Assembly (NCBI GenBank): GCA_023382265.1
Contig: JAMCPX010000008.1
Coordinates: 84,274 to 148,273, forward strand
Reading direction: 5' to 3'
DNA length: 64,000 bases
From: Deltaproteobacteria bacterium
GTDB taxonomy: Bacteria > JAMCPX01
Shown here: piece by piece, positions 1 to 64,000 of the stretch
Numbering within the stretch: the first letter of the stretch is position 1
Layout of the letters: every line of letters begins with the position of its first letter
Program-made: the position numbers and the translations under genes
Notes under the pieces: model-generated
Databases searched by the model: none
What the model was told of the DNA's origin: nothing
The model's input: the letters and a program-made list of their open reading frames with translations, nothing else

Positions 1-765
1 ATCCCTGTAAAAAGGGTCGTTACACTTGCTCCGTCAAACACGGATATTGTTTCTGCACTTGGCATGACATCCACTATTGTCGGTGCAAGCAATACGGATG
101 ATAATCCCCTTCCCAAAGACGTGAAAAGGGTTGGATTTATAAATCCATCAGTAGAAGAAATTGTTTCTTTGAACCCGCAGTTGGTTGTGGGAATTTACGG
201 GGAGAATATGATATGTAACAGGCTTGAGCATTTAAATATCCCTTGCATAATTCTATCACCCGATACCATTGATGGGGTAATGCACGATATAAGACTTGCC
301 GGCAGAATCTTTTCAACAAATGCTGCTGCATCCGTTATTGTAAATCAAATGAAACAACAAATAGACTGGATAGTTTCAAAGTTAAGCAGTTGCAAAACAA
401 CACCTCTTGTGTATTTTGAGATTGACGCATCTGATCCATCAAGGCCGTTTTCAGCAGGCAGTGGTAGTTTGATAGATACCCTTATAACAATGGCGCACGC
501 AAAAAACATTGCACATAATACAATAGATCAGTGGCCCCAACTTTCAACAGAATATATTATATCGAAAAATCCCGATATCATCATACTTGCAGATGGACTT
601 AATATAAATGCATTAAAACGGAGGCCAGGATGGCCAGAGATAAAGGCAATAAGGGAAAAAAGGGTTTATCATGTTAATCAAAACATTGTCTCAAGGCCGG
701 GACCTAACATTATAAAGGGATTTTTAGATATTGCGAAGATAATACATCCGGGGGTTTTTAAGTAA
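1..765 (+). CDS. Periplasmic substrate-binding protein of ABC transporter (BtuF/FhuD-like cobalamin/iron-siderophore type), 5'-partial
   Basis: The reading frame is open from nt 1 (IPVKRVVTLAPSNTDIVSALG..., the typical BtuF N-terminal motif) and is in frame with the listed ORF 64..765. The domain architecture matches the cluster-A periplasmic binding fold. The true start lies upstream of the window. Confidence 0.7.
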   Translation: MPVKRVVTLAPSNTDIVSALGMTSTIVGASNTDDNPLPKDVKRVGFINPSVEEIVSLNPQLVVGIYGENMICNRLEHLNIPCIILSPDTIDGVMHDIRLAGRIFSTNAAASVIVNQMKQQIDWIVSKLSSCKTTPLVYFEIDASDPSRPFSAGSGSLIDTLITMAHAKNIAHNTIDQWPQLSTEYIISKNPDIIILADGLNINALKRRPGWPEIKAIREKRVYHVNQNIVSRPGPNIIKGFLDIAKIIHPGVFK

Positions 766-912
766 AATATAATATATGCAAATTCTGCATAGCGTGTAAA
801 TATTTACAAATATACATTCCTGTACATTTACTAACTTATTGAAATCATTAATATTTTTTTTGTTTAAGTTGGCATATTTCGTGCTTTATTTGTATGTAAA
901 AGGGATATTCAG

Positions 913-1341
913 ATGATAAGAATACTAATAATTGATCATGATACAGCATTTGTTGATAAGATGGTATATTTGCTTAAATCAAGCAATGATGATCTTGAGC
1001 TATCGGTTGCTTATAATATAGAAGATGCGTTATCTGCGTCTGAAAAACAGATATTTGATATTGTTGTTATTGATATCAGATTGCCTGAAATGAAGGAGCT
1101 TTCAATCATTGATATTATTAAGAAAAATTGCGATACAACAGCAGTTATTGCAACCTCATCTTGTGGAGCGACAAAAGATTGTATGGGAGTTGCTTTTAAT
1201 CATGGTTCTATTTTCTATATTGAAAAACCATACAGTATGGAAAAGCTTGAGTATATGATTAATCTATCAAGTAAGAAAAGAAGGGCTACTCCAAATAAAC
1301 CGGAACGATTTACAGCAAACAGTACTGATCTATTGCACTAA
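913..1341 (+). CDS. Single-domain response regulator (CheY-like receiver)
   Basis: Carries the receiver-domain hallmarks: an N-terminal acidic pocket (IIDHD), a phosphoacceptor Asp in VVIDIRLP, the conserved Thr (IATSS) and Lys (EKP). It has no output domain. Confidence 0.75.
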   Translation: MIRILIIDHDTAFVDKMVYLLKSSNDDLELSVAYNIEDALSASEKQIFDIVVIDIRLPEMKELSIIDIIKKNCDTTAVIATSSCGATKDCMGVAFNHGSIFYIEKPYSMEKLEYMINLSSKKRRATPNKPERFTANSTDLLH

Positions 1342-1500
1342 TGTTCACTCATTATAAAACAATACAAAAGATGTAACGGAGCAGTGCGATCTCTTTAACA
1401 ATTTTAACAGTATAAACGGTTTAAAACAAGCGGTCCATCCCCTGGAGGGGTACACCTTCCTCTTACAGGTTTCCATGTTTTTTTAGATGCACTATTTTAG

Positions 1501-2214
1501 TTAAATTTGTTTAATCTTGTTATATATAAAATCTGGTCTTATATTTAATGCTTTTATTACAGGGTAGCTTTCCCAGAATTCTATTATATTCACACACGCG
1601 TAATCTTGCTCTATCCTGAATAAATGTTCATAAGGTATACCTGTTAAATGGCACAGTATCACCCTGTTAACTCCGCCATGAGCAACAATAGCTATGTTAC
1701 CAGAGCTATGCTGAGAAAGCACCTGATGCAGTACATTGATTACCCGTTCGCTAACCTCTTTTATGCTCTCCCCGCCAACAGGTCTATTCTTAAAAGGATT
1801 ATTGGTCCATGCATTGAATGCCTCTGGATATTGCTGTTTAATACTATCAAATGTCATACCTTCCCACTTACCAAAGCTCATCTCCCTTAATTCTTTAAAA
1901 ATAAAAGGCTTTATCCTGTAAGGTGCTGCAATAATCTCTGCACTATCAAATGCCCTTTTTAATGGAGATACATATATAGCATCCAGCAAAAGCCCTGATT
2001 CCATCTGCTGTTGTGTATCTTTTTCAGTATCAACAGATATCTTTGGCCGAAGAGTTTCTGGTTTATGTAACAATATCTTATTAAAAAATCTTGATACCAC
2101 TTTTATCTGTTCAATACCATTTTTTGATAAAACAACGTCTATGCTGCCGGTATATTTCCGGAATTCGCTTCCTTCGATCTCTCCATGTCTTATCAAGTAT
2201 AATGTTAATGGCAT
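1501..2214 (-). CDS. Histidine phosphatase family protein (phosphoglycerate mutase-like; possible alpha-ribazole phosphatase)
   Basis: Has the N-terminal LYLIRHGE catalytic RHG motif and the AHGG motif of the histidine phosphatase branch-1 family. Confidence 0.75.
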   Translation of the reverse strand: MPLTLYLIRHGEIEGSEFRKYTGSIDVVLSKNGIEQIKVVSRFFNKILLHKPETLRPKISVDTEKDTQQQMESGLLLDAIYVSPLKRAFDSAEIIAAPYRIKPFIFKELREMSFGKWEGMTFDSIKQQYPEAFNAWTNNPFKNRPVGGESIKEVSERVINVLHQVLSQHSSGNIAIVAHGGVNRVILCHLTGIPYEHLFRIEQDYACVNIIEFWESYPVIKALNIRPDFIYNKIKQI

Positions 2215-2248
2215 ATAATATCTTTGTGTTGATCCGTTTACATATTTT

Positions 2249-4147
2249 TTATTTGCTGTCTGATTTAATGTTTATTGTTTTAAATCTTTTTATATAGACA
2301 TCAAGTATTGTAATAGCAGATGGAGTAATCCCGGAGATTCTTGATGCCTGACCAAGTGTTAATGGCTTGAATTTATTCAACTTTTCTTTAACTTCTGCTG
2401 ATAAGCCCGGAATAATACTAAAATTAAATTCCTCTGGTATTTTTATATCTTCTATCTTTTTAAATCGTTCCATATACTCCAGCTCTCTTTTTATATAGCC
2501 GTCGTATTTTATAGCCACTTCTATGGAATCCTTTAATATCCAGCTTGCACCCGCTAATGATGGTTCTAATCCTTCAATATGTTTCATTGTAACATTAGGC
2601 ATTTTAAGCAATTGATATAAGGTTATGGCCTCTCCCTTATCATTATACCCGGTTTGTTCAAATATAGCTTTTAATGGTTTTCCTGTTATCTTTTTTTGCT
2701 GTAGTGAGGTCATCGCTTCATTATATTGTTCCCTTTTTTCTACAAAATGCTTATAATCTGCGTCGCTTAAAAGCCCTATGTTTTTACCCATATCACTAAG
2801 CCGCATGTCCGCATTATCTTCTCTTAAAATAAGCCTGTACTCCGCCCTTGATGTAAACATCCTGTACGGCTCACTTGTTCCTTTTGTAACGAGATCATCT
2901 ATAAGTACGCCAATATAAGCTTGCTGCCTTGTGATGATCAAAGGTTCTTTATCTAAAACCTGCAAACCCGCATTAATACCTGCAACAATACCCTGCGCAG
3001 CAGCTTCCTCATAACCTGAGGTGCCATTGATCTGTCCTGCATGATAAAGCCCTTTTACAAGTTTTGTTTCGAGTGTTGGATATAGCTGTGTAGGGTTAAC
3101 AAAGTCATACTCTATTGCATACCCCGGCCTCATAATTTCTACCTGTTCAAGTCCTTTTATAGATCTGAGCATTTTTAATTGAATATCATAAGGCAGGCTT
3201 GTTGCCAGACCATTTGGATAGATTTCTTTTGTTTGGTAGCCCTCTGGCTCAAGAAATATCTGATGTCGTGGTTTGTCTTTAAATTTTACAACCTTATCTT
3301 CAACTGAAGGACAATACCTTGCCCCGGTACCCTTTATAATGCCCGTATATAGAGGAGAGCGATCCAGGCCGGATAAAATAAACGTATGCGTTTGTGCATT
3401 TGTGTACGTCATATAACATGAAACCTGCGGGTTTGTAATATACGCAGTTTTAAACGAAAACGGAATAGGCGGTTCATCCCCGGGCTGTTTTTCGAGCACT
3501 GAGAAATCTATGTTTTTTGCATCCAGTCTTGGGGTTGTTCCTGTTTTTAGTCTGCCTACCTCAAATCCAAGCTGTCTCAAACTGTCAGATATTCCTATTG
3601 AAGGAGGCTCTCCTGCCCTGCCTGCCGGGAAGCTTGTAAGCCCGATATGGATCAATCCATTTAAGAATGTTCCCGTTGTCAAGATAACTGTTTTTCCATA
3701 AAACACAAGCCCAATGGATGTTTCAACCCCTTTTATTCTACCCTGCTCTGTTATAAGCGAGATTACTGTTGCCTGTTTTAGATCAATGCCTTCCTGCTGT
3801 TCTATAATCGTTTTCATGTATGTTCTGTACATTACCCTGTCACACTGGCAGCGGTTCCCCCTTACTGCCGGGCCTTTGTTTGTGTTTAATCTTCTGAAGT
3901 GTATGCCGGCGTAATCCGATGCTATTGCCATCTCTCCACCAATCGCATCAATCTCACGAACAAGGTGACCCTTGGCCAATCCACCTATTGCAGGGTTGCA
4001 AGACATATAACCAACAGTATCAAGATTACCTGTAAGCAGTAACACCTTGCAGCCCATTTTTGCACCTGCCAGGGACGCCTCTATGCCTGCGTGGCCTGCG
4101 CCAACAACAATAACATCATAATATGTATCATAAATGATTTTTTTCAT
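2249..4147 (-). CDS. mnmG: tRNA uridine 5-carboxymethylaminomethyl modification enzyme MnmG (GidA)
   Basis: Has an FAD-binding N-terminus ([15 protein letters not shown]), is about 630 aa long, and keeps the MnmG motifs throughout. Confidence 0.95.
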
Positions 4148-4334
4148 AAGTGTTTCACATGAAACATTTTAACCGTTGAATATGATTATAGATTATAGCA
4201 CAGACCGTTTAATAATCAATCTTAAACTCAAAAATACAATAGGGAACCTTTTTATCCGTTTTTTTTAAATGTATTGTTTGGATTAACGAATATTACGCCC
4301 CTGTCATTACCACGAGAAGTTACATACAAACGCG

Positions 4335-5138
4335 TTAAATCTTTGACAAAAATGATAACATCAGGCTGTTTACCTTTTCTGGCGCTTCAAGACAGGTAAG
4401 ATGAGCCGCATCCTTTACAACCTCTACCCTTGCCCCTTTTATCTTCGCTGCCATTTTTTTTGCCTCTTCAACCGTTGTAAAAATATCTTTCTCTCCTACT
4501 ATGATCAAAACCGGACAGTCTATATTATGAAGCATTGACGTGGAATCCGATCTTTCCATCATACCCAGCGAGGCATTTGCTATTGCCCCTGGAGAAGTAC
4601 GGGATATTCCATCTCTTACAGTATGCACAATATCGGGTCTTATCTTTATGGTCGATGGCGCAAACAACTTTTCTGTCCATTCATCTGCAATCTTATCCAT
4701 CTCTCCGTTGCGCGCCCTTTGAGCCAGATTAATCCTTCCTTGTTTGCCTTGCTCAGAATCCACACCTGACCTTGTACCAAGCAGTATCATTGCCTTTACA
4801 TATGACGGGAACATCCTGTAGAATGTAAAAATAATGTACCCGCCCATTGAAATACCTGCAAACACGGCATTTTCAATGCCGAGAGTATAAAGCAGTTCCT
4901 TCAGGTCATGAGCGAACAGTTCCATAAAGTATGTACCTTCGGTGATCCCCGACTTACCGAATCCTCTCAGGTCAGGGGCTATGACTCTTGCCTTCGTACT
5001 AAGGGTCTCTATCTGCAAATCCCAGATATCCCCTGACAGGGGAAAACCATGAATAAGCATTACAGGCACACCCCTGCCTTGATCCCGATAAAACATACTG
5101 AAGCCGTTTATCTCTTTATAGGTCTCACTGCTATGCAT
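4335..5138 (-). CDS. Alpha/beta-fold hydrolase
   Basis: Shows the LIHGF oxyanion region and a GxSxG nucleophile elbow (GISMGG), and is about 267 aa long. Confidence 0.7.
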   Translation of the reverse strand: MHSSETYKEINGFSMFYRDQGRGVPVMLIHGFPLSGDIWDLQIETLSTKARVIAPDLRGFGKSGITEGTYFMELFAHDLKELLYTLGIENAVFAGISMGGYIIFTFYRMFPSYVKAMILLGTRSGVDSEQGKQGRINLAQRARNGEMDKIADEWTEKLFAPSTIKIRPDIVHTVRDGISRTSPGAIANASLGMMERSDSTSMLHNIDCPVLIIVGEKDIFTTVEEAKKMAAKIKGARVEVVKDAAHLTCLEAPEKVNSLMLSFLSKI

Positions 5139-5186
5139 GCCACGTCATTCAAAATTCCGTATAATTCAATATCCGGAATTTTATTT

Positions 5187-5693
5187 TTATACCGCTTTCT
5201 TTAGTCCTTCTTCTCCAATATCCCTAAGTATTCTCAGTGCATCATCAATGTGCTTCTTAGGCATGAACTGGGATGAAAATATGTGTCTGATGATCCCTTT
5301 CTGGTCTATTATGTAAGTTACTCTGCCGGGTAACAAACCAAGGGTCTTTGGCACACCATAAAGCTTTCTTACTTTGCCTTCATTGTCGCTCAACAGAGTA
5401 AATGGCAGTTTGTAATGGGATGCGAAGCTTGTATGTGATTCTTTTGTGTCTGAACTGATACCGATCACCTCTGCACCTTCCTGCTTGAAAGCCTCGTAGC
5501 TGTCTCTGAAAGCACATGCCTCGGAAGTACACCCTGTTGTATAATCCCTGGGGTAGAAGTACAGCACAATGTTCTTTTTTCCGATGAGATCTTTAAGGTT
5601 AACCTTTTCGCCTGACTGTGACACAAGGGTGAAATCGGGGGCAGTATCGCCTATTTTTAGTTCCTTCTTTCCACTCGGTTTTTTTGAAGTCAT
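5187..5693 (-). CDS. bcp: Thiol peroxidase Bcp (peroxiredoxin, AhpC/TSA family)
   Basis: PDFTL...YFYPRDYTTGCTSEAC matches the Bcp active-site signature. Confidence 0.9.
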   Translation of the reverse strand: MTSKKPSGKKELKIGDTAPDFTLVSQSGEKVNLKDLIGKKNIVLYFYPRDYTTGCTSEACAFRDSYEAFKQEGAEVIGISSDTKESHTSFASHYKLPFTLLSDNEGKVRKLYGVPKTLGLLPGRVTYIIDQKGIIRHIFSSQFMPKKHIDDALRILRDIGEEGLKKAV

Positions 5694-5887
5694 ATAGCAC
5701 CTCTTTTTACCATAATTATATTATAATCATTGACAGGAAGATTTTGTACATTGTTGAGGCTGTGCCGCCATCTTTTTTCCCCACATGAAGAGTGAGAAGC
5801 AATTTTGCACATTGTGTCAAAACCTCTATACAATGGGGACAATACCTTGATTAATCTTATTGCCCCAGTCTTAATAGTATTTTTGGA

Positions 5888-7450
5888 TCAATTCACATCG
5901 GAGATTTCAAGTATCCTGTCAATACGAAACGTTCTTGTTTCGTTACGCTCGTGGCAAAACGCCTCGATGCCCACATACTTCTTATCGAGATATGCCATCT
6001 CTCCTACAAAATGCGGCGTAATAACTCTTATGGATTTAATATCGTTATTTTTGAGGTAAACAATCTTAAGTTTTTTACCATCTTTAATGGCATTTTTTAT
6101 TAGAGCTATCTTATCATCCATGGAGCAGAGGTTATCGGACAGCCTATACTGAAAATCCGTTACAAACTTTACCACCCTCCAGTCTATAAAGATGTGCTTC
6201 TTTTCTACAGGTTTTTTTAAAACTATTCCATCAAGGCTGGTACACCTGCTAAGTGCAACATATATCTGGCCTGTGCTAAAAGTTCCCCTTCCAATATCTA
6301 TGACAACCCTTTCAAATGTCTTGCCCTGACTCTTATGAATAGTAACTGCCCATGCGAGCCTGAGAGGGTACTGTGTAAAAGATCCGACAACTTCGGATTC
6401 GATCTGTTTCTTATCCATATCGTACTGATAATTAAAAAGCTCCCACTTGTGAGGAACAACATCGACAATGTCCCCTGTTGAAAGCTCTACAGTTATAACA
6501 TCGATGTTTTCAGGATCCACGGTTATATCAGTTATCTTACCAATGCTGCCGTTTACCCACATGCCGGATGGCTCGTTGTTGAGGAGCATTACCTGAGCTC
6601 CTGCCTTTAACCGGAGTTCCATCTGAGTTGGAAGGGTTTCATCTTTAAAGTCCCCTGTTAATTCTCCCAGGTAGGTTACGGGCTCATTTTTGAGCAGCGT
6701 AAGATGATCAAGATTGATCTTATTGGCTGCTTCATTTGTTGATGTAAGCCAGATGAAAAAATCCTTCATGCTGGGATCGAAATCGGGTTTATATCTGCGG
6801 TTTAATATTTTTAATCCTTCCTCCGTTATTGAGTTATTACGAATAGTATTAAGCAGGTTGATGAAAGACTCGTCCCTCTGGCGGTAAACCTTTTCAAGCT
6901 CTATAAACTCCATATCAATCTCTTTCATTGCCCGTGCCTCGAAGAAGAAGGGGCTGTCGTACTGATGTTTAAAAACCTCTTTCTCCCCCTCTTTTACAAC
7001 AGGCGGAAGCTGGTATAAATCACCGATCAATATCATCTGAACGCCGCCAAACGGCTGGTTATGCTTGTTACCGTTGAACATAAGAAACTGAGCTATGCAA
7101 TCCATAAGATCGGCGCGTACCATTGAAACCTCATCAATGACAATTGCATCCAATTCCCTGTAAATATTATTATGTGCTTTTTTAATTTTCTTTACGGATT
7201 GAAGAGTAACCCCGGGTTTGAACCTAAAAAATGAGTGTATCGTCTGTCCTTTTACATTCAGTGCAGCCACGCCTGTAGGAGCAAGTACTACAATGTTTTT
7301 CTTTGTATTGTTACGAAAATAATCGAGAAGTGTTGATTTGCCCGTACCTGCCCTGCCTGTTATAAAGGCGTGCTTCGAGGTATTTTCCATTATATCTAAA
7401 GCTTTTTGAAACTGTTCATTTAGCTCAATGGGCTTTTTATATATTGTCAT
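5888..7450 (-). CDS. PIF1/RecD-family ATP-dependent DNA helicase with C-terminal WYL-like domain
   Basis: Has a Walker A (GRAGTGKST), the VLAPTGVAA and IDEVSMV motifs of the SF1B PIF1 family, and a C-terminal ~90 aa with a ...FCHERNETRTFRIDRILEI pattern resembling a WYL domain. Confidence 0.75.
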   Translation of the reverse strand: MTIYKKPIELNEQFQKALDIMENTSKHAFITGRAGTGKSTLLDYFRNNTKKNIVVLAPTGVAALNVKGQTIHSFFRFKPGVTLQSVKKIKKAHNNIYRELDAIVIDEVSMVRADLMDCIAQFLMFNGNKHNQPFGGVQMILIGDLYQLPPVVKEGEKEVFKHQYDSPFFFEARAMKEIDMEFIELEKVYRQRDESFINLLNTIRNNSITEEGLKILNRRYKPDFDPSMKDFFIWLTSTNEAANKINLDHLTLLKNEPVTYLGELTGDFKDETLPTQMELRLKAGAQVMLLNNEPSGMWVNGSIGKITDITVDPENIDVITVELSTGDIVDVVPHKWELFNYQYDMDKKQIESEVVGSFTQYPLRLAWAVTIHKSQGKTFERVVIDIGRGTFSTGQIYVALSRCTSLDGIVLKKPVEKKHIFIDWRVVKFVTDFQYRLSDNLCSMDDKIALIKNAIKDGKKLKIVYLKNNDIKSIRVITPHFVGEMAYLDKKYVGIEAFCHERNETRTFRIDRILEISDVN

Positions 7451-7485
7451 TTTGCAATATTATTCTCTGTATTTTTTTGTTAAAA

Positions 7486-8877
7486 TCACTTTCCAATACA
7501 AAATTCGGAAAAGATCTTATCAAGTATATCTTCCGGCGTAATCTCACCGGTTAGCTCACTAATTGCCATTATAGCACTATCAACCTCTTCTGCTATAATT
7601 TCAGGAAAAGCCTGTTGAGCAAGTAATTCAATTGCATTTCTTAGTGCCAATTCAGTGTGTTCCATTGCTTGTTTATGTCTTTCTCTGCTTATAACAAGAT
7701 TACCCTCTATATCTGATTTTGTCTGATACAAAGAGATAGCACGTTCTAATTCATCCAGCCCCTGCTTTGTCTTTGCTGATATTGTAAATACCTGGTAAGG
7801 GCTGAATAGTGTTCTAATCCTTTTTATTTCTTCTATATCTTTACATACATCTATCTTATTAATAAGCACAATCACCTTCTGCATATCAATTCCTTGTATA
7901 ACTAAAAGCTCTTCTTCTAAGGATACTTTTTTTAAAGGATCTATTACTATTGCATTAATATCTGCCTGTTTTATCAATGTTTTTGTCATCTCAATCCCCA
8001 ACTTTTCAACAAGTTCCTCACTTTTTCTTAACCCGGCTGTATCTATCAATACAATCTTTTTACCCTGATAATTTATTGATTCCTGAATATAATCCCTTGT
8101 AGTGCCTGGATGTTCCGTGACAATCGCCCTACTCTCTCCTAACATAGCATTAAAGATACTGGATTTACCAACATTTGGCTTACCTATAAAAGCGACCTTT
8201 ATTCCTTCTTTTATTATTTTTGCGTGTTCATAACTATTTAATATATAAGCAGTCTCGTCATGAGCTGCCTGTAATATGATGCCTAATTCTAAAACCCCTT
8301 TTGGCTTTACATCTTCTTCTGGAAAATCAATCATTACTTCAAGATGTGATTTTACCTGTAAAAGCTTTTCTTTAATCCCTAGAATATACTCTGATAAAAG
8401 CCCTTTCAGATGACTCATTGCCTGCTGTCTTGAAGCTTCTGTATCAGACTTTATAAGATCCAGTACTGCCTCTGCTTGTAAAAGGTCCATCTTGCCGTTT
8501 AAAAATGCCCTTCTTGTAAATTCACCTTTTTGGGCAGGTCTTGCTCCGGCTTGTATTACCTGTTTTAAAACTGCCTGCATAACGCCGGAACTGCCGTGCG
8601 TATATATTTCAGCCATGTTTTCACCGGTATAGGTCTTCGGGCTTTTCATATATGCAAGCATTACGTTATCTATTGTTTTGCCTGATGTATCATTTATATC
8701 ACCATAATATAGTGAATGACTTTTAAAAGCTTTTACATGTTTTCTGGATTTAAATAAATTTTTTATAATGTGTAATGTAAGTTCCCCACTGATTCTAATT
8801 ATACCGATTGCCCCTTCTCCAGATGGCGTAGCAATGGCTGTAATTGTATCGCTATTAAAAAAGTCTTTTTTTTTCAT
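7486..8877 (-). CDS. mnmE: tRNA modification GTPase MnmE (TrmE)
   Basis: Has a G-domain (GKPNVGKSS), the C-terminal CIGK motif and is about 460 aa long. It is divergent from dnaA. Confidence 0.95.
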   Translation of the reverse strand: MKKKDFFNSDTITAIATPSGEGAIGIIRISGELTLHIIKNLFKSRKHVKAFKSHSLYYGDINDTSGKTIDNVMLAYMKSPKTYTGENMAEIYTHGSSGVMQAVLKQVIQAGARPAQKGEFTRRAFLNGKMDLLQAEAVLDLIKSDTEASRQQAMSHLKGLLSEYILGIKEKLLQVKSHLEVMIDFPEEDVKPKGVLELGIILQAAHDETAYILNSYEHAKIIKEGIKVAFIGKPNVGKSSIFNAMLGESRAIVTEHPGTTRDYIQESINYQGKKIVLIDTAGLRKSEELVEKLGIEMTKTLIKQADINAIVIDPLKKVSLEEELLVIQGIDMQKVIVLINKIDVCKDIEEIKRIRTLFSPYQVFTISAKTKQGLDELERAISLYQTKSDIEGNLVISRERHKQAMEHTELALRNAIELLAQQAFPEIIAEEVDSAIMAISELTGEITPEDILDKIFSEFCIGK

Positions 8878-8967
8878 TAAAAAACAAAGCGGCCTTTCAT
8901 ATTTTTTATAATCTTCATTAATAAAAACTCATAATATTGACAATGTCAATATTTGGATAAAAATTGC

Positions 8968-8995
8968 TTGACAATGCCTATAAGGGGCATAATAT
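8968..8995 (+). promoter_or_regulatory. Sigma70-like promoter candidate upstream of dnaA (TTGACA-N16-TAATAT), second copy of a tandem TTGACAATG repeat
   Basis: A -35 TTGACA sits at 8968-8973 and a -10 TAATAT at 8990-8995. A similar TTGACAATGTCAATAT element lies about 25 nt upstream. Confidence 0.35.
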
Positions 8996-9168
8996 AATTT
9001 ATGTATAATTTATGATTATCTTTATTTTTCAATAAGTTATATGGCTTTCTACAAGTTGTGGTTATGGATAATACTTATACTATATATTGGTTTTAAAAAG
9101 ATGAATTATAAATGTTTAAAAACACATAATACAGCTATATATCTAATTAAAAGATATAGCTTTTTTAG

Positions 9169-9188
9169 TTTTCCACAGGTGTGGAAAA
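9169..9188. promoter_or_regulatory. Palindromic pair of DnaA boxes (TTTTCCACA gg TGTGGAAAA)
   Basis: TTTTCCACA fits the TTWTNCACA DnaA-box consensus, and two inverted copies sit about 85 nt upstream of the dnaA start. This is the expected autoregulatory or origin site. Confidence 0.5.
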
Positions 9189-9269
9189 AGTTGTGTGTAA
9201 CATTTTTTGATTTATTCTTTGATCTCAATAAGTTACAAACTGAATTATATGTTAATGATAGGTGAACGT

Positions 9270-10574
9270 ATGAAAACATGGGAAACTATAAAACAAACGC
9301 TTATAAATTTTTATAATGATTCAAGTGTTGATCCGTGGCTAAACACCTTAAATGTAATAAGTTTTGATAATAATTCTCTTATCATTAGTGTTCCTGATCA
9401 ATTTTCTTATGATTGGATTAAAAACCATTTTTTAAATGATATAATCCGCGTAGTAAGAGATATTAATGGTAATGAAATAGAGGTATCTCTTATTTTAGAG
9501 GATGGAAAGACCGATGAAATAATTAATATTGCACCTATCAAAGATAATAAGTTTATAGACAAAGCAGCAGAGTTACGTGAAAAATATTCCTTGGAAAATT
9601 TTGTAGAAGGTGAATGCAATAAGTTTGCATTTGCTGCTGCACAGGCGGTGGCTAAGGGGCCGGGGCATACATACAATCCTCTGTTTATCTATGGTGGCGT
9701 TGGCCTTGGTAAAACTCATCTTGTGAATGCAATAGGGAATCACATAAAAAAAGAATATAAACTTTATGTTATATATGTATCTGCAGAAGCTTTTGTAAAC
9801 GATCTCGTGCACCACTTAAAAACTAACAAGATGGATAGTTTTAGGGAAACATATAGAAATTGTGATGTACTGCTGATAGATGATATAGAGTTTATATCAA
9901 ATAAAGAAAAAACGCAGGAGGAAATTTTTCATACATTTAATAAGCTCTATGAAGAAAAAAAACAAATCGTATTTACATCAGACAGATTGCCTAAAGAGAT
10001 ACCCGGTATAGAGGAAAGGCTTAGAAGTAGATTTGAAATGGGACTTATCGCCGATATCCAGGCTCCCGATGTTGAAACAAAGGTAGCTATAGTGAAGAAA
10101 AAAGCAGAACAAAATAACATTGATATAGATGATGATATAGCATTCTTTCTTGCTTATAACACATTATCCAACATTCGAGAACTTGAAGGATATTTAACAA
10201 GGCTGTCAGCTTATGCCTACCTTACTAAAACAAAATTAAATATAAACGTAGCCAAAGAGGTACTGGCAAGTGTTATTAAAAAGAAAGATAAATGGGTTAC
10301 GATAGAAGATATACAAAAAGCTATATCTATATATTTTAAGATTAAAGTGTCTGATCTGAATTCCCAAAAGAGGATGAGATATATAGCGTATCCAAGACAA
10401 ATAGCCATGTATTTGGCTAGAACTCTAACAAATGCATCATTTCCTGAGATAGGTACACAATTCGGGAATAAAGACCATTCTACAGTTATTCATTCTGTAA
10501 ATAAAATAGATAACCTGTATAAAACTGATCAAAGTGTTAAAGATGTTATTGAAAAGATCAAAAAAGGACTTTAA
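9270..10574 (+). CDS. dnaA: Chromosomal replication initiator protein DnaA
   Basis: Has the AAA+ domain (GGVGLGKTHL), the sensor motifs and the C-terminal DNA-binding domain (YPRQIAMYLAR...HSTV). The start was moved to ATG 9270 (MKTWETIKQ), which has an upstream GGTGA RBS. The ORF-track start at 9207 is an unlikely N-terminal extension. Confidence 0.95.
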   Translation: MKTWETIKQTLINFYNDSSVDPWLNTLNVISFDNNSLIISVPDQFSYDWIKNHFLNDIIRVVRDINGNEIEVSLILEDGKTDEIINIAPIKDNKFIDKAAELREKYSLENFVEGECNKFAFAAAQAVAKGPGHTYNPLFIYGGVGLGKTHLVNAIGNHIKKEYKLYVIYVSAEAFVNDLVHHLKTNKMDSFRETYRNCDVLLIDDIEFISNKEKTQEEIFHTFNKLYEEKKQIVFTSDRLPKEIPGIEERLRSRFEMGLIADIQAPDVETKVAIVKKKAEQNNIDIDDDIAFFLAYNTLSNIRELEGYLTRLSAYAYLTKTKLNINVAKEVLASVIKKKDKWVTIEDIQKAISIYFKIKVSDLNSQKRMRYIAYPRQIAMYLARTLTNASFPEIGTQFGNKDHSTVIHSVNKIDNLYKTDQSVKDVIEKIKKGL

Positions 10575-10768
10575 TAAAGTTATTTAAAACTTGTTGATAA
10601 GTATATTGTAATTATATATATGTAATTACAAACAGAAGTGTTAACACATTTTAAACTGAATTGTTTTAAAAATTTTTTATAAAAATTAAATAGATAAAAA
10701 ATATGAGTAGATTTTTAACAAACTTACTACTATGATTATTATATATTATCAAATACTAGGAGATAGTT
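10575..10768. other. AT-rich dnaA-dnaN intergenic region, candidate oriC/DNA-unwinding element
   Basis: The region is very AT-rich. It contains TGTTGATAA (reverse complement TTATCAACA, a near DnaA box). Its position between dnaA and dnaN is the most common bacterial oriC location. Confidence 0.4.
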
Positions 10769-11866
10769 ATGGAGTTTAGTATATTAAAAAAAGATTTTGT
10801 TTCCGCAATAAGTAAAGTGATCGGTGCAACAGAAAAAAAAGCAAGTATGCCGATATTATCCAATATTTTAATAAAAATAGAAAAAGATATTCTGACAATT
10901 ATAGGAACAGATCTTGAAGTTACAATTATCACTAAAATTAAGTGTAATAATATAGTTTCAGAAGGAAAAACGGTAGTACCAGCTAAAAAAATATTTGATT
11001 TTGTAAAAGAACTGCCCGAGAGTGAAATTAATATAAAAATAGAAGATGGATTGATAAATATGGTTATAGGAAAGATATCAGGTAAATTAAAAGTTTTACA
11101 AGCAGAGGACTTTCCTATGATAGAAGAGTACAAAGACGGTTTTACAAAAATTGATAACAACACTATTATGAAGACCATAGATAAAACGATATATGCTGCC
11201 TCTACTGATGAGGTTAGATACAGTTTGAACGGTATATTTTTAGAAAAATATATAAATAAATTAAGATTTGTGGCTACGGATAGTCATAGAATGGCTTTGT
11301 GTGATTTAAAAGAAGTAAATAGTATAGAAGGTTTAACAAAAGGGGTTATAATACCAAGAAAAGGCTTATATGAAATGAGAAAAATAAACAGCGATAATGA
11401 CGTTGAAATTGCTATTGATAAAAATAAAAATTTTATAGTAAGAATAGGTGATACTACAATACAGATGAGACTGTTGGATTATGATTTTCCTGATTATAAA
11501 CCTGTTATACCAAAAGAAACAAAGGTTAATATAAAAATAAATAAAAATATTTTAGCATCAGCAATAAAGAGGGCTCAATCTATATATCAGGATAAAATAA
11601 CAAGAATCATATTCAATGTTAATAATAAGACTCTTACCATAGAAAGTAGTGAGTCTGATACGGGTGAGGCAAAAGAAGAAATAGAGATAGACTACAATGG
11701 TGAACCTTTAACAATAGGCTTTAATGGAAGATATGTATTAGACTGCTTAAACACAATAGAAAGTGATTTTATAATAATTGGTTTGAATAATGATCAAAGT
11801 GTTGCAACAATTATACCGGAAGAAGATAAATTACATTATAACCTTATTATGCCTATGAGAATATAG
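10769..11866 (+). CDS. dnaN: DNA polymerase III beta sliding clamp DnaN
   Basis: Is 365 aa long with the N-terminal MEFSILKKDF...PILSNILI motif and three beta-clamp domains. Confidence 0.95.
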   Translation: MEFSILKKDFVSAISKVIGATEKKASMPILSNILIKIEKDILTIIGTDLEVTIITKIKCNNIVSEGKTVVPAKKIFDFVKELPESEINIKIEDGLINMVIGKISGKLKVLQAEDFPMIEEYKDGFTKIDNNTIMKTIDKTIYAASTDEVRYSLNGIFLEKYINKLRFVATDSHRMALCDLKEVNSIEGLTKGVIIPRKGLYEMRKINSDNDVEIAIDKNKNFIVRIGDTTIQMRLLDYDFPDYKPVIPKETKVNIKINKNILASAIKRAQSIYQDKITRIIFNVNNKTLTIESSESDTGEAKEEIEIDYNGEPLTIGFNGRYVLDCLNTIESDFIIIGLNNDQSVATIIPEEDKLHYNLIMPMRI

Positions 11867-12028
11867 GATAGTTTTATGTAAAAATAGAGTACAGCATTAC
11901 TGAATATATCTAAGGTCCGGTTTTAGATGATTATGAGATTATATTAAGATACGCAATTTAAAAAAGTAACAAAAACCATCATCCACCCCAAAAGCGAAGC
12001 AGCCAAAAAATCCAAAAATTTAATGTGG

Positions 12029-12247
12029 TTACTTCTTCTCTTCCTGTTTTGGTACCTTGGATTTTGCAGTGGAGATACCAACGACTTTATATAACGGACA
12101 AAAGCTTATACTGGATGTTAAAATCGGTACAAACCCTATCAATCCGAGCCATCTCCACGAGCCATGTACCCAGAAGATCATTGAAAGAAGAAATAACCCG
12201 ATTATCCATCTCACAACCTTGTCAACAGAACCAACATTTTGTTCCAT
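12029..12247 (-). CDS. DUF2892 (YgaP-like) small inner-membrane protein
   Basis: The R-W-I-G-L..L...GLIGFVPILTS..FCPLY pattern is typical of the DUF2892 family, and the ORF is 72 aa. Confidence 0.6.
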   Translation of the reverse strand: MEQNVGSVDKVVRWIIGLFLLSMIFWVHGSWRWLGLIGFVPILTSSISFCPLYKVVGISTAKSKVPKQEEKK

Positions 12248-12487
12248 ATATATACCTCCTCGTTACTAATAGTATAGTGACAAATAAAAATGATTTCAAG
12301 TATTGACTGCGAAAATGCATTTTAAAATATAGAAGAATATGTTGTAAACAATAAAAATAGTTATGGCATGCCATTCGCGCAGAATTGATTATCTGACAAA
12401 GATAAAAGTGTTGATAGGCAAGAATAAAAATATAGTTGAAAATATAACCATTTATAATAAATATAGTAATTAACAGGAGGCCAAAAA

Positions 12488-13363
12488 ATGGCAGAAAATA
12501 AAAAAAGTAAAATAATCGGCATTATAGGAGGGAGCGGTATGTATGAGATGGAGGGTATAAAAGGTGTTAAAGAAATACGATTAGAAACACCTTATGGGGA
12601 TCCATCGGATGCCTACATTATAGGTGAATACAATGATGCAGAGTTTATATTTCTACCGCGTCACGGCAAAGGACATCGTATACTTCCATCAGAGATAAAC
12701 TTCAGAGCAAATATTTATGGTATGAAGATGCTTGGAGTAGAATGGATAATATCTGTAAGTGCGGTAGGGAGTATGAAAGAGGATATAAAGCCGGGAGATA
12801 TTGTTATACCGGATCAGTTTATAGATTTAACAAAAAAGAGAGAATCAACCTTTTTTGGTAATGGCATTGTCTCGAGTATTTCTATGGCAGACCCTGTATG
12901 CCCTGTTTTGTCGGGAGAGCTGTATAGCGCAGGCAAAAAGCTTGGTATAACAACACACAAGGGAGGTACATATGTATGTATTGAAGGACCGCAGTTTTCT
13001 TCAAGGGCGGAATCAAAGTTATACAGACAATGGGGTGTGGATATAATAGGAATGACAAATATGCCGGAGGCAAAACTCGCACGAGAGGCGGAGATTTGCT
13101 ATGCAACGATCGCACTTGCAACAGACTATGATTGCTGGTATCAAGGTATGAAGGATGTTGAAGTGAATGAGATTGTTAAAACGATGCAAGAAAATATAGA
13201 AAAGGCGAAAAGTATTATAAAGGCAGTTATCCCTATAATTGATCATTCAAGGGTATGCTCATGTTCTCATGCACTCCGGGATAGCTTTATGACATCAACT
13301 TCACTCATCTCCGAAAAGATCAAAAAAGATTTAAAACCCATCATAGGAGATTATATAAAATGA
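12488..13363 (+). CDS. mtnP: S-methyl-5'-thioadenosine phosphorylase (MTAP, PNP/MTAP family)
   Basis: Has IGIIGGSG at the N-terminus, the phosphate-binding region, the ...GMT.MPE motif and an AGGAGG RBS. A ~40 aa C-terminal extension contains CSCSH. Confidence 0.85.
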   Translation: MAENKKSKIIGIIGGSGMYEMEGIKGVKEIRLETPYGDPSDAYIIGEYNDAEFIFLPRHGKGHRILPSEINFRANIYGMKMLGVEWIISVSAVGSMKEDIKPGDIVIPDQFIDLTKKRESTFFGNGIVSSISMADPVCPVLSGELYSAGKKLGITTHKGGTYVCIEGPQFSSRAESKLYRQWGVDIIGMTNMPEAKLAREAEICYATIALATDYDCWYQGMKDVEVNEIVKTMQENIEKAKSIIKAVIPIIDHSRVCSCSHALRDSFMTSTSLISEKIKKDLKPIIGDYIK

Positions 13364-13803
13364 AAAAAAATTTCATAAGAATATGTATATGGGCAAGTTT
13401 TATACTAACTTCATGTGCAGTTAACAGTACTACAGGCACAGTAGTAACGATTAATCAAAACAATCAAGATAGGTTTGAAGAGCAAAAGATGTTTACCGTA
13501 AACCTGATTCCGCCGGAAGGAGGTAAGTCTATCTGGGAAGGTAAGAAGTTAGAACCCCCTTACAGCAAACAGGTTTTACCTGGTAAGACATATAATGTTC
13601 AAGTAGAAACAGCGGATGGAGTTATATATGATGGCAGTATTAAGGTACTTGCAGATGGGGGTAGTATAGGGAAATATCCTGGTTATGATGTAAGACTTTT
13701 AAAATATATCAGAGGGATCATTAAACAAGAAAAACATATTTCTTTTTATCTAAACTCTCCGGCAGGCAGGCAGGTACTTTTGGTAACTTTTATATCGCAT
13801 TAA
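13360..13803 (+). CDS. Hypothetical lipoprotein
   Basis: Has a signal peptide with a lipobox-like LTSC. No recognisable domain. Its start overlaps the MTAP stop (ATGA). Confidence 0.45.
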   Translation: MKKNFIRICIWASFILTSCAVNSTTGTVVTINQNNQDRFEEQKMFTVNLIPPEGGKSIWEGKKLEPPYSKQVLPGKTYNVQVETADGVIYDGSIKVLADGGSIGKYPGYDVRLLKYIRGIIKQEKHISFYLNSPAGRQVLLVTFISH

Positions 13804-13850
13804 ATCAAAATAATACATATTAAACCGTAAATGGAAACACGGAATTATGA

Positions 13851-13877
13851 GCAGGGGCGGGTTAAATCCGTCCCTGC
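13851..13877. terminator. GC-rich stem-loop between convergent genes (possible bidirectional terminator)
   Basis: gcaggggcgg-gttaaat-ccgtccctgc forms a 10-bp stem with one mismatch. There are no strong U-tracts. Confidence 0.3.
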
Positions 13878-13901
13878 CAGCTAGTCAAATTCTACAGATA
13901 C

Positions 13902-14300
13902 TCACTTCAGACTTTTGATATAAGCAATAATATCGTCGATCTCTATAGGACTGAGCTTACCTTTAAAAGAAGGCATGACATGTGCGGGAAAACCTTTTAC
14001 ATTATAATCGTCCGGATCAAGGATCTTGTTCTTTATAAATTTATCATCAACAACTATCTTTTCTTCTTTTCCACCTATGTTAACGAATTCTTTTTTACCA
14101 TACAAACCCTTGTAAGATGGTCCCACAAGTGTAGTACCATTGGCAGTATGGCATGCTGTACAACCTTTTTCTTGAACAATCTGTAAACCTTTTGCAGCAC
14201 TACCTTCTGCTACCTTTGCTCCCATAGCCTGAGAAACAACCGAAATTCCTGCTATAATCATTATAGCCATAAGCACTGTAAACTTTATTCTTTTTACCAT
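13902..14300 (-). CDS. Monoheme class I c-type cytochrome (periplasmic)
   Basis: Has a signal peptide, a single CTACH heme motif, the GPSYKGLYG cytochrome-c fold signature and a distal Met (HVMPSF). The start was set at ATG 14300 (MVKRIKF), which is preceded by a GGAGG RBS. Confidence 0.8.
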   Translation of the reverse strand: MVKRIKFTVLMAIMIIAGISVVSQAMGAKVAEGSAAKGLQIVQEKGCTACHTANGTTLVGPSYKGLYGKKEFVNIGGKEEKIVVDDKFIKNKILDPDDYNVKGFPAHVMPSFKGKLSPIEIDDIIAYIKSLK

Positions 14301-14381
14301 ATCATCCTCCTGATAACTAAAATATATGTGCTTCTTAAACCAACAGAGGTACATATAAAATTATTGTTCTTATAATACAAA

Positions 14382-15827
14382 CTAAAACAAATATTCAAGT
14401 TTTATTGCAGTTACATCAAAATCAGACGGTGATATATTTGATGTTGGGACTTGAGCAAGTGCTGCATATTGTGCAACCCCTGGGTTATACTTCATAAAGA
14501 ATGAATGTTCCAACAGTAAATTGACATTCTGGTATGGATACCATGATAGTCCTGCAACAAGAGATTGGACATCCATATCACTTACCTGAGAGGAGCTTGT
14601 TGAAAGATACTTTACATATGCCCCATAAGTTCTCTTGTAATAATAATCTGCCATAACACCCAGGCCGTTCCTGCTCACAGAGGTACCACTGTTCGAAAAA
14701 CTGGTTCCGGAGTACTGATCTACTCCATAAAACTTACTATCATTCTCTGATTGATAAAGTACATAAAGTTCTGCAAGATTGTTGTTGGCAAGATACTGTG
14801 CCTGCAGGTCAACGCCATAGTTCGTATAATTATCAAGATAATTTGGATTTACCAGAGATGAAATAGGCTGAGTCATCCTCTCATTGCCAAAATATCCGAA
14901 TCCGCCGATTTCTACATATACATTATTAAACTCAGGTAAGTAATAAGACACGCGAACACCGGGATCAACAGTGCTTGAGCCATTGAATACCCCGGTTCCA
15001 GCCACTCCTCCCTGAACATATCCGGTCAAGGTTTGATTTTTTGTAGGATGATATGCCCCTACACACGCGTAAAGGCCGCCATCAGTAAAGTCACCCCACA
15101 TACCATATAATTCACCACCTTCTACAAATGCCGTGTTTGTATCAAGTAAGGTATTGTGTGTGCTCATGCCCATAAGTGTAGATGTTAATCCCCACATGCC
15201 AAATGTATTTGAAGGATCTGCCATACCAACCGTATCAACAGCTCTGAATCCATAGCTTAAAGTTTTCCCTGCAAATGTTGTATCTGATCCTACAAATGCA
15301 AGATCAAAGATACCTAAACCAAGGGTTCCGCCTTCATCATTAATACCTGTTAATTCAATTAATGTACCAATATGAGGACCAATCTTTCCTCCTACATATA
15401 TACTGGAGTCAGCAAGCAGGTTAAGAACATCCGTATCTCCATACCCTGAAGGATATGAAACAAAGCCCTGTCCTCCTGTCGCGATACCTCTTGGAACAAT
15501 GCCGTTGTTCCCGCCCTGCTGATTATTCCATCTGGCAACCAGTCTTGCCGACAGCATTGGAACCTTGTTGATTGCAAGTCCAGGCATGGATTTATCATCA
15601 GACTTTATCTGATCTACATAGTCTATCGTATAACCATGAAGTTTAAAATTCCTGCCAAATGGTGTTAGATGAGGGAAAACAGTGTGACACACATCACAGG
15701 CAAGACCTGTTTGTCTTGCAAAACTCGGTACTGCTTTGGCGTTTTTCGGTAAGCCGATCGTCATAACAAAGACCAACCCTGATAACACTATAACCGTTCC
15801 TAATTTACTTAAAACATTCTTTTTCAT
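14382..15827 (-). CDS. Fused monoheme cytochrome c / outer-membrane beta-barrel protein (Cyc2/Cyt572-like candidate)
   Basis: Has a signal peptide, then a single CDVCH motif about 12 aa into the mature protein. The remaining ~430 aa is rich in G/Y/S/T/N with the alternating pattern typical of beta-strands and a C-terminal ...LEYLF aromatic terminus, the outer-membrane beta-barrel signature. Confidence 0.7.
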   Translation of the reverse strand: MKKNVLSKLGTVIVLSGLVFVMTIGLPKNAKAVPSFARQTGLACDVCHTVFPHLTPFGRNFKLHGYTIDYVDQIKSDDKSMPGLAINKVPMLSARLVARWNNQQGGNNGIVPRGIATGGQGFVSYPSGYGDTDVLNLLADSSIYVGGKIGPHIGTLIELTGINDEGGTLGLGIFDLAFVGSDTTFAGKTLSYGFRAVDTVGMADPSNTFGMWGLTSTLMGMSTHNTLLDTNTAFVEGGELYGMWGDFTDGGLYACVGAYHPTKNQTLTGYVQGGVAGTGVFNGSSTVDPGVRVSYYLPEFNNVYVEIGGFGYFGNERMTQPISSLVNPNYLDNYTNYGVDLQAQYLANNNLAELYVLYQSENDSKFYGVDQYSGTSFSNSGTSVSRNGLGVMADYYYKRTYGAYVKYLSTSSSQVSDMDVQSLVAGLSWYPYQNVNLLLEHSFFMKYNPGVAQYAALAQVPTSNISPSDFDVTAIKLEYLF

Positions 15828-16116
15828 TAGCTCCTCCTTCTTAAGTTAAAAGATGACTGTTTTTATATGCTATTCAAAATTTGTGTCAACAATTTGGTTT
15901 ACAATATGCTTCGTATCCGTGGCCGATATACAGGAGAGGTTATTTGTAGAAGAATATATAAAAAACAAAGTAATCAATTATATAATATTCAAATATCTAT
16001 TGCTTAAAAATTCAAACAAGAATAAAAAAACAAAAGATAAAGAAAAACTTGACTTAATAGATTATATATAGACTTTACAATATAATATAAAAACTAATAA
16101 AGGAAGATTTTTTGTT

Positions 16117-16824
16117 ATGAATATTAAAAGGTATATAATTGCAGGATTGTTTACTACACTTATTACAACGACAGTACACGCCGGGCAAAATGCCTGTATT
16201 ACCTGCCACGAGTCTCTTGGTGGAACGATCGCCGCACCTGTTATACACTGGAAGGGCTCTATACACTCGCAAAACGGCGTAACATGTAATTCATGTCACG
16301 GTGGTAATCCTGATGTTAAAACAGGGAATATAAAATTTTTATCACCTGCTGAATTTAGTAATATACAGGCTCATGCAATGTCAAAAGCAAGCGGGTTTAT
16401 TGGTATACCATCAGGCAAAACGATGTTTGATATGTGTGGGAAATGTCATACGGATTCAGTAAATATGTATGCCAACAGTATAATGGGTGTCGCATATTTA
16501 GAAAATAAAGGCGGTCCATCATGCGCAACCTGTCATAATAGCCATGATAATGTTATTCCTGCTGTGCCGAAGGTATGTGAGCAATGCCATAAAGATATAA
16601 CGGGTTTTGATCAGATATCCCCTATGAATGTTTCCGATGCAACAATTCATGACCTTTCTATGCTAAGGATACATATCGAACAAAAGAAGGTGGAGGGTAA
16701 TAAGCTGCCCATATTCAGCAAGGAGCTCGCTTCATTTCAGATCGGATTTGTAGCATGGGGAGCAGTGCTTTTACTGTTGATAGTCTCGTTCATCATCTAT
16801 ATCGTACTCGAGAAGAGGAGTTAA
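16117..16824 (+). CDS. Pentaheme c-type cytochrome with C-terminal membrane anchor
   Basis: Has a signal peptide, five CxxCH motifs (CITCH, CNSCH, CGKCH, CATCH, CEQCH) and a C-terminal hydrophobic helix. It is the first gene of the bc-type complex operon. Confidence 0.85.
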   Translation: MNIKRYIIAGLFTTLITTTVHAGQNACITCHESLGGTIAAPVIHWKGSIHSQNGVTCNSCHGGNPDVKTGNIKFLSPAEFSNIQAHAMSKASGFIGIPSGKTMFDMCGKCHTDSVNMYANSIMGVAYLENKGGPSCATCHNSHDNVIPAVPKVCEQCHKDITGFDQISPMNVSDATIHDLSMLRIHIEQKKVEGNKLPIFSKELASFQIGFVAWGAVLLLLIVSFIIYIVLEKRS

Positions 16825-16825
16825 T

Positions 16826-17089
16826 ATGTCATTTGAGATCATTCACGAAAATAAACCATCATACTCTAAACCGGCAGGTGTTGTAATTGTATTCTTATCC
16901 CTCCTGCTTCTTGTTATGGCTGTTTTTTTTGCTTATCTGTTTATATCGGGCAAGGGTACCGACTATATAATGGGTACTATTCTTGCTTTTGAATTCTTAA
17001 TCTCGGGTATACTGCTGATTCTTTTTGCTAAATATTTTATTTCATTTAGGCACGTGGCAGAAGATCGTAAGGAGGAATTCTTATGGTAG
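16826..17089 (+). CDS. Small two-TM membrane protein (possible accessory subunit of the Rieske/cyt b complex)
   Basis: Is translationally coupled: its ATG 16826 lies directly after the upstream stop, with an AGAGGAG RBS. It is 87 aa with two hydrophobic helices. Confidence 0.5.
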   Translation: MSFEIIHENKPSYSKPAGVVIVFLSLLLLVMAVFFAYLFISGKGTDYIMGTILAFEFLISGILLILFAKYFISFRHVAEDRKEEFLW

Positions 17090-17703
17090 ATAACCATACA
17101 AATGATCCATTTGGCGACGGTAACAAAGGAATAACACGCAGGAAGTTTATTCTTAGTATAATACTTGTAGCAATAGCCGGTGCATTCGGATCCATATTAT
17201 CATTGCTTAAGGTTTTGTCACCTTCAAAAAAAGGTGCCGGATATGTATCAACCATAGTTTCGGGTGATAAGCTTTTATACGCGTCCGGGAATCAAGTTGG
17301 TTCTGTAATAAAAGCTTCTGCCATGGGGGTTGGGGACGCTGTGCTTGCATATCCTATTGGTAAAACATCTAACCCGGCAAACCTTGTGCAGCTGATTAAA
17401 TTAGAGGAAAAAGATTTTCAGCCTCCAACGGATATTAAGTTTACAGACAAGGGGTTTGTCGCGTACAGTGCAATATGTACACATCTTGGATGCACAGTTT
17501 CATGGGTTAACAATAAAAATGCGCCTACGCACTCTTACTCAGAGTGTTTTTGTCATAACAGTATTTTTAATCCGGAAAAGGGTGCAAAGGTTATTGGCGG
17601 TCCTGCACCTGTGCCGCTTGCACAAATAGGCATAAGGGTTGATAGCGATGATTCTTTAGTTTTTACTAGCGGTTTTAATGGTCCAATAGGACCACAGGTA
17701 TAA
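17083..17703 (+). CDS. Rieske [2Fe-2S] iron-sulfur subunit with twin-arginine signal
   Basis: Has an RRKFIL Tat motif plus TM anchor and the Rieske boxes CTHLGC and CFCHNS. An AAGGAGG RBS precedes it, and the start overlaps the upstream stop. Confidence 0.9.
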   Translation: MVDNHTNDPFGDGNKGITRRKFILSIILVAIAGAFGSILSLLKVLSPSKKGAGYVSTIVSGDKLLYASGNQVGSVIKASAMGVGDAVLAYPIGKTSNPANLVQLIKLEEKDFQPPTDIKFTDKGFVAYSAICTHLGCTVSWVNNKNAPTHSYSECFCHNSIFNPEKGAKVIGGPAPVPLAQIGIRVDSDDSLVFTSGFNGPIGPQV

Positions 17704-17724
17704 AAAAATAATGAGGTAACTGAT

Positions 17725-18984
17725 ATGCTTTTTGATTGGTTTGAACAAAGACTGGAACTTAAAAAATTTAAAGAAAAATATTTAACAAAAACTTTTCCAA
17801 CGCATCCTACATTTCTATTGGGAGAGATAGCTCTTTTTTCTTTTATAACCCTGGTTATAACAGGCATATTTCTCGGGTTCCTTTATGAGCCATCAACGAA
17901 GCTTACACCGCTTTTTAGTGCCATGGTTCCGGCAGCATATGCGAGTGTTGTTAAAATAGATCTTATTCCTCTCGGCATGATCATAAGGCGCATACATCAC
18001 TGGTCTGCAATGATTATGATAGCCTCTATTTTAGCACACTTATTAAGGGTTTATTTTACTTCCGCTTATAGGAAACCGCGAGAGATAAACTGGTTTATAG
18101 GACTTGCATTATTTGGTCTTTCGCTCTTTGCTGCATTTACAGGCTATCTCCTGCCATACAGCAATTTCTCTGTAACGGCTACATCTATTGGCTATTATAT
18201 AGCCAAGTCGGTACCATGGATTGGAGGCTGGGTATCAAGATTGGTATTTGCAGGAGAATTCCCTTCTGATGCAACTGTCCCAAGGTTCTTCTTTTTACAC
18301 GTCATGCTTATCCCCATACTTCTTTTAAGCCTTATAGGTTTGCACATGATGATCCTCGTAAAACAAAAGCATACAGAACCTCTTGCAAATAAATCCAAGA
18401 AAGAGGCAGAAAACGGTAAAAGACTTATTGGTATCCCAATCTGGCCTGAGCAAACCATCATCAGTGTATCTTTTTATTTCTTTTTACTGTTTATAATTAT
18501 ACTGATTGCGACCAACATACCTCTTAATCCTATAGAGGCATACGGCCCTCCTTCACCGGGAACGCCGGTTATGAGACCAGATTGGTATTTCTTAATGATC
18601 TATGGATTTTTAAAACTGATTCCGGGAGATTTGTCTTTTAGTATTCTCGGCGGCAAGTTCACACCGGAAACGATCGGCGGTGTACTATTTCCTTCTGTGC
18701 TAATATTGGCCATTATCCTTATTCCTTTTCTTGACAGAGCTAAAGAGCCTGTAAGCTACATAGAAAATCCATTACATAGGCCATTTATGACTTCAATAGG
18801 ACTTACAGGAATTACTTTTACATCAATGCTTGTAGTTGCAGGTTATATCGATGTGCTTCATATAAAGCCAAAAGCTATGCTTATATTGTTAGCAGTTACA
18901 AGTGTTTCAATGTGGGTAATCTCTTATTTCCTTTTAAGGTTTTACAATAATAGAAGAAATAACGGAGGGAACAATGTTAAATAA
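17725..18984 (+). CDS. Cytochrome b (long form, b6 plus subunit-IV-like fusion) of a bc-type complex
   Basis: Carries the RRIHHWSAMIMI...HLLR heme-ligand helix motifs, is 419 aa, and has at least 8 TM helices. Confidence 0.9.
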   Translation: MLFDWFEQRLELKKFKEKYLTKTFPTHPTFLLGEIALFSFITLVITGIFLGFLYEPSTKLTPLFSAMVPAAYASVVKIDLIPLGMIIRRIHHWSAMIMIASILAHLLRVYFTSAYRKPREINWFIGLALFGLSLFAAFTGYLLPYSNFSVTATSIGYYIAKSVPWIGGWVSRLVFAGEFPSDATVPRFFFLHVMLIPILLLSLIGLHMMILVKQKHTEPLANKSKKEAENGKRLIGIPIWPEQTIISVSFYFFLLFIIILIATNIPLNPIEAYGPPSPGTPVMRPDWYFLMIYGFLKLIPGDLSFSILGGKFTPETIGGVLFPSVLILAIILIPFLDRAKEPVSYIENPLHRPFMTSIGLTGITFTSMLVVAGYIDVLHIKPKAMLILLAVTSVSMWVISYFLLRFYNNRRNNGGNNVK

Positions 18985-19753
18985 ACCCAATATAGGTCTA
19001 TTTGTTCTATTAAGTATATGTGTGTCTTTATCAAACGCGGGCTACGCTTCACAGAACAATAATGCTCATGTAAAAAATACATGCGTTATATGCCACTCTA
19101 AAATATCGGGCGAAACCTTTGTAGGAATCAAATCGCACTCATGGGAGAATTCTATTCATCAAGAACACGGTATAACCTGTAATCAATGCCATGGTGGAAA
19201 CCCGAAGGCAATTACAACCGCAAAGGCACATATTGGTGTATTAGGTTCAAGCAATCCGGATAGCGGTGTGTATTATAAGAATATCCCAAAGACATGCGGC
19301 AGATGTCATAATAAAGAACTTTACAAGTATACGGAAAGCAATCATTTTAAAAAGCTTGAAGCAACTGGACAGGGGCCTAATTGTGTAACATGTCATGGTT
19401 CTATGGTAACAACAATATTAACGCCGGACGATATGGCAAACGTATGTGATAAATGTCATAACACAAGGATTGGTGTTTTTCCCTATATCCCCGAGAAGGC
19501 AAAGGCTGTCCTGATGTTGCTTGATACAGAAGGATCCCTTATCGCCGCAGATGAAAAGATATACAGCAGCAGTAAAGAAGATATGCAGATATTGCAAAAA
19601 GCGAAGAGCCAGTTTTCTAATGCGAAACTCGAATGGCATGCATTTGACCTGGATAAAATAACAAAATATCTTCAAAATACAGAAGAAATCCTAAAAGAGT
19701 TAAGCAAGCCTCCGGTACAAACAAGCCCGGTAAGCAAACAGCATAATAAATAA
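18974..19753 (+). CDS. Pentaheme c-type cytochrome
   Basis: Has a signal peptide and five CxxCH motifs (CVICH, CNQCH, CGRCH, CVTCH, CDKCH). Its start overlaps the cyt b stop, and a GGAGGG RBS is present. Confidence 0.85.
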   Translation: MLNKPNIGLFVLLSICVSLSNAGYASQNNNAHVKNTCVICHSKISGETFVGIKSHSWENSIHQEHGITCNQCHGGNPKAITTAKAHIGVLGSSNPDSGVYYKNIPKTCGRCHNKELYKYTESNHFKKLEATGQGPNCVTCHGSMVTTILTPDDMANVCDKCHNTRIGVFPYIPEKAKAVLMLLDTEGSLIAADEKIYSSSKEDMQILQKAKSQFSNAKLEWHAFDLDKITKYLQNTEEILKELSKPPVQTSPVSKQHNK

Positions 19754-19967
19754 TTTATTACGATTTCGGCGATGTTCGTGCATATATGCTTATGATAGAA
19801 TAGTTTACTATCCTGCAGTATAGTTGATTTTGTGTGTAAAACAAAAATTGCAGTTCAATACAGTACCTCAGGGTAATATGTAACGATAGTTTCAAGTATC
19901 ATAGGCTGGGCCCGGTGTTGAAAGAACAAAAAGGTTGCTCTATTGTATATGCGGATTGGCAACCGGG

Positions 19968-19996
19968 TTGACTTATACGCAATGTGCTATCATAAT
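19968..19996 (+). promoter_or_regulatory. Promoter candidate for tRNA-Ser (TTGACT-N17-CATAAT)
   Basis: The -35 lies at 19968-19973 and the -10 at 19991-19996, 7 nt before the tRNA 5' end. Confidence 0.35.
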
Positions 19997-20003
19997 GCAT
20001 TGC

Positions 20004-20093
20004 GGAGAGGTACCGAAGTGGTCATAACGGGCCCGCCTCGAAAGCGGGTATCCTGGGCAACCGGGAACGTGGGTTCGAATCCCACCCTCTCCG
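20004..20093 (+). tRNA. tRNA-Ser (anticodon CGA)
   Basis: A cloverleaf is readable: acceptor GGAGAGG/CCTCTCC, D-arm, anticodon stem CCCGC/GCGGG with loop CUCGAAA (anticodon CGA), a long variable arm (class II), T-arm GTGGG-TTCGAAT-CCCAC and discriminator G. CCA is not encoded. Confidence 0.9.
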
Positions 20094-20237
20094 TTAATGA
20101 GGGATGGCACTGTTTAATCCAAAAAAAGTGCAGCAGGAAAGTTTGCCTTTTAATTTTTCAAATACATTATTCCGGCTGGCTTATTTTTACTTGAATTATC
20201 GGTGTTTTTATTCTATCCTCCTTAAAAGAGGTATTCT

Positions 20238-20663
20238 ATGGCAGAACAGATTTCCGTATTTATAGAAAATATTGCAGGCAGACTGAAAGAGATTACCGCT
20301 TTACTGAAAAATGCTAACATTGATATAAAGGCTATAACAATAGCGGATGCGCCGGATTTTGGGGTTGTGAGGATGATCGTTGATAACACAAAAAAGGCAT
20401 TGAGTCTGCTCAGAAGCGCAAAGTTTATAACAAGAACAACGGACGTTGTTGCAGTAAAGATCGAAAACAAGCCGGGCAGCCTGTTCAATGTGCTGAAAGT
20501 GCTTGAAAAATCGAACATCGATATAGAGTATCTTTACTCTTATACTGCAAGCCCACGTGAACATGCCATTCTCGTGTTCCGGTTTGATAATAATGAATCT
20601 GCCCAAAAGGCACTGTCGAATTCACAAATATCGATTTTATCTACAGAAGAACTGTTAAAATAA
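20238..20663 (+). CDS. Tandem ACT-domain protein
   Basis: Has two ~70 aa ACT-like repeats (..VFIENIAGRL..; ..VKIENKPGSLFNVLKVL..). Confidence 0.7.
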   Translation: MAEQISVFIENIAGRLKEITALLKNANIDIKAITIADAPDFGVVRMIVDNTKKALSLLRSAKFITRTTDVVAVKIENKPGSLFNVLKVLEKSNIDIEYLYSYTASPREHAILVFRFDNNESAQKALSNSQISILSTEELLK

Positions 20664-20734
20664 AAAGAGGAGGACTCTATGAAAAAATCCTTTCAAGATC
20701 GGGTCAGAGATCCTGAACCGGCAGGAAGCGTATT

Positions 20735-21565
20735 ATGACTACAAACAAAGAGGGCATGATAAAATCCAAAGACGGTACAGAGATATTTTACAAATACATA
20801 CTTACGGATAAGCCAAAGGCGTCCGTTTTCATTGTCCACGGACTTGGAGAGCACCTCGGCAGGTATGATAACGTAACAAACACACTGAAAGAGTATAACC
20901 TTTTCCTCCTGGATCTCAGGGGCCACGGCAAGTCTGGAGGCAAAAGGGGGCATGCTATGCGTTTTGATGAGTACCTCGATGATGTGGATGCACTCAGGAA
21001 CGAGGTGAAGGGGCTTGTCCAGGGGAAAACATTCATTCTTGGCCACAGTATGGGAGGGCTCATCGTTTTGCGGTATGCCATCTACAGGCCGGAAGGCATT
21101 TCAGGCGTTGTATCTTCGGGACCGCTGCTCGGGGTAAACGTGAAGGTACCGAAGATTAAAGATGTGATCGGCAGGCTTGTCGCCAATCTTGCTCCGGGCC
21201 TGTCCATGAGCAACGAGATAGATACGAGTAAACTGTCTCACGATAAGGCTGTGGTCGATGCATACAACAACGACCCCCTTGTCCATGCAAAGGTCAGTGC
21301 ACGATGGTATGTTGAAATGGTAAAGGCAATGGAGGATACAAACGCGAATGCAGGCAGATTGTCCATACCGTGCCTGATACTGCATGGCAGTGCCGATGCG
21401 CTCACAAACCCTGGATCGTCAAAGGAGTTTTTTGAAAAGGCCGGTTCCAAAGACAAAACGTACAAACTGTACGAGGGTTATTATCACGAGGTATATAACG
21501 AAGTCGAAAAGCAGAAGCCGCTTTCCGATATGGCGGAATGGCTGAACAAGAGAGCCCAGGAGTAA
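20735..21565 (+). CDS. Alpha/beta hydrolase, lysophospholipase/monoacylglycerol-lipase family
   Basis: Has HGLGEHLGRY and a GHSMGG nucleophile elbow, and is about 276 aa. GC is higher than in the flanking DNA. Confidence 0.8.
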   Translation: MTTNKEGMIKSKDGTEIFYKYILTDKPKASVFIVHGLGEHLGRYDNVTNTLKEYNLFLLDLRGHGKSGGKRGHAMRFDEYLDDVDALRNEVKGLVQGKTFILGHSMGGLIVLRYAIYRPEGISGVVSSGPLLGVNVKVPKIKDVIGRLVANLAPGLSMSNEIDTSKLSHDKAVVDAYNNDPLVHAKVSARWYVEMVKAMEDTNANAGRLSIPCLILHGSADALTNPGSSKEFFEKAGSKDKTYKLYEGYYHEVYNEVEKQKPLSDMAEWLNKRAQE

Positions 21566-21567
21566 CC

Positions 21568-23133
21568 ATGTACAAATACAAAACCATTAAAGAACTGATA
21601 TCTGGTCAGGCAAAAGCAAAGCCGGACAAGGTATTCATGTATTATAAGGATATGACAAAAACCCTGCGGGAGCTCGATGATATATCGAATAGAATAGGCA
21701 ATGGCTTGCTTTCGCTCGGCGTTAAAAAGGGTGACAGGGTAACAATGCTTATACCGAACAGGCCCGAGTTTATCTATGCATGGTTCTCATTGATGAAGAC
21801 AGGGGCTGTTATGGTACCGATCAATATCCAGTTCAAACCGGACGAAATAAAATACATTATCAATAATTCCGAAGCCGGCACGCTTATAACGACCGGTGCA
21901 TTCCAGGATACGGTCACAAAGATACGGGGCGAACTGCCGCAGCTGCAGCATATCATCGTCATCGATCCAAAAGATAAGACAGGCATAATTCCCTTTGAAG
22001 ATGTAGTATCGGCGAATCCGTCTGAGCCGGCCGTTGCTGTCGGTGAGTATGATTATGCATCATTCATCTATACCTCGGGCACCACGGGTTATCCCAAGGG
22101 AGTGATAGATACAAACCGCAATTACATCGCGAATGCCCACCAGATTGCCGAGGCCGCTGATTTTACCGAGAAAGACAGGGCTATGCTCATACTGCCATTG
22201 TTCCACTGCAATGCACAGGTCGTTACCGTGCTTGCACCGATGTACGCAGGTGCAAGTTTTGTTCTGATGGAAGGGTTCTCTCCAAAGGATTTTCTGCCGG
22301 CAATCGATAAGTACAGGCCCTCGACATTCAGCGGGGTGCCGACTGTCTATGCAATTCTAAACAGTCTGCCCGATGCCGGGAAGTACGACCTTTCCTCCCT
22401 GAGGTTTGTTATATGCGGAGCGGCGCCCATGCCGGTCGAGGTATTCAACACGTTCGAGGAAAAGTACAAGGCGTTTATACTCGAAGGCTACGGTCTTTCA
22501 GAGGCAACCTGTGCCAGCATCATTAACCCGTTAAAGGGTAAGAGGAAAATAGGCTCTATCGGCAAGCCTCTCAACGGCCAGGATGCAAGGATCCTCGATG
22601 AAAACAACAAAGAACTGCCGCAGGGACAGATTGGAGAGATCTGCATCAAGGGCGATGTGGTCATGGCAGGTTATTACAAAAACCCCGAGGCAACGGCAGC
22701 CACGATAAAGGACGGATGGCTGCATACCGGTGATCTCGGTTACATGGACGAGGAAGGATACATCTACATCATAGGCAGAAAAAAAGAGATGATCATACGC
22801 GGCGGGGAAAACATCTATCCCAAAGAGATAGAAGAGGTTTTGTACAAGTATCAGAAAGTACAGGATGCGGCTGTCGTCGGCATACCTGATCCCAAATGGG
22901 GAGAAGAGGTGTTCGGGTTTATAGTGCCGAAACAGGGCATGCAAATAGCAGAGCAGGATCTTGTGGACTTTTTAAAAGAAAAGATAGCCAATTACAAGAT
23001 ACCGAAGAAGTTTGTTATTACGGATGCCTTTCCCAAGACAGCAACAGGCAAGATACAAAAGAATAAGATCATCGGGCAGTATGCACAAGAACACGGGATC
23101 GATCTTTCAAAGAAGTTTGCCGCAAAAAAATAA
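21568..23133 (+). CDS. Long-chain fatty acid-CoA ligase (AMP-binding enzyme, FadD-like)
   Basis: Has the AMP-binding motif I (SFIYTSGTTGYPKGV), motif II (GYGLSE) and the C-terminal lysine region. The start was set at ATG 21568, which follows an AGGAG RBS. Confidence 0.85.
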   Translation: MYKYKTIKELISGQAKAKPDKVFMYYKDMTKTLRELDDISNRIGNGLLSLGVKKGDRVTMLIPNRPEFIYAWFSLMKTGAVMVPINIQFKPDEIKYIINNSEAGTLITTGAFQDTVTKIRGELPQLQHIIVIDPKDKTGIIPFEDVVSANPSEPAVAVGEYDYASFIYTSGTTGYPKGVIDTNRNYIANAHQIAEAADFTEKDRAMLILPLFHCNAQVVTVLAPMYAGASFVLMEGFSPKDFLPAIDKYRPSTFSGVPTVYAILNSLPDAGKYDLSSLRFVICGAAPMPVEVFNTFEEKYKAFILEGYGLSEATCASIINPLKGKRKIGSIGKPLNGQDARILDENNKELPQGQIGEICIKGDVVMAGYYKNPEATAATIKDGWLHTGDLGYMDEEGYIYIIGRKKEMIIRGGENIYPKEIEEVLYKYQKVQDAAVVGIPDPKWGEEVFGFIVPKQGMQIAEQDLVDFLKEKIANYKIPKKFVITDAFPKTATGKIQKNKIIGQYAQEHGIDLSKKFAAKK

Positions 23134-23177
23134 GCATACAGCTACTTTCAATACGCAAGAGAAAATTGAGAAGTAAG

Positions 23178-23828
23178 ATGTCGTGGAATAAGGATTATGA
23201 AAAGTCGGGTAGGATATGGGGAGAAAATCCAGGAGAACTTGCAAAAGCCGCAGTCCGATATCTGAAAAAAAACAAGTCCGCCAGCGAAAGCCTTAATCTT
23301 CTGGACATTGGTTGCGGCTACGGAAGGGACGCATTCTATCTTTCGGACAATCTTCAATGCAATACTCTTGGAATAGATGTCTCGGAAAAGGCAACAGAGA
23401 TTGCAATGAGTACGGTCATAAAAACAAAAAAAAACAATATCATGTTTCAATCCATTGATTTTGCATCACTGGGAGGAGACAAATATGATATTGTGTTTGC
23501 CTCGAACGTATATCAGATCCTGCATCCGCATGAAAGGGAGGCATTCAGGGTTGCGGCAAAAAAAGCATTAAGGCCGGAAGGTCTGCTGTTCCTTGCTACC
23601 CTTTCCACAAGGGATCCAGAGCATTACGGTAAAGGCATGAAGGTTGAAGGAGAAGAAAACTCTTTTAAAGACGAGAAGTACCTCCATTTTTGTACGAAGG
23701 AAGAGCTCATGCAAGACTTCGGATTTCTGAACATAAAAGAGCTCTATGAGCAGCAGTACACCGAGCCCCGCTCAACCGGAGAAACCCACCACCACGTATC
23801 ATGGATACTGATAGGGTTTGCATCTTAA
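23178..23828 (+). CDS. Class I SAM-dependent methyltransferase
   Basis: Has motif I (LDIGCGYGRDAF) and later motifs. The ORF-track start at 23166 is a TTG, so ATG 23178 is preferred. Confidence 0.7.
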   Translation: MSWNKDYEKSGRIWGENPGELAKAAVRYLKKNKSASESLNLLDIGCGYGRDAFYLSDNLQCNTLGIDVSEKATEIAMSTVIKTKKNNIMFQSIDFASLGGDKYDIVFASNVYQILHPHEREAFRVAAKKALRPEGLLFLATLSTRDPEHYGKGMKVEGEENSFKDEKYLHFCTKEELMQDFGFLNIKELYEQQYTEPRSTGETHHHVSWILIGFAS

Positions 23829-24211
23829 CCAATGTCCAGACTTTGTCATCAAAAAACGCAATAGAAAGTTGACCATAGGATGAACAGTTCCTTGGTGAAC
23901 GATCTTGCCGTATACCTTGCAATAGTATATGAATAAAACGATGCATCTGTCCCGGTCTTCGAAATGAGCCTCGATTACAGCTTCAACGACTGGCATCCGA
24001 TCTGATTCCGGGAAACGACCTTTACCTCATCTGATATAAGAGCATGGGCCGTACCCATTCCCCTGCTGTACCGACCCTTGACCACTACCTCCCCATGATT
24101 TACACAATGGCACTGCGGGAGAAGCATGAACCCCTCACGTTCATATATGAAGGATTCCAGCACGCCTCGATCTAAAGAGGTCCTTCAAGATCGATGTATA
24201 AACCAGCATAG

Positions 24212-24379
24212 GTACAGCAGCAAATATTATCTCCTAATGCAGCTATTATACCGGACAGATTGATGAAAGAACTTAAAACTATTACTCCGGAGAAATCAAA
24301 GACCGCCTTGATTTCCGAAGCTCTGGAAGAATATATTAATAAAAAACGCAGAGAGAAATTAGTGTCCCTCAAGGGATAA
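24212..24379 (+). pseudogene. Truncated VapB-type antitoxin fragment
   Basis: The short ORF ends ...KTITPEKSKTALISEALEEYINKKRREKL. This resembles the C-terminal helix of VapB/DUF2191-type antitoxins, but the N-terminal DNA-binding part is missing. Confidence 0.4.
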
Positions 24380-24452
24380 ATCAATATAGAATACGACTGG
24401 AAAATCGAAGAGGGAAGGGAACTAATGACTGCGAAAGAAAAAGAGAAGGGAT

Positions 24453-24831
24453 ATGGCAGAAAGCATAATCGCTGACACGTGTGTCTGGATCGCATATTTC
24501 AGGGGAGAGCCGGCACTATCCAGAAAACTGGAGACCTTGAAAAAAGGGATGCCGTCTCTATTTGTGGAATTGTTTTATACTAGTTGCTCCAAGGGTTAAA
24601 GGACGAAAATGAAAAGAGAGTAATAGGTGACGCTTTCAAAGGACTCCGCTATATTGAAATGCACGAGGATACATGGAAGGGGCTGGCGTATTGACGAAAG
24701 ATATGAAGAGAACCGGTATCACACTGCCGCCATCGGATATTTTTCTCGCTCAGCTTTCAATAGAAAACAACTGCAAGATTTTCACAATAGACAGTTATTT
24801 TAAGAGAATTCCGGGAATAAATCTCTTATAA
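24453..24831 (+). pseudogene. VapC (PIN-domain) toxin gene disrupted by frameshifts
   Basis: The N-terminus MAESIIADTCVWIAYFRGE is the PIN DTSVWI motif. The frame hits a stop after ~48 aa. The PIN C-terminus (ITLPPSDIFLAQLSIENNCKIFTIDSYF) resumes in a different frame. Confidence 0.6.
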
Positions 24832-24943
24832 GTCAATGGCCACCTTGACATCGGAACAGTACGTTCCTATTCAGTGTTTCAAAAGGTATAAAGCGTATAT
24901 ACAACCCATACTCTTTCTCCTGTTAGAATGTCCCTTTTACCGT

Positions 24944-26344
24944 TTACACGCAGCAGGAAAGCCCGGATATGTCCTTGACAAACGAGAGAGCGCAGGTCTT
25001 GATCGCCTCTGAAAGTGTTGGGAATACGGGCGTTGAGTCGATCACATCGTAGATAGTGTTCTTGTTCTTTATAAGTATCATAGCCTGTGCAATCAGTTCG
25101 CCTGCATTGGGTGCGAGTATGTGGACACCGAGGATCTGGCCTGACTTCGGATGAACAGCCATCTTGATCAAACCTTCTGTTCTATTGAGGATAATCGCCT
25201 TGGGAATATTCTTTAACTCAACGCTTCTGCATGCACAGGTGTTCATCCTGTTCATCTGCTCCTGTTCTATAAGCCCCGCACCTGCAAGCTGCGGATCGGT
25301 AAAGATGGTATACGGCACGGCATCGTAATCCATCGTGAGCTTTGAGCCTGCCAATGCATTCTCAGCGGCAATACTGCCTTCCCTGCCGGCTGTTGTCTCA
25401 AGTCTGGATGGCTGGTTTATCACATCCCCAGCTGCAAACACATTTTCATTCTTTGTTGTGAGATATTGATTCACGATAACCGCATGACGCCTGTCTGTTT
25501 CGACGCCTGATTTATCAAGATCAAGGTCTTTTGTGTTTGGTGTCTTGCCGGTTGCAAGCAGTATCTCGTCACCGCTGACCTCATATTCTGTTTTGTCAAT
25601 ACGATACATTACGACCTTCTTCTTGCCCTTTTTGTATGCCCTTTTCACCTTTGCGCGGGTTTTCATTGTTATGCCTTCTTCTGTAAGCAATGATTCAAGC
25701 CTGTTGACGACCTCTTCTTCACCGGGCTGGAATATCGATGGTTGAAATTCGAGGATCGTTACCTTCGAGCCAAAGCGTGCATACATCTGGGCAAACTCAA
25801 GTCCGAGAGGGCCCGCGCCGACAATGATCAATTCCAATGGCAACACCTTTAACTTCAGGGCCCTTGTGTGTGTGATAAACCCTGTCTCTTTTATACCTTC
25901 TATAGGCGGGACGCTCGCGGTAGAGCCTGTCGCTATAATGATCTTTTTTGCACGGAAGGTTTTACCATCAGCCCTGACCTCGTCTTTTGACGTAAAAGAT
26001 GCCCTTCCCTGAAGAACGGTTACATGCTCGAGACGCTTCAGCACCTTGTCATACTTTTCTTTCCGCATGATCGCAACAAGGTCCAGCTCATGCTGGATGA
26101 CCTCCTTAAAATCAAAGGATTTCACGTTAAGCTCAATCCCCGGAATACCATGATGCCGTGCAAGATGCAATAATTCGCCTGCATACAGCAGTGCCTTCGA
26201 AGGCACGCAGCCGACATTTACACACGTGCCGCCGAGCGGCATACCGTCGTTTATCATGAGCGTTTTAGCATTAAGCTCATTTGCCCTGATTGCCGCTGCA
26301 AAACCGCCTGCACCCGCGCCTATTACAATTAAATCATAATCCAT
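24944..26344 (-). CDS. merA: Mercuric reductase MerA (core enzyme, no N-terminal HMA/NmerA domain)
   Basis: Has an FAD-binding N-terminus, the redox-active GGTCVNVGCVPSK motif, and a C-terminal ...KDISGLSCCV carrying the MerA-specific vicinal Cys pair. It lies in a higher-GC segment. Confidence 0.8.
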   Translation of the reverse strand: MDYDLIVIGAGAGGFAAAIRANELNAKTLMINDGMPLGGTCVNVGCVPSKALLYAGELLHLARHHGIPGIELNVKSFDFKEVIQHELDLVAIMRKEKYDKVLKRLEHVTVLQGRASFTSKDEVRADGKTFRAKKIIIATGSTASVPPIEGIKETGFITHTRALKLKVLPLELIIVGAGPLGLEFAQMYARFGSKVTILEFQPSIFQPGEEEVVNRLESLLTEEGITMKTRAKVKRAYKKGKKKVVMYRIDKTEYEVSGDEILLATGKTPNTKDLDLDKSGVETDRRHAVIVNQYLTTKNENVFAAGDVINQPSRLETTAGREGSIAAENALAGSKLTMDYDAVPYTIFTDPQLAGAGLIEQEQMNRMNTCACRSVELKNIPKAIILNRTEGLIKMAVHPKSGQILGVHILAPNAGELIAQAMILIKNKNTIYDVIDSTPVFPTLSEAIKTCALSFVKDISGLSCCV

Positions 26345-26522
26345 ATTGCCTCCTTTTAAAGAGTAGAAAGTGCTCTTCAGAGCGCTCTCGACTTGTAGTA
26401 TGTATTAATACTTTAGCTGTTTTTCAGTAACTATGCAAATCTCGTCGATATGCAGTACACTTATCATTTTTGTCTTCTTTCAAAATTCTTTGTCTCTGTA
26501 TAGTCCTCATTGTTTTTATTCA

Positions 26523-26672
26523 TCGCTCTTCACCCTCCATTGCCTCAAGGATGTGGCATTCGCTTACAGGACCCTTTCCTATGCATGCCAGGATCAACTT
26601 TGCCAGCGCCTTCTTCATCCTCTGGAGCGTCCGGATCTTTGCTTCGATGTCTTCTATTTTTGCTTCCGTGAG
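26523..26672 (-). pseudogene. MerR-family regulator C-terminal fragment (dimerisation helix plus metal-binding Cys loop)
   Basis: LTEAKIEDIEAKIRTLQRMKKALAKLILACIGKGPVSECHILEAMEGEER* matches the MerR coiled-coil and Cys-X8-Cys metal loop. No HTH-encoding N-terminus was found in any frame upstream. It sits in frame directly after the TGA of the small membrane ORF. Confidence 0.55.
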
Positions 26673-26945
26673 TCAGTGTACTGTGCCAAAGAGAGCCCTG
26701 TAACCTACAGAAGCCCTGCCTATCCCCATACTCCATAAAAATGCATAGATGACGGCAAAGACAATGCCCAACATGAAATGCATCATTAAGCCAAGTGGTA
26801 TAACTCCTTCCTTCTTGAATATGGAACCGGGTAATCCCACAATTTCCATCTTCGTCATACCCATCTTGGATGCCGCAACCATTACCATAGACATTACAAT
26901 TGTTTTGACTATGCCGGCAACAACTGCTCCTATTATGTTTATCAT
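26673..26945 (-). CDS. Small hydrophobic membrane protein (unknown)
   Basis: Is 90 aa with about 3 TM segments, no Cys pairs (so not MerT/MerP) and unknown function. It may be a gene remnant. Confidence 0.35.
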   Translation of the reverse strand: MINIIGAVVAGIVKTIVMSMVMVAASKMGMTKMEIVGLPGSIFKKEGVIPLGLMMHFMLGIVFAVIYAFLWSMGIGRASVGYRALFGTVH

Positions 26946-27136
26946 ATGCTACCTCTTTATCGCCGTGCAGTTCCTTTATCTCTTCAGGATACCCCATCCT
27001 GAACAGGTTTCCCATATACAACCATTGAAGTTGCAGCTCCGGCGGACATTGAACCCGCGGCCTCGCCGTTTTCCTTTACACCCTGTTTGTGCCGCACAAG
27101 CATGTTGATCAAAGATTGTAGTGAATTAACTGGTCT

Positions 27137-29917
27137 CTATTTCTTAACAACCTTGGATAGGCAAGATTTCTTATGCAGTTTTTTGCAGCATATTGGAACA
27201 GCAAGAAAGAGCAGCAGGAAGAGTGCATCCCATGGATCATAGTTCTGAGTATAAGATATACTACAAGAAAAGCCCCTGTCAGGATAGAGCTTGCCTTGAA
27301 CAGGGTTTCTAAATACACCGCCCGAGATCACAAGTGCATAAGGTTGATCATTAAGCGGAGTCATGCCTTTTGGTATATTGTAGCCTTTCACTATAGCTTT
27401 ATATATGCCAACCTGCGGATGCGCAATTTCTATTTGTTGTATATTGTTTGTGTGATCGGGTTGATTAAGGCCATTTGGATAATAAATCCGGCTATCAGGT
27501 GATGCAATGGTAACATCCAATTGATTAACAATATCTCTGCTGCTTCCAGGAGAAGCAGGATAATCGCTCCATACAAGTGTCGTAATAAGGGGATCACCGT
27601 TAAGCACCTCAAATTGAAGTACTCGGTGTGCCCCTGTTGCTAAACCATTACCTTCTTTATAGTCGAATACGTGTATATGCCAGTTTTGTGAAGGTATTAA
27701 AAGTCTTGTTAGATCAATCCTTCCCCAGCCTTCAATATTGTTTGGCCTATACGGAACTTCAAGGTATTTGCCTGTTCCGTACTGCCCCGGATAAATATCC
27801 TTTGCAGTGTTTATCATCACGGCCTTAACAAGTGCGGCAGAAGGGGATGCATACCCGTTTTTTAATAACCACTGTCTTACAATGGCAGCACTACCAGCTG
27901 CAACCGGAGTTGCCATACTTGTTCCACCAAGAAACATGTACCTTTGATCCTCTAATGTTGTAGAGGATATACCCCAGAATGATTGCGAGCCCCAGCCACC
28001 TGTAACCGTATCGATTGATATATCATCAATCATAACATAATCAGATTTATTGCCGGAATCGGACACAGTAAGTCTTAACCCAAACCCATTAAGATTATCT
28101 GAGCCTGTATCGGTAAAATATGATAAAATGGGGTAGCTTGCATTATACCATCCTGCTGTTGATGTAAAAGTATCAAGGAGAATCCATGCACTCCGTGAAG
28201 GATCAAAGACCTCAAAACTCAATACCCCGGATAAAAGCCTTGTATTAACATAAAAATTAAGTTGTGCATGATGTGTTATGCTTGCAATGGAAAGTGATGT
28301 AAAAAACTGTGCATAAGATAAAACGGGAGATGTCATTGAGGTGATACCCAGCGCATAAGTGCTTTTATACCCATTAGGATAAATCATAAATCCTTGAACT
28401 GTACCTGTTATTGAAAATCCCTGAAGTCCGTTTTCAAAATCATCGGTATAGAAAATAGATTGAGACTTTGCCGACAGGATAAAAGTTCCAGGTGCTACAA
28501 GATCGGGTTTTATTCTGCCGTCATTAGCAGGACCCCTGCTTGAAAATGCCGCCATTCCATCCGGATTGTTGGCAAGCAAATCAGTGCTTATCGGCGGGAC
28601 AGGAAAACTATTGGGCCATGCAATGCCGTATGTTAAAGGTATGGAAGGCCTGAAGCTCTCCGTCGCACCAATGGTAAGACAATCCTTTGCCAGTGCAGGT
28701 GAAGAAATGCTTGATAGATCCACCACGCCGTCATTGTCAGCATCCGTTCCGTCATTGCCGGATGCAAATAAAATTAGCATGTCGGGGTGTTCCCATATAA
28801 ATTTATCAAGACTCCATGCAAGAATATCATAGGATATGATATTGGAGGTGCCCCAGCTGTCGCTGTGTATACGTGGTGCGAGAGTGTCGTTGTATGCCTG
28901 ATTAAATAAATTACCGATTACTGCAGGAATACCGTTAAAAATTCCCTGCCTATTCATTACATCTTGAAAAACAAGTTTATTGACTCCGTATGCGATCCCG
29001 TTATGGGAGATTCCAGCAAAGGGTGTTTGCTGATCATAACCGAGTATAGTATCAGCTACGTGTGTTCCATGCCCTACATCATCCTGGAAACTACCCGTAT
29101 CGGGATAACCATCTGCATATATGCTTACTTCTTTATTTAAAAACGCGGGATGAAAGTCTGTACCTGTTATATAACCGTAAAATCTATTATCCGCAGAATC
29201 ATAATTTAAGCCCGCATTACCCGTATCAAGACCGGTATCAGCTATTGCAACCGCCTGACCCGCGCCGTTATAACCGTTGATGTTTTGCTGTATAACGTCT
29301 GTAGAGAGTCTTACACCGGCAATCCATGATGCTACATCGTTAAACAATACAAAATGCGGATACGGTTGAATCCATCTAATATCGTTTGATCCTGCAAGGC
29401 TTATTATCTCATTACGTGTTAGTTTTGCATGTATAATACTATTATTTTTAGAGTGTTCAGTACTAATTACTGTCCCGCCTTCAATCATAATATCATTTAC
29501 GAGCTTCTCTCCCGATATTTGAGGGAAGCCAAGTATAAGCACATTGTAAGGAGTAGAAATATCATGGATGCGCATCATTGCAGATAATGTTGATTCGATT
29601 TTATATGGAGGTAAATATTGCCATACTCCTGTTAACCGGTTTTTTATAGAATTTAAAGTTTCCCTATTAGCTAACACCAAAAAGCTGTTTTCAGGAATAT
29701 AACCTGCAATGATATTACCGTTCTGCTTTAGAATGGTAATATCATTAGCGTATACGTGATCTTTAAATTGAATAATATACGGTTGCTTTTGATCAGACAG
29801 TGTAACATAATTTTTGTAATTCACAAGATATTTGTTGAATATAACCGGCTTTGCTTCAGCCCCGCAGCCTGTAAGGAGAAATGAAAACAAAAACCATAAA
29901 CCTACACGTATTAACAT
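27137..29917 (-). CDS. Subtilisin-like serine protease (peptidase S8) lipoprotein with large C-terminal extension and C-terminal hydrophobic/basic tail
   Basis: Has a lipoprotein signal (LLTGC), the catalytic regions DTG.., HGTHVADTILG and GTSMATPVAAG, about 450 aa of downstream beta-rich domains, and a C-terminus ...ALFLLLFLAVPICCKKLHKKSCLSKVVKK. Confidence 0.85.
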   Translation of the reverse strand: MLIRVGLWFLFSFLLTGCGAEAKPVIFNKYLVNYKNYVTLSDQKQPYIIQFKDHVYANDITILKQNGNIIAGYIPENSFLVLANRETLNSIKNRLTGVWQYLPPYKIESTLSAMMRIHDISTPYNVLILGFPQISGEKLVNDIMIEGGTVISTEHSKNNSIIHAKLTRNEIISLAGSNDIRWIQPYPHFVLFNDVASWIAGVRLSTDVIQQNINGYNGAGQAVAIADTGLDTGNAGLNYDSADNRFYGYITGTDFHPAFLNKEVSIYADGYPDTGSFQDDVGHGTHVADTILGYDQQTPFAGISHNGIAYGVNKLVFQDVMNRQGIFNGIPAVIGNLFNQAYNDTLAPRIHSDSWGTSNIISYDILAWSLDKFIWEHPDMLILFASGNDGTDADNDGVVDLSSISSPALAKDCLTIGATESFRPSIPLTYGIAWPNSFPVPPISTDLLANNPDGMAAFSSRGPANDGRIKPDLVAPGTFILSAKSQSIFYTDDFENGLQGFSITGTVQGFMIYPNGYKSTYALGITSMTSPVLSYAQFFTSLSIASITHHAQLNFYVNTRLLSGVLSFEVFDPSRSAWILLDTFTSTAGWYNASYPILSYFTDTGSDNLNGFGLRLTVSDSGNKSDYVMIDDISIDTVTGGWGSQSFWGISSTTLEDQRYMFLGGTSMATPVAAGSAAIVRQWLLKNGYASPSAALVKAVMINTAKDIYPGQYGTGKYLEVPYRPNNIEGWGRIDLTRLLIPSQNWHIHVFDYKEGNGLATGAHRVLQFEVLNGDPLITTLVWSDYPASPGSSRDIVNQLDVTIASPDSRIYYPNGLNQPDHTNNIQQIEIAHPQVGIYKAIVKGYNIPKGMTPLNDQPYALVISGGVFRNPVQGKLYPDRGFSCSISYTQNYDPWDALFLLLFLAVPICCKKLHKKSCLSKVVKK

Positions 29918-29935
29918 GCTGCCAGGTATATCATT

Positions 29936-30652
29936 TTATTCTATTACATCAATAATGATTACCGTAATATTGTCGTCCCCGCCGTTTGCATTTGCAACAT
30001 CTATCAATGTGCTTGCTGCATGATAGATATCGGGCATACTTACAAGTTCTGATATTATATCATCTTTTACCATGTGAGTTAAACCGTCGCTGCAAAGTAT
30101 AAATCTGTTCCCTGGATGTATAACTATTTTTTGTGAATCCACTTTCACATATTCTGAGAACCCAATGGATCTTGTAAGAACATTGCGCATCGTGTGAGTT
30201 CCCATTTGCTCATAAGAGATAAAACCGTTTCTGAACTGTTCATTTACATACGTATGATCCTCTGTAAGCTGAACAAGTTTGCCTTCCGAAAGTAAATAAG
30301 CCCTTGAATCCCCGACATGACACAGTGTTGCACTGGCATTTTTTATGAGCATTGAGGTAACCGTTGTTCCCATGCCGGAATACTGAGTATTTCGCTTTGC
30401 CTGTTTAAAGATGTTGCCATTGGCAATATATATGGCATCACTTAAAGATGACTCGTTTAAAACTTCTTGCTTTATTATGTGTTCTTTAATGCTTTTTACC
30501 GCGATATTACTTGCCACTTCACCTGCGTTATGTCCCCCCATACCGTCTGCTACAATATAAAGTCCGATAGTATCGTCATGATAAAAGCTATCCTCGTTGC
30601 CAGTCCTTTTCATACCGACGCTAGTTTTACCGTGGGATGCCAGCTTCATCAA
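29936..30652 (-). CDS. PP2C-family Ser/Thr protein phosphatase (Stp-like)
   Basis: Has GMKRTGNEDSF, VADGMGGHNAGEVAS and DGLT/DD metal-binding motifs. Confidence 0.85.
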   Translation of the reverse strand: MMKLASHGKTSVGMKRTGNEDSFYHDDTIGLYIVADGMGGHNAGEVASNIAVKSIKEHIIKQEVLNESSLSDAIYIANGNIFKQAKRNTQYSGMGTTVTSMLIKNASATLCHVGDSRAYLLSEGKLVQLTEDHTYVNEQFRNGFISYEQMGTHTMRNVLTRSIGFSEYVKVDSQKIVIHPGNRFILCSDGLTHMVKDDIISELVSMPDIYHAASTLIDVANANGGDDNITVIIIDVIE

Positions 30653-31998
30653 TTACTTCCTGCTATTTTTAGTTTTTTAACAAGTACGGATGGCGTGTAT
30701 ATGTTGCCATAAAATACAGGGGAAGGACCAAGTAATTCTATACTATTAAAAAGATCAAAAATGTTTCCCGCTACGGTTATATCCTTGAGCCCGGATGCAA
30801 ACCTGCCTGATTTGATCAGGTGTCCCCTTGCACCCAGAGAGAATTCACCCGTTACAGGATTTGCAGTATGAAGTCCCATCAGCTCGGTTATAACGGGTCC
30901 GCTGTCTAAAATCTTTTCTAAATCCCGATTAGCCTTTTTCTCGGAGTTAAGCATGATATTTGTTGTCCCGATTACCGGCGGCTGTGATATGGCATACCTT
31001 ACGGTATTTCCTGTAGAAACGGTATTCATAAGATTTGCATAATATGTATCATAAAGAAATGTTTTTACAACTCCTTGTTCTACGAGTAATTTTTTCTTTG
31101 TATCTGCACCCTCTCCATCAAAAGGCACGGAACCGGTGCCGTGCTGTAATGCAGGATCATCTACCATGTTCAAATGCTCCGGGAATACCTGCTGATTTAA
31201 TTTACTTATAAGGCTGCTTGTCTTTTTGTAAACAGCGTCTCCAAGAAATGATCTTGAAAGCACGCTAATAAACTGGGACGTTACATAAGGGCTAAGGATC
31301 GTATCATAAAATCCCGTTAATAGCTGTATACCCCCAAGTGTGTATACGGCATTTGTTGAGCAGCGGCCTCCGATCAATGCAGGGTTTAGTTCTGAGAATG
31401 TATTTGCACTCTGAAAATCCCAGTTCATCTGTGATTCGTCTCCATCCTTTGCGTATACGGAAAGGCTTATCCCGAACCTTGTGATTTTTGCCCGCCTGCT
31501 TATACCGGCAGAATTGATAATACTTATAGTTTCGACAGCCTCTTCATAAGAGGGTTTTTCTACCTTTACTATGCGTTTATCGATATGGGCTGAGTCGATC
31601 ATGTTTCTAATAAGTCCAAGCCTTGCGTCCGGAGAAATGTTATTTACAGCTTTATCGTAAAATGTACAATTCTCTTCCAATATGGTTTTGTCCTGTAAAA
31701 AAGAAAATTTTTGTTTTTCAAGTATGCTTCCTGTATAAACAGCCCTTTTTAATGCCTCTTCTATTGCGGCCTGGGAGAAATCAAAACTGAATGCAAACCC
31801 AAGCCTCTGATCCCTTAATGTTCTTAATGCAATACCATTCTCGTCAACGGTGTGCAGCCTTTCTATGGATTTATCATCCTCAAGTGAGATGGTCAGTTTT
31901 TTTGTATCCTGGATGTATGCCTCGTATCCATCAAGAGCCTGTTCTTTTGCAAGCCTTGATAATAAGGCTGACATGCTTTCAATATTATTTTTTTTCAT
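30649..31998 (-). CDS. TldD/PmbA-family metallopeptidase
   Basis: Is about 450 aa with the PmbA/TldD fold signature and a C-terminal GxC-containing region. Its stop overlaps the PP2C start. Confidence 0.85.
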   Translation of the reverse strand: MKKNNIESMSALLSRLAKEQALDGYEAYIQDTKKLTISLEDDKSIERLHTVDENGIALRTLRDQRLGFAFSFDFSQAAIEEALKRAVYTGSILEKQKFSFLQDKTILEENCTFYDKAVNNISPDARLGLIRNMIDSAHIDKRIVKVEKPSYEEAVETISIINSAGISRRAKITRFGISLSVYAKDGDESQMNWDFQSANTFSELNPALIGGRCSTNAVYTLGGIQLLTGFYDTILSPYVTSQFISVLSRSFLGDAVYKKTSSLISKLNQQVFPEHLNMVDDPALQHGTGSVPFDGEGADTKKKLLVEQGVVKTFLYDTYYANLMNTVSTGNTVRYAISQPPVIGTTNIMLNSEKKANRDLEKILDSGPVITELMGLHTANPVTGEFSLGARGHLIKSGRFASGLKDITVAGNIFDLFNSIELLGPSPVFYGNIYTPSVLVKKLKIAGSN

Positions 31999-32442
31999 TG
32001 GTTAACTCTAATATAAGTGCGATTTCATTGCAATCGGGAAACTGCGGACACTTGAGGCAATCACTCCATATCTTTTGAGGTAACAATGATTTATCAACAA
32101 TTCTGAATCCAAGTTTTTCAAAGAATTCAGGTTTATAGGTGAGCGCAAATACCTGGTTTATATCGTAATCCTTTGCTTCTTCTATGGATGATATGGAGAG
32201 CTCAGAGCCTATGCCTTTTCTTGCATACTCGGGCCTTACCGCAAGGGATCGTATCTCTGCGAGTCCGTCCCAGAAAATATGAAGTGCGCATACTGCGATG
32301 ATCTCATCCGTTTCAATCGTATATACATTATAATCGCGGATGTTTTCATATATCTCCAGCAGAGACCTCTGAAGCATTTCACCCTTTTTTGCATAAACTT
32401 CTATTATTCTCTGTATCTCTTTGGCATCACGAAGCCTTGCCT
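31985..32442 (-). CDS. GNAT-family N-acetyltransferase
   Basis: Has an acetyl-CoA-binding motif (RPEYARKGIGSEL). The start was reassigned to TTG at 32442, which follows AAAGGAG, because the ORF-track ATG at 32596 would overlap 49 codons of recN. Confidence 0.65.
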
Positions 32443-32448
32443 TCCTTA

Positions 32449-34149
32449 TCAAGTTTGCTCCTTTATATGTTTTAAAAACTCTTTTGCCTGATTCCTTGAC
32501 AGATCCGTTATCTTTGTTCCTGACAGCATTCTTGCAATCTCTTCTATCCTTTCGTTTTCTGCAAGAACTTTTGCAGCAACTTCCGTGCTCCCGCAAGCGG
32601 CATGCTTCTGAATATTTATATGGAAATCACCGAAACCTGCTATTTGGTAGAGGTGCGTGATACAGATCACCTGATGATATTTTGAAAGCTCTTTTAATTT
32701 TTTACCGACCACCTCTGCAATGCTTCCTCCTATGCCCGTATCAATCTCATCGAATACAAGCACCGGAACTTTTGAAGCGTTTGCAAGCACCCTTTTTATA
32801 GCAAGCATAGCCCTTGAAAGTTCTCCCCCTGATATGATCTCCGTTAAAAGTTTTAGTGCAAATCCGGGGTTTGCGGAGAAATAAAACCTCACAAGATCTG
32901 TACCGGTTGCCGTTATACGCCTGTCATTTATACTTATGGCATCTTTTACATCCGTGTTCTGTATGTTAATTTCAAATTTAGCATTCTTAATACCAAGAGT
33001 TATCAACTCTTTTTCAATCTTCTTGCTCAACTCTTTTGAAACCGATTTTCTTCCATCCGAGAGTTCCATAGACTTTTTGTAAATCTGCTCTTTCATATTT
33101 ATTATATCCTGCTTTAAGCTGCTGATATACTCATCATTATGTTCGAGTTTATTAAGCTTCGTGTACATATTACCCGCATAATCCAATATGCCCTGAATAG
33201 TGTTTCCGTATTTCTTTTTAAGATTATCTATTAAAGATAGTCTCTGTTCAACATCGGCATGTCTTTGCTCATTAATCTCGACCTTTGACATATAGCTGTT
33301 TATGTCCTGCGCTATATCTTTTAATTCTGCTGCTACCGGTTCAAGCCTGATAAAAAATTCATTTAATACGGGATCAATAGATTTAATAGCTCCGATAGCT
33401 TTTATTGCCCTTACAATAATACCATGTGCCCCTGTCTCATCGTCATATATGAAATTATAAACAATGTTTAGCTCTGTTAGTATTTGTTGTGCATTTGTAA
33501 GCAGCTTATATTCATGCTCAAGCTCTTTATCTTCTCCTAATTTAAGCTTTGCCGAGTTGATCTCGGAAAACTGAAATCTCATTAATTCTTCCTGCCTTTT
33601 TACGTTATCGATATCCTGAATTAGCCTGTCATAATCATGCATTGCCGTTATCAAAGATGTGTAAAGATTTTTTACCTCGAAGGCTTTTTGTTCAAGACCC
33701 GCGTAAGCATCAAGAAGTGATACATGGTTCGCTTCATCAAGCAGGCTTTGATGCTCGTGCTGGCTATGAATATCAACAAGTAGTTTTGACAATTCCGCAA
33801 GTGTGGATAAAGTTGAGGCCGTGCCGTTTACATAAGCCCTGCTTCTGCCATGCGATGTTATTACCCTTTTTATCACAAGCTCAGAGCTTGATTCAAAACC
33901 ATGTAATTCGAGAAACGACCGGATTTCTTTATTATCTTCAATATTAAATAGTCCTTCTACGATTGCTTCCGGCACGCCATCTCTTACAATAGTTTCATCC
34001 GTTCTCCCGCCAAGAAGAGCGAGCATTCCGTCAACCATGATGGATTTGCCTGCACCCGTTTCCCCGCTGATTATGCAGAATTGTCCATCAAAAGGTATCG
34101 TAACATCACTGAAAACAGCAAGGTTCTTAAGTCTTAGAGACTTAAGCAT
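32449..34149 (-). CDS. recN: DNA repair protein RecN
   Basis: Has a Walker A (GETGAGKS), long coiled coils, a C-terminal Walker B/signature and is 566 aa. Confidence 0.95.
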   Translation of the reverse strand: MLKSLRLKNLAVFSDVTIPFDGQFCIISGETGAGKSIMVDGMLALLGGRTDETIVRDGVPEAIVEGLFNIEDNKEIRSFLELHGFESSSELVIKRVITSHGRSRAYVNGTASTLSTLAELSKLLVDIHSQHEHQSLLDEANHVSLLDAYAGLEQKAFEVKNLYTSLITAMHDYDRLIQDIDNVKRQEELMRFQFSEINSAKLKLGEDKELEHEYKLLTNAQQILTELNIVYNFIYDDETGAHGIIVRAIKAIGAIKSIDPVLNEFFIRLEPVAAELKDIAQDINSYMSKVEINEQRHADVEQRLSLIDNLKKKYGNTIQGILDYAGNMYTKLNKLEHNDEYISSLKQDIINMKEQIYKKSMELSDGRKSVSKELSKKIEKELITLGIKNAKFEINIQNTDVKDAISINDRRITATGTDLVRFYFSANPGFALKLLTEIISGGELSRAMLAIKRVLANASKVPVLVFDEIDTGIGGSIAEVVGKKLKELSKYHQVICITHLYQIAGFGDFHINIQKHAACGSTEVAAKVLAENERIEEIARMLSGTKITDLSRNQAKEFLKHIKEQT

Positions 34150-34150
34150 T

Positions 34151-35041
34151 CTACCGTTCTCCCCATTTAAGTTTTTCTCTCAATATGTCGAAATAGCTTC
34201 TGTATTGAGACTTTATCAGAGTGACATAATGGGCTGATTTTTTTATTACCAATTTATGCGACTTTTTGAATGCACCCGACACCTGGCCGTCAAGTGTTAC
34301 AACTACATCCGTGTCATCCGTATCGAGTTCTATCTCTACTATTGAATCTGCAGAAAGAATAATGGGTCTGTTTGTAAGCGTATGCGGGGCTATCGGCGTT
34401 ATAATAATGCTGTCCATTGTTGGATAAACGATCGGTCCTCCCGCTGCCATTGAGTAAGCAGTTGAACCTGTTGGCGTAGATATGATAAGTCCGTCCGCAC
34501 GATATTTTGTTACATACCTGTTATCCACATTAATTTTGAGAGATACGATCCTTGCTATTGTGCTTTTTGTTATAACAGCATCATTGAGGACATAGTAGCT
34601 CATGACTTCTTTATCCTGCTCAACCACCCTTGCTGAGAGCCTCATACGTTTTTCGTACTCAGCCCTGCCCGACATAACGAGCTCTGTCGCACGATAAAGC
34701 TCATTCATTGTAATCTCTGTTAAAAATCCAAGACTTCCTATATTTACCCCTATAATCGGGATGTCCTGTGCTCCCATAAGTCTTATTGCAAGCAAAAATG
34801 TTCCGTCTCCGCCAAAGACCACAATGTTATCTGTGCCGGGAGGAATTCTGTTCTTGAAAGTCGGTATCCGGGTATTTATAGCCTGAGCCATGCTTTCCTC
34901 TATCACTATATCTATGCCAGTGTTGATCAGATAGTTTATATATTTCTCTATCTCATTATAAATGGCTACCGGTTTTTTACTTTTTATAATAATAGCAAAC
35001 TTCATATTTACCTTTTTACTTAATGCATTTTCTGATAACAT
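34151..35041 (-). CDS. nadK: NAD+ kinase
   Basis: Has the GGDGT motif and is 296 aa. It sits directly upstream of recN, the conserved nadK-recN arrangement. Confidence 0.9.
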   Translation of the reverse strand: MLSENALSKKVNMKFAIIIKSKKPVAIYNEIEKYINYLINTGIDIVIEESMAQAINTRIPTFKNRIPPGTDNIVVFGGDGTFLLAIRLMGAQDIPIIGVNIGSLGFLTEITMNELYRATELVMSGRAEYEKRMRLSARVVEQDKEVMSYYVLNDAVITKSTIARIVSLKINVDNRYVTKYRADGLIISTPTGSTAYSMAAGGPIVYPTMDSIIITPIAPHTLTNRPIILSADSIVEIELDTDDTDVVVTLDGQVSGAFKKSHKLVIKKSAHYVTLIKSQYRSYFDILREKLKWGER

Positions 35042-35066
35042 AAATCAAGCTTAATTTTAACTAAAT

Positions 35067-36344
35067 ATGATAACACAACCTCTTGCCAATAGGTTAAGGC
35101 CCAAAACTCTTGATGAACTGGTTGGTCAGGAACAAGTTCTTGGCCCAGGTAAACCCCTGCGTCAGACCCTTGATGCAGGGATATTACCTTCAATGATTGT
35201 CTGGGGGCCGCCCGGCTCAGGGAAAACATCTTTTATAAAGATCATAACATCCAGAAATGTCTATGAAACGATCTACATGACTGCCGTATCTATCGGCACA
35301 AAAGAAATAAATAGTGTCCTTAAAGAAACAAAGGCTTTGAATTTATCAAACAAAAGGCTTGTGCTTGTGATTGATGAGCTTCAGCATCTCAACAGATCCC
35401 AGCAGGAGCTCTTACTTCCTTACGTTGAAGACGGCAGTATTATATTCATTGGAATATCAACAGAAAACCCCTCTTTTGCACTGAACCGGGCTTTATTATC
35501 GAGAACGACGATCGTTATTTTTGCCCCTCTGCATGAGCAGGCACTTGGAAGTATTATTACACGTGCAATAAAAGATTTTGAAGGTATTGAGATCAGGATA
35601 GAGAATGATGCAATGGATTACATTGTTATAAGAAGCAATGGAGATGGAAGAAAAGCACTAAATGCAATTGAACTGCTTTCCGGCATTGCAATAAAGAAAC
35701 CAGATAGAACAATAACCGTGGATGATGCAAAAAAACTTTCAGATGTATATTCATTGCCTTACGATCGAAAAGAGGACGAACATTATCATACAATATCTGC
35801 GTTTATAAAAAGCATGCGTGGCTCTGATCCGGATGCTGCTGTTTACTATCTTGCGAGAATGATAGAATCCGGAGAGGATCCGAGATTTATCTTAAGAAGG
35901 ATGATCATTTTTGCATCAGAGGATATTGGCAATGCAGATCCACTAGCTCTAACAATTGCGGTATCTGCATTCCAGGCATTTGAGATTGTAGGTATGCCCG
36001 AAGGATTTATACCAACAGCCCACGCAGTAATATACCTTGCCGGCTCCCCGAAAAGCAATTCAACTTATAAGGCTTACATCAATGCAAAGGCCTCTATTAA
36101 AGAGCAAGGGTATGTTAAAATCCCAAAACATCTTATCAACCCCGTAAACGCGTTTGGTAGAGAACAGGGCTATGGAGATGGATACAAATATCCGCATGAC
36201 TATGAAGGTGGATACGTGGAAGAACAGTATTTGCCGGATAAGCTTGTTGGTAATCATTTCTACATTCCAAAAGATATTGGTTTTGAAAAGATTATTAAGG
36301 CTCATCTTGAAAGGATAAAAAAGAGCAATAATAAACCGAAATAA
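35067..36344 (+). CDS. rarA: Replication-associated recombination protein A (AAA+ ATPase RarA/MgsA)
   Basis: Has Walker A GPPGSGKTS, Walker B LVIDELQ and the C-terminal MgsA domain. Confidence 0.9.
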   Translation: MITQPLANRLRPKTLDELVGQEQVLGPGKPLRQTLDAGILPSMIVWGPPGSGKTSFIKIITSRNVYETIYMTAVSIGTKEINSVLKETKALNLSNKRLVLVIDELQHLNRSQQELLLPYVEDGSIIFIGISTENPSFALNRALLSRTTIVIFAPLHEQALGSIITRAIKDFEGIEIRIENDAMDYIVIRSNGDGRKALNAIELLSGIAIKKPDRTITVDDAKKLSDVYSLPYDRKEDEHYHTISAFIKSMRGSDPDAAVYYLARMIESGEDPRFILRRMIIFASEDIGNADPLALTIAVSAFQAFEIVGMPEGFIPTAHAVIYLAGSPKSNSTYKAYINAKASIKEQGYVKIPKHLINPVNAFGREQGYGDGYKYPHDYEGGYVEEQYLPDKLVGNHFYIPKDIGFEKIIKAHLERIKKSNNKPK

Positions 36345-36397
36345 AGCAGCGGCTGAGGCTGATTTTAGACCGGCGGCCGATTCTCGACCCGTACCCA

Positions 36398-36913
36398 TTA
36401 TTTGGGTAGATAGTTATGAAAGTTGGAGAAAAAACCCAAAAATAAATCTTTATATTCTCTGAATATCCATACTAATACAGGAGTGATAATTATCGTGCTT
36501 ATAAGACTATAAAACACCATACGTCTTTTATTAGCACCAAGTGCCTGGAAAGCAAGTACGGTGGCAAACGTCCCTATTAGAAACGGGCCTATCACAACGG
36601 CGTAAAAAAGCCCTTTACCAGTTACAAATTTCGTAAGGGTCTTCCCCCTTTTCTTGTCAATGTATGTCTTTATTCGCGGGACACTCTCAAGCCTGTTGAT
36701 CAGAAAAACCATTATAACCGCCACTAAAAAATTAGCCAGACCGACTACGACCGTTAACCAAACCGCAGGCAACCCAAACCCAATACCAAGCGGTATTGAG
36801 ACCCCTCTGCCTGTAAGGGGATTAATCGTGGTAAAAACAACTGTCATCCATTTATCAAATATACTCATACTATGAGAAAATAAGTATAAATATGAAATTT
36901 GCAATCGTACCAA
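36398..36913 (-). CDS. Membrane protein (COG2426-like putative small multidrug export protein)
   Basis: Has four predicted TM helices and is about 150-170 aa. An internal Met (MSIFDKW) may be the true start. Confidence 0.5.
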   Translation of the reverse strand: MVRLQISYLYLFSHSMSIFDKWMTVVFTTINPLTGRGVSIPLGIGFGLPAVWLTVVVGLANFLVAVIMVFLINRLESVPRIKTYIDKKRGKTLTKFVTGKGLFYAVVIGPFLIGTFATVLAFQALGANKRRMVFYSLISTIIITPVLVWIFREYKDLFLGFFSNFHNYLPK

Positions 36914-36946
36914 TATCCTATGTCTGTTTTATGCGTACAAATTTGA

Positions 36947-38269
36947 TTGCAAAAGCTGCAAGTAAATTTTATACTGCCGCCGATGGATAGAAAGCTCTTA
37001 AATGAATACGATAAGCCTGCGAAAGAGCATTATTACATACTTTTCTTGAGCTGGGCAGGCTGGGTGTTTGACTTTTATGATCTTACACTCTACACTTTTC
37101 TCCTTATACCAATAGGTAAAGAACTTCACCTGACCAACATGCATCTTTCTTATATACTCGGCATTTCATTAGCTGCTACGGCCATCGGCGGTATACTATT
37201 TGGAGTACTTGCCGATTATTTCGGCAGGCGCAGCGTTTTGCAATGGACTATCATTACTTACAGTATCGGTACATTCTTGAGCGGTCTTGCACCGGATTTT
37301 AATTTCTTGATATTATTTAGAATAATTACCGGTATCGGTGTTGGCGGAGAATGGGCAACGGGTCAAACTTATGTGGGGGAGACGTTCCCGCCTAATGTAA
37401 GGGGCAGATTTGGGGCATTCATGCAGACAGGTGCACCGGTAGGTGTAGCTCTTGCAGCACTTGTTGGAGGGTTCTTATCTCCATTGATAGGCTGGCGTGC
37501 CTCATTTATGATTTCTGTACTCCCCGCCGTGCTTGTTATCATAATAAGAAGAAAGCTGCCCGAATCTGACTTATGGGAAGAACGCAAACGTTTGATAAGT
37601 TTAAATCAAGTATCATCGCAGGTTATAAAAGAGGAGACCGGCAATAACTTTTTAGAGCTGTTTTCCAAAAAATATGTTGGCATGTTTATAAAGGCGCTCC
37701 TGCTCGGCATATTCCTTATGTCTGCTTACTGGTTTACGTACTCATGGTTACCCGGTTACCTTTATGAACAAAGACATTTTTCAATTACGAAATCGGGTTT
37801 GTGGATGATCATTACACAAACAGGCGGTTTTATAGGTTATGGCACTTTTGGCTTTGTAGCCGACAGGCTGGGTAGAAGACCCGCGTTTACAATATACGCA
37901 TTTTTGATGGCAGCAGGACTTGTTATGATAACATTGATGTGGAGTTTTATTGCCAGTTATCCTTACATAATTCTTGTATTCATGTTTATGGTAGGTTTTG
38001 GTACTGGATTTTTTAGCGGCTATGGCCCGCTTATGTCGGAATTATTCCCTACAAAAATCCGGAACACAGCCATGGGAACTGCATTTAATCTTGCGCGGGG
38101 AATCCAGTTCTTCACACCAGTTATAATTGTTATTGTGTCAAGGTATTATGGGCTTGGCGGCGGGATATCTATTGCTGCACTTTTCGCCATACTCGTAGGA
38201 TTATGGGTATGGGTATTCCCGGAGACGAAAGGTAAAAAACTTACAGCGTTAACCCAAAAAATGGAATAG
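36947..38269 (+). CDS. MFS transporter
   Basis: Has 12 predicted TM helices and the MFS signature GRR-like motif (FGVLADYFGRRSV). Confidence 0.85.
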   Translation: MQKLQVNFILPPMDRKLLNEYDKPAKEHYYILFLSWAGWVFDFYDLTLYTFLLIPIGKELHLTNMHLSYILGISLAATAIGGILFGVLADYFGRRSVLQWTIITYSIGTFLSGLAPDFNFLILFRIITGIGVGGEWATGQTYVGETFPPNVRGRFGAFMQTGAPVGVALAALVGGFLSPLIGWRASFMISVLPAVLVIIIRRKLPESDLWEERKRLISLNQVSSQVIKEETGNNFLELFSKKYVGMFIKALLLGIFLMSAYWFTYSWLPGYLYEQRHFSITKSGLWMIITQTGGFIGYGTFGFVADRLGRRPAFTIYAFLMAAGLVMITLMWSFIASYPYIILVFMFMVGFGTGFFSGYGPLMSELFPTKIRNTAMGTAFNLARGIQFFTPVIIVIVSRYYGLGGGISIAALFAILVGLWVWVFPETKGKKLTALTQKME

Positions 38270-38275
38270 GACACA

Positions 38276-39073
38276 ATGTTTACCTTTCTACAAGCCTCTC
38301 CCAATGACGGGTCGTCTGCGGAACAGCACACAATACCTCCACAGGCCATTCATAAGTTCGCGGTCGTAATACCGGTCTATAATCATGAATCCAGGCTCAG
38401 GGCTGTCGTTGAAAGCGCCATGAGCCTCCGCCTGCCGGTCTATGTCATAGATGACGGCTCAACGGACGCAACTCCAGGCATCCTGAAATCCATCCCTGGT
38501 ATAACGGTCATCAGTCATTCTACAAATCTCGGGAAAGGCGCAGCCCTCATGACCGGTTTCACGGAAGCTGCAAGGACGGCGGATTTCGCTATCACGATAG
38601 ACGCAGATGGCCAGCATGACCCGGCAGACGCCGTTCATCTTATGGCCCCTTTGCAATCCGGTATCCATGCGATTGTTATCGGCAGGCGGGAAAACATGCT
38701 GAACGATACGAGAATAAAATGGACCAGCCGCTTTGGAAGAAAATTTTCGAACTTCTGGGTGCGTATGTCCGGAGGGCCCGTGCTGTCGGACACACAGAGC
38801 GGGTTCCGCATATATCCAATCCATGAAATACTGGGCATTAAGTCGGTGTCCAGACGGTTCCAATTTGAGGTGGAAATAGTTGTGCTTGCGCATTGGAAGA
38901 GCATACCGATCGTTGAGGTCCCGGTCAAAGTGCTGTATCCATCAAAACAAGACCGTATATCCCATTTCCGTCCCTTCGTTGATTTCTGGAGGAATGCAGG
39001 GACGTTTACCATGCTGATTGCCATGAGGATCCTTTTGCCGTTGAAGTTGAGGCGGAGGCTGATACAAAAATGA
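38276..39073 (+). CDS. Family 2 glycosyltransferase (polyprenyl-phosphate sugar transferase, DPM1/ArnC-like)
   Basis: The FAVVIPVYNHE...IDDGSTD motif is the GT-A DxD region. A C-terminal amphipathic TM tail is present. This is the first gene of the higher-GC block. Confidence 0.85.
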   Translation: MFTFLQASPNDGSSAEQHTIPPQAIHKFAVVIPVYNHESRLRAVVESAMSLRLPVYVIDDGSTDATPGILKSIPGITVISHSTNLGKGAALMTGFTEAARTADFAITIDADGQHDPADAVHLMAPLQSGIHAIVIGRRENMLNDTRIKWTSRFGRKFSNFWVRMSGGPVLSDTQSGFRIYPIHEILGIKSVSRRFQFEVEIVVLAHWKSIPIVEVPVKVLYPSKQDRISHFRPFVDFWRNAGTFTMLIAMRILLPLKLRRRLIQK

Positions 39074-42000
39074 ACGGGCAATCATCCTTGATCAGATGGA
39101 AGGCCGTTGTCGTGGTCATACTTGCGTTTACAGTTTTATATATAGCCGGGGTGCACGGCCTCACGATAGAAACCGATATAACAGCAAGCCTGCCCAAAAA
39201 TGATCCGGTCATTGCGGATGCCCGGTACGTTATCACCCATTATCCTGTATTTGACCGTGTTTTCATCGACATTGGTGTGACCAAGCAACATACGGATGAC
39301 GGGCTTCTTATGACCGCTGCAACATATATGCAGCAGGGGCTGCGTGCAAGCGGACTATTTAAAGAGGTGGGATTAGGCACATCGGTCGATGCCATGCCGC
39401 TCCTCTTGTCACATATAGTCTCCAACCTCCCGTCGATGTTTTCCCTGAAGGAACTGGAGACCTCGGTCCTCCCGTTATTGGGCAGCGCTTCGCTCCGATC
39501 TCTCATGGATCGAAACATGGATATCCTGCAGGGGCTTGAGGGTATGGGCCAGTCCGGTTTGATCGCCCGAGATCCCCTGGGACTCAGGAACATTGTACTG
39601 GCACGTATGGCATCACTCCTGCCTGTTCACGGTGCCACCATTAACAATAACTTTATTATGAGCAGGGACAGAAGGCACATCCTTATCATCGCAGAGCCAA
39701 AACAATCCTCGACAGATACTAACTTTGCATTGAAAATAAATGCACTTATAAACAAGCTGATCGCCGAAATAGATCAAAAAGCCGGAGGAGCACAACAACA
39801 AATCTCAATCACACCGATCGGCTCATACCGTGCGGCTATCGACAATGAAACCATTGCCAGAAGGGATACGATGCGTGCACTGCTCCTCTCTACGATTGGG
39901 ATCGCACTGCTTCTTTTGATCAGTTTCCCCAGATGGTATATAGGACTTATGGCACTTGTCCCGGCCCTGGCCGGGACAAGTGCGGCACTCTTTGTTATGT
40001 CGCTCCTCAGGCATAATTTATCCATTCTTGCCATCGGCTTCGGCGGGGCCATTATCTCTATCAATGTTGATTACGGTATTGCATATCTTCTGTTTCTCGA
40101 TCAGGCGCAAACAACCTCCGGAACCTACGCATCAAGGCAGTCGTTCTGGGTTGGGCTTGGAGCGTCTCTAACCACAGTGGGCTCGTTTCTTGCATTGAGT
40201 TTCAGCGGGTTTCCAATCCTTGCCGAGATAGGCTGGTTTACCGCCATGGGCACACTCTTTTCTTTTGCATTTGTCCATACGATATTCCCGCTGGTTTTCC
40301 GCAGGGTATCCCCTGCCAGGCACCGCGGCATTATGCCCATGGAAAAGATCACGAGCCGCCTGGTACTATCGAGTGGATGGACCGCGTTTATTGTGGCAGG
40401 TATCTTCGGACTGGTTATGGCATTTTTTGCCAGGCCCGCGGTAAAAGCCGATGTGGAGGCCATGAACACGGAGAGTGCGGCTACGCATATTGCGGAAAGT
40501 AATGTAAAGAAAACATGGGGAGACATACTATCGGACACCACGTACATCCTTATCCAGGGAAGTTCTGTTAAATCGCTGCAGGACCGTGCAGACAGGCTTG
40601 ATACCTTTATCAGGGCTCGTATGGCATCCGGTGTTGTCCGCTCCGGGTTTTCGCCATTGTCTATTTTTCCCGGTGAGGCCCTGGCTCGGAAGAACGAGGC
40701 CGCGTGGAAAGCCTTCTGGACAACACAGCGGGTTCAATCCCTGCGCGGTAAAATCGCACATGTTTCAAAGCTTGTCGGTTTTTCCCATAATGCCTTTGAG
40801 CCGTTTTTTGAGAAACTCATGGTCCGCAGAGCTTATGATACAGCTATTCCCCGGCAACTTTACGGGATGCTCGGCATATCAAGGGGCTGGGACAACAATA
40901 CATGGATGATGATAAGTGCCGTGCGGCCTGGACCGTACTATAATCCGGAGATATTCTATAAGAATCTTTCCGGAGCAGGCATAGGTAAAATGCTTGATGC
41001 CCATTGGTTCACCGTACGGTTATCAAATCTGCTTTTCACTATGTTCGTTAGAATGGGCATACTGTGCGGAGTAGGTCTTGTCGTGGTTCTGGTGTTTTAT
41101 TTTATGGATTTTATACTGGTAATACTTGCATTGGTCCCGGTTGCATTTGCCCTGGTGAGTACCTTCGCGACATACCATTTTCTGCATCGACCCCTGGACA
41201 TTCCGAGTCTGTTGCTGGTTGTGGTCGTGTTCGGTATGGGAAGCGATTATTCCATCTATTTCATCGGGGCATATCAGCGTTATTTTGATGAACACGACCC
41301 TGCCATGAGTCCCATACGTACCGCGGTCTTCCTCAATGCAGGTTCCACCATTACCGGCCTCGGCGTTCTGGCATTTGCAGGACAGGCCATGCTGAAGAGT
41401 GCTGGACTGAGCATGGTGCTCGGGCTTGGCTATGCCCTTATCGGAACAGTTACACTTCTGCCGCCGATACTGAGGGTTCTTTACGCACCAAGGAAAAAAG
41501 GAATTATGCCGGCGGTTGCAGCGGGCTCTCCTGAACATAGAGCAAGGGTATTGTCCTCGTATAGATACATGGAGACATACGTCAGGATGTTTGCCAGGTT
41601 CAAGATCAAGTTTGACCCGATGTTTTCACAGCTCGCGGATTTTGTCGGGCCCAAGGATAAGGTTATGGATCTCGGATGCGGGTACGGCGTTCCTTCTGCG
41701 TGGCTGATGCATCTTTACCCTTCCGTGTATTTGTTCGGTGTGGATCCGAATCAAGACCGTGTGCGGGTCGCGCGGAGAGCATTGGGTGATCGCGGGACCG
41801 CTGTCCATGGCGAGGCGCCTGATTTCCCGAAGCCTCCGCATGCATGCGATGCAGTCCTCATGCTCGACATAATCCATTATCTTTCCGATGAGGAATTTGC
41901 GCAAACACTTGCATCCTCGTCTTCCTGTCTTAAGCCCGGGGGATCCGTGGTGATCAGGGCGACAGTCCCTTCATCAAAACATGTGCCGTGGGAACGGTGG

Positions 42001-42180
42001 CTGGAGCAGAGCAGGCTCACACTCAGGGGGCAAAAATATTATTTCAGGACCAGCGAAAGTATCGTTCAGATTATCTCAAAGGCCGGTTTCACCCTGACAT
42101 ATTCCGGCGATTCTGCGAAGGGAAGAGAGGAGACCTGGTTCGTCTGCATGACAGTGGAGCACAGCCAAGAGCCGCTATGA
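39070..42180 (+). CDS. MMPL/RND-superfamily exporter (COG4258-like) fused to C-terminal class I SAM-dependent methyltransferase
   Basis: Has two 5-6 TM bundles, each preceded by a large periplasmic loop (the MMPL topology). The C-terminal ~190 aa has MTase motifs I (VMDLGCGYG), II (DAVLMLDIIHYL) and III (LKPGGSVVI). Confidence 0.8.
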   Translation: MNGQSSLIRWKAVVVVILAFTVLYIAGVHGLTIETDITASLPKNDPVIADARYVITHYPVFDRVFIDIGVTKQHTDDGLLMTAATYMQQGLRASGLFKEVGLGTSVDAMPLLLSHIVSNLPSMFSLKELETSVLPLLGSASLRSLMDRNMDILQGLEGMGQSGLIARDPLGLRNIVLARMASLLPVHGATINNNFIMSRDRRHILIIAEPKQSSTDTNFALKINALINKLIAEIDQKAGGAQQQISITPIGSYRAAIDNETIARRDTMRALLLSTIGIALLLLISFPRWYIGLMALVPALAGTSAALFVMSLLRHNLSILAIGFGGAIISINVDYGIAYLLFLDQAQTTSGTYASRQSFWVGLGASLTTVGSFLALSFSGFPILAEIGWFTAMGTLFSFAFVHTIFPLVFRRVSPARHRGIMPMEKITSRLVLSSGWTAFIVAGIFGLVMAFFARPAVKADVEAMNTESAATHIAESNVKKTWGDILSDTTYILIQGSSVKSLQDRADRLDTFIRARMASGVVRSGFSPLSIFPGEALARKNEAAWKAFWTTQRVQSLRGKIAHVSKLVGFSHNAFEPFFEKLMVRRAYDTAIPRQLYGMLGISRGWDNNTWMMISAVRPGPYYNPEIFYKNLSGAGIGKMLDAHWFTVRLSNLLFTMFVRMGILCGVGLVVVLVFYFMDFILVILALVPVAFALVSTFATYHFLHRPLDIPSLLLVVVVFGMGSDYSIYFIGAYQRYFDEHDPAMSPIRTAVFLNAGSTITGLGVLAFAGQAMLKSAGLSMVLGLGYALIGTVTLLPPILRVLYAPRKKGIMPAVAAGSPEHRARVLSSYRYMETYVRMFARFKIKFDPMFSQLADFVGPKDKVMDLGCGYGVPSAWLMHLYPSVYLFGVDPNQDRVRVARRALGDRGTAVHGEAPDFPKPPHACDAVLMLDIIHYLSDEEFAQTLASSSSCLKPGGSVVIRATVPSSKHVPWERWLEQSRLTLRGQKYYFRTSESIVQIISKAGFTLTYSGDSAKGREETWFVCMTVEHSQEPL

Positions 42181-43073
42181 AAGGTCTGTTCTACAGGTGC
42201 ATATCTTTCCTGTCCCGTATCTTCGGGCTCTGGATCGTCTCAGCATCCGCATGGATAATTGTTACCGCCTACTTTATTCTTATGCCAGGAAGGACAGCCA
42301 ACAGTGTCAGATTCTACCGTGCATTATATCCCGGGAGAAATGTCTTTTACCACGTATGGTGCGCATGGAGGCAGTATCACCATTTCTCAACGGTTTTTGT
42401 AGACAGGCTTATATTCGAGAAAGAGGAAGGGCTGAACTGGGTCGGTGAGGGATTGGACCATCTTTCCTCAGCAGCAAAAAGAGGTGAATACGGCATACTG
42501 CTCACGTCGCATTTTGGAAATTGGGAGGCAGCGGCACGCGGGCTCCAGACACTGGACTTTAAGATCCTTTTGTATATGGGGTCGCGGCAATATGAACAGA
42601 TCGAGGCACAGATCAAAAAAGACCTCGCAGACCACGGGATCACCATCATAGCTGTACCCAAAGACGCCGGTACACAATTTGAAGGACTCGCAGGCCTGCG
42701 TTTCCTGAGGAACGACGGGTTTGTTGCCATGGCCGGAGACCTTTTATGGAATAATGAGGAAAAATCCATCAAGGTTAAATTTCTCGGCCATGATGTTTTC
42801 CTGCCGCAGGCACCGTATGTCTTTGCCCTTGTCCTTGAAGCACCTATCTTCGTGTTTTTTGTCATGCGGACCGGGAGGGCGAAGTACAGGATCGTTGCCC
42901 ATCCGCCGATCTATGTAAAAGCTGGATCTCGGGAGCATCGCGAAGCAGCAATACAGAATGCGGCACAACAGTACGTATCGTTACTGGAACAGACCGTACG
43001 GCAGTACCCTGATCATTGGTACCACTTTACACCTATGTGGATTGATGGTACGGATAGTCAAAACATAGGTTAG
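42177..43073 (+). CDS. Lysophospholipid/lipid A-type acyltransferase (LPLAT, LpxL/HtrB-like)
   Basis: Has an N-terminal TM helix and HFGNWE, the H(X)4(D/E) acyltransferase motif. The start ATG 42177 overlaps the upstream stop (ATGA); the ORF-track 41988 start is an overlap artefact. Confidence 0.8.
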   Translation: MKGLFYRCISFLSRIFGLWIVSASAWIIVTAYFILMPGRTANSVRFYRALYPGRNVFYHVWCAWRQYHHFSTVFVDRLIFEKEEGLNWVGEGLDHLSSAAKRGEYGILLTSHFGNWEAAARGLQTLDFKILLYMGSRQYEQIEAQIKKDLADHGITIIAVPKDAGTQFEGLAGLRFLRNDGFVAMAGDLLWNNEEKSIKVKFLGHDVFLPQAPYVFALVLEAPIFVFFVMRTGRAKYRIVAHPPIYVKAGSREHREAAIQNAAQQYVSLLEQTVRQYPDHWYHFTPMWIDGTDSQNIG

Positions 43074-43411
43074 AAAACCGTTCTTCCCGGCTTTAGTAGT
43101 TCGTCTGTAACGATTATTCCGGAACCGTCTACCCTGACTATAAAGAATGTATCTAAAACGACTATTTTTACATTTACCATTTAGCGTATGTTCTTTTGGA
43201 AGATTTGAAATATGATCTTGATCATCAAGATAACCTTCTCGTCCTGCAGAAACAAGCCCATGATCGTATTGATCAATGCATTGCCTTTTGTGGTTATGGA
43301 ATCTCAATTCTTCATCCGTCAGTCCCACTCGATTTCACTCTTCCGTTAAACGGTTCCTACTGGACTTTTGCAGATGATAGTGCTATCATTACAATTCAAG
43401 GAGGTATTTGT

Positions 43412-43933
43412 ATGAAATTAACGCCGCTTGATATACAGCAGCAGAGGTATAGGAAAACGTTTAGGGGCTATGATGTTAGAGAGGTTGATGCCTTCATGGA
43501 GCTTGTAAAGAATGAGATGGAAGAAGTCGTTACGGAAAACAATGACTTAACACAGAAGCTTAAAGAGAAAACGGACAGCCTGCAGGAGTACAAAGAGCGA
43601 GAGCAGACAATAAAAGAAACAATGCTTACCGCCCAGCAGCTTAAAAATGATATAAGTGCTAACGCACATAAAGAGGCCGAGATCATAATAGCAGAGGCAA
43701 AGATAAAGGCAGAAGAACTAATCAATAATGCACAGAACAGATATATGGAGATCATAAACGAATTAAAAGAGCTACGAAGGCAAAAAATTCAACTTGAAGC
43801 AAGTCTGAGGGCGATACTTGAAACGCATTTAAAGATGCTTGAGACCGAGGTCATAAAAGAGGAGCACGTCATAGATGAAAAAATTTCAATAATAGCAGGC
43901 AAATCCAAGATATCAAATGGCAAGCAGTCATAA
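43412..43933 (+). CDS. DivIVA-domain protein
   Basis: MKLTPLDIQQQRYRKTFRGYDVREVDAFM is the canonical DivIVA N-terminus. A GGAGG RBS precedes ATG 43412, and a coiled-coil C-terminus follows. Confidence 0.75.
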   Translation: MKLTPLDIQQQRYRKTFRGYDVREVDAFMELVKNEMEEVVTENNDLTQKLKEKTDSLQEYKEREQTIKETMLTAQQLKNDISANAHKEAEIIIAEAKIKAEELINNAQNRYMEIINELKELRRQKIQLEASLRAILETHLKMLETEVIKEEHVIDEKISIIAGKSKISNGKQS

Positions 43934-44150
43934 AATATTGTGTGTGACTGTCAAACCATTATCTTCTAAAAGTGAGCTCATTCAAAAGGATAGAGAGCTA
44001 AAAGCATATCTTAAATCACCGCCTATTGACGGTAAGGCTAATGAAGAATTAATTTATCTGGTAAGTAAACAATTTAATGTAAAAAAAACGGATGTTAAAA
44101 TTATAAGTGGGAAGACATCAAAGAAAAAACTCATACGCATTTTAACATAA
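43917..44150 (+). CDS. DUF167 (YggU) family protein
   Basis: Is 77 aa. The ...KAYLKSPPIDGKANEELIYLVSKQFNVKKTDVKIISG... pattern matches the YggU family. Confidence 0.7.
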   Translation: MASSHKILCVTVKPLSSKSELIQKDRELKAYLKSPPIDGKANEELIYLVSKQFNVKKTDVKIISGKTSKKKLIRILT

Positions 44151-44165
44151 AAGGAGCTTTTAAAA

Positions 44166-44420
44166 ATGCCTATTTATGAATACAAATGTTTAAGGTGTGG
44201 TAAAACATTTGAAATAACGCAAAAGATCACTGCAAAACCAATTACAAAATGTCCGGAATGTGGCGGAGATGTGAAAAAGCTTATATCAAACTCCAGCTCT
44301 TTTATCTTAAAAGGTAGCGGATGGTATGCAACCGATTACGCGCGTAGAGATAATAAAGAGCCAAAGAAACCAATTGAAACTAAATCAAAGCCGGAGACCA
44401 AAAAGGCGAATACAGCCTGA
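44166..44420 (+). CDS. FmdB-family zinc-ribbon protein
   Basis: [16 protein letters not shown]...CPECGG has the CxxC...CxxC pattern of the FmdB family. Confidence 0.75.
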
Positions 44421-44442
44421 CATCTAAAAAAATATAAATTTC

Positions 44443-45336
44443 GTGGTTATTCTCTTTACCATATTGTTTGTTTTTTTATTTCCTTCAAATGCCTTCTGCT
44501 GGGGACCCATTACTCATATTGATTTTGCAGTGGAGGTTTTAAATCTTTCACAATATGTTGCGCCGAGAATTGCAGAACTTATAATGACATTTCCCTATGA
44601 TTATCTTTACGGCAACATAGGGGCGGACATTGTTATAGGTAAAAATTTTACGGAGTATGAGTATCACTGTCATAACTGGCTTATAGGTTTTCAGGTACTG
44701 AAATCAGCCCGGAGTAATCATCAAAAGGCATTTGCTTATGGATATATAAGTCACCTTGCAGCAGATGTAATAGCGCATAACTATTTTGTCCCGAATAAGA
44801 TCATTACGAGCTACAGGAAAAAGCTTTTACCTCATCCCTACTGGGAAATCAGGTTTGAAAAAATGATAGACGAATCCTCTGCAAACATTATTGGTAAAAC
44901 ATTTAAGCAAAGGCATGTAGATGATAACGACCTGCTAAAGGCAACACTTGAAAAAACGCTATTCTCATTTTCTACAAATAAAAGGCTGTTCAATGGATTG
45001 ATGTTTATGACAAGAAAAAAGTTTTTACGAGGGATATTCCATAGTCTAACATCAGACAAAAAATGGGGCTTCACAAAAGAGGAATTCCGGGAGTATAAGC
45101 TTTATTCTTTGGATGCCGTTTTTGATGTACTTATAAACATAGATAAATCTATCTACACAAGATTTGATCCAACAGGCAATGAGTTAATAAATGCGAGTAT
45201 TGGTATTCGCAAGCAATTAAACCGTTTGCATAAAAGAGGTATGCTTACAGATCCTCTAAAACAGGAATTAACAAAGACGATCATTCCGCACCTCCAGCCT
45301 GGTATATATTCCCTCCATGAAGCACATATAAAATAA
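44443..45336 (+). CDS. Zinc-dependent phospholipase C / P1-nuclease superfamily protein
   Basis: Has a signal peptide followed by the CWGPITH motif. The mature N-terminal Trp plus His is the zinc-ligand pattern of this superfamily. Confidence 0.55.
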   Translation: MVILFTILFVFLFPSNAFCWGPITHIDFAVEVLNLSQYVAPRIAELIMTFPYDYLYGNIGADIVIGKNFTEYEYHCHNWLIGFQVLKSARSNHQKAFAYGYISHLAADVIAHNYFVPNKIITSYRKKLLPHPYWEIRFEKMIDESSANIIGKTFKQRHVDDNDLLKATLEKTLFSFSTNKRLFNGLMFMTRKKFLRGIFHSLTSDKKWGFTKEEFREYKLYSLDAVFDVLINIDKSIYTRFDPTGNELINASIGIRKQLNRLHKRGMLTDPLKQELTKTIIPHLQPGIYSLHEAHIK

Positions 45337-45416
45337 TGCCCCTTATCTTTACCGGAGATGTAATGTAAAAAATGCCGATCCTGCTTCGTGCACATTTGTT
45401 GCTGCTCTCGGTATTC

Positions 45417-45439
45417 GGCATGAAATGCCCCCTTTTTTT
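45417..45439 (+). terminator. Rho-independent terminator candidate
   Basis: ggcat-gaa-atgcc forms a stem-loop followed by cccTTTTTTT. Confidence 0.45.
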
Positions 45440-45505
45440 ATGTTGCTTAGACAGATGCGTATTTCAATGTTGTCCGAACAGCACAAGATATGTTATACGC
45501 GGTAT

Positions 45506-46396
45506 ATGAGAATCTTTATCCAGCAGATTGTTAACGGCATTACAACAGGGAGCGTTTACGCGCTGATAGCTCTTGGTTATACGATGGTTTATGGGATCAT
45601 AGAGCTCATAAATTTTGCCCATGGAGAAATATATATGATCGGCGCTTATGGCGGGCTGATAGCTTTAACAATACTCGGGGCTACGCATTCTTCAGGTGCA
45701 GGCATTATCGTTGTTTCTATTGCTTCCGGAATGCTCTTATCAATAGGATACGGATTGACTGTAGAAAAATTTGCTTACAAACCTTTGCGTGATGCCTCAA
45801 GGCTTTCATTACTTATTACCGCACTTGGTGCTTCCATATTTCTGCAGAACTTTGTTATGATAGGGCAGGGTTCTTCGGATAAGAGGTATCCGGTAATTAA
45901 CATTCTTAATCCCGTATTTTCGGTACACGGCATTTCTATCAGTACAATGCAGATCATAATATTTGCTGTAGCAATTACTGTTATGATTGGTCTTGATCTC
46001 TTTATAAATAAGACAATGACAGGTTGGGCAATGAAAGCAGCTTCACAGGATCTAACGACCGCGCAGCTTGTTGGTATAAATACCGATAACATCATTTCCT
46101 TAACGTTTATTATAGGCTCAGGACTTGCAGGGGTGGGTGGTGTACTGATAGGTTTTTACTATGATATTGTGAATTTTTATATAGGCTATCTTATGGGTAT
46201 GAAGGCTTTTACTGCTGCCGTGCTTGGTGGAATAGGTGATGTCCGAGGTGCGATGGTTGGAGGTATATTGCTCGGCTTGCTTGAGAGTCTTGGTGCTTCC
46301 TATGTCTCACCTAATTATAAAGACGCCTTTGCATTTATCGTGTTGATCATTATTTTACTTATAAAGCCTTCGGGTCTGTTCGGCAGGACAAGATGA
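45506..46396 (+). CDS. livH: Branched-chain amino acid ABC transporter permease LivH
   Basis: MRIFIQQIVNGITTGSVYALIALGYTMVYG is the canonical LivH N-terminus. The ORF-track start at 45425 is a probable extension. Confidence 0.85.
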   Translation: MRIFIQQIVNGITTGSVYALIALGYTMVYGIIELINFAHGEIYMIGAYGGLIALTILGATHSSGAGIIVVSIASGMLLSIGYGLTVEKFAYKPLRDASRLSLLITALGASIFLQNFVMIGQGSSDKRYPVINILNPVFSVHGISISTMQIIIFAVAITVMIGLDLFINKTMTGWAMKAASQDLTTAQLVGINTDNIISLTFIIGSGLAGVGGVLIGFYYDIVNFYIGYLMGMKAFTAAVLGGIGDVRGAMVGGILLGLLESLGASYVSPNYKDAFAFIVLIIILLIKPSGLFGRTR

Positions 46397-47514
46397 GATT
46401 TTTTACAGAATTGCTAAAATCTTATGTAATCCCTGTTGTGTGGACTTTTGTTATTGCTATACCAATAATGGGTATACAAAGGGCAATCTTTGCCGGAGTC
46501 TTTATAATGATAGGTTTGCTCATATACAATTTCTTTAAAAAGAAAAGCCGTAACAACACGGATGCAGAAACGTTTTCGCAGATAAAAAAGAAACTTTCAG
46601 GCATTATAACTTACGGATATCCCGGCATATTGGCAGCAGTAATAATAATTCCGCTATTTTTAAATAGCTATGATATGGATATACTTACATCAGCATTATT
46701 ATACTCAATGCTTGCACTTGGATTGAATTTGCTTGTTGGGGATATGGGCTTATTAAATCTCGGATATATAGCATTCTATGGTATAGGTGCTTATACTTAC
46801 GCGATTCTCGCAACAAAGCTTGGTGTTGGTTTCTGGATCAGTATATGGGTAGGCGGCATAGCGTCTGCACTAATAGGCTTGATCATAGCTATTCCTACAC
46901 TCAGGTTAAAGGGTGATTATTTTGCAATTGTCACACTCGGTTTTGGAGAGATCATCAGGATAATTCTTAACAACTGGAATAGTCTTACGAACGGTCCAAA
47001 CGGTATAATGAATATTCCAAGACCTCTTTTGTTTAATTTATCATTTGATTCAGGATTAAACTTTTATTATCTGGTTCTTTGTTTCTTATTATTACAGGTT
47101 TATTTACTTTACAGAATAAAAAAATCAAGGTTCGGCAGATATTCTGTTGCTATTAGAGAGAATGAATCTGCATCAGAAATGATTGGATTAAATGCTTACA
47201 GTATTAAATTAATATTTTTTATGGTTAGTGCATTTTTTGGCGGGATTGCGGGAGTTTTGTTTGCTTCAAAGCTGAGATTTATATCTCCCGATAGCTTTAC
47301 ATTTATAGAATCGATTTATGTTCTTGCAATGGTTATACTGGGGGGCATGGGCAATATCCCTGGCGTTATAGTTGGGGCTTTTGCCCTTGTTGTTATCCCT
47401 GAATTATTGAGGAGCTTTGTCGTATACAGAATGCTCATTTTCGCACTGCTGCTTATAACAATAATGCTTTTCAGGCCGGAGGGGTTATTGGGTAAAAAGG
47501 GTTATGGGAGATAG
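46393..47514 (+). CDS. livM: Branched-chain amino acid ABC transporter permease LivM
   Basis: Belongs to the LivM permease family with about 9 TM helices. Its start overlaps the livH stop. Confidence 0.85.
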   Translation: MRFFTELLKSYVIPVVWTFVIAIPIMGIQRAIFAGVFIMIGLLIYNFFKKKSRNNTDAETFSQIKKKLSGIITYGYPGILAAVIIIPLFLNSYDMDILTSALLYSMLALGLNLLVGDMGLLNLGYIAFYGIGAYTYAILATKLGVGFWISIWVGGIASALIGLIIAIPTLRLKGDYFAIVTLGFGEIIRIILNNWNSLTNGPNGIMNIPRPLLFNLSFDSGLNFYYLVLCFLLLQVYLLYRIKKSRFGRYSVAIRENESASEMIGLNAYSIKLIFFMVSAFFGGIAGVLFASKLRFISPDSFTFIESIYVLAMVILGGMGNIPGVIVGAFALVVIPELLRSFVVYRMLIFALLLITIMLFRPEGLLGKKGYGR

Positions 47515-48277
47515 AACCGTATTGAAAGTTGATGATGTAAGCCTGATGTTTGGAGGTTTAAAGGCTCTTGATCGTATAAGTTTAGAAATGGAGAAGGGAG
47601 AGGTGCTGTGTATAATAGGACCCAATGGAGCCGGGAAGACAACGTTGTTTAATTGTATAACAGGCTTCTTAAAGCCTTCGGCGGGCAGGATTATATACGA
47701 TAACAGTATAGAGTTAACAGGTAAAAAACCCCATACAATAGCTTCTTACGGCCTATACAGGAGCTTTCAAAATCTTGCACTGTTCACACACCTTACGGTA
47801 CTTGAGAATATCCTTATAGGGGGATTAAAGAGAAAGGACGTGTCTTATAATATTATTGACGCATTGTTTTATACCTCAAAGTTTAAAAACGGAGAATATT
47901 CATTAAAAAAAGAGAGCGTACAAATTTTAGAGTTTCTGGGTCTGGCAGATAAAAAGGATACCTATACAAGTGAGCTGCCTTATGGAAAAAGGAAACTGCT
48001 CGAACTTGCAAAGGGGCTTATAACAAAACCGAAATTGCTTCTGCTGGATGAGCCTGCTGCAGGGCTGAATACAACCGAAAAGGTTGAGCTGGTAAATGCA
48101 ATAAAAAAGGTTGTAGCGCAAAAGATAGATGTAGTTATTATAGAGCACGATATGCGTTTTGTGTCTGATATCGCAAACTGGATTGTTGTTCTTGACTACG
48201 GTAAAAAGATTGCAGAGGGTTTACCTGAAGATGTAAAAAAGGATAGAGCAGTTATAGAGGCGTACATAGGTTCATAA
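47504..48277 (+). CDS. livG: Branched-chain amino acid ABC transporter ATP-binding protein LivG
   Basis: Has Walker A GPNGAGKTT, the ABC signature and Walker B LLLDEPAAG. Confidence 0.9.
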   Translation: MGDRTVLKVDDVSLMFGGLKALDRISLEMEKGEVLCIIGPNGAGKTTLFNCITGFLKPSAGRIIYDNSIELTGKKPHTIASYGLYRSFQNLALFTHLTVLENILIGGLKRKDVSYNIIDALFYTSKFKNGEYSLKKESVQILEFLGLADKKDTYTSELPYGKRKLLELAKGLITKPKLLLLDEPAAGLNTTEKVELVNAIKKVVAQKIDVVIIEHDMRFVSDIANWIVVLDYGKKIAEGLPEDVKKDRAVIEAYIGS

Positions 48278-48760
48278 TGAAGATGGTTTGAACAGTGTGT
48301 ATAATGTTAGCATAAGCCGGTTTAAAACCCGTTCCTGTTTCTCAACCCTGTATTCAATCTGCATATACATGAAATTGTACTTGACTTTCAGATTTATCCA
48401 CTTACATTTCTCATTTTATTCATCAGAAGTGGTGTAATATGAAGCGGGTTTTTAAATGTATTATAACTATCTTACTTATTCTTCTTAAGTTTTTTCAACG
48501 CTGTAGCAGTTGTTAAAACAGCAGCATACAAAGTAACTTTGTGGGCACCTCCACCCGATTCTCTTTCGGGTTTGCAGGGGTATTGCAGCAATTGTCTTTA
48601 TTGTACATGGGATTCTATATGCGCGAATAACAATTGGAGAGCACTTCTTACTGAAGGGGGATGCTCTTTTGATTGTAATTTTAATCTTTTAAGTTGTGCT
48701 ATGTATGCTGATTATCATGGATGTCCTTCGACGTATTGTACGGGTGGTTACCCTTCTTAG

Positions 48761-49084
48761 GCATTACCTCCTTTTACCGGAAAAGAGTTTATAGAAACGG
48801 TGGCAAAAGAATTCGGGACAAGTCCGGGTTACCGGGTCCTTTCAAGGTGGATGGTAAGGATGGCGGGGCTGTTTCAAACGACCATGGCAGAGCTGTATGA
48901 GATGCACTATCAGAACGAGTTCGATTATCTTTTCGATTCTTCAAAATTCCAGAACGCATTCGGGGTTCAGCCCGTGTCTTACCTGCAGGGGATCAAAGAG
49001 ACCATACAGTATTATCAGCAGAAAAAGAGGGACAGTTGTCCCTCTTCTATTATTATCTCCCTCCTGTCCATAGAGAAAGAATAA
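48761..49084 (+). pseudogene. C-terminal fragment resembling NAD-dependent epimerase/dehydratase (SDR) family protein
   Basis: ..TGKEFIETVAKEFGTSPGYRVLS...FGVQPVSYLQGIKETIQYY resembles the C-terminal substrate-binding region of SDR epimerases. No Rossmann N-terminus is present, and the only candidate start is a GTG. Confidence 0.35.
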
Positions 49085-49106
49085 AAAAGGCGGGCTTGCG
49101 CCCGCC
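49083..49106. terminator. GC hairpin (ggcgggc-ttgc-gcccgcc) with A-run on the 5' side; terminator-like for leftward transcription
   Basis: A perfect 7-bp GC stem. A poly-A lies upstream on the + strand, which reads as a U-tract on the - strand. Confidence 0.35.
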
Positions 49107-49380
49107 CCGATAGTCTTAATTCAGAATTTGTTTCTCAGTAATTTCCGCCGCCCTGGAACTGCGGGCATGTGCTGTCGGTAAAGTACGAGCACGGGAAGTA
49201 CTGTGGACCTGTAGTTGTATTAACAATTTCATTGACTGTGGTACCACCATGCACAATTGTCAAGAATGTAGCCCCAAGGTTTTCGTTAAGCAGGCTTACA
49301 GACTCAACGGATTATTTTAAGACTTGACAATACAGTCTTTGTACAAATATTATTAATGTGTCATTGTAAAATAAATCATT

Positions 49381-49929
49381 ATGAACATAAAAGACATTTC
49401 AAGGGATGGATTTAAGCTTAATCTTATAAAGGATAACGCATGGTTTATGGCCATGCTGGGATTAAGGGCTGTTGAAATAGACAGCATAAATAAGGAACTC
49501 GTATCGAATCTGGATATGCACCTTGAAGATAGCGGTGTAATTGATATACACGGCAATGTGCGTGTTGATATTAATATAAAGTGCGTAAGGTGTTTAAATT
49601 TATTTCATTACATTATTGATAAGCAATTTACCGTAATGCTTGAGCCTTACAGTAACAATTTTCAATCATACCATGAATTGAAAAAGGAAGAGCTTGATAC
49701 GGAATTTTACACAAATCATGACTTTGAACCGGAGAATATCGTTTTTGAACAGGTTATGATAAGCTTATCCATGTATCCTTTATGTAAACCTGATTGTAAG
49801 GGATTATGCAGCATCTGCGGTACAAACTTAAATGAACACCAGGATCATGTATGCAAAAAGGCTGTAGAAGAGGATAATCCATTACGGATAAAATTACAAA
49901 GATTGAAATTAATAAAAGGAGCTAAATAA
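49381..49929 (+). CDS. yceD: YceD/DUF177 family protein (23S rRNA accumulation protein)
   Basis: Has CxxC...CxxC metal-binding pairs and sits immediately upstream of rpmF, the conserved yceD-rpmF-plsX arrangement. Confidence 0.8.
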   Translation: MNIKDISRDGFKLNLIKDNAWFMAMLGLRAVEIDSINKELVSNLDMHLEDSGVIDIHGNVRVDINIKCVRCLNLFHYIIDKQFTVMLEPYSNNFQSYHELKKEELDTEFYTNHDFEPENIVFEQVMISLSMYPLCKPDCKGLCSICGTNLNEHQDHVCKKAVEEDNPLRIKLQRLKLIKGAK

Positions 49930-50111
49930 TGGCACAGCCAAAAAGAAGACATTCAAAATCAAGACGGGACAAAAGAAGGGCAAATTACAAATTGGAAGCA
50001 ACAGCTCTTGTTGCCTGTCCAAGGTGCAGTCAGTTGATGAAACCTCATCATGTATGCCCCACATGTGGTTATTATGACGGAAAAGAAATAGTAGAGGTAA
50101 AAGAAATTTAA
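49929..50111 (+). CDS. rpmF: 50S ribosomal protein L32
   Basis: Begins MAQPKRRHSKSRRDKRRA.. and has a CPRC...CPTCG zinc ribbon. Confidence 0.9.
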   Translation: MAQPKRRHSKSRRDKRRANYKLEATALVACPRCSQLMKPHHVCPTCGYYDGKEIVEVKEI

Positions 50112-50116
50112 TAACT

Positions 50117-51118
50117 ATGAAAGTTGCGTTTGATGCTTTTGGAACCGACGGCTCTCCAGATACTGAGATAAAAGCGGTTAATGAGGCAATAAAACAGGGT
50201 ATCGAAGTAATACTCGTAGGAGATAAAGAAAAACTTGCATCCGTGGACTCACGGATAGAGATCGTTGATGCAAAAGAGATAATTACTATGGGTGAATCTC
50301 CCTCTCTGGTCATAAGGGGCAAGAAGGATGCTTCAATGCGTGTAGCAATAGAGCTGGTTGCAAAAGGAAGGGCTGATGCAGTGGTAAGCGCAGGGAATTC
50401 GGGGGCTATGATGGCATTATCCATGCTTATCTTAAAAAAATTACCGGGCGTTTACAGACCCGCAATAGCCGGTGTGATGCCGAGTTACAAAGGGCACACC
50501 GTATTTATAGACATGGGTGCGAATGTAGATTGTAAACCCGTTCACCTTGTTCAATTTGCTGTAATGGGCAGTGTTTATGCAGAAAAATTATTCAATATAA
50601 CTAATCCAAACATTGGTTTGCTTAGCAATGGAGAGGAAGACAGCAAGGGGAATGAGTTAACCCATCAAACGCATGAATTGTTAAAGAAAACATCTTTAAA
50701 CTACAAAGGTTACGTTGAAGGTAAAGATATATACACTGGGGATGTGGATGTTATTGTAGCAGATGGGTTTGTGGGGAATACGGTTTTAAAGGCGAGCGAA
50801 GGCGTTGCTGACATGATAACAAAAATGATAAAGGACAGCTATAAAGCATCTCCTATAAGCATACTCGGCTATCTGCTGTCCGTAGGGGCATTTAACAGAC
50901 TGAAAAAACGCATTGATTATGCCGAGTACGGCGGAGCCCCTCTCATAGGCATAAACGGGCTGTCAATAATAAGCCACGGCCGTTCAAATGTAAAAGCACT
51001 TGTCAGCTCACTTGCATTATCAAAAAGATTTTATGAAACAAGGCTCAATTATGCAATAATAGAAGAACTCAATCGCAACACCGCATTACTTAACAATATA
51101 AATGAGGAGAACCTATGA
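50117..51118 (+). CDS. plsX: Phosphate acyltransferase PlsX
   Basis: Has the MKVAFDAFGTDGSP N-terminus and is 333 aa. Confidence 0.95.
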   Translation: MKVAFDAFGTDGSPDTEIKAVNEAIKQGIEVILVGDKEKLASVDSRIEIVDAKEIITMGESPSLVIRGKKDASMRVAIELVAKGRADAVVSAGNSGAMMALSMLILKKLPGVYRPAIAGVMPSYKGHTVFIDMGANVDCKPVHLVQFAVMGSVYAEKLFNITNPNIGLLSNGEEDSKGNELTHQTHELLKKTSLNYKGYVEGKDIYTGDVDVIVADGFVGNTVLKASEGVADMITKMIKDSYKASPISILGYLLSVGAFNRLKKRIDYAEYGGAPLIGINGLSIISHGRSNVKALVSSLALSKRFYETRLNYAIIEELNRNTALLNNINEENL

Positions 51119-52053
51119 AGATTGCATTCATTTTTCCCGGGCAAGGTTCTCAATATGTGGGAATGGGTAAATCACTTTATGATCATTTTGATATTATAAA
51201 AGATTACTATGATAAAGCAGATAAGACACTTGGATATAGCCTGAAAAATCTGATGTTCGAAGGACCTAAAGAAGAATTAACACTAACGTACAATGCGCAA
51301 CCCGCAATACTTACGATGAGTATAGCGGTTCTTGAACTTGTAAAAAGCAAAATAGCTATAGAACCACTGGTGTGTATGGGGCACAGTGTTGGAGAGTACA
51401 GCGCCCTTGTAGCAGCAGGTGCCATAAGCTTTGAAGAGGCTGTTTACGCTGTAAGAAAAAGAGGTGAAGCTATGCAAGCGGCGGTAAAACCTGGTGAAGG
51501 AACAATGGCCGCTATTATAGGAGCTGACGAACTTGCGATAAAACAGTCTTTAACCCAGGCCCAGGCATCTGTAGGCGGGATTGCAGAGATAGCAAATTAT
51601 AATAGCCCTGAACAGATAGTAATTGCGGGTAATGTTATCACTGTTGAAAAAGCTATGAGCCTATTACATGCAAAGGGTGCAAAACTGGTTAAAAAACTTG
51701 AAGTTAGCGCCCCGTTTCATTCAAGCCTTATGTCGCCTGCCGTACCTGTTATGGAAAAAGTATTACAGGATATTAGCTTTAAAAATACAAAATGTCCGGT
51801 CATCTTCAATGTTGATGCGCAGCCCCATTCATTAGCCGAGGATATGTACCCTTTGCTTTTAAAGCAGATTGCGAGTTCCGTAAGATGGACGGATACAATT
51901 TTATACGCAATAAAGCATGGTGTCGACACTTTTATTGAAATGGGACCAGGTAATGTCCTCACAATGCTTGTAAAACGTATCAACCAATCTGTAAAGTTTA
52001 TTAATGTAAACGACGAAACGACACTTGAACGATTATACGCCGCCGTACAATAA
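51115..52053 (+). CDS. fabD: Malonyl-CoA:ACP transacylase FabD
   Basis: Has FIFPGQGSQYVGMG and the GHSVGE active-site serine. Confidence 0.95.
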   Translation: MKIAFIFPGQGSQYVGMGKSLYDHFDIIKDYYDKADKTLGYSLKNLMFEGPKEELTLTYNAQPAILTMSIAVLELVKSKIAIEPLVCMGHSVGEYSALVAAGAISFEEAVYAVRKRGEAMQAAVKPGEGTMAAIIGADELAIKQSLTQAQASVGGIAEIANYNSPEQIVIAGNVITVEKAMSLLHAKGAKLVKKLEVSAPFHSSLMSPAVPVMEKVLQDISFKNTKCPVIFNVDAQPHSLAEDMYPLLLKQIASSVRWTDTILYAIKHGVDTFIEMGPGNVLTMLVKRINQSVKFINVNDETTLERLYAAVQ

Positions 52054-52054
52054 T

Positions 52055-52801
52055 ATGGGATGGGATTTTTCAGATAAAATTGCGGTTGTTACCGGAGGAG
52101 CAAAGGGTATTGGTAGAGCGATAACAGAAAAATTATTGTCGTACAATACTACTGTAATAATTATTTATAATAATTCACAAGAGGATGCCGAGAATGTCTG
52201 TAAAGCTGCAGAAAATGCCGGAAGAAAAGCTTACGCAATCAGGTGTAATGTTACAAATCCTTCAGAGGTCAAAAACGCATTTGAATATATAGAAAAAACC
52301 TTTAAAAAACTCGATTTTCTTATAAACAATGCCGGTATCACAAAAGATAATCTATTAATAAGAATGAAGGATGAAGAATGGCTTGATGTCGTTTCTACAA
52401 ACCTGAACGGCGTTTTTTATTGCACAAGATCAGCGGTTAAGCTTATGTTGAGAAAGAGATACGGCAGAATAATAAACATATCATCTATTGTTGGCATATC
52501 CGGTAATCCGGGTCAGTCAAATTATGCTGCAACAAAAGCCGGGATAATAGGCTTTACAAAGGCCGCAGCAAAAGAGATGGGCGGGAAAAATATACTTGTA
52601 AATGCTATTGCGCCTGGTTATATTGAAACAGATATGGTTTCTGTTATGCCTGAAGAGTTTAAAACCATGATACTCGGGAACATACCTCTGCACAGGTACG
52701 GGACACCTGAAGATGTTGCCGGCTTAGTATGTTTTCTATTATCGGATGATGCCGGTTATATAAATGGTGCTGTTGTAGATATAAACGGTGGTATACTTTA
52801 A
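52055..52801 (+). CDS. fabG: 3-oxoacyl-ACP reductase FabG
   Basis: Has the NADP-binding TGGAKGIG motif, NAG, and the YAATKAG catalytic Y-x3-K. The start was set at ATG 52055, just after the fabD stop. Confidence 0.95.
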
Positions 52802-52827
52802 GAAGTTTAATAAAGGAGGAAACAATT

Positions 52828-53067
52828 ATGTCATTAGAAAAAGCGGTAAGAGAACTTATTGCTGATCGGCTGAAGCTCGATCTAGAACAGGTTCAGGTGA
52901 ATGCAAGATTTATAGAGGATCTCGGGGCAGACTCTCTTGATATCGTCGAGATGATCATGCAGATGGAAGAGCTTTTTGGTGTAACGATCCCGGATGAGGA
53001 TGCAGAGAAAATCAAAACTGTAAATGATGCTATTTCTTATCTAAAAGAAAAGGGAGTGAATGCTTAA
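52828..53067 (+). CDS. acpP: Acyl carrier protein
   Basis: [11 protein letters not shown] is the phosphopantetheine-attachment serine motif, and the ORF is 79 aa. Confidence 0.95.
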
Positions 53068-54304
53068 AAGAAGGGTTGCTATTACAGGTATTGGTACTGT
53101 TAATCCGCTTGGTAATAGTACGAAAGAAAGCTGGTCAGAACTTATCCAGGGAAATGGGGGGATCAATATTGTATCAAGGTTTGATCCGGCAGAGTGCGAA
53201 GCAAAAATTGCCGGCGAGGTAAAAAATTTTAATCCTGAAAATTTTATTGAGAAAAGGGATATTAAAAAAATGTCTCTTTTTATTCAGTATGCAATAGCTT
53301 CTTCTTTAATGGCTTATGAAGACAGCGGTCTTACGAAAGATCATATTGATCCTGAAAGGCTCGGGGTAATTATTGGCAGCGGTATGGGTGGACTTGAAAG
53401 TATTGAGTTCTACCACCGGCTTCTATTGTCGGATGGCCCAAGAAAGGTTTCTCCATTCTTTATACCAATGACGATCGGCAATATGGCAACAGGTTACGTT
53501 GCGATAAAACTTGATGCAAGGGGCCCGAATTTATGTATTACAACTGCATGTACATCCGGTGCTCACTCTGTAGGAGAGGCGTTCAGGTATATACAGAATG
53601 GGCTTGCGGATGTGGTCTTTGCGGGTGGAGCGGAATCAACGATAACACCTCTTGCGTTCGCAGGGTTTACCAATATGAAGGCATTATCAACAAAAAATGA
53701 TAATCCCGAAAAGGCTTCAATGCCGTTTGATAATGAACGCGATGGATTTATTCTGGCAGAGGGCGCAGGAATACTTGTGCTGGAGGAATATGAGCATGCA
53801 AGGTCGAGGAATGCAAGGATCTACGCAGAGATAATTGGATATGGAGCAAATGGAGATGCGTACCATATTACCGCGCCTTCTCCTGAAGGCAAAGGAGCAA
53901 CCGATTGCATGAAGCTTGCAATAAGTAATGCCGGTATAAAGCCGGAAGAGATTGATTACATAAATGCTCACGGCACTTCTACAAAATACAATGACCTTTA
54001 TGAGACAAAGGCAATTAAAACCGTATTCGGTGAGCATGCATATAAATTAGCTGTTAGTTCTACAAAAGGTGCTACCGGACATTTGCTCGGTGCAGCAGGC
54101 GGTGTTGAAGCCATATTTACGGTACTTGCAATTTATCATAAGATTGTCCCGCCTACAATAAACTACTCAACTCCAGATCCGGAATGTGACCTTAACTATG
54201 TCCCAAATAATGCAATAGAAAAGGAAATCAGATTTGCCCTTTCAAACTCTTTTGGTTTTGGCGGGACAAATGGTGTATTATTATTTAAGAGGGTAGAGGA
54301 TTGA
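53060..54304 (+). CDS. fabF: 3-oxoacyl-ACP synthase II FabF
   Basis: Has the active-site Cys (TACTSG), the His-His catalytic residues and is 414 aa. Confidence 0.95.
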
Positions 54305-54771
54305 AGATTGCAATCGCATCAGACCATGCGGGATTTTCTTTAAAACAGGAGATTTTCAGGTTTTTAACAGAAAAACATATAGAGGTGAAGGATCTCGGTA
54401 CATTCACAGAATCATCCGTTGATTATCCAGATTATGCATTAAAGGTAGCAGAATCTATTTTTGCAAACGAGGCGGAGAAAGGGATACTCATTTGTGGAAC
54501 AGGCATTGGCATGTCCATTGCCGCAAACAAGTATCCCCATATTATTGCAGCGCTTGTTTACAGTACTTATACTGCTGAAATGGCGGCAAGGCATAACAAT
54601 GCAAATGTAATCACGCTGGGTGGAAGAACAATGGATAAAAAGGATGCATTAAAATGCGTAGATATCTGGCTTAATACACCATTTGAACATGGCAGGCACG
54701 AAACCAGGATTAACAAGATCCTCAATAGTAAAACAAACAAGAAAGGAGATGGATCTTATGGAACACCTTAA
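54301..54771 (+). CDS. rpiB: Ribose-5-phosphate isomerase B
   Basis: [15 protein letters not shown] is the RpiB/LacAB N-terminus. Confidence 0.9.
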
Positions 54772-56002
54772 ACATACAGACGTAGATGTGTATAACGCCA
54801 TTTTAAAGGAAATAAAGAGACAGCAAAATACACTTGAGCTTATCGCCTCTGAAAATATTGTAAGCAGAGCAGTGCTTGAGGCAATGGGTAGCGTTATGAC
54901 AAACAAGTACGCAGAAGGCTATCCCGGGAAAAGATACTATGGGGGCTGCGAAAACATGGATACAGTAGAGCAGCTTGCAATAGACAGGGCAAAAGAGCTT
55001 TTCAAGGCGGACTATGTTAATGTTCAACCCCACTCAGGTGCACAGGCAAACATGTCTGTGTATTTTGCCTTTCTTAATCCCGGGGATACCATTATGGGTA
55101 TGAACCTGGCGCACGGCGGACATCTTACTCATGGTAGTCCTGTAAACTTCTCGGGCAGGTTTTACAAGGTTATACCGTATGGGGTAAGAAAGGATACGAG
55201 AACAATCGATTACGATGAACTTGAAAAGCTTGCGATGGAGCACAGGCCAAAGATGCTCATCGCCGGTGCATCGGCATATCCAAGGACAATAGATTTCGAA
55301 AGATTCTCAAAGATAGCCAAGTTCTGCAATGCATATCTCATGGTTGATATGGCACACATCGCAGGACTTGTTGCAACGGGCCTACACCCGAGTCCTGTAC
55401 CATGGTCTGATTTTGTTACAACTACTACCCATAAGACACTGAGAGGCCCTCGTGGAGGGGTTGTTATGTCTAAATCGGAGCACGAAAAACAGATCAGATC
55501 TCAGGTGTTCCCCGGCATGCAGGGCGGCCCGCTTATGCATGTCATTGCTGCAAAAGCAGTATCATTCAAAGAAGCGATGTCGGAAGGGTTTAAACAGTAC
55601 CAGAAGCAGGTTGTTAAGAATGCAAAACTGTTTGCAGAAGAACTACTTAAAAGAGGCTATGATATTGTATCGGGAGGTACCGACACACATCTGTTTCTTG
55701 TTGATCTTACATCAAGAGGCATAACAGGCAAGGATGCTGAACATACGCTTGAGATAGCAGGTATTACGGTAAACAAGAATGCGGTACCTTATGACGAAAA
55801 ACCGCCTGCAGTAACAAGCGGATTGAGAATCGGAACGCCTGCAATAACATCAAGGGGTATGAAGGAGCCTGAAATATTATTAATCGCAGAGTATATTGAT
55901 GAGGCTTTAAAGAATAAAGATAACAATACAAGACTTGAGGAGATAAAACAAAGGGTTGTAAAATTGTGCGGTAATTTCCCGATATATGAAGATTTAGTCT
56001 AA
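54758..56002 (+). CDS. glyA: Serine hydroxymethyltransferase
   Basis: Has the PLP-lysine motif ([13 protein letters not shown]). The start was set at ATG 54758 ([13 protein letters not shown]), which follows GGAG. The ORF-track start at 54683 overlaps rpiB. Confidence 0.95.
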
Positions 56003-56007
56003 CAATT

Positions 56008-56490
56008 ATGAAATGCCCGAAATGCGATTATCTTGATACTGCTGTTATAGATTCACGCATGACAAAAGACGGCTCTTCTATTAGAAGACGGAGAGAATGC
56101 CCGAAGTGTAATACACGGTTTACAACTTATGAAAGAATGGAGACTGCTGCGTCTCTTATGGTGATAAAAAAGGACAATAGAAGAGAGGTATTTGACAGGC
56201 AAAAGATCAAGCAGGGTATAATAAAGGCATGCGAGAAAAGACCTATAAGCATGGACACCATTGATAAGATTGTAGAAAGGATTGTAAAAAAGTATGAAGA
56301 CGCTCCTGAAAAAGAGTTCGCCTCGACCCGTATAGGTGAAGATATAATGATGGAGCTTAAAGAGCTTGATAAGGTTGCTTATGTTAGGTTTGCTTCTGTG
56401 TACAGGGAGTTTAATGACATAAGTGAATTCATGGATGAATTGGAGAGTCTGTTGAAAACAAAGTTAAAGAAACCTGCCAACAAGAAGTAA
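56008..56490 (+). CDS. nrdR: Transcriptional repressor NrdR
   Basis: MKCPKC...CPKC is the zinc ribbon and an ATP-cone follows. The ORF is 160 aa. Confidence 0.9.
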   Translation: MKCPKCDYLDTAVIDSRMTKDGSSIRRRRECPKCNTRFTTYERMETAASLMVIKKDNRREVFDRQKIKQGIIKACEKRPISMDTIDKIVERIVKKYEDAPEKEFASTRIGEDIMMELKELDKVAYVRFASVYREFNDISEFMDELESLLKTKLKKPANKK

Positions 56491-56518
56491 AATACCCCTT
56501 TCTTGTTAAAAAACAATT

Positions 56519-56926
56519 CTATCCGGCTTTTGTATCTATTGCAAAGTTTGCGAGTTTGTCTGCCTCACGATTCAATTCTCTTGGTATATGTTTTACTGTT
56601 ATACTATCAAAATTGACCATAAGCCCCAGGTATACCCTGAATAACTTTTTTAGGTTTGTATCCTTTACAGCGTAATCACCGTTTACCTGTGAGACAAGCA
56701 GCTGGGAGTCGGACAGAATCTTTACTTTTTTAATATGTAATTCTATAAGCTTTTCAAGTGCAAATAGAAGGGCATTATATTCAGCCACATTGTTTGTTGC
56801 ATGGCCCAGATATTTACTGAAACGCATTGGCTCCTTTTCTACACCATAGACGACAACACCACATCCCGCGTCTCCAGGATTGCCCCTTGATGCTCCATCG
56901 ATATATACTACTATCCCGCTATCCAT
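56519..56926 (-). CDS. rnhA: Ribonuclease HI
   Basis: Has the YIDGASRGNPG motif and the DEDD catalytic residues. The ORF is 135 aa. Confidence 0.9.
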   Translation of the reverse strand: MDSGIVVYIDGASRGNPGDAGCGVVVYGVEKEPMRFSKYLGHATNNVAEYNALLFALEKLIELHIKKVKILSDSQLLVSQVNGDYAVKDTNLKKLFRVYLGLMVNFDSITVKHIPRELNREADKLANFAIDTKAG

Positions 56927-57842
56927 TATCCAGCATTACCTGTTTTATTAATGCCTCCACCGAGAGTTCAATAACATCCTGTTTATACATTGTCATCTCA
57001 TTCTTGTAACTCAATTCCATAAGCCATGCCTTTATCGCACCCTTATCCTTACCATCGTGTATTTGTTTCTGTATTTTCTCTTTTATAGAATAGGCTGTGT
57101 CTATGGATTCTCTTATACGATTTAATGCCTCGTTACCTTTAAAATAGGTTGTATGACCGAGTCCTATTATATCAGGCCGCATTGATTCTATAAGCTTTAA
57201 TGATTGCACGTATTGCTTAAAGCCAAAAAAGAATAAAGGCATATTGCTGTTATCCGAATAGTAAAATCCCGCTGAATCAGATATGAGCATAGTACCTTCT
57301 GATTTTATGAATAAAGATAAAATGCCAGATGTGTGGCCGGGGGTTGCAATTGCCTTTATATCTTTATTAATGATCGTATCTCCATTATTGATCTCTGACG
57401 TTACCTTAAATCCTTCATCGGAGACATCAAAGGTTGTTTCTCCAAGCCCCCTGTACACATCAACAAAATGCCTGTCCTCTATCATGAAATTTTGTATTAC
57501 CTGTTGTTTCAAAAGCCGTTCTTTTGTTTTGGTTGATGAAAGCACAAAAGCCCTGTTAAAATGCTTGGCCAAATGAGGTAAACCTGTTGTGTGATCTGCA
57601 TGCTCGTGAGATATAACGATATATCCTATGTCTTCTTTTTTGATATTAAGTGCATTAATCTGATCAAAGATTTTTTTTGATGTAGCTGTTACACCTGCTT
57701 CAAAAATGATATAGGTATCATCTGCCTTTATAAGATAGGAAATAAACCTGCTATCCCCTAACGCATAAACCCAGTCGTTTAGTTTAAAAGGAAAACATTG
57801 TTTCATCAGGATATGTTTAAAAAGTATAGCAAAAATAGTCAA
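56919..57842 (-). CDS. MBL-fold metallo-hydrolase
   Basis: ISHEHADHTTG is the HxHxDH motif. Its stop overlaps the rnhA start. Confidence 0.8.
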   Translation of the reverse strand: MTIFAILFKHILMKQCFPFKLNDWVYALGDSRFISYLIKADDTYIIFEAGVTATSKKIFDQINALNIKKEDIGYIVISHEHADHTTGLPHLAKHFNRAFVLSSTKTKERLLKQQVIQNFMIEDRHFVDVYRGLGETTFDVSDEGFKVTSEINNGDTIINKDIKAIATPGHTSGILSLFIKSEGTMLISDSAGFYYSDNSNMPLFFFGFKQYVQSLKLIESMRPDIIGLGHTTYFKGNEALNRIRESIDTAYSIKEKIQKQIHDGKDKGAIKAWLMELSYKNEMTMYKQDVIELSVEALIKQVMLDNG

Positions 57843-57893
57843 GAGTTAACTCAAAAAAAGTAGTAAAAAGTTTTAGGTACAATTTTCCATTTT

Positions 57894-58017
57894 CCTCGCA
57901 GCATGCTGCGAGGAGTAAATAGAGCGTGATACCTTTGTTAGCTGTCATTCATGCGAAAGTAGAAATCCAGTTCTTTTGCCTTGCTTTTCTGGATTCTCAT
58001 TTACACATGAATGACAG
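57894..58017. other. Structured intergenic element: perfect 9-bp hairpin (cctcgcagc-atg-gctgcgagg) plus nested long stem-loop (12-bp outer stem 57942-57953/58006-58017, 7-bp inner stem)
   Basis: The inverted repeats can be read directly. The element lies in the 228-nt gap between two same-strand (-) genes and has no flanking U-tract. Confidence 0.3.
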
Positions 58018-58070
58018 GCAAGCAGTAAACTTGTAGGTTTCGGTCTTACGTTAACAAATAAAAGTTACAG

Positions 58071-58826
58071 CTATTTTTTATTCTTTATAGAATCCAATAA
58101 CTTCTGTGCAAGCGGTTTGTCAAACATAGCCCAATCCGCTCGGAATGTGGGAGTTGTAAAAGTTAACACCTTATTAAGGATCTCTCTGGCTTGATCATAT
58201 TTATCATCTTTTATATAAACCTTTCCCATTATGGCCATGGAGAGAGTAAAGTTTGGATCAACCTTTAAGGATCTGTTCAGGTAATCAAGTGCCTTTGAAT
58301 CACTGCCTCCTGCTATCCACGGAAGTTCGTAGTACATCTCGCCGTAAGCCTCAAGTACATTGTAATTGTTTTTATCAAGTGCATAAGCCTTACCAAGATA
58401 CTTCTTAAAATCCGGAAGCATGAATAATGAATTTATCACACCTTTATACTGGCTTATTCTTCCGATATTTGCAGCACACCAGAAATAACCCTGAGCGCCT
58501 TTTGGATTTAATGCTATTGCTTTCTTTGCAGCAGCCTCACCGGCTTGATAGTCCTTTAGTGTATTCGTATGGGTCAGCTTTGATTGATCCCCCAATGTTA
58601 AATAAGCCTTCGACAGCATGTTGTAGGCTTTGTACTGGATCTGAGGTGCATCGTTCTCCATTATGATCTGATTATACATGTCAATAGATTTCTGGATATT
58701 TGTTATATCCTTGTCATAATCATTGAATACCTTATTTGCATCTTCGAGTGTGAGTGCATAGGCGCTTACCGATAAAGCGAATGTTAGAGCCACAGTCAGA
58801 ATTGTTAAAATCTTTAATTTAAACAT
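58071..58826 (-). CDS. TPR-repeat protein with signal peptide
   Basis: Has an N-terminal signal peptide and repeated helical A/Y/L-rich 34-residue TPR-like units. Confidence 0.6.
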   Translation of the reverse strand: MFKLKILTILTVALTFALSVSAYALTLEDANKVFNDYDKDITNIQKSIDMYNQIIMENDAPQIQYKAYNMLSKAYLTLGDQSKLTHTNTLKDYQAGEAAAKKAIALNPKGAQGYFWCAANIGRISQYKGVINSLFMLPDFKKYLGKAYALDKNNYNVLEAYGEMYYELPWIAGGSDSKALDYLNRSLKVDPNFTLSMAIMGKVYIKDDKYDQAREILNKVLTFTTPTFRADWAMFDKPLAQKLLDSIKNKK

Positions 58827-58936
58827 ATTTCCTCCTTTTATGTATTATTGATTTTATATATCCCAATACATTTGATTAATCAAGGATTCGTATTGTTACA
58901 TAACAACAATCTATAAACCCCGCAATCTCTAATATA

Positions 58937-59761
58937 CTATGATTTGTTTAAAAGATCTTTTACGGCTATACTAAAACCGGCTGGACCTATCGCGTTAATC
59001 TTTTGTACTGCTAACTTAAAATGGGTAAATGTATTATCGGGCTTTTTTACTGCATAAGGTATCATAACATTAGCAAGCATAGGCTCATCGTTTTTGCCTT
59101 CACCTATACCAACGGTTGTTAGATTATTATGTGTGTTTTTGTAAATAGAAATCAGTTTACTTACGCCTTCTCCCTTGTCGGTATTACCCATAAGATGATA
59201 AAACCTTGTACCAGCATAGACCTTTAGGCCATTGTCATATGCAACTTTTGTTATGCTTTCTATTACATCCTTTTTTTTTACAAGAAACGGTTCATCATAC
59301 AACCTCTGTTTAGCCATGCCTGCAAGATACTCGCTAAGGTTCAGGTACTTTGCAACATCACGTACAGACATATCACCAAACCCCACAATATTATCGCCGG
59401 ATTCTTTTTTCATCTCTGCAAAAACCTGTCTGATCTTCTTATAATCGGTTCCAAGTTCTATGGTTACATAGCCGCCAAATTCCTTATACTGTTTGTAGGG
59501 CTTGAGCGGTTTAAACTGTTTAAATTGTTCTACCGGTATATAAATTGCGCCCCCGTTTTCGACAATAAACGGATCAACGTTATTCGTTTGTTTTCTGAAG
59601 TACAAAACTTCTGTGTAGGATTTACTCGTACAAAAGATGAGGGGTATATCATACTTTTTCAGAAGTTCAATTCCGTTTGCAGAGGCTTTTGGAGAGTAAG
59701 TATTATAGTCAAGCAGTGTTCCGTCAAGATCGGTAAAAACGATCAAAAATCTTTTAGGCAT
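58937..59761 (-). CDS. HAD-IIB family hydrolase (mannosyl-3-phosphoglycerate phosphatase-like)
   Basis: FTDLDGTLLD is HAD motif I. The motif spacing and ~274 aa length are typical of the MpgP/YedP subfamily. Confidence 0.75.
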   Translation of the reverse strand: MPKRFLIVFTDLDGTLLDYNTYSPKASANGIELLKKYDIPLIFCTSKSYTEVLYFRKQTNNVDPFIVENGGAIYIPVEQFKQFKPLKPYKQYKEFGGYVTIELGTDYKKIRQVFAEMKKESGDNIVGFGDMSVRDVAKYLNLSEYLAGMAKQRLYDEPFLVKKKDVIESITKVAYDNGLKVYAGTRFYHLMGNTDKGEGVSKLISIYKNTHNNLTTVGIGEGKNDEPMLANVMIPYAVKKPDNTFTHFKLAVQKINAIGPAGFSIAVKDLLNKS

Positions 59762-59764
59762 TGT

Positions 59765-60805
59765 TTATACTATATCCCATGGTTTTGGTAAAAAAATACT
59801 ATTATACTTGGCAAGCGCATATCTGTCTGTCATACCGGATATAAAATCGGTGATCCGTTTTTCAAGAGGATCCTTTATAACATAAAAACCCGCTTCTTTC
59901 TCAAACAGTGACGGATTATCTTTATAATAATAAAATAATTGTGTCAGTATGTGCTCGCATTTCTCTAACTCTTTATGCACAACATCACTCTCGTACACAT
60001 GTTCGTATAAAAAGTCCCGGAGCATATTAAGTGAGTCCATGACATCATTCTCTATAGAGATCGTTTCATAGTCGATTGCCGATGTTGCAGAAATCACACT
60101 TTTTACCATTGAATCGATGCGTTTTGAATATGTGTTACCCAGTATTTTAACGGCTTTTCCAGGCAGATTGCTTTCTGTTATAACACCCGCCCTTATCGCA
60201 TCATCTATATCGTGGTTTACATAGGCAATAATATCTGCAAGCCTTACAATTCTGCCTTCAAGCGTTACCGCGGTGCAGTCAGAAGAGCTTGACATAATCG
60301 GTCCCTTGCCTTTTGAATGTTTTGATATCCCATCCCTCACTTCAAACGATAGGTTTAGACCTTTACCGTTCCTTTCGAGGACATCGACCACCCTGAGACT
60401 TTGAATATAATGTTTAAACCCTTTAGGGTTTAACTTATTCAAAACGAGTTCGCCAGCATGACCAAATGGTGTATGTCCAAGATCGTGGCCTAGCCCTATT
60501 GCTTCGGTGAGTTCCTCATTAAGTCTTAATGACCTGGAGATCGTTCTTGCTATCTGGGTAACCTCAAGTGTATGTGTAAGCCTTGTTCTGTAGTGATCCC
60601 CTTTTGGCAGGAGCAGTACCTGCGTTTTATACATAAGCCTTCTGAACGACTTGCTGTGCAAAATGCGATCCCTGTCATGCTGGAATATGGGTCTTATGGC
60701 ACATGGCTTTTCCCTCCTGACTCTGCCTTTTGAGTTTACACTAAGCATGGCCACTGGGTGCAGAGTTTGTTTTTCCTGCTGTTCTAACATTTCTCTGATA
60801 AGCAT
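59765..60805 (-). CDS. dGTPase-like HD-domain deoxynucleoside triphosphate triphosphohydrolase
   Basis: Has the HD motif (..[10 protein letters not shown]..) and a dGTP triphosphohydrolase-like N-terminus ([14 protein letters not shown]). Confidence 0.8.
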
Positions 60806-60975
60806 GTGTTTATAGTACCATCGTTTAATTATGAATGTAGAGGCAATTCATGAGCTGCCGCTACAACAAAACAACCCCGTTTTCTTTTCGCCGTGTGACT
60901 GCTCTAATAATATGGACGGCTGCATGGGTTTACCCATACAAATCGTGAACCAGTGCAATGACGTATACATATGCC

Positions 60976-62175
60976 TTATTTCACAGCAGGCGGTGGATGC
61001 GTTATTGCGATATTAAGATTAGCGGCAGAATCATTTTGATCAAGCATATCCCTTGTCAGGAAAAGGCTGCTGTTATTGTGGCAATTTGTACAGCTCGATA
61101 TGCTGTCACCTCCATTTTGCGGGGTAATAAGCTGTATGTTATGGGGATACGTATTCTGCCATGTCGGCACAAGATCAAAACCCGGAAGAAGACCAAACCC
61201 GAAATAATCAAAAGTATCCCTTGTGATGGGGTAATGCCTTACGGTTGTATAGATATAGGATTCTGTTGTTATATCGTTAAGCCCGATCCTGAAATCCGTT
61301 TGTGTGAACTGTGCCGCACCTATATACTGATTTCCCGAGTACATGCTTATATAATCATACGTGTTTTTATAAGGTAGTGAGTGACATACGGTGCAATTGA
61401 GAGTTCCCATCTGTGGTATGTTGTGTTCTGTGATACCCGAAGTACCATTGGTAACATCGGTATGACACATACCGCATTGGGGCATCTCCTTTACCTGCCA
61501 CATTGTTGTATAGGTTATACCATCACCGTGTATGCCGTTGCTGTGACAGTCCTTGCATTGAAAGCCGAGATTATAATGAACATCGGGCGGATTGCTTGAT
61601 AGACCTTCAAATTCCTGTGCTTGTGTTGTGTGGCACTGATTACACGTGTCCTGCATTGATGCGACTGTAAATTCATGTCCTTCGATCAGTCCGCCGGTAA
61701 TTGGTCTTTGCACATGACAACCGCCGCAAGATGCATGGCAGGTCTGACAGTCTACTTTGTTTGGAGTGTTTAAATTGTTATAGTATGAACAGGAGATTTT
61801 CTGTAAATAAGATTTCTCCCCGGCAAGGGTGTAATGCAAGCTGGTTGTATAGCTCTGGACAATCCCTGCATGGCAATTTGCGCATACCGTATTTGGATCA
61901 AGAGATGGATCGTTTACGATACCATTGTGTGCCTGAACCATTGAAGTGGTAGAAGAATCTCCTTTATGACAGTCCACGCATTGCATAACGTTATGCGGGG
62001 AATTCAAAAAAGCGGATGTAACAAGGAAATCGGCAGGATTTATGGAGGAAGCCGATGCCTGAAGCATCGAAGCACTTGTGTGGCATACTTTACAATTATT
62101 TATGTTGTTTACTTCACTTTTGCCGCACCCTGCAATCACCAGAGCTATAAACATAAGAACTAATAGCTTTTTCAT
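60976..62175 (-). CDS. Decaheme c-type cytochrome lipoprotein
   Basis: Has a lipoprotein signal (IAGCG) and ten CxxCH motifs (CKVCH, CVDCH, CANCH, CQTCH, CGGCH, CNQCH, CKDCH, CGMCH, CTVCH, CTNCH). Confidence 0.85.
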   Translation of the reverse strand: MKKLLVLMFIALVIAGCGKSEVNNINNCKVCHTSASMLQASASSINPADFLVTSAFLNSPHNVMQCVDCHKGDSSTTSMVQAHNGIVNDPSLDPNTVCANCHAGIVQSYTTSLHYTLAGEKSYLQKISCSYYNNLNTPNKVDCQTCHASCGGCHVQRPITGGLIEGHEFTVASMQDTCNQCHTTQAQEFEGLSSNPPDVHYNLGFQCKDCHSNGIHGDGITYTTMWQVKEMPQCGMCHTDVTNGTSGITEHNIPQMGTLNCTVCHSLPYKNTYDYISMYSGNQYIGAAQFTQTDFRIGLNDITTESYIYTTVRHYPITRDTFDYFGFGLLPGFDLVPTWQNTYPHNIQLITPQNGGDSISSCTNCHNNSSLFLTRDMLDQNDSAANLNIAITHPPPAVK

Positions 62176-62205
62176 CCCGTCCTCCTTTTGACGATATAAA
62201 AAATA

Positions 62206-62730
62206 TCAAAAATAATAATGTATGCCTGCATTTATAGTATCAGCAGAAATGCCAAATGCTGTACCGTATCCATCGAGATATTTTACACCGAGATCGAGCT
62301 CGAGATTAAACCCGAGATTCGGAAGTCCCTGAAAGAAAAATTCTATACCGCCTAAAGCACCAAGGCTGAAACCCGTTTTCATCTCTACTCCTGTAGCTGT
62401 TGAAACCGGTTGATTAAAAACGTATAAACCAGCGCCTGTATACAAGTTCATATTGGCTTCTTCCATTACATTATACAGGAATTTACCTCCGAGCCCAAAC
62501 GATGTCTGGCTGCTGCCGTTGTTTGGTGAAAAATTCAGAAAGGCAAAATCTCCCTGAATCCCCATGTCTTTGTTAAACCAGTACCTTGCAGATGCTGCAT
62601 CAAGATGCTGGTTTATGCCTATCTGCGAATTAAAACCGGCACCAATTCTTTCACTGAGATCCTTTGCCCATAGCTTGGGAACAATACCTACACTCAGCAA
62701 TCCCATTAAAACGAGTACTTTTATCTTCAT
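62206..62730 (-). CDS. Small outer-membrane beta-barrel protein (OmpW/OmpA-like 8-strand barrel)
   Basis: Has a signal peptide (..LWA), alternating hydrophobic beta-strand pattern and a C-terminal ...GIHYYF aromatic terminus. The start was set at ATG 62730, which follows AAGGAG. Confidence 0.7.
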   Translation of the reverse strand: MKIKVLVLMGLLSVGIVPKLWAKDLSERIGAGFNSQIGINQHLDAASARYWFNKDMGIQGDFAFLNFSPNNGSSQTSFGLGGKFLYNVMEEANMNLYTGAGLYVFNQPVSTATGVEMKTGFSLGALGGIEFFFQGLPNLGFNLELDLGVKYLDGYGTAFGISADTINAGIHYYF

Positions 62731-62960
62731 AAACAGCTCCTTTATCATGTGTTTTTTGGATATTAACAAAATCTAATATATAAGCAAGCAAACTCTTCAA
62801 AAAAATGCATATAAATAAATGAAAGGAACTCGCCTCTGGTTTAAGAATTTTGAATCCGGTATCTATGTTCACCAAACTTCAGCAGTGCTTTTGATTTTAA
62901 AATGACAAAAACAAATATCTATTTGACTAACACCTGTATCACATATATCATGCTAACAAT

Positions 62961-64000
62961 ATGTTTTTAAAAAGGCTTAATTTTACATTTTTCATTACGT
63001 TATGCTTGTGCCTTTTGTCCTCCGTTTCAAAAGCAGATCAACCATCTATTGAATCACAAAAATATCCTGTAATTACAGCCACCACCCAAACTTCCACAAC
63101 CGTGCATAGCTTCTCAGATTCTATTAACAGTATCTGGGAACAAAGAATTACTTCAACGGATTATGCGTCAATCGTTAAACGTATTAATAAGATAAAACTC
63201 GATAACGGGTTTACCAATCTTTATCCATACAGCCTTGCGCTTATTTATGAATCAAATGAAAAGGCATCAATGAAATTAGTGGACTACGCAGCATTGTTAT
63301 CACCGTCTATGCCGGAGCCGTACTTGTTGTTGTCATACCATATTTTAACATCCAGACATCCGGAGTACGCCAATGCGTTAATGTATTTAATGAAAGGCAT
63401 TAAGCTCTTTTTTGCCGATCCTTACAATCTTATGAGATTTATATCAAACAGGCTCATCAATATTACCTTCGCTATATTTTTTACATCCATTATTTTTAGC
63501 CTATTACTGTTGTTCAGGTATTATCCTCAAATACATAAAACCGTAAGAAGTATATTGCCCGGCATTGTTCCCAATTATGCCATAGTTGTCTTTGCCATAA
63601 TAATAGGGCTGATACCATTATTATTCGGTTTGGGGCCTATATGGCTAATAATTTTATGGCTTTTTATGACACTCATTTATCAGAAACCTGCCGAACGTAT
63701 TTTAAGCATTGGCTTTATAGCATTTCTTGCCATGTTTACCTATATCACGCTTATCGGAGTTGCTACTATTCTGGAACCCGTGGAACAGCCTTTGACAAGC
63801 ATAATGGACATTTATTATGGGACATCTTTAAAAAGCGATATATACAAATTAAAATCTTATGCAGACAGTCATCCGGATGATCTATACAGTAACTTATACA
63901 CAGGACTTTATCTTAAGAAGACAGGGGATTACGGCAGCGCCTTTACCTATTATAAAAGGCTTATAAACGATGGATATGAGAACTCACCTCTCCTGCTTAT
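62961..64000 (+). CDS. Membrane protein with N-terminal signal/periplasmic domain, multiple TM helices and a TPR-like C-terminal region; 3'-partial
   Basis: The reading frame is open from ATG 62961 to the window end with no stop, more than 346 codons. It is absent from the ORF track, presumably because it has no in-window stop. It is divergent from the OMP/decaheme pair. Confidence 0.5.
   Translation, partial: MFLKRLNFTFFITLCLCLLSSVSKADQPSIESQKYPVITATTQTSTTVHSFSDSINSIWEQRITSTDYASIVKRINKIKLDNGFTNLYPYSLALIYESNEKASMKLVDYAALLSPSMPEPYLLLSYHILTSRHPEYANALMYLMKGIKLFFADPYNLMRFISNRLINITFAIFFTSIIFSLLLLFRYYPQIHKTVRSILPGIVPNYAIVVFAIIIGLIPLLFGLGPIWLIILWLFMTLIYQKPAERILSIGFIAFLAMFTYITLIGVATILEPVEQPLTSIMDIYYGTSLKSDIYKLKSYADSHPDDLYSNLYTGLYLKKTGDYGSAFTYYKRLINDGYENSPLLL

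What the first reader, a model, noticed from the sequence alone, without database searches (positions are those of the whole stretch)
20094..27136. Higher-GC block next to tRNA-Ser(CGA) with a lipid-metabolism cassette, decayed TA and mercury genes; candidate genomic-island remnant
Starting about 600 nt after the tRNA, nucleotide composition shifts visibly to GC-richer codons (compare 20700-23800 with 27200-29900). The block encodes a lysophospholipase-like hydrolase, an acyl-CoA synthetase, a SAM methyltransferase, a frameshifted vapBC, a core merA and a merR fragment. It ends at the low-GC subtilase gene. tRNA-adjacent position plus compositional contrast plus pseudogenes is the signature of an old integrated element that has lost its integrase.
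Basis: partly seen in the sequence, partly recalled or inferred. Interest (0 to 1): 0.6.

Follow-up and report, generated by a model that had tools for sequence, protein, structure and literature searches.

The report
Imported gene patches, not tRNA island
The GC-richer stretch next to the tRNA is real and is DNA brought in from GC-richer related bacteria, but it looks like several ordinary recombination and gene-transfer events plus decaying gene debris, not a mobile island inserted at the tRNA.

Summary
Window 20735-27136 has 45.9% GC against 38.4% for the rest. Its four intact genes have GC3 of 0.46-0.57 against 0.35 +/- 0.05 in 45 other genes. Only they, and a second patch at 38.3-42.9 kb, fit the codon usage of GC-richer relatives better than the host's. 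Gene calls are right with corrections: merA is intact, under purifying selection, and passes the MerA equivalog model. The merR piece is a 49-residue C-terminal fragment, vapC has two frameshifts, and there is also a YgiD-like dioxygenase remnant.

The island reading is only partly supported. No integrase or transposase remnant was found, and no copy of the tRNA 3' end. The gene next to the tRNA (ACT) has host-like composition. ACT-hydrolase-ligase-methyltransferase is a conserved module in at least six related species, where its GC always matches the host.

In this lineage hydrolase and ligase look like alleles imported from a GC-richer relative. The closest ligase allele (88% nt) and merA allele (91% nt) lie on 48% and 45.5% GC contigs, at unlinked loci. 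Two near-identical strains differ by a 245-nt conversion tract in the ligase and a 382-nt deletion in the debris.

This is ordinary genome mosaicism, of low interest.

The parts
20003..20094 (+). tRNA-Ser(CGA), intact, no encoded CCA. A promoter-like site lies at 19968-19996.
   Evidence: ARAGORN; Rfam RF00005 at 58 bits; promoter scan.
20122..20139 (+). Left copy of an 18-nt imperfect direct repeat (AAAAAAGTGCAGCAGGAA), 28 nt after the tRNA. Unexplained.
   Evidence: only two matches with up to 3 mismatches in 64 kb, against 0.08 expected; empirical chance of such a pairing at the right boundary is about 0.002-0.01.
20238..20663 (+). ACT-domain-pair protein (141 aa), first gene of the conserved four-gene module. 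Composition is host-like to ambiguous (GC3 0.39, codon log-likelihood ratio +0.016).
   Evidence: Pfam ACT_8 at 4e-29; composition; the same gene precedes the hydrolase in relatives.
20735..21565 (+). Alpha/beta hydrolase of the Hydrolase_4 family, lysophospholipase or monoacylglycerol-lipase-like, with a GHSMGG nucleophile motif. GC3 0.57, foreign codon usage.
   Evidence: Pfam PF12146 at 4e-76; weak match to lysophospholipase L2; composition.
21568..23133 (+). Long-chain-fatty-acid--CoA ligase. This is the 521-aa form starting MYKYK; an upstream ATG at 21538 gives 531 aa. GC3 0.56, foreign codon usage. The closest allele lies on a 48% GC contig.
   Evidence: NF004837 at 534 bits against a 476 cut-off; homologues; 87.8% nt identity to L064; dN/dS 0.06.
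21912..22155 (+). Gene-conversion tract inside the ligase. It carries 55 of the 75 mismatches between the window and the otherwise 99.6% identical strain L001. In the tract the window is 94.7% identical to the GC-rich allele L064, and L001 is 77%.
23178..23828 (+). Class I SAM-dependent methyltransferase (216 aa), last gene of the module. GC3 0.46, mildly foreign.
   Evidence: Pfam Methyltransf_25/23/11; same position in relative JBMFUY; composition.
24044..24175 (+). C-terminal remnant of a YgiD/LigB-type extradiol dioxygenase (pseudogene debris).
   Evidence: Matches residues 229-262 of E. coli YgiD (2PW6), E=0.003. Further decayed remains upstream (about 23870-24040) were read by eye only.
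24260..24379 (+). Short vapB-like ribbon-helix-helix antitoxin gene (39 aa), possibly truncated at the N terminus.
   Evidence: Pfam VapB_antitoxin at 3e-4, below the cut-off.
24453..24831 (+). vapC (PIN) pseudogene split over three reading frames by two frameshifts. The same frameshifts occur in an independent assembly.
   Evidence: ORFs; weak PIN hits to the N- and C-terminal pieces; no L001 difference between window 23145 and 24820, so L001 is identical across both frameshift sites.
24944..26344 (-). Intact core mercuric reductase MerA (466 aa, no NmerA domain). GC3 0.53. The closest allele (91% nt) lies on a 45.5% GC contig.
   Evidence: TIGR02053 at 505 bits against 454; best PDB hit 4YWO, with CVNVGC, the KY tyrosine, F at position 605 and a C-terminal CC; dS 0.30 and dN/dS 0.14 against L072.
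26520..26669 (-). C-terminal 49-residue fragment of a MerR-family metal regulator (dimerisation helix and Cys loop). The DNA-binding domain is missing.
   Evidence: NCBIfam ZntR 1e-7, CueR 2e-6, MerR 2e-4, all matching profile positions about 85-131.
26510..26891 (.). 382-nt segment present in the window and replaced by 7 nt in strain L001. The deletion removes the merR fragment and part of the membrane-gene fragment.
26673..26945 (-). Truncated membrane-protein gene, possibly DUF6789-like (N-terminal half only).
   Evidence: Pfam DUF6789 at 4e-4, below the cut-off, profile positions 3-72 of 144.
27203..27220 (+). Right copy of the 18-nt imperfect direct repeat (2 mismatches here, 1 in L001). 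It lies inside the last 28 codons of the subtilase gene.
27137..29917 (-). Host-composition subtilase (926 aa), the right flank of the block.
   Evidence: Pfam Peptidase_S8; GC3 0.33 and codon log-likelihood ratio +0.10.

Best explanation
The block is a composite left by several ordinary events in a low-GC (about 38%) uncultivated bacterium. None of them needs the tRNA.

**(a) The lipid module is native; two or three of its genes are imported alleles.** ACT-hydrolase-ligase-methyltransferase is an old, lineage-wide module. It probably frees a fatty acid from a lysolipid or monoacylglycerol and activates it to acyl-CoA; this function is inferred from family membership only. In the ancestor shared with a sister species, the hydrolase and ligase, and probably the methyltransferase, were overwritten by alleles from a GC-richer related lineage. 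The route was homologous recombination within the module. ACT remained native.

**(b) merA came in separately.** The core merA came from another GC-richer (about 46%) relative. It is kept intact by selection for reducing Hg(II) to Hg(0). Expression without its regulator is inferred, as described for merA-only loci of thermophiles.

**(c) The rest is debris.** A YgiD-like dioxygenase, vapBC, a MerR-family regulator and a membrane gene are decaying through frameshifts and deletions. This decay is still going on between strains.

**Shown:** the composition and codon signal, module conservation, the closest alleles and their host composition, the conversion tract, the deletion, and MerA family membership. 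**Inferred:** the direction and number of transfers, the enzymatic roles, and merA expression.
For: **Composition and codon usage**
- Searches show the foreign signal in the four block genes.

**The module is conserved, and its GC3 matches the host in each relative**
- JBMFUY-type MAGs carry ACT-hyd-lig-MT at GC3 0.31-0.41.
- JAJYJX carries ACT-TAtT-hyd-lig at 0.49-0.55.
- L069 carries ACT-hyd-lig at 0.75-0.78.
- JBBIVV carries hyd-lig.
- Only in the window is the module heterogeneous: ACT 0.39, hyd 0.57, lig 0.56, MT 0.46.

**Closest alleles sit in GC-richer genomes**
- The closest ligase allele, L064, lies on a 48% GC contig with uniform GC3 of 0.55-0.62. Homology ends 6 nt after the stop codon.
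- The closest merA allele, L072, lies on a 45.5% GC contig where merA is compositionally typical. Homology is limited to the ORF plus 12 nt.
- In those contigs the ligase and merA have different neighbours.

**ACT and the ligase have discordant histories**
- Between the window's sister (the 22,671-nt contig) and the JGI 22,562-nt lineage, ACT is 80.9% identical but the ligase 95.2%.
- Between the 22,562-nt and 58,820-nt lineages, ACT is 95.7% identical but the ligase 90.6%.
- The ACT-to-ligase divergence ratio is 4.0 for the first pair, against 0.5-1.4 for other representative pairs read from the matrix.

**Recombination and decay are seen directly**
- Two strains that are 99.6% identical differ by a 245-nt tract inside the ligase. 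In that tract the window is 94.7% identical to L064.
- The same two strains differ by a 382-nt deletion in the debris zone.

**Assembly support and context**
- The junctions are reproduced in independent assemblies.
- MEGAHIT contigs from two samples end at 20670 and 20726, at the ACT/hydrolase boundary. Another ends at 22154, the end of the conversion tract.
- A second patch of the same composition at 38.3-42.9 kb has no tRNA.
- merA signatures and selection.
- merA-only, constitutively expressed loci are known in thermophiles (PMC3466566).
Against: - **Weak call for ACT.** ACT's codon score is only weakly host-like: +0.016 per codon, about 2 nats over 141 codons. ACT could have come in with the rest.
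- **Pairing by contig length.** The ACT/ligase discordance pairs proteins by matching contig lengths, which is an inference. It could also reflect a burst of ACT evolution in the stem lineage.
- **Unexplained repeat.** An 18-nt imperfect direct repeat brackets the whole segment at 20122 and 27203. It is unlikely by chance (p about 0.002-0.01) and this model does not explain it.
- **Variable region after a similar tRNA.** Another organism with a 91%-identical tRNA-Ser(CGA) carries a ParE-like toxin and a type I restriction-modification system right after the tRNA. The position may be a variable region more generally.
- **No close relative at this locus.** No genome close enough to show an empty site could be retrieved. 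The 54 relatives with the neighbouring cytochrome bc operon have at most about 80% identity in cytochrome b and share no synteny downstream.
- **Donor taxonomy unknown.** The relationship of the donor contigs to this organism outside the block genes is not known.
Confidence: 0.62

Rival explanations
1. One 7.1-kb element, running from ACT through merA and the membrane-gene fragment, inserted immediately downstream of tRNA-Ser. The insertion was by site-specific recombination at an 18-nt core and replaced the last 22 codons of the subtilase gene. The element later lost its integrase and decayed.
For: - The 18-nt direct repeat lies at 20122-20139 and 27203-27220, with 16/18 matches in the window and 17/18 in L001.
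- It is the only such pair in 64 kb. Its position at both ends of the block has an empirical chance of about 0.002-0.01.
- Foreign composition and pseudogenes lie inside the pair.
- The conserved module sits in a different neighbourhood in every species examined.
- Defence and toxin genes follow a 91%-identical tRNA in another organism.
Against: - No integrase, recombinase, transposase or relaxase remnant was found.
- The repeat does not overlap the tRNA, and I noticed it only after seeing its position.
- ACT, the first gene inside the pair, is not foreign in composition.
- The closest ligase and merA alleles are unlinked in their GC-richer hosts, and homology stops at the gene ends.
- The module is a conserved chromosomal feature of the family, with host-matched composition in each relative.
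- No similarity to plasmids or phages beyond the AMP-binding motif.
- Every assembly of this species retrieved at the locus and extending beyond ACT continues into the block.
Confidence: 0.2
2. The genes are native and vertically inherited. Their higher GC reflects gene-specific constraints such as expression level or amino-acid content, not transfer.
For: - The module is conserved across the family, and protein identities to relatives (78-86%) are comparable to or above those of cytochrome b (76-79%).
Against: - In a low-GC relative (JBMFUY) the orthologous hydrolase and ligase have GC3 of 0.31-0.35, so the genes do not intrinsically demand high GC.
- The excess is at third codon positions.
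- Housekeeping genes in the window, such as dnaN and the fatty-acid-synthesis genes, are low in GC3.
- The nearest alleles, at 88-91% nt identity, sit in genomes about 8-10 GC points richer.
Confidence: 0.06
3. The contig is an assembly or binning chimera that joins a low-GC organism to a co-occurring GC-richer relative.
For: - Related lineages co-occur in the same samples.
- Short contigs break around the tRNA and just after ACT.
Against: - The tRNA-ACT-hydrolase junction is identical in the window, GCA_021793435.1, an ENA MEGAHIT contig (18601-22154) and a Logan contig (20066-21265).
- The merA-subtilase junction is present in the window and in L001.
- The block genes are only 88-91% identical to the actual sequences of the GC-richer lineages, so they are not those organisms' reads.
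Confidence: 0.03

Closest known systems
tRNA-associated genomic islands (pathogenicity or fitness islands and integrative elements with tyrosine integrases)
   Same: - Atypical base composition.
- Position near a tRNA gene.
- Accessory-type cargo: metal resistance and a toxin-antitoxin pair.
- Pseudogenes.
   Different: - No integrase or remnant of one.
- No direct repeat of the tRNA 3' end.
- A host-composition gene lies between the tRNA and the foreign DNA.
- Half of the 'cargo' is a module conserved in all relatives.
- The components have separate closest alleles at unlinked loci.
Allelic replacement and gene-conversion tracts from homologous recombination between diverged lineages (mosaic genes)
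   Same: - A compositional break inside a conserved operon.
- A 245-nt tract that switches allele type between strains 99.6% identical.
- Homology to the donor alleles confined to the genes.
- Discordant ACT and ligase divergence.
   Different: - The donor and recipient differ by about 8-10 GC points and about 12% in nucleotide sequence. That is far for efficient homologous recombination.
- The merA import has no homologous flanks in the data at hand, so another route is needed for it.
Minimal merA-only mercury-resistance loci of thermophilic Bacteria and Archaea (Boyd and Barkay 2012, PMC3466566; Christakis et al. 2021, PMC8261052)
   Same: - Core MerA without the NmerA domain.
- No merT, merP or merB nearby.
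- No functional regulator.
- Best solved-structure match is the archaeal Metallosphaera sedula MerA, with Phe at position 605.
- Some close relatives are MAGs labelled as hydrothermal or sediment-derived in their record titles. The habitat of this organism itself was not checked.
   Different: - A co-directional MerR-family regulator was once present and is now a 49-residue stump, deleted altogether in a sister strain.
- merA is compositionally foreign both here and in low-GC relatives (GC3 0.475 against 0.27-0.36).
VapBC type II toxin-antitoxin pairs
   Same: - A small ribbon-helix-helix gene followed by a PIN-domain gene in the usual order.
   Different: - The PIN gene carries two frameshifts in both assemblies.
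- The Pfam hits are below the cut-offs.
- The pair is not functional.

Membership tests
tRNA-integrated genomic island | Base composition and codon usage differ from the host genome | tested here: met
   GC3 z-scores are 2.1-4.1. The codon log-likelihood ratio is negative only for the block genes and the second patch.
tRNA-integrated genomic island | Insertion at the 3' end of a tRNA gene, flanked by direct repeats that copy part of the tRNA | tested here: not met
   No match to the 23-nt tRNA 3' end with up to 3 mismatches in 64 kb. blastn-short finds only chance matches of 14 nt or less. The only candidate repeat (18 nt, 20122/27203) does not overlap the tRNA.
tRNA-integrated genomic island | Integrase or other mobility gene, or a remnant of one | tested here: not met
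   Pfam and NCBIfam scans covered the called ORFs and most stop-to-stop fragments of 30 aa or more in 23829-24943 and 26345-27136. None gave a recombinase, transposase or relaxase hit.
tRNA-integrated genomic island | Present in some and absent from other close relatives at the same locus | tested here: inconclusive
   Every assembly of the species retrieved at this locus and extending past ACT continues into the block. A sister species has the four-gene module, but its flanks could not be fetched. The 54 more distant relatives share no synteny beyond the cytochrome bc operon.
Mercuric reductase MerA (TIGR02053; criteria in PMC8261052) | Score above the curated equivalog cut-off | tested here: met
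   505 bits against a 454.45 cut-off, over the full length.
Mercuric reductase MerA (TIGR02053; criteria in PMC8261052) | Redox-active Cys pair, C-terminal vicinal Cys pair, Tyr264, and Tyr or Phe at position 605 (Bacillus numbering) | tested here: met
   Alignments to 4YWO, 5X1Y and 1ZK7 show CVNVGC, the KY tyrosine, F aligned to Y605 (the archaeal-type state) and a terminal SCCV. The criteria are quoted.
Complete mer operon | Intact regulator (MerR or ArsR type) and Hg transport genes (merT, merP or merC) | tested here: not met
   Only a 49-residue MerR-family C-terminal fragment is present. No MerT, MerP or HMA hit appears in any ORF of the block.
VapBC toxin-antitoxin | Intact PIN-domain toxin and cognate antitoxin | tested here: not met
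   The PIN gene is split over three frames (24453-24599, 24584-24694, 24673-24831). Pfam E-values are 0.04-0.08, and VapB scores 3e-4, below the cut-off.
Long-chain-fatty-acid--CoA ligase (NF004837 subfamily) | Score above the curated cut-off, with AMP-binding and AMP-binding_C domains | tested here: met
   534 bits against 476. Pfam PF00501 at 2e-95 and PF13193 at 2e-22. Substrate chain length was not tested.

The most novel reading that the evidence does not exclude
The ACT-hydrolase-ligase-methyltransferase module, with trailing cargo, is itself a small mobile cassette. It moves between genomes of this family by recombination at a short core of about 18 nt (AAAAAAGTGCAGCAGGAA) and has no integrase of its own. 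This would explain three things: it sits in a different neighbourhood in every species, a 15/18 version of the core lies 55 nt upstream of the hydrolase in JAJYJX, and the window copy is bracketed by the core next to a tRNA.
Probability: 0.08. Interest if true: 0.45.

Novelty: new member of a known kind. Interest (0 to 1): 0.2.

Why it matters
Mainly as a caution. Being near a tRNA, having atypical GC and holding pseudogenes is not enough to call an integrated island. Here the compositional break falls inside a conserved operon and is better explained by allele import between related lineages of different GC content.

The locus could serve as a small natural example of recombination across a gap of about 8-10 GC points, since a conversion tract can be seen between two strains. 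It also shows a core merA kept intact while its regulator decays, which fits the regulator-free mer loci described for thermophiles.

None of this changes current understanding.

Tried and rejected
**Searches for an att site**
- tRNA 3'-end pattern with mismatches, blastn-short of the whole tRNA, and a general repeat scan. Nothing derived from the tRNA was found. The one 18-nt pair was kept as unexplained.

**Synteny and empty-site tests**
- Synteny through the neighbouring cytochrome bc operon in 54 species representatives. The relatives are too distant: none has the tRNA or any block gene downstream.
- Exact tRNA pattern in JGI metagenomes. One hit, in an unrelated context (L078), which gives no empty site.

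**Mobile-element tests**
- Similarity to plasmids and phages. Only the generic AMP-binding motif matched.
- Integrase or transposase remnants in the ORFs and fragments of the two debris zones that were scanned. None found.
- Rfam at permissive threshold, and promoter and terminator scans. Nothing beyond the tRNA and its promoter-like site.

**Alternative explanations considered and rejected**
- Assembly chimera. Rejected because the junctions recur in independent assemblies and the block differs by 9-12% from the GC-rich lineages' own sequences.
- Gene-intrinsic high GC. Rejected because the orthologues in a low-GC relative are low in GC.

- I could not fetch the sister-species contig (22,671 nt) or the JGI contigs.

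Full report
**What the window is.** The 64-kb window has 40% GC. It comes from an uncultivated bacterium whose own proteins are labelled 'Deltaproteobacteria bacterium' in NCBI. The closest relatives of its cytochrome bc operon are MAGs labelled Nitrospirota or Deltaproteobacteria. A near-identical contig exists in GCA_021793435.1 (L001, 99.6% identity), and pieces occur in ENA and Logan assemblies. dnaA and dnaN lie at 9.2-11.9 kb. The only tRNA is tRNA-Ser(CGA) at 20003-20094.

- GC is 0.459 for 20735-27136 against 0.384 for the rest of the window without the two GC-rich patches.
- GC3 of the four intact genes is 0.570 (hydrolase), 0.558 (ligase), 0.462 (methyltransferase) and 0.527 (merA). 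The 45 other genes have 0.351 +/- 0.053 with a maximum of 0.450.
- The flanking subtilase has 0.328, and the ACT gene between the tRNA and the hydrolase has 0.394.
- I built a codon log-likelihood ratio of host genes against genes from GC-richer relatives. It is positive for all 45 background genes. It is negative only for the four block genes and for two genes at 38276-42180. The host model was trained on the background genes, so only the block values are held out.

**Gene content.**

| Coordinates | Strand | Feature |
|---|---|---|
| 20238-20663 | + | ACT-domain pair protein |
| 20735-21565 | + | Hydrolase_4 alpha/beta hydrolase |
| 21568-23133 | + | long-chain-fatty-acid--CoA ligase, above the NF004837 cut-off |
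| 23178-23828 | + | class I SAM methyltransferase |
| 24044-24175 | + | YgiD/LigB-type dioxygenase C-terminal remnant (E=0.003 to 2PW6) |
| 24260-24379 | + | short vapB-like gene |
| 24453-24831 | + | PIN gene in three frames |
| 24944-26344 | - | core merA |
| 26520-26669 | - | 49-residue MerR-family C-terminal fragment |
| 26673-26945 | - | truncated membrane gene, weakly DUF6789-like |

The PIN frameshifts are the same in L001, so they are not sequencing errors.

merA is intact.
- It scores 505 bits on TIGR02053 against a cut-off of 454.
- It has the CVNVGC redox pair, the conserved tyrosine, Phe at position 605 (the archaeal-type state) and the terminal Cys-Cys. These are the criteria used by Christakis et al. 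(PMC8261052).
- Against its closest allele dN/dS is 0.14.

**Is it an island at the tRNA?**
- The tRNA 3' end is not repeated anywhere in the window.
- No integrase, transposase or relaxase signal appears in any ORF or fragment scanned.
- There is no similarity to plasmids or phages.
- The 54 species that share the adjacent cytochrome bc operon (cytochrome b 80% identical or less) have neither the tRNA nor any block gene downstream. They are too distant to provide an empty site.
- A search of JGI metagenomes for the tRNA found one other organism (L078, tRNA 91% identical). There the tRNA is followed by a ParE-like toxin and a type I restriction-modification system. That is weak support for the position being variable.

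**The lipid 'cassette' is a conserved module.** Homologues of the ligase at 81-86% identity come from other species of the family. Their contigs show the same gene order:
- ACT-hydrolase-ligase-methyltransferase in the JBMFUY-type MAGs;
- ACT-hydrolase-ligase in L069;
- ACT-TAtT-hydrolase-ligase-thiolase in JAJYJX;
- hydrolase-ligase-thiolase in JBBIVV.

A sister species (a 22,671-nt contig) has all four genes at 90-96% identity.

In each relative the module's GC3 equals that of its host genome: 0.31-0.41 in JBMFUY (39% GC contig), 0.49-0.55 in JAJYJX (46% GC contig), and 0.75-0.78 in L069 (56% GC contig). Only in the window is the module heterogeneous. ACT is host-like and hydrolase and ligase are GC-rich. 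The compositional break therefore lies inside a conserved operon.

**Where the GC-rich alleles come from.**
- The closest ligase sequence with DNA in hand is L064. It is 87.8% nt identical over 21230-23139. It sits on a 48% GC contig whose other genes have GC3 of 0.55-0.62, and homology ends 6 nt after the stop codon.
- The closest merA is L072. It is 91% nt identical, with dS 0.30. It sits on a 45.5% GC contig where merA is compositionally typical, and homology is confined to the ORF plus 12 nt.
- In these contigs the ligase and merA have different neighbours, so they are unlinked there.
- In low-GC relatives (L070, L071, 37.5% GC) merA is also GC-elevated: 0.475 against 0.27-0.36 for its neighbours.

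I paired ACT and ligase proteins that share a contig length. This pairing is an inference, but it is verified for JAJYJX and JBMFUY. It gives a clear discordance:

| Pair of lineages | ACT identity | Ligase identity |
|---|---|---|
| sister species vs JGI 22,562-nt lineage | 80.9% | 95.2% |
| JGI 22,562-nt vs 58,820-nt lineage | 95.7% | 90.6% |

The ratio of ACT to ligase divergence is 4.0 for the first pair. It is 0.5-1.4 for other representative pairs, computed by hand from the identities. Either the hydrolase-ligase pair of this lineage was imported from a 22,562-like lineage, or ACT underwent a burst of change in the stem lineage. The composition data favour import.

**Recombination and decay seen directly.**
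- The window and L001 differ at 75 positions in 18.8 kb. Of these, 55 fall in a 245-nt tract (21912-22155) inside the ligase.
- In that tract the window is 94.7% identical to L064, against 86% outside it. L001 is 77% identical and lower in GC.
- A second, smaller cluster of differences lies at the merA 3' end.
- L001 lacks 382 nt (26510-26891). This removes the merR fragment and part of the membrane-gene fragment. The ORF continuity in the window shows that L001 carries the deletion.
- Contig ends in other assemblies fall at the tRNA, at 20670 and 20726 (the ACT/hydrolase junction, in two samples) and at 22154 (the end of the tract). This is consistent with strain variation at these points.

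**Loose end.** An 18-nt imperfect direct repeat lies 28 nt after the tRNA (20122-20139) and inside the last 28 codons of the subtilase (27203-27220). It has 2 mismatches in the window and 1 in L001.
- It is the only pair in the 64 kb with up to 3 mismatches, against 0.08 expected.
- An empirical estimate of such a coincidence at the right boundary is about 0.002-0.01.
- I noticed it only after seeing its position. It would enclose ACT and part of a host gene, and it does not overlap the tRNA.

I keep it as the main support for the rival island reading.

**Conclusion.** The foreign origin of most of 20735-27136 is well supported. A tRNA-targeted island that lost its integrase is not.

The best account is a mosaic:
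- a native, conserved lipid module partly overwritten by alleles from a GC-richer relative;
- a separately acquired core merA kept by selection, in line with the regulator-free mer loci of thermophiles (PMC3466566);
- decaying accessory genes between them.

A second patch of the same composition at 38.3-42.9 kb holds a GT2 glycosyltransferase and an MMPL/RND-methyltransferase fusion, with no tRNA nearby. It shows that such patches are a general feature of this genome. This is ordinary genome dynamics. I score interest at 0.2.

Noticed in passing
window 38276-42865: A second GC-rich patch (50.6% GC, GC3 0.55-0.58) with the same foreign codon signature as the block. It encodes a GT2 glycosyltransferase and a 1036-aa MMPL/RND-type transporter fused to a SAM methyltransferase. 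It is flanked by an MFS transporter gene and a DivIVA-domain gene, and no tRNA is nearby.
   Followed up: partly
window 4335-7450: Three genes, including an alpha/beta hydrolase, have intermediate GC3 (0.43-0.45) and a codon log-likelihood ratio near zero. This may be an older, partly ameliorated import.
   Followed up: no
window 8900-11900: dnaA (about 9267-10574) and dnaN (10769-11866) have very low GC3 (0.25 and 0.20). Cumulative GC skew reaches its minimum near 9 kb. The replication origin is probably here, about 10 kb from the block.
   Followed up: no
window 20122-20139 and 27203-27220: An 18-nt imperfect direct repeat brackets the ACT-to-merA segment. It is the only such pair in the window and has 17/18 matches in strain L001. 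A 15/18 version lies 55 nt upstream of the hydrolase in relative JAJYJX (L059 9126).
   Followed up: partly
window 24944-26344: This bacterial MerA carries Phe at the position where bacterial MerA usually has Tyr605 (the archaeal-type state). Its best solved-structure match is Metallosphaera sedula MerA. Beyond its own 80-92% clade, the named hits are mostly Patescibacteria MerAs at about 62-67% identity.
   Followed up: partly
L078 4634-9430 (JABEBX010022065.1): A different organism with a 91%-identical tRNA-Ser(CGA) carries a ParE-like toxin and a type I restriction-modification system (HsdM, a YhcG nuclease, HsdS) directly downstream of the tRNA.
   Followed up: partly
L016 6079-12784 (BDTX01000006.1): The cytochrome bc operon appears twice in tandem with identical scores. 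A tRNA-Ser(CGA) lies 1.5 kb upstream. This may be an assembly artefact or a real duplication.
   Followed up: no
window 16117-19753 and loci L003-L056: An operon of a multihaem cytochrome, a small DUF7318 protein, a Rieske protein, cytochrome b and a second multihaem cytochrome. It is conserved in order in most of the 54 species representatives where the contig extends far enough, but flanking synteny is lost.
   Followed up: partly
L070/L071 8001-9401: In low-GC relatives (37.5% GC) merA is also GC-elevated (GC3 0.475 against 0.27-0.36). It lies at the very end of the contigs, which suggests that merA is a recurrent import in this family.
   Followed up: partly

Follow-up and report, generated by a model that had tools for sequence, protein, structure and literature searches.

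A MerR-like reading frame behind a stop codon

In the window, by which we mean the whole stretch of 64,000 nucleotides (64 kb) that was analysed, a mercuric reductase gene (merA) is preceded on the same strand by a 90-aa membrane-protein ORF ending in TGA, and the codons directly after this TGA resemble, in the same frame, the metal-binding end of the mercury regulator MerR. Is this an unusual sensor, or what is left of a broken operon? The features that bear on the question are as follows.

24260-24379, plus strand: vapB-like short ORF (VapB_antitoxin, E 4.6e-4)
24453-24831, plus strand: vapC/PIN gene broken by frameshifts (PIN PF01850 positions 1-118 of 120, E 1.2e-12)
24944-26344, minus strand: merA for a core mercuric reductase of 466 aa, intact and without NmerA
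26345-26519, minus strand: spacer of 175 nt from the stop of the merR remnant to the merA start
26520-26666, minus strand: merR remnant of 48 codons and a stop codon, corresponding to residues 89-135 of a complete MerR of 135 aa
26510-26884, minus strand: 375 nt deleted in the sister strain L175 (GCA_021793435.1)
26533-26534, minus strand: point at which the L003 contig, from another sample, diverges and runs into the end of a Mu-like prophage
26667-26672, minus strand: breakpoint codons CTC ACG, DUF-derived to ~26669 and merR-derived from ~26667/26666
26675-26673, minus strand: TGA stop, equivalent to TGG (Trp91), invariant in intact DUF6789 homologues
26945-26673, minus strand: 90-aa ORF including its stop, ending in TGA
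26676-26945, minus strand: what remains of a DUF6789/DUF1440 gene of the 'MGMPKMD' membrane-protein type, codons 1-90 of ~151

The merA gene is intact

The merA product matched the NCBIfam model TIGR02053 over positions 1-464 of 465 with 505 bits (cutoff 454.45), and its Pfam domains are Pyr_redox_2 and Pyr_redox_dim, with no Pfam match to an HMA/NmerA domain. The start codon of the ORF is the earliest one that follows an upstream stop. The redox-active CxxxxC of the FAD domain (CVNVGC, within GGTCVNVGCVPSK) and the vicinal Cys pair of the C-terminus (...GLSCCV) are both present and are kept in relatives. The original prediction of a complete MerA with an LSCC pair and no NmerA domain is borne out. 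The best 120 MerA homologues listed are all 460-478 aa long, many of them from Patescibacteria. An exact look-up of the MerA sequence found no record, since the copy in public databases departs from it at 2 aa. The dN/dS of merA against its relatives is 0.11-0.15, and two of the 81 positions that are invariant in 119 homologues are changed (L35M and T359I). Judged by these comparisons, merA alone is kept under purifying selection and is a predicted Hg(II) reductase. The nearest relatives (L089, L090 and L091, 87-92% identity) also carry a lone merA, without merR, merT or merP.

On its other side, merA adjoins a decayed toxin-antitoxin pair (24260-24831) in convergent orientation, the PIN match of the vapC gene being that of a joined three-frame translation.

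Only the C-terminal part of merR is present

The 50 in-frame codons after the TGA (26672-26523, with the stop at 26522-26520) read LTEAKIEDIEAKIRTLQRMKKALAKLILACIGKGPVSECHILEAMEGEER. The merR remnant within them matched the NCBIfam models of ZntR (E 6e-8, positions 86-131 of 131, 32.9 bits against a cutoff of 167.95), CueR (E 1.4e-6) and MerR (TIGR02051, E 8.8e-5, positions 81-123 of 124, 22.7 bits against a cutoff of 150.85), and the Pfam MerR-DNA-bind match is limited to positions 38-65 of 65, that is, the last 26-28 positions. Using the intact MerR of locus L009 as a tblastn query, residues 89-135 matched the remnant with 74% identity (E about 1e-18); at the nucleotide level, the remnant is 79.7% identical to L009 merR over 148 nt. 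The assignment of these codons to the MerR C-terminus, first made from the sequence alone, therefore has statistical support.

The remnant covers the C-terminal half of the coiled coil and the metal-binding loop. It has neither the HTH nor the first of the three metal-binding Cys; in L009 merR this Cys precedes the breakpoint position by 8 codons. Among Cys81, Cys116 and Cys125 in L009 numbering, which we take to correspond to Cys82, Cys117 and Cys126 of Tn21/Tn501, only the last two are present, and the Pro that follows the last Cys invariantly in 11 MerR relatives is His (Cys-Pro to Cys-His). Eight intact MerR queries matched this spot by residues ~77-135 only and gave no other meaningful E-value in the 64 kb, and their HTH part (residues 1-76) had no match in any frame of the window, in agreement with the earlier claim that no HTH exists. 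One match of a MerR-HTH query at 27013-27069 on the plus strand was weak (E 0.043, 19 aa, Pro/Arg-rich) and was judged spurious. The remnant does not constitute an intact MerR ORF with a start codon, and its frame is entered only from behind a TGA. An internal ATG at 26618 would give a 32-aa peptide (MKKALAK...) with two Cys; as read from the sequence, a GAGG abuts this ATG directly, which is poor spacing. The dN/dS of the remnant against L009 is 0.19, an uninformative value over just 47 codons with a dS of 0.72.

Transport genes, promoter and spacer

Searches by tblastn for merT and merP (or merC/E/F) gave no match in the 64-kb window, and the reported absence of merT and merP thus holds. Both genes are present in L009 and L092. 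In L009, whose MerA is 81% identical, the order is merR-merT-merP-merA, and upstream of merR there are TTGACT, a 19-nt spacer, TTATAT and the dyad CTGTAgtatagTACAG, which together form a MerR-type promoter/operator. The promoter motif of the L009/L092/L091 type is absent from the entire window at up to 3 mismatches, and no promoter-like site with a 19-20-nt spacer lies upstream of merA. A merR may act in trans, the search having covered 64 kb of the genome.

The last ~20 nt of the spacer upstream of merA (the RBS region) are homologous to the L009 merP-merA junction by blastn. The other ~155 nt (26364-26518) take the place of merT-merP in L009 and have no relation to those genes, and 143 nt of the spacer are kept almost unchanged in strain L175. 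Neither other copies of the 155-nt spacer part nor repeats or IS ends flanking the locus were found in the window or the fetched loci. There were no Rfam families in 23800-27300 at E <= 1, RNA structure in the merA leader was not significant (z -0.66), and the scan for sigma-70 promoters and terminators gave fewer or no more matches than shuffled sequence, with nothing convincing from the protease gene to merA. The palindrome GTATTAATAC upstream of merA was considered as a repeated operator and rejected, as it is not enriched in the window.

The membrane-protein ORF is a truncated DUF6789 gene

The 'small membrane ORF' of the original prediction was correctly read as 90 aa followed by TGA, but it is not a standalone ORF: it belongs to a ~151-aa DUF6789/DUF1440 gene of which only the 5' 60% is left. 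Its match to Pfam DUF6789 spans positions 3-72 of 144 (20.9 bits, cutoff 27.1). The intact homologues P0002-P0006 are 151-166 aa long (four of them ~151 aa; the C-terminus of P0005 is aberrant) and run ~60 aa past the end of the remnant, whose 90 residues are 84% identical to the 151-aa P0002. At the nucleotide level, identity to the DUF gene of L001 is ~90% up to the breakpoint. Where intact homologues carry ...GTVHWLIVG..., the window has GTVH-TGA-L, and the TGA is therefore a mutated Trp codon. The earlier reading had overlooked this origin of the TGA, two codons before the breakpoint. With 10 of the 41 long ORFs of the window ending in TGA, this codon is a regular stop in the genome.

The dN/dS of the DUF remnant against the nearest intact copy is 0.37, compared with 0.07-0.09 among intact copies, and nearly all of the excess dN falls on the window branch (dN to outgroups of 0.152 and 0.136, while the values for L001 are 0.087 and 0.078). 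The remnant is altered at 6 of 31 invariant positions, including G14K, P26S, P31T, L39P and G83R (intact close homologues are altered at 0-1), and these changes put a Lys and a Pro inside predicted membrane segments. These substitution patterns are those of a pseudogene. No significant remnant of a YHS gene precedes the 90-aa ORF, the window has no Crp-type site like that of YHS-DUF operons, and the 3' half of the DUF gene was not found downstream anywhere in the 64-kb window. L163, considered as a copy cut at the same residue, was rejected, being a high-GC copy with a frameshift and in other surroundings; the methyltransferase of the window shares generic SAM-methyltransferase similarity only with the one after the L001 DUF gene and was not accepted as its ortholog.

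The junction joins two broken genes

Comparing the window at the nucleotide level with both the L001 DUF gene and L009 merR placed the breakpoint within ~3 nt. The two reading frames are in phase across it, which has a chance expectation of 1 in 3 and is also what a functional fusion would require. Each half has separate intact homologues (a 151-aa DUF protein and MerR of 132-178 aa), and DUF homologues continue past the Trp codon as a membrane protein, not as MerR. Since only complementary halves of DUF6789 and MerR are present and both have intact homologues elsewhere as separate proteins, the junction is best read as a deletional joint of two broken genes, which supports the earlier suggestion that merR was truncated by deletion.

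The same junction occurs identically in three further assemblies from other samples (L002, L003 and L004). In L003 a Mu-like prophage lies inside the merR tail; the window itself does not contain this phage end. The deletion in L175 takes DUF codons ~21-90, all of the merR remnant and 10 nt past its stop, leaving merA with a 143-nt leader. In both strains the 466-codon frame of merA is open, and the two products differ at 2 aa.

A second suggestion of the original prediction was an unusual arrangement, with read-through or an alternative start giving a sensor-only peptide. Spelled out, read-through of the TGA (or Sec/Trp insertion) would give a membrane-anchored chimera, or the ATG at 26618 would give a 32-aa sensor-only or Hg-buffering peptide. 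The common frame of both halves, the retention of two of the three Hg-binding Cys with part of the coiled coil, and the recurrence of the junction in four assemblies would agree with such a function, but they are met by evidence of several kinds. No SECIS-like hairpin follows the TGA, the RNA being less structured than shuffled controls (z +1.16), and relatives have no extended DUF-MerR frame; both results speak against programmed recoding, as does the ordinary use of TGA as a stop here. No protein spanning both halves was found in a set of 5.8 billion proteins, where the maximum query coverage was 75%. The start at the internal ATG suffers from the abutting GAGG, the peptide has lost the first Cys and the Pro after the last one, the DUF part shows radical changes and a relaxed dN/dS, and the whole stretch has been deleted in L175 and interrupted by a prophage in another sample. 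We therefore regard a functional arrangement as very improbable. A chimera made by assembly or binning is a scarcely conceivable source of the junction: the L002 and L004 contigs, from other samples, do break within or near the stretch, but independent assemblies of at least three other samples gave the identical junction, and coexisting alleles (the L175 deletion and the L003 prophage) account for the contig breaks.

Probable decay of a mer operon

The locus is very probably a mer operon in ordinary deletional decay, in which merA stands alone and the remnants are non-functional pseudogene fragments. The ancestor would have been a co-transcribed merR-(merT-merP)-merA operon of the L009 type adjoining a DUF6789/DUF1440 gene. 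One rearrangement, most simply a deletion, would have joined DUF codon ~92 to merR codon ~88-89 and taken the 3' end of the DUF gene together with the promoter/operator of the mer genes and, from MerR, the HTH and the first metal-binding Cys; beside the joint, the codon for Trp91 would have become the present TGA, and merT and merP would also have been lost, with ~155 nt of unrelated DNA in their place. The ancestral order DUF-merR-merA was not found in 80 merA loci or 80 DUF loci (the order in L092 is merA-merR-merT-merP-YHS-DUF), so a single local deletion is what we infer rather than observe, and more than one event is needed because the DUF remnant has also lost the upstream YHS gene and the Crp-type site. 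In its present state, merA is predicted to be free of cis-encoded, Hg(II)-dependent MerR control, which bears on Hg responsiveness inferred from metagenomes. Its transcription might come from read-through of same-strand upstream genes, or else a promoter that escaped recognition may lie in the 143 nt shared by both strains; any Hg(II) would need to arrive at MerA by a route other than MerT and MerP.

Two other histories were weighed against deletional decay of a resident operon. An already truncated merR-merA fragment could have arrived by horizontal transfer and entered a resident DUF6789 gene by illegitimate recombination. The merA relatives of 87-92% identity sit in wholly different gene surroundings, so that merA moves; the GC content of merA is ~47%, while much of the flanking DNA has ~40-43%; the DNA on both sides of the DUF remnant is unrelated to the usual YHS/Crp context; and the locus adjoins a decayed toxin-antitoxin pair and is a site of phage insertion. 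Such a transfer is nevertheless unlikely, for the missing DUF 3' half would require a deletion anyway, the linkage of DUF6789 to mer genes elsewhere makes a prior adjacency plausible, and the block has no insertion-sequence ends, integrase or direct repeats on its flanks. The decay could also extend to merA, which would then be unexpressed with disabling mutations still to come. This would suit the missing transporter and regulator and the lack of a recognised promoter or operator upstream, as well as an omega of ~0.22 on the window branch against ~0.08 on the L089 branch (derived from distances) and the two changes at invariant residues, a count in the top 6% of 120 sequences. We consider a dying merA improbable: no stop interrupts its full frame in either strain, its omega lies far under 1, it keeps every catalytic Cys and scores above the equivalog cutoff, the second deletion in L175 ended 143 nt before the gene, and a lone merA is the norm among the closest relatives. 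Deletional decay that has spared merA remains the reading we prefer.

Linkage of YHS-DUF6789 to mer loci

The DUF6789/DUF1440 ('MGMPKMD') protein is a Cys-free, Met/His-rich membrane protein whose intact gene usually lies downstream of a small YHS-domain gene and a Crp-type site. The YHS-DUF pair ends the mer operon of L092, and DUF genes lie beside merA, merE, merB-like, merT or merR genes in L140, L126, L122, L160, L165, L172 and L028; they often adjoin genes for glutaredoxin-thioredoxin-reductase fusions. No paper tying DUF1440 or DUF6789 to merA or mercury was found in the literature. The recurrent linkage is a modest new lead, and the truncated ORF might possibly, as a tentative suggestion, be the relic of an unrecognised accessory to mercury and soft-metal resistance, in which case the window would record a module lost along with merR, merT and merP.

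Comparison with known systems

The MerR metal-binding-domain peptides engineered in the Summers laboratory are said to consist of the coiled coil and the Cys loop, expressed without the HTH. The remnant resembles them in part, having the C-terminal coiled coil and the loop with the equivalents of Cys117 and Cys126, but it has no equivalent of Cys82 for a three-Cys Hg site and no credible start, and is natural debris. It is not a new kind of sensor. The upstream half differs from intact DUF6789/DUF1440 genes (Pfam PF20587/PF07274) in being cut after residue 90 of ~151 and in having no YHS partner and no Crp-type site. The 'hypothetical protein' P0001 (90 aa, in public MAGs) and the MerR-like tail should accordingly be read as debris, and neither a regulator nor a new small protein should be counted here.

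The merR-first, same-strand operon of the L009 type is taken to be the 'merR-convergent' arrangement of Boyd & Barkay 2012 (PMC3466566). The window shares with the L009 operon an orthologous merA and merR tail (81% and 74% aa identity) in the same order and on the same strand, and differs from it in having no promoter/operator, HTH, first Cys, merT or merP and in the joining of the merR tail to a DUF fragment. As a core MerA without NmerA, the product is typical in its 466 aa, its start at the FAD motif and its C-terminal Cys pair. L092 and L140 carry MerA of the NmerA type, which belongs to a different clade.

Early lineages tend to have MerA alone (PMC8261052), and in Aquificales, according to the passage of PMC3466566 that reports Freedman et al. 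2012, merA at merA-only loci without regulators is not further induced by Hg, which suggests constitutive expression. A lone core merA without merR, merT or merP is what such loci share with the window, L089, L090, L091 and L175, in which it is likely a functional end state. Unlike primitive merA-only loci, the window has reached its minimal state secondarily, because remnants of merR are still present. The merRTPA operon of L009, the window allele and the L175 allele form a natural series, in which a merA-only locus can arise by reduction, and which warns surveys against treating minimal mer loci as primitive.

Organization of the mer Region

The features of the region, in positions of the window, are as follows.

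29917-27137, minus: S8 protease gene
190 nt, minus: gap between the S8 protease gene and the 90-aa ORF
26945-26673, minus: 90-aa ORF, terminated by TGA
ending at 26520, minus: 50 extra codons in frame past the TGA
175 nt, minus: spacer between the MerR-tail codons and merA
26344-24944, minus: merA
24260-24831, plus, convergent with merA: vapB-like short ORF, then a vapC/PIN gene split into three frames
23166-23828, plus, convergent with merA, with the vapBC remnant in between: SAM-dependent methyltransferase gene

The feature upstream of merA is real but ordinary: a mer operon eroded around a core merA that was kept, leaving two pseudogene stubs behind. As predicted, merA is complete (505 bits against NCBIfam TIGR02053, cutoff 454.45, with the model matched end to end), and its product carries the CVNVGC redox centre and a C-terminal Cys pair; an HMA/NmerA domain was looked for in the product and is absent. 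Core-only MerA is normal for this clade, because each of the 120 best homologues listed has a length of 460-478 aa. The closest relatives of the gene (L089 and L090 with 91-92% identity, L091 with 87%) are lone merA genes in three distinct neighbourhoods, and merR, merT and merP were not found in these fetched loci; therefore, the reduced merA-only state is common in the clade.

Both the window strain and its sister strain (L175) keep an open, full-length merA frame. The dN/dS of merA against relatives is 0.11-0.15, and the protein departs from only 2 of 81 invariant positions, both by conservative changes. Omega estimated from pairwise distances is ~0.22 on the window branch vs. ~0.08 on the L089 branch. 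These values indicate that merA is somewhat relaxed, yet clearly still under constraint.

Beside merA, the joined translation of the split vapC/PIN gene matches PIN positions 1-118 of 120 (E 1.2e-12) and represents a second pseudogene, which is consistent with a patch in general decay. The methyltransferase gene shows weak matches of TPMT and TehB (tellurite-resistance) type, and a link to metalloid detoxification is possible. Between the S8 protease gene and the 90-aa ORF lies a 39-aa ORF (MLVRHKQGVKENGEAAGSMSAGAATSMVVYGKPVQDGVS, 26984-27103, minus strand), annotated as a gene in public assemblies, with no Pfam match and no detectable kinship to the YHS gene found upstream of intact DUF6789/DUF1440 genes.

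Two Gene Fragments Joined Upstream of merA

The codons past the TGA match the NCBIfam models ZntR (E 6e-8, positions 86-131 of 131) and MerR TIGR02051 (E 8.8e-5), and are 74% identical to residues 89-135 of an intact MerR (E ~1e-18), so that the proposed MerR C-terminus is statistically solid. The 64 kb contain neither an HTH-coding sequence nor merT or merP. With merA complete, the MerR tail supported and these elements absent, the observation behind the original prediction is confirmed in all particulars. The "small membrane ORF" it described does exist, and is itself a gene fragment, which had been missed: it matches only positions 3-72 of 144 of the DUF6789 model, and its database relatives are 151-166 aa long (four of five ~151 aa). 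Where these relatives read ...ALFGTVHWLIVGLIMG..., the window reads ...ALFGTVH-TGA-LTEAKIEDIEAK.

The breakpoint was mapped by nucleotide-level comparison of the window with an intact DUF6789/DUF1440 gene (L001) and an intact merR (L009). The window is ~90% identical to the former up to the joint and 79.7% identical to the latter beyond it, which places the breakpoint between ~26669 and 26666. The codons are CAC TGA CTC ACG GAA GCA AAA ATA... in the window, CAC TGG CTT A... in the DUF gene and ...GCT GAA GCA AAG ATA... in merR. This three-way comparison identifies the TGA as the Trp91 codon of the DUF gene, changed from G to A two codons ahead of the joint. The two frames are in phase at the joint, for which the chance expectation is 1 in 3. 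The entire wHTH of MerR and its first metal-binding Cys (8 codons upstream of the joint in L009) were lost, and the two distal metal-binding Cys are kept. The residue after the last Cys, a Pro invariant in 11 MerR relatives, is His in the window.

Of the two readings offered originally, a truncated merR proved right, and a sensor-only peptide or read-through product is not supported. An internal ATG lies at 26618, directly abutted by GAGG. TGA is an ordinary stop codon in this genome, no SECIS-like element was found past it, and shuffled sequence shows more structure than this region does; no protein spanning the DUF and MerR halves was found among 5.8 billion proteins. The dN/dS of the DUF remnant is 0.37 against the closest intact copy, compared with 0.07-0.09 among intact copies. 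With L092 and L093 as outgroups, the excess of non-synonymous change falls almost entirely on the window branch (dN 0.152 and 0.136 vs. 0.087 and 0.078). The remnant breaks 6 of 31 positions invariant in six intact homologues (G14K, T19S, P26S, P31T, L39P, G83R), while close intact homologues break 0-1 each. Judged from these sequence comparisons, neither fragment appears to be functional.

Alleles of the Locus in Other Samples

L175 (GCA_021793435.1) belongs to the same species, with flanks ~99.5% identical and a MerA differing by 2 aa. It lacks window positions 26884-26510, a 375-nt deletion that covers DUF codons ~21-90 and the entire merR remnant and spares merA and 143 nt of its leader. 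In an assembly from another sample (L003), the sequence departs from the window after 26534 (breakpoint 26533/26534) and enters the end of a Mu-like transposable prophage (L003:523-5383), with repeated terminal AGTTTGCGAWTTTT motifs followed by Phage_tail_APC, Mu Gp48, Baseplate_J, GP46 and Mu Gp45 genes; this prophage end is not present in the window. The locus is thus polymorphic in ways that disregard the two fragments, which also speaks against their being functional, and other contigs break at this stretch because of these co-existing alleles.

In the compared stretch of L175 (3275-3500), the short DUF 5' piece that is left keeps the ancestral GGA (Gly14) and ACC CTG (Thr19 Leu20) of intact homologues, where the window has AAA and TCT ATG. 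Beside the deletion edge there are 5 differences in 22 nt, vs. 2 in ~420 nt of the flanks; a recombination tract, a multi-nucleotide mutation or a MAG consensus effect are possible causes.

DUF6789 Genes Near mer Genes

The membrane ORF has intact relatives that encode Met/His-rich proteins without Cys ("MGMPKMD"), and these genes usually have a small YHS-domain gene upstream and a conserved TGTAAtctaccTTACA site beside a Crp-family regulator gene. This palindrome, with Crp/Fnr-type half-site spacing, lies in a conserved ~45-nt element (L001:2563-2585, L092:326-348, L093 ~3170-3215) upstream of YHS-DUF operons, which adjoins the regulator gene in L001, lies upstream of the mer promoter in L092 and is absent from the window.

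In L092 (490-4135), merA-merR-merT-merP-YHS-DUF form one same-strand block closed by the YHS-DUF pair. DUF homologues also adjoin merA and merE-thioredoxin, with a MerR-family gene (L140, 599-4588), merT-merA (L028, 4294-9372), a MerT-HMA fusion (L165, 4995-7187), MerR and an oxidoreductase (L172), and, in L126 (39-7433), a gene ending ...LSCCAE (MerA C-terminus) and an EamA-like gene, with a putative merB-like gene, judged by eye, as a further neighbour. Glutaredoxin-thioredoxin-reductase fusion genes adjoin them in L114, L120 and L126. The MerA-like matches near the homologues in L122 and L160 reach only 34-35%, and the L122 gene lacks the C-terminal CC. The linkage is recurrent, not obligatory, because mer genes were not seen in most of 80 JGI DUF loci. 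No paper linking DUF6789/DUF1440 with mercury was found in the literature.

Origin of the Joint and Expression of merA

In L009, a MAG whose MerA is 81% identical to that of the window, merR (135 aa), merT (Pfam MerT), merP (HMA) and merA are all on one strand. Upstream of merR (3677-3706) are TTGACT, a 19-nt spacer holding the dyad CTGTAgtatagTACAG, and TTATAT, an architecture typical of MerR-type promoters. The motif recurs before merA in L092 (431-460), and a near-identical copy, differing in a flanking base, precedes merA in L091 (~4945-4975), where the 5 kb fetched upstream contain no merR. Across the three loci the cassette reads TTGACT, 19 nt with dyad CTGKAGTATAGT..., TTATMT, and stands ahead of the leading mer gene of each locus (merR in L009, merA in L092 and L091). 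This suggests that the promoter travels with rearranged mer modules. The motif is absent from the whole window, where ~155 nt without similarity to any fetched sequence stand in place of merT-merP, and homology to L009 restarts ~20 nt ahead of the merA start.

A deletion between two once-adjacent genes may have created the joint, or a foreign mer fragment may have inserted into the DUF gene; none of 160 related loci showed the exact ancestral order. Because the DUF remnant lacks both its usual YHS partner and the Crp-type site, at least two to three events are needed under either deletion or insertion.

Neither a merR in cis nor a mer operator accompanies merA in the window. The gene is most likely expressed regardless of Hg(II), and transcription would either start at an unrecognised promoter within the leader that was kept or read through from same-strand genes upstream; a search of 27137-26344 for terminator-like sites on the minus strand found none. 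In the spacer (26345-26519, minus strand), the ~70 nt that precede the merA RBS contain two perfect 10-bp palindromes, GTATTAATAC and AGAGCGCTCT, within the part of the leader common to both strains; GTATTAATAC is not enriched elsewhere within the window.

Regulator-less merA loci are known in Aquificales, where Hg did not further induce merA, suggesting constitutive expression (PMC3466566), and MerA alone is often present in early lineages (PMC8261052). In contrast to these, the minimal state in the window is demonstrably secondary.

Follow-up and report, generated by a model that had tools for sequence, protein, structure and literature searches.

Three overlapping genes at 38276..43073 of the window, i.e. 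the whole 64-kb stretch of DNA that was analysed, probably account for head-group assembly and export in a lipid cluster related to those of aryl polyenes, of the B12-radical-SAM kind found in Desulfobacterota. The triad is intact and under selection, and forms a fragment of a lipid cluster that is widespread. The first-pass annotation had described the genes as the accessory set of aryl-polyene/flexirubin-type clusters, and this was largely right, as seen from the matches to the two halves of ApeJ, the relative of ApeM and the Ape-like neighbours in related genomes; the suggestion that the system is stand-alone was not supported.

Layout and boundaries of the module

The features referred to in the text are as follows.

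36947..38269, plus strand: resident gene for an MFS transporter, aromatic-acid/sialate:H+ symporter-like (MFS_1 163 bits; TIGR00895 217 bits, below cut-off)
38276..39073, plus strand: GT2 glycosyltransferase, ORF of 265 aa
39070..39073, plus strand: ATGA start/stop overlap of the GT2 and fusion genes (translational coupling), read from the sequence
39070..42180, plus strand: RND/MMPL exporter fused to a SAM methyltransferase, ORF of 1036 aa
39070..41484, plus strand: RND/MMPL lipid-exporter half, residues 1-805, with 12 TM helices and two periplasmic domains; relative of ApeM (COG4258/APPE)
41575..42159, plus strand: cytoplasmic class-I SAM methyltransferase domain, residues ~836-1030 (Pfam Methyltransf_25/11/23/12)
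42177..42180, plus strand: ATGA start/stop overlap of the fusion and acyltransferase genes, read from the sequence
42177..43073, plus strand: LPLAT-superfamily acyltransferase (Lip_A_acyltrans fold), ORF of 298 aa
43074..43411, no strand: downstream boundary, where GC drops to 0.38-0.39 and nucleotide homology to the clusters of relatives stops
50117..54304, plus strand: housekeeping plsX-fabD-fabG-acpP-fabF operon, context only (NCBIfam equivalog scores above cut-off for all five products)

The ORFs and both junction sequences bear out the three genes with 4-nt ATGA overlaps proposed in the first-pass annotation, and the domain search agrees with its flanking genes (MFS upstream, divIVA downstream) and its domain calls (Glycos_transf_2, MMPL plus methyltransferase, and Lip_A_acyltrans). 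The 4-nt overlap between the GT2 and fusion genes recurs in the gene calls of two loci from relatives (L089 and L091), and the ATGA overlap between the fusion and acyltransferase genes in a third (L006). The MFS gene has a host-like GC content of 0.42 and its stop codon is separated from the GT2 start by a spacer of 6 nt; it probably supplies the promoter of the triad, so that all four genes would be co-transcribed. Nucleotide homology to relatives is confined to 38.34-43.06 kb. It begins at ~38342-38357, inside the GT2 gene, and the first ~25 codons of this gene (38276-38350) have no counterpart in the relatives. Neither a convincing terminator at the downstream boundary nor a B12-rSAM remnant downstream of the triad was found; tblastn with the B12-rSAM and amine-oxidase proteins of relatives gave no match in the window, and neither mobility genes nor repeats or tRNA were found beside the triad.

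The three ORFs are full length. Their motifs for catalysis and proton relay are intact, and they are conserved in a set of 120 homologues. The dN/dS of the triad is 0.11-0.17 when compared with L091, and the genes are thus under purifying selection. An assembly artefact, with a chimeric join of two populations, or a decaying non-functional relic would be in keeping with the source being a MAG, with the fragmented cluster, and with several GC-rich patches in the genome having their best matches in a mid-GC population. However, both explanations are very improbable. Two Logan runs and the NCBI MAG, three assemblies in all, have the identical triad and flanks, and each protein has two NCBI accessions with parallel-offset numbers, suggesting two deposited MAGs. 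The cluster members lie on contigs of 159-226 kb, and the junction falls inside an operon-like arrangement with the short spacer described above; the full-length ORFs, intact motifs and low dN/dS also argue against decay.

The three proteins

The GT2 protein matches Glycos_transf_2 (PF00535) with 87.6 bits and carries the motifs DDGS (59) and DAD (109). In BLASTP it aligns with residues 8-219 of E. coli ApeJ (34% identity, E 1e-31). It is thus homologous to the N-terminal half of this protein, and is predicted to be of the lipid-phosphate sugar transferase type. The acyltransferase matches Lip_A_acyltrans (PF03279) with 61 bits and aligns with residues 365-549 of ApeJ (E 2.5e-13 in one BLASTP comparison and 7e-14 in another). 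Its HFGNWE motif (HX4E) at 112-117 aligns with H370 of ApeJ, and the protein is homologous to the C-terminal half. Since the two enzymes match the N- and C-terminal halves, ApeJ is split around the transporter, and the ApeJ-type glycosyl/acyl-transferase of APE clusters is represented here by two separate genes with their catalytic motifs present.

The acyltransferase had been called LpxL-like, which holds for the fold (PF03279) and for the presence of an HX4E motif, but it is not a lipid A enzyme of the LpxL type. Sequence membership among the late acyltransferases (LpxL/LpxM) was rejected: with the best of the LpxL-type models the protein scores 48.6 (cut-off 248) and with TIGR02207 16.5 (cut-off 297.8), while BLASTP against E. 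coli LpxL, LpxM and ApeD gave nothing significant (K-12 LpxL E 1.4, LpxM no match). The best NCBIfam match is PatA, the phosphatidylinositol-mannoside (PIM) acyltransferase (53.7 bits, cut-off 209). For GT2 the best NCBIfam matches are AglJ (79.4 bits, cut-off 325), PpgS (76.3, cut-off 370) and ArnC (47.3, cut-off 529), and membership in these families was rejected as all scores are under the equivalog cut-offs and reflect the shared GT2 superfamily only.

These top matches are polyprenyl- or dolichyl-phosphate sugar transferases, and together with the lipid A late-acyltransferase fold they would fit an ArnC/GtrB/PpgS-like pathway. Here GT2 would form an undecaprenyl-phosphate-sugar, the RND protein would flip it or otherwise handle it, and the targets of the acyltransferase and methyltransferase would be lipid A or an envelope glycan instead of a dedicated glycophospholipid. 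We regard such a pathway as improbable. The scores fall far below the cut-offs of 325-529 bits, ApeJ is matched more strongly, and by both enzymes, the acyltransferase does not significantly resemble LpxL or LpxM, and the conserved neighbours in relatives are of the fatty-acid/polyketide type and not glycan genes.

The exporter half contains an MMPL domain (Pfam, 38.6 bits against a gathering score of 20.5). It is homologous to ApeM (hhalign probability 99.2%, E 9e-20, 568 columns), with an alignment that takes in the two TM bundles as well as the periplasmic domains, and the family profile scores ApeM at 90.3 bits and HpnN, the best solved RND protein, at 40.3 bits. The triad thus contains the ApeM-type RND transporter of an APE cluster. 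An AF2 model of the fusion protein (pLDDT 87, pTM 0.78) displays a 1+5/1+5 TM topology and a C-terminal methyltransferase. The top Foldseek matches are HpnN, MmpL3/4/5 and NPC1/Patched, and every structural match listed leaves the methyltransferase domain uncovered. TM4 and TM10 contain the Asp-Tyr pairs D334-Y335 and D726-Y727, which we take to resemble the proton relay of MmpL3; D334 and Y727 are invariant and D726 is at least 90% conserved among 120 sequences.

Membership in the HpnN family was rejected (TIGR03480 57.8 against 751.85, NF052374 16.4 against 1100), and so was membership in MmpL (HAE2)/HAE3 (TIGR00833 74.8 against 874.7, TIGR00921 73.9 against 351.9). Another known lipid-export system, be it for hopanoids (HpnN), of the mycobacterial MmpL/PIM type, or for ornithine-lipid modification, is suggested by the fold being nearest to HpnN and the MmpL proteins and by PatA topping the NCBIfam list for the acyltransferase. 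It is nevertheless extremely improbable, as HpnN, MMPL TIGR00833 and PatA all score under their cut-offs, ApeM scores more than twice as high as HpnN with the same profile, and no hopanoid genes were seen in the loci examined.

A highly conserved linker, RFKIxxDPMF, leads into the methyltransferase domain, which matches class-I SAM methyltransferases at residues 860-1010 (Methyltransf_25, 53.4 bits), with SAM motif I, VMDLGCGYG, at residues 865-873. The fusion is retained in all 120 best homologues, which are 1012-1044 aa long, and an exporter::methyltransferase fusion of this kind appears to be undescribed so far. BLASTP of the domain against ApeB gave no match, and hhalign (88.9%, E 2e-6) covered only ApeB residues 174-337. 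An ApeB-type head-group methyltransferase was therefore rejected, as the similarity is generic and the N-terminal domain of ApeB is left uncovered.

Neighbouring genes and origin

Synteny was surveyed in 80 species-level loci; the denominators vary, and counts within 10 kb refer to 37 well-flanked loci. An LPLAT gene directly follows the fusion gene in 44 of 66 loci and a GT2 gene directly precedes it in 30 of 69. The complete triad is found in 24 of 61, so the conserved three-gene synteny, whose lack the first-pass annotation had named as grounds for dropping its proposal, does exist. A KS, FabH, ACP or DH gene lies within 10 kb of the fusion gene in 33/37, some of the counted KS possibly being housekeeping fabF, a B12-rSAM gene in 24/37 and an ApeH-like ligase in 13/37, while no homologues of ApeG, ApeN or ApeB were found in the 37 loci. 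The cluster partners in relatives match ApeR (43%), ApeQ (47%), ApeF (46%), ApeH, ApeI, ApeP, ApeK and ApeL, and one locus (L090) has matches to the Pfam families ApeI-like and ApeP-like. In the clade of the window the gene order is amine oxidase-GT2-fusion-LPLAT-B12 rSAM-deacetylase/MT, with the B12-rSAM gene adjoining the LPLAT gene in L089, L091 and L012.

The next two genes of this conserved cluster are found in the same MAG (GCA_023487665.1) on contig JAMDBO010000009.1 (locus P0246), separate from that of the triad. They code for a B12-rSAM and for a deacetylase::methyltransferase of the NodB-like kind; the identities to the pair in L091 are 83% and 78%. The B12-rSAM (L177 10001-11464) passes TIGR04072 with 381.5 against a cut-off of 360, so that the B12-binding radical SAM of TIGR04072-type clusters belongs to the same system, though on another contig here; the deacetylase::methyltransferase has a weak NodS match. 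The conserved cluster is thus dispersed in this genome, and absence of a gene from the window does not mean absence from the genome.

Within the window, Ape-like KS, ACP, DH and KR proteins from relatives gave tblastn matches only to the housekeeping fabG-acpP-fabF genes at 52-54.3 kb. Searches of the 64 kb turned up no ApeD-type (PlsC) acyltransferase, CLF, ApeG, LolA/ApeN-like carrier or ApeH-like ligase. The window hence holds no dedicated KS/CLF, ACPs, DHs and KR beside the transporter, as an APE cluster would have. The statement that KS, ACP and dehydratase genes are lacking needs amending, since the housekeeping fab operon does contain KS and ACP, but it stands for an Ape-type core. This operon has a host-typical GC content, lies outside the imported module and is a possible source of acyl-ACP.

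The triad could accordingly be a stand-alone system that decorates ordinary phospholipids using acyl-ACP from housekeeping FAS II and exports an acylated, methylated glycophospholipid, with no polyketide-like core. The missing core in the 64-kb window, the fab operon 7-11 kb downstream, the intact and selected state of the triad, and about 4/37 long-flanked loci without a core gene within 10 kb all fit such a system. Even so we consider it unlikely, given the further cluster genes elsewhere in the same MAG and the core-type genes near the fusion gene in 33/37 well-flanked relatives.

The genes were indeed found to be richer in GC than their flanks: the module has a GC content of 0.506 and the remaining window 0.391, and in a 300-nt profile the steps up (~38.2-38.35 kb) and down (~43.0-43.15 kb) coincide with the ends of the triad. 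GC3 of its genes is 0.55-0.58 compared with a mean of 0.366 (sd 0.07) for the 52 other ORFs. The excess of +0.19 (z ~10 against the 10 genes within +/-10 kb) is the highest of 54 loci (family mean +0.05, sd 0.05). Part of it is intrinsic to the gene family, as the fusion gene lies on average ~5 GC3 points above its own flanks in other genomes. Other GC-rich patches occur in the window at 20.7-23.8 kb and 24.9-26.3 kb, and because of such patches composition alone is no proof of transfer. The copies in relatives have a GC3 of ~0.56 in genomes of similar GC3. Sister genomes keep the MFS gene (77-83% identity), followed by a gene for a ~750-aa membrane protein in place of the triad. The horizontal acquisition suggested earlier is therefore supported, but not proven, by GC3 and the non-conserved flanks, with a higher-GC relative as the putative source. 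The P0246 genes have a GC3 of 0.50-0.53 against 0.27-0.39 in their flanks. Since both fragments are GC-rich compared with their surroundings and closest to the same relative, the cluster may have come in from a donor of higher GC within the same broad lineage and been dispersed afterwards. Dispersal would have left the triad among resident housekeeping genes and the B12-rSAM and deacetylase::methyltransferase genes on the other contig.

Proposed pathway and comparison with known systems

By analogy with the pathway published for aryl-polyene lipids, GT2 (the N-terminal half of ApeJ) would put a hexosamine-type sugar on the phosphate of a membrane lipid, and the acyltransferase (the C-terminal half) would then esterify the sugar with a specialised acyl chain supplied by an ACP. 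The methyltransferase domain on the cytoplasmic C-terminus of the transporter might next methylate the lipid or the acyl head. Finally, the ApeM-like RND half, presumably driven by the proton gradient, would carry the finished lipid from the inner toward the outer membrane.

The APE core has been defined as KS apeO/R, ACP apeE/F, CLF apeC, DH apeI/P, KR apeQ and the transporter apeM (Grammbitter et al., 2020). In the published model ApeJ adds GalNAc to a lipid phosphate and then acylates, and ApeM exports the product (Grammbitter et al., 2020, doi 10.1101/2020.12.19.423268; Johnston et al., 2021, PMC8253772). The triad resembles the APE clusters of E. coli CFT073 and Xenorhabdus doucetiae in its homologues of both ApeJ halves and of ApeM and in having a SAM methyltransferase, and the clusters of relatives add homologues of ApeR/Q/F/I/P/H/K/L. 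However, E. coli ApeJ is one protein of 558 aa, while two genes on either side of the transporter are found here, and the methyltransferase fused to the C-terminus of the transporter is not of the ApeB type. The relatives also have B12-radical-SAM, phytoene-desaturase-like and deacetylase genes, all absent from E. coli ape.

Atypical FASII ("ladderane-like") clusters have been described in Kuenenia stuttgartiensis, Desulfotalea psychrophila and Geobacter (Rattray et al., 2009, PMC2649909). The genes listed for these clusters encode radical-SAM/B12 enzymes and SAM methyltransferases, a glycosyltransferase and a protein resembling polysaccharide deacetylases, an oxidase of the phytoene-dehydrogenase kind, FabF paralogues, a CoA ligase and a membrane protein similar to Mmp, and polyunsaturated hydrocarbons are reported in D. 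psychrophila (PMC2649909). Compared by the published gene list, the clade of the window has the same kinds of genes, and the rSAM in the same genome passes the model rSAM_ladder_B12 (TIGR04072), whereas the exporter::methyltransferase fusion is not described in PMC2649909.

HpnN and MmpL3/4/5 share the fold and 12-TM topology of the exporter half, but sequence scores are far under the cut-offs of these families and ApeM is clearly closer. PatA, an LpxL-fold enzyme that acylates the sugar of a glycophospholipid, illustrates the type of reaction proposed here, although its model scores below cut-off and there is no PIM pathway context. The dispersed cluster also combines the same enzyme classes as Nod-factor tailoring (NodC GT2, NodB deacetylase, NodS methyltransferase and NodA acyltransferase). 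This likeness is one of enzyme class only, with scores below the cut-offs, and the acceptor here would be a lipid and not a chito-oligosaccharide.

The GC-rich three-gene module and its proteins

The first-pass annotation described an overlapping, GC-rich three-gene module, and this observation was confirmed. The domain calls for all three products are borne out by both Pfam and NCBIfam:

38276-39073, + strand: GT2 glycosyltransferase, 265 aa
39070-42180, + strand: MMPL/RND transporter region, then a class-I SAM methyltransferase (residues 860-1010), 1036 aa
42177-43073, + strand: Lip_A_acyltrans (LPLAT) acyltransferase, 298 aa

The genes overlap by 4 nt, with an ATGA start/stop overlap at both junctions. 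An MFS transporter gene stops 6 nt 5' of the GT2 start, and DivIVA is encoded on the downstream side. Windowed GC agrees with the claim that the module is richer than its flanks; it is 0.506 for the triad against 0.391 for the remainder of the window, and the 300-nt profile rises and falls at the triad ends. GC3 is 0.55-0.58 in the three genes and averages 0.366 (sd 0.07) over the remaining ORFs of the window.

The set had also been likened to the accessory genes of aryl-polyene (APE) clusters, and direct comparison of the proteins with the E. coli CFT073 ape cluster supports this. The GT2 matches residues 8-219 of ApeJ (34% identity, E 1e-31), the acyltransferase matches residues 365-549 of the same protein (27%, E 2.5e-13), and the transporter half matches ApeM (hhalign probability 99.2%, E 9e-20, 568 columns). 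Since the halves of ApeJ are matched by separate genes, E. coli ApeJ is a GT2::acyltransferase fusion. It is one protein in E. coli, while the window has two genes that flank the transporter gene. The acyltransferase is not significantly similar to LpxL, LpxM, or ApeD of E. coli, and scores under all NCBIfam LpxL/PatA cut-offs. With a profile of the fusion family, ApeM scores 90.3 bits and the best solved RND protein, HpnN, 40.3 bits. The methyltransferase domain and ApeB have the generic Rossmann core in common, and nothing beyond it. The anammox methyltransferase AmxMT1 (PMC9821293) was rejected as a model for the fused domain, as a specific link was not found.

None of the expected motifs is disrupted: the GT2 has DDGS and DAD, the acyltransferase has HFGNWE, and the fusion protein has GxGxG for SAM binding and, in TM4 and TM10 of its RND half, the Asp-Tyr pairs. 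Of the residues in these pairs, D334 and Y727 do not vary across 120 homologues, and conservation is 90% or more for D726 and, in the SAM motif, for D867, G869, and G871. An AlphaFold2 model of the fusion (pLDDT 87, pTM 0.78) has the usual RND topology with 12 TM helices and two periplasmic domains. The methyltransferase follows at the C-terminus, which places it in the cytoplasm. In fold the model is closest to the lipid transporters HpnN and MmpL3/4/5, and next to NPC1/Patched.

The fusion family and the dispersed gene cluster

The exporter::methyltransferase fusion is not confined to this genome. The best 120 database matches are all 1012-1044 aa long and contain both parts, and relatives are found in 440 species-level genomes, almost all of Desulfobacterota (Syntrophales, Desulfobacterales) and mostly of anaerobes. 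The gene neighbourhood was counted at 80 loci.

Gene context of the fusion gene in relatives; the 10-kb counts include only loci with at least 8 kb on each side
Acyltransferase of ApeJ-C type immediately 3': 44 of 66 loci
GT2 immediately 5': 30 of 69 loci
Complete triad: 24 of 61 loci
KS/FabH/ACP/DH-type gene within 10 kb: 33 of 37 loci
B12-radical-SAM gene within 10 kb: 24 of 37 loci

The cluster partners in the relatives are Ape-like (ApeR 43%, ApeQ 47%, ApeF 46%, and also ApeH, ApeI, ApeP, ApeK, and ApeL), and the relatives' locus L090 gives direct matches to the Pfam ApeI-like and ApeP-like families. In the clade of the window (66-87% identity) the gene order is phytoene-desaturase-like oxidase, GT2, fusion, acyltransferase, B12-rSAM, and deacetylase/methyltransferase, and at the locus L089 the cluster runs on with rSAM-DUF4070, KR, LolA, KS, and PlsC. 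The 4-nt gene overlaps are seen again in relatives.

Some loci deviate from this pattern. In L090 (a 58%-identical relative) two ParE/PhdYeFM toxin-antitoxin pairs (8493-8988 and 13672-14195) bracket a GT2-fusion pair that has no acyltransferase downstream, a hint that movement or rearrangement of the module also occurs in other genomes. In two distant relatives (L004 and L068, region 3849-9978) the fusion gene lies outside any triad and is preceded by genes for an AMP-ligase, a CDP-alcohol phosphatidyltransferase/CarS-like protein, MacB/FtsX-type ABC components, and a UbiA prenyltransferase, a different context that is possibly one of isoprenoid lipids.

The first-pass annotation had reported that the window lacks KS and ACP genes and had suggested that the module may be stand-alone. 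Neither claim holds. KS, ACP, and KR are encoded by plsX-fabD-fabG-acpP-fabF at 50117-54304; each of the five products exceeds its NCBIfam equivalog cut-off, and the operon is housekeeping FAS II and not an Ape-type core. A search with the B12-rSAM encoded 3' of the triad in L091, a locus from a relative, retrieved a protein with 83% identity (P0246) whose gene lies in the same MAG (GCA_023487665.1), on contig JAMDBO010000009.1. Its NCBI accessions (MCL4479474 and MCL5791662) differ by about 1,400-1,650 from the accessions of the proteins encoded in the window (MCL4477841 and MCL5793046). It passes TIGR04072, 'lipid biosynthesis B12-binding/radical SAM protein' (381.5, cut-off 360), and its gene adjoins one encoding a NodB-like deacetylase::methyltransferase, with housekeeping genes around the pair. 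The presence of this pair on another contig of the same MAG means that the conserved cluster is split into at least two pieces. No remnants of the amine oxidase or B12-rSAM genes were found at the triad borders. In a related assembly (L176, 13084-17152) three extra genes (141, 375, and 790 aa; no Pfam match) lie beside the rSAM/deacetylase fragment and are absent from the MAG contig, a strain-level indel at this second fragment.

Origin of the triad and its surroundings

At 53 other loci the GC3 excess of the fusion gene over its flanks averages 5 points (sd 5), and the 19 points found in the window is the largest excess seen. GC3 of the copies in the closest relatives is likewise about 0.56, and their genomes are of similar GC3. 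Nucleotide homology to the relatives is confined to ~38,345 to ~43,060, and the first ~25 codons of the GT2 gene are found in the window's genome only. The second fragment has a GC3 of 0.50-0.53 against 0.27-0.39 in its flanks, and L091 is the best relative of this fragment and of the triad alike. In sister genomes, found through the MFS gene (77-83% identity), a membrane protein of ~750 aa is encoded after the MFS gene in place of the triad; one of these genomes has the triad on a different contig. A clean empty site was not found among them, as the MFS gene alone is common and all other flanks differ.

Compared to L091, dN/dS is 0.11-0.17 and dS about 0.5-1.2. The triad genes are kept by selection, and transfer, if any, was either from a lineage other than exactly that of L091, or not very recent. 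No direct repeats, adjacent tRNA, or mobility genes were found flanking the triad, the sole tRNA of the window being at 20 kb, and promoter and terminator scans gave counts not above those of shuffles. An assembly chimera is unlikely because several independent assemblies share the identical arrangement. Import from a higher-GC relative and subsequent dispersal is likely but not proven; the horizontal acquisition suggested earlier is supported by the GC3 excess and the unshared flanks, which fall short of proof of transfer.

The ~750-aa protein of the sister genomes (L093 11330-13576, L094 11282-13543, L095 11506-13731) is encoded tightly behind the MFS gene and is absent from the window; it is polytopic, has a large C-terminal domain, and matches no Pfam family. 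The MFS itself shows unusually high conservation, with 67-72% identity in several phyla. A gene of host-like GC about 1.4 kb 3' of the triad (44443-45336), separated from it by divIVA and two small genes, encodes a Zn-dependent phospholipase C (Pfam Zn_dep_PLPC), another membrane-lipid-active enzyme near the module.

A GC-rich patch at 20.7-23.8 kb (GC3 0.46-0.57) encodes a Hydrolase_4 lysophospholipase-like protein, a FadD-like long-chain fatty-acid-CoA ligase, and a CMAS-like methyltransferase, and tRNA-Ser(cga) (20003-20094) lies just upstream. It was rejected as a further cluster fragment: the fusion gene is nearby in none of 80 loci with ligase relatives, the ACT-hydrolase-ligase order is kept in sister genomes, and the FadD-like ligases of about 20 relatives' clusters are 31-36% identical, a generic level. 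The copies in the sister genomes are not GC-rich, and the window copies resemble a mid-GC population (L096), which suggests allele replacement by recombination at 20003-23828 with no link to the fusion gene. A pyridine-nucleotide-disulfide oxidoreductase gene (24944-26344; GC 0.48, GC3 0.53), richer than its neighbours, is possibly another imported segment.

The window also contains the chromosomal origin region (2249-11866), with mnmG (2249-4147, -), mnmE (7486-8877, -), and the very AT-rich (GC 0.28-0.32) dnaA (9207-10574, +) and dnaN (10769-11866, +). The cumulative GC skew has its minimum at ~9 kb (switch near 9000), and the triad lies ~30 kb from the origin, co-oriented with replication. 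Near the origin, a gene at 5888-7450, between mnmE and a peroxiredoxin gene, encodes a PIF1-like helicase that carries a WYL domain at its C-terminus, and a bc-complex-like respiratory-type set is encoded at 16117-19753 (multihaem cytochrome c, Rieske protein, cytochrome b, and cytochrome c7-like protein).

Proposed function and relation to known systems

Clusters of the aryl-polyene type rank with the most widespread lipid/pigment gene clusters of Gram-negative bacteria, yet little is understood of how attachment and export proceed. In the published model a lysophospholipid is acylated by ApeD; ApeJ first puts GalNAc on the lipid phosphate and next acylates this sugar with the polyene carried by the ACP; ApeB is the methylating enzyme and ApeM the exporter (doi 10.1101/2020.12.19.423268; PMC8253772). 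Judged by homology, the GT2 would transfer a hexosamine-type sugar onto a lipid phosphate, and the ApeJ-C-type acyltransferase would esterify a specialised acyl chain to this sugar. The fused methyltransferase would then modify the lipid where the transporter faces the cytoplasm, and the proton-driven RND half would move it outward. The deacetylase::methyltransferase of the other contig could de-N-acetylate and methylate the amino sugar.

A more far-reaching proposal, which we consider rather improbable as a whole, is that the fusion acts by 'modify-on-exit', the methyltransferase capping the finished lipid during RND loading so that only methylated product is exported; that the Desulfobacterota cluster family makes a new class of radical-SAM-tailored, sugar-phosphate-anchored outer-membrane lipids, APE-related but chemically distinct; and that the present genome shows the head-group/export part to be movable and keepable at its own locus.

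The triad is an intact, probably imported fragment of a widespread, uncharacterised lipid pathway, a modest finding for the genome and not a new stand-alone system. The two activities of ApeJ as natural separate genes support the published model of sugar transfer followed by acylation, and provide simpler proteins for testing it. Neither the exporter::methyltransferase fusion nor the split ApeJ arrangement is described in the literature searched; on RND/MMPL-methyltransferase fusions, COG4258, and Desulfobacterota aryl polyenes that literature yielded generic antiSMASH surveys only.

Compared to APE clusters, the triad would work like their ApeJ/ApeM/ApeB part, but the window does not contain an APE cluster, because no dedicated KS/CLF/ACP/DH genes are co-located in it. 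The best match at the cluster level is to the atypical FASII clusters of Kuenenia, Desulfotalea, and Geobacter, matched by the kinds of genes described, which include a glycosyltransferase, phytoene dehydrogenase, SAM enzymes, a deacetylase-like protein, and an Mmp-like membrane protein (Rattray et al., 2009; PMC2649909). A large family that joins a methyltransferase to an ApeM-like exporter is in gene content tied to B12-radical-SAM 'ladderane-like' FASII clusters.
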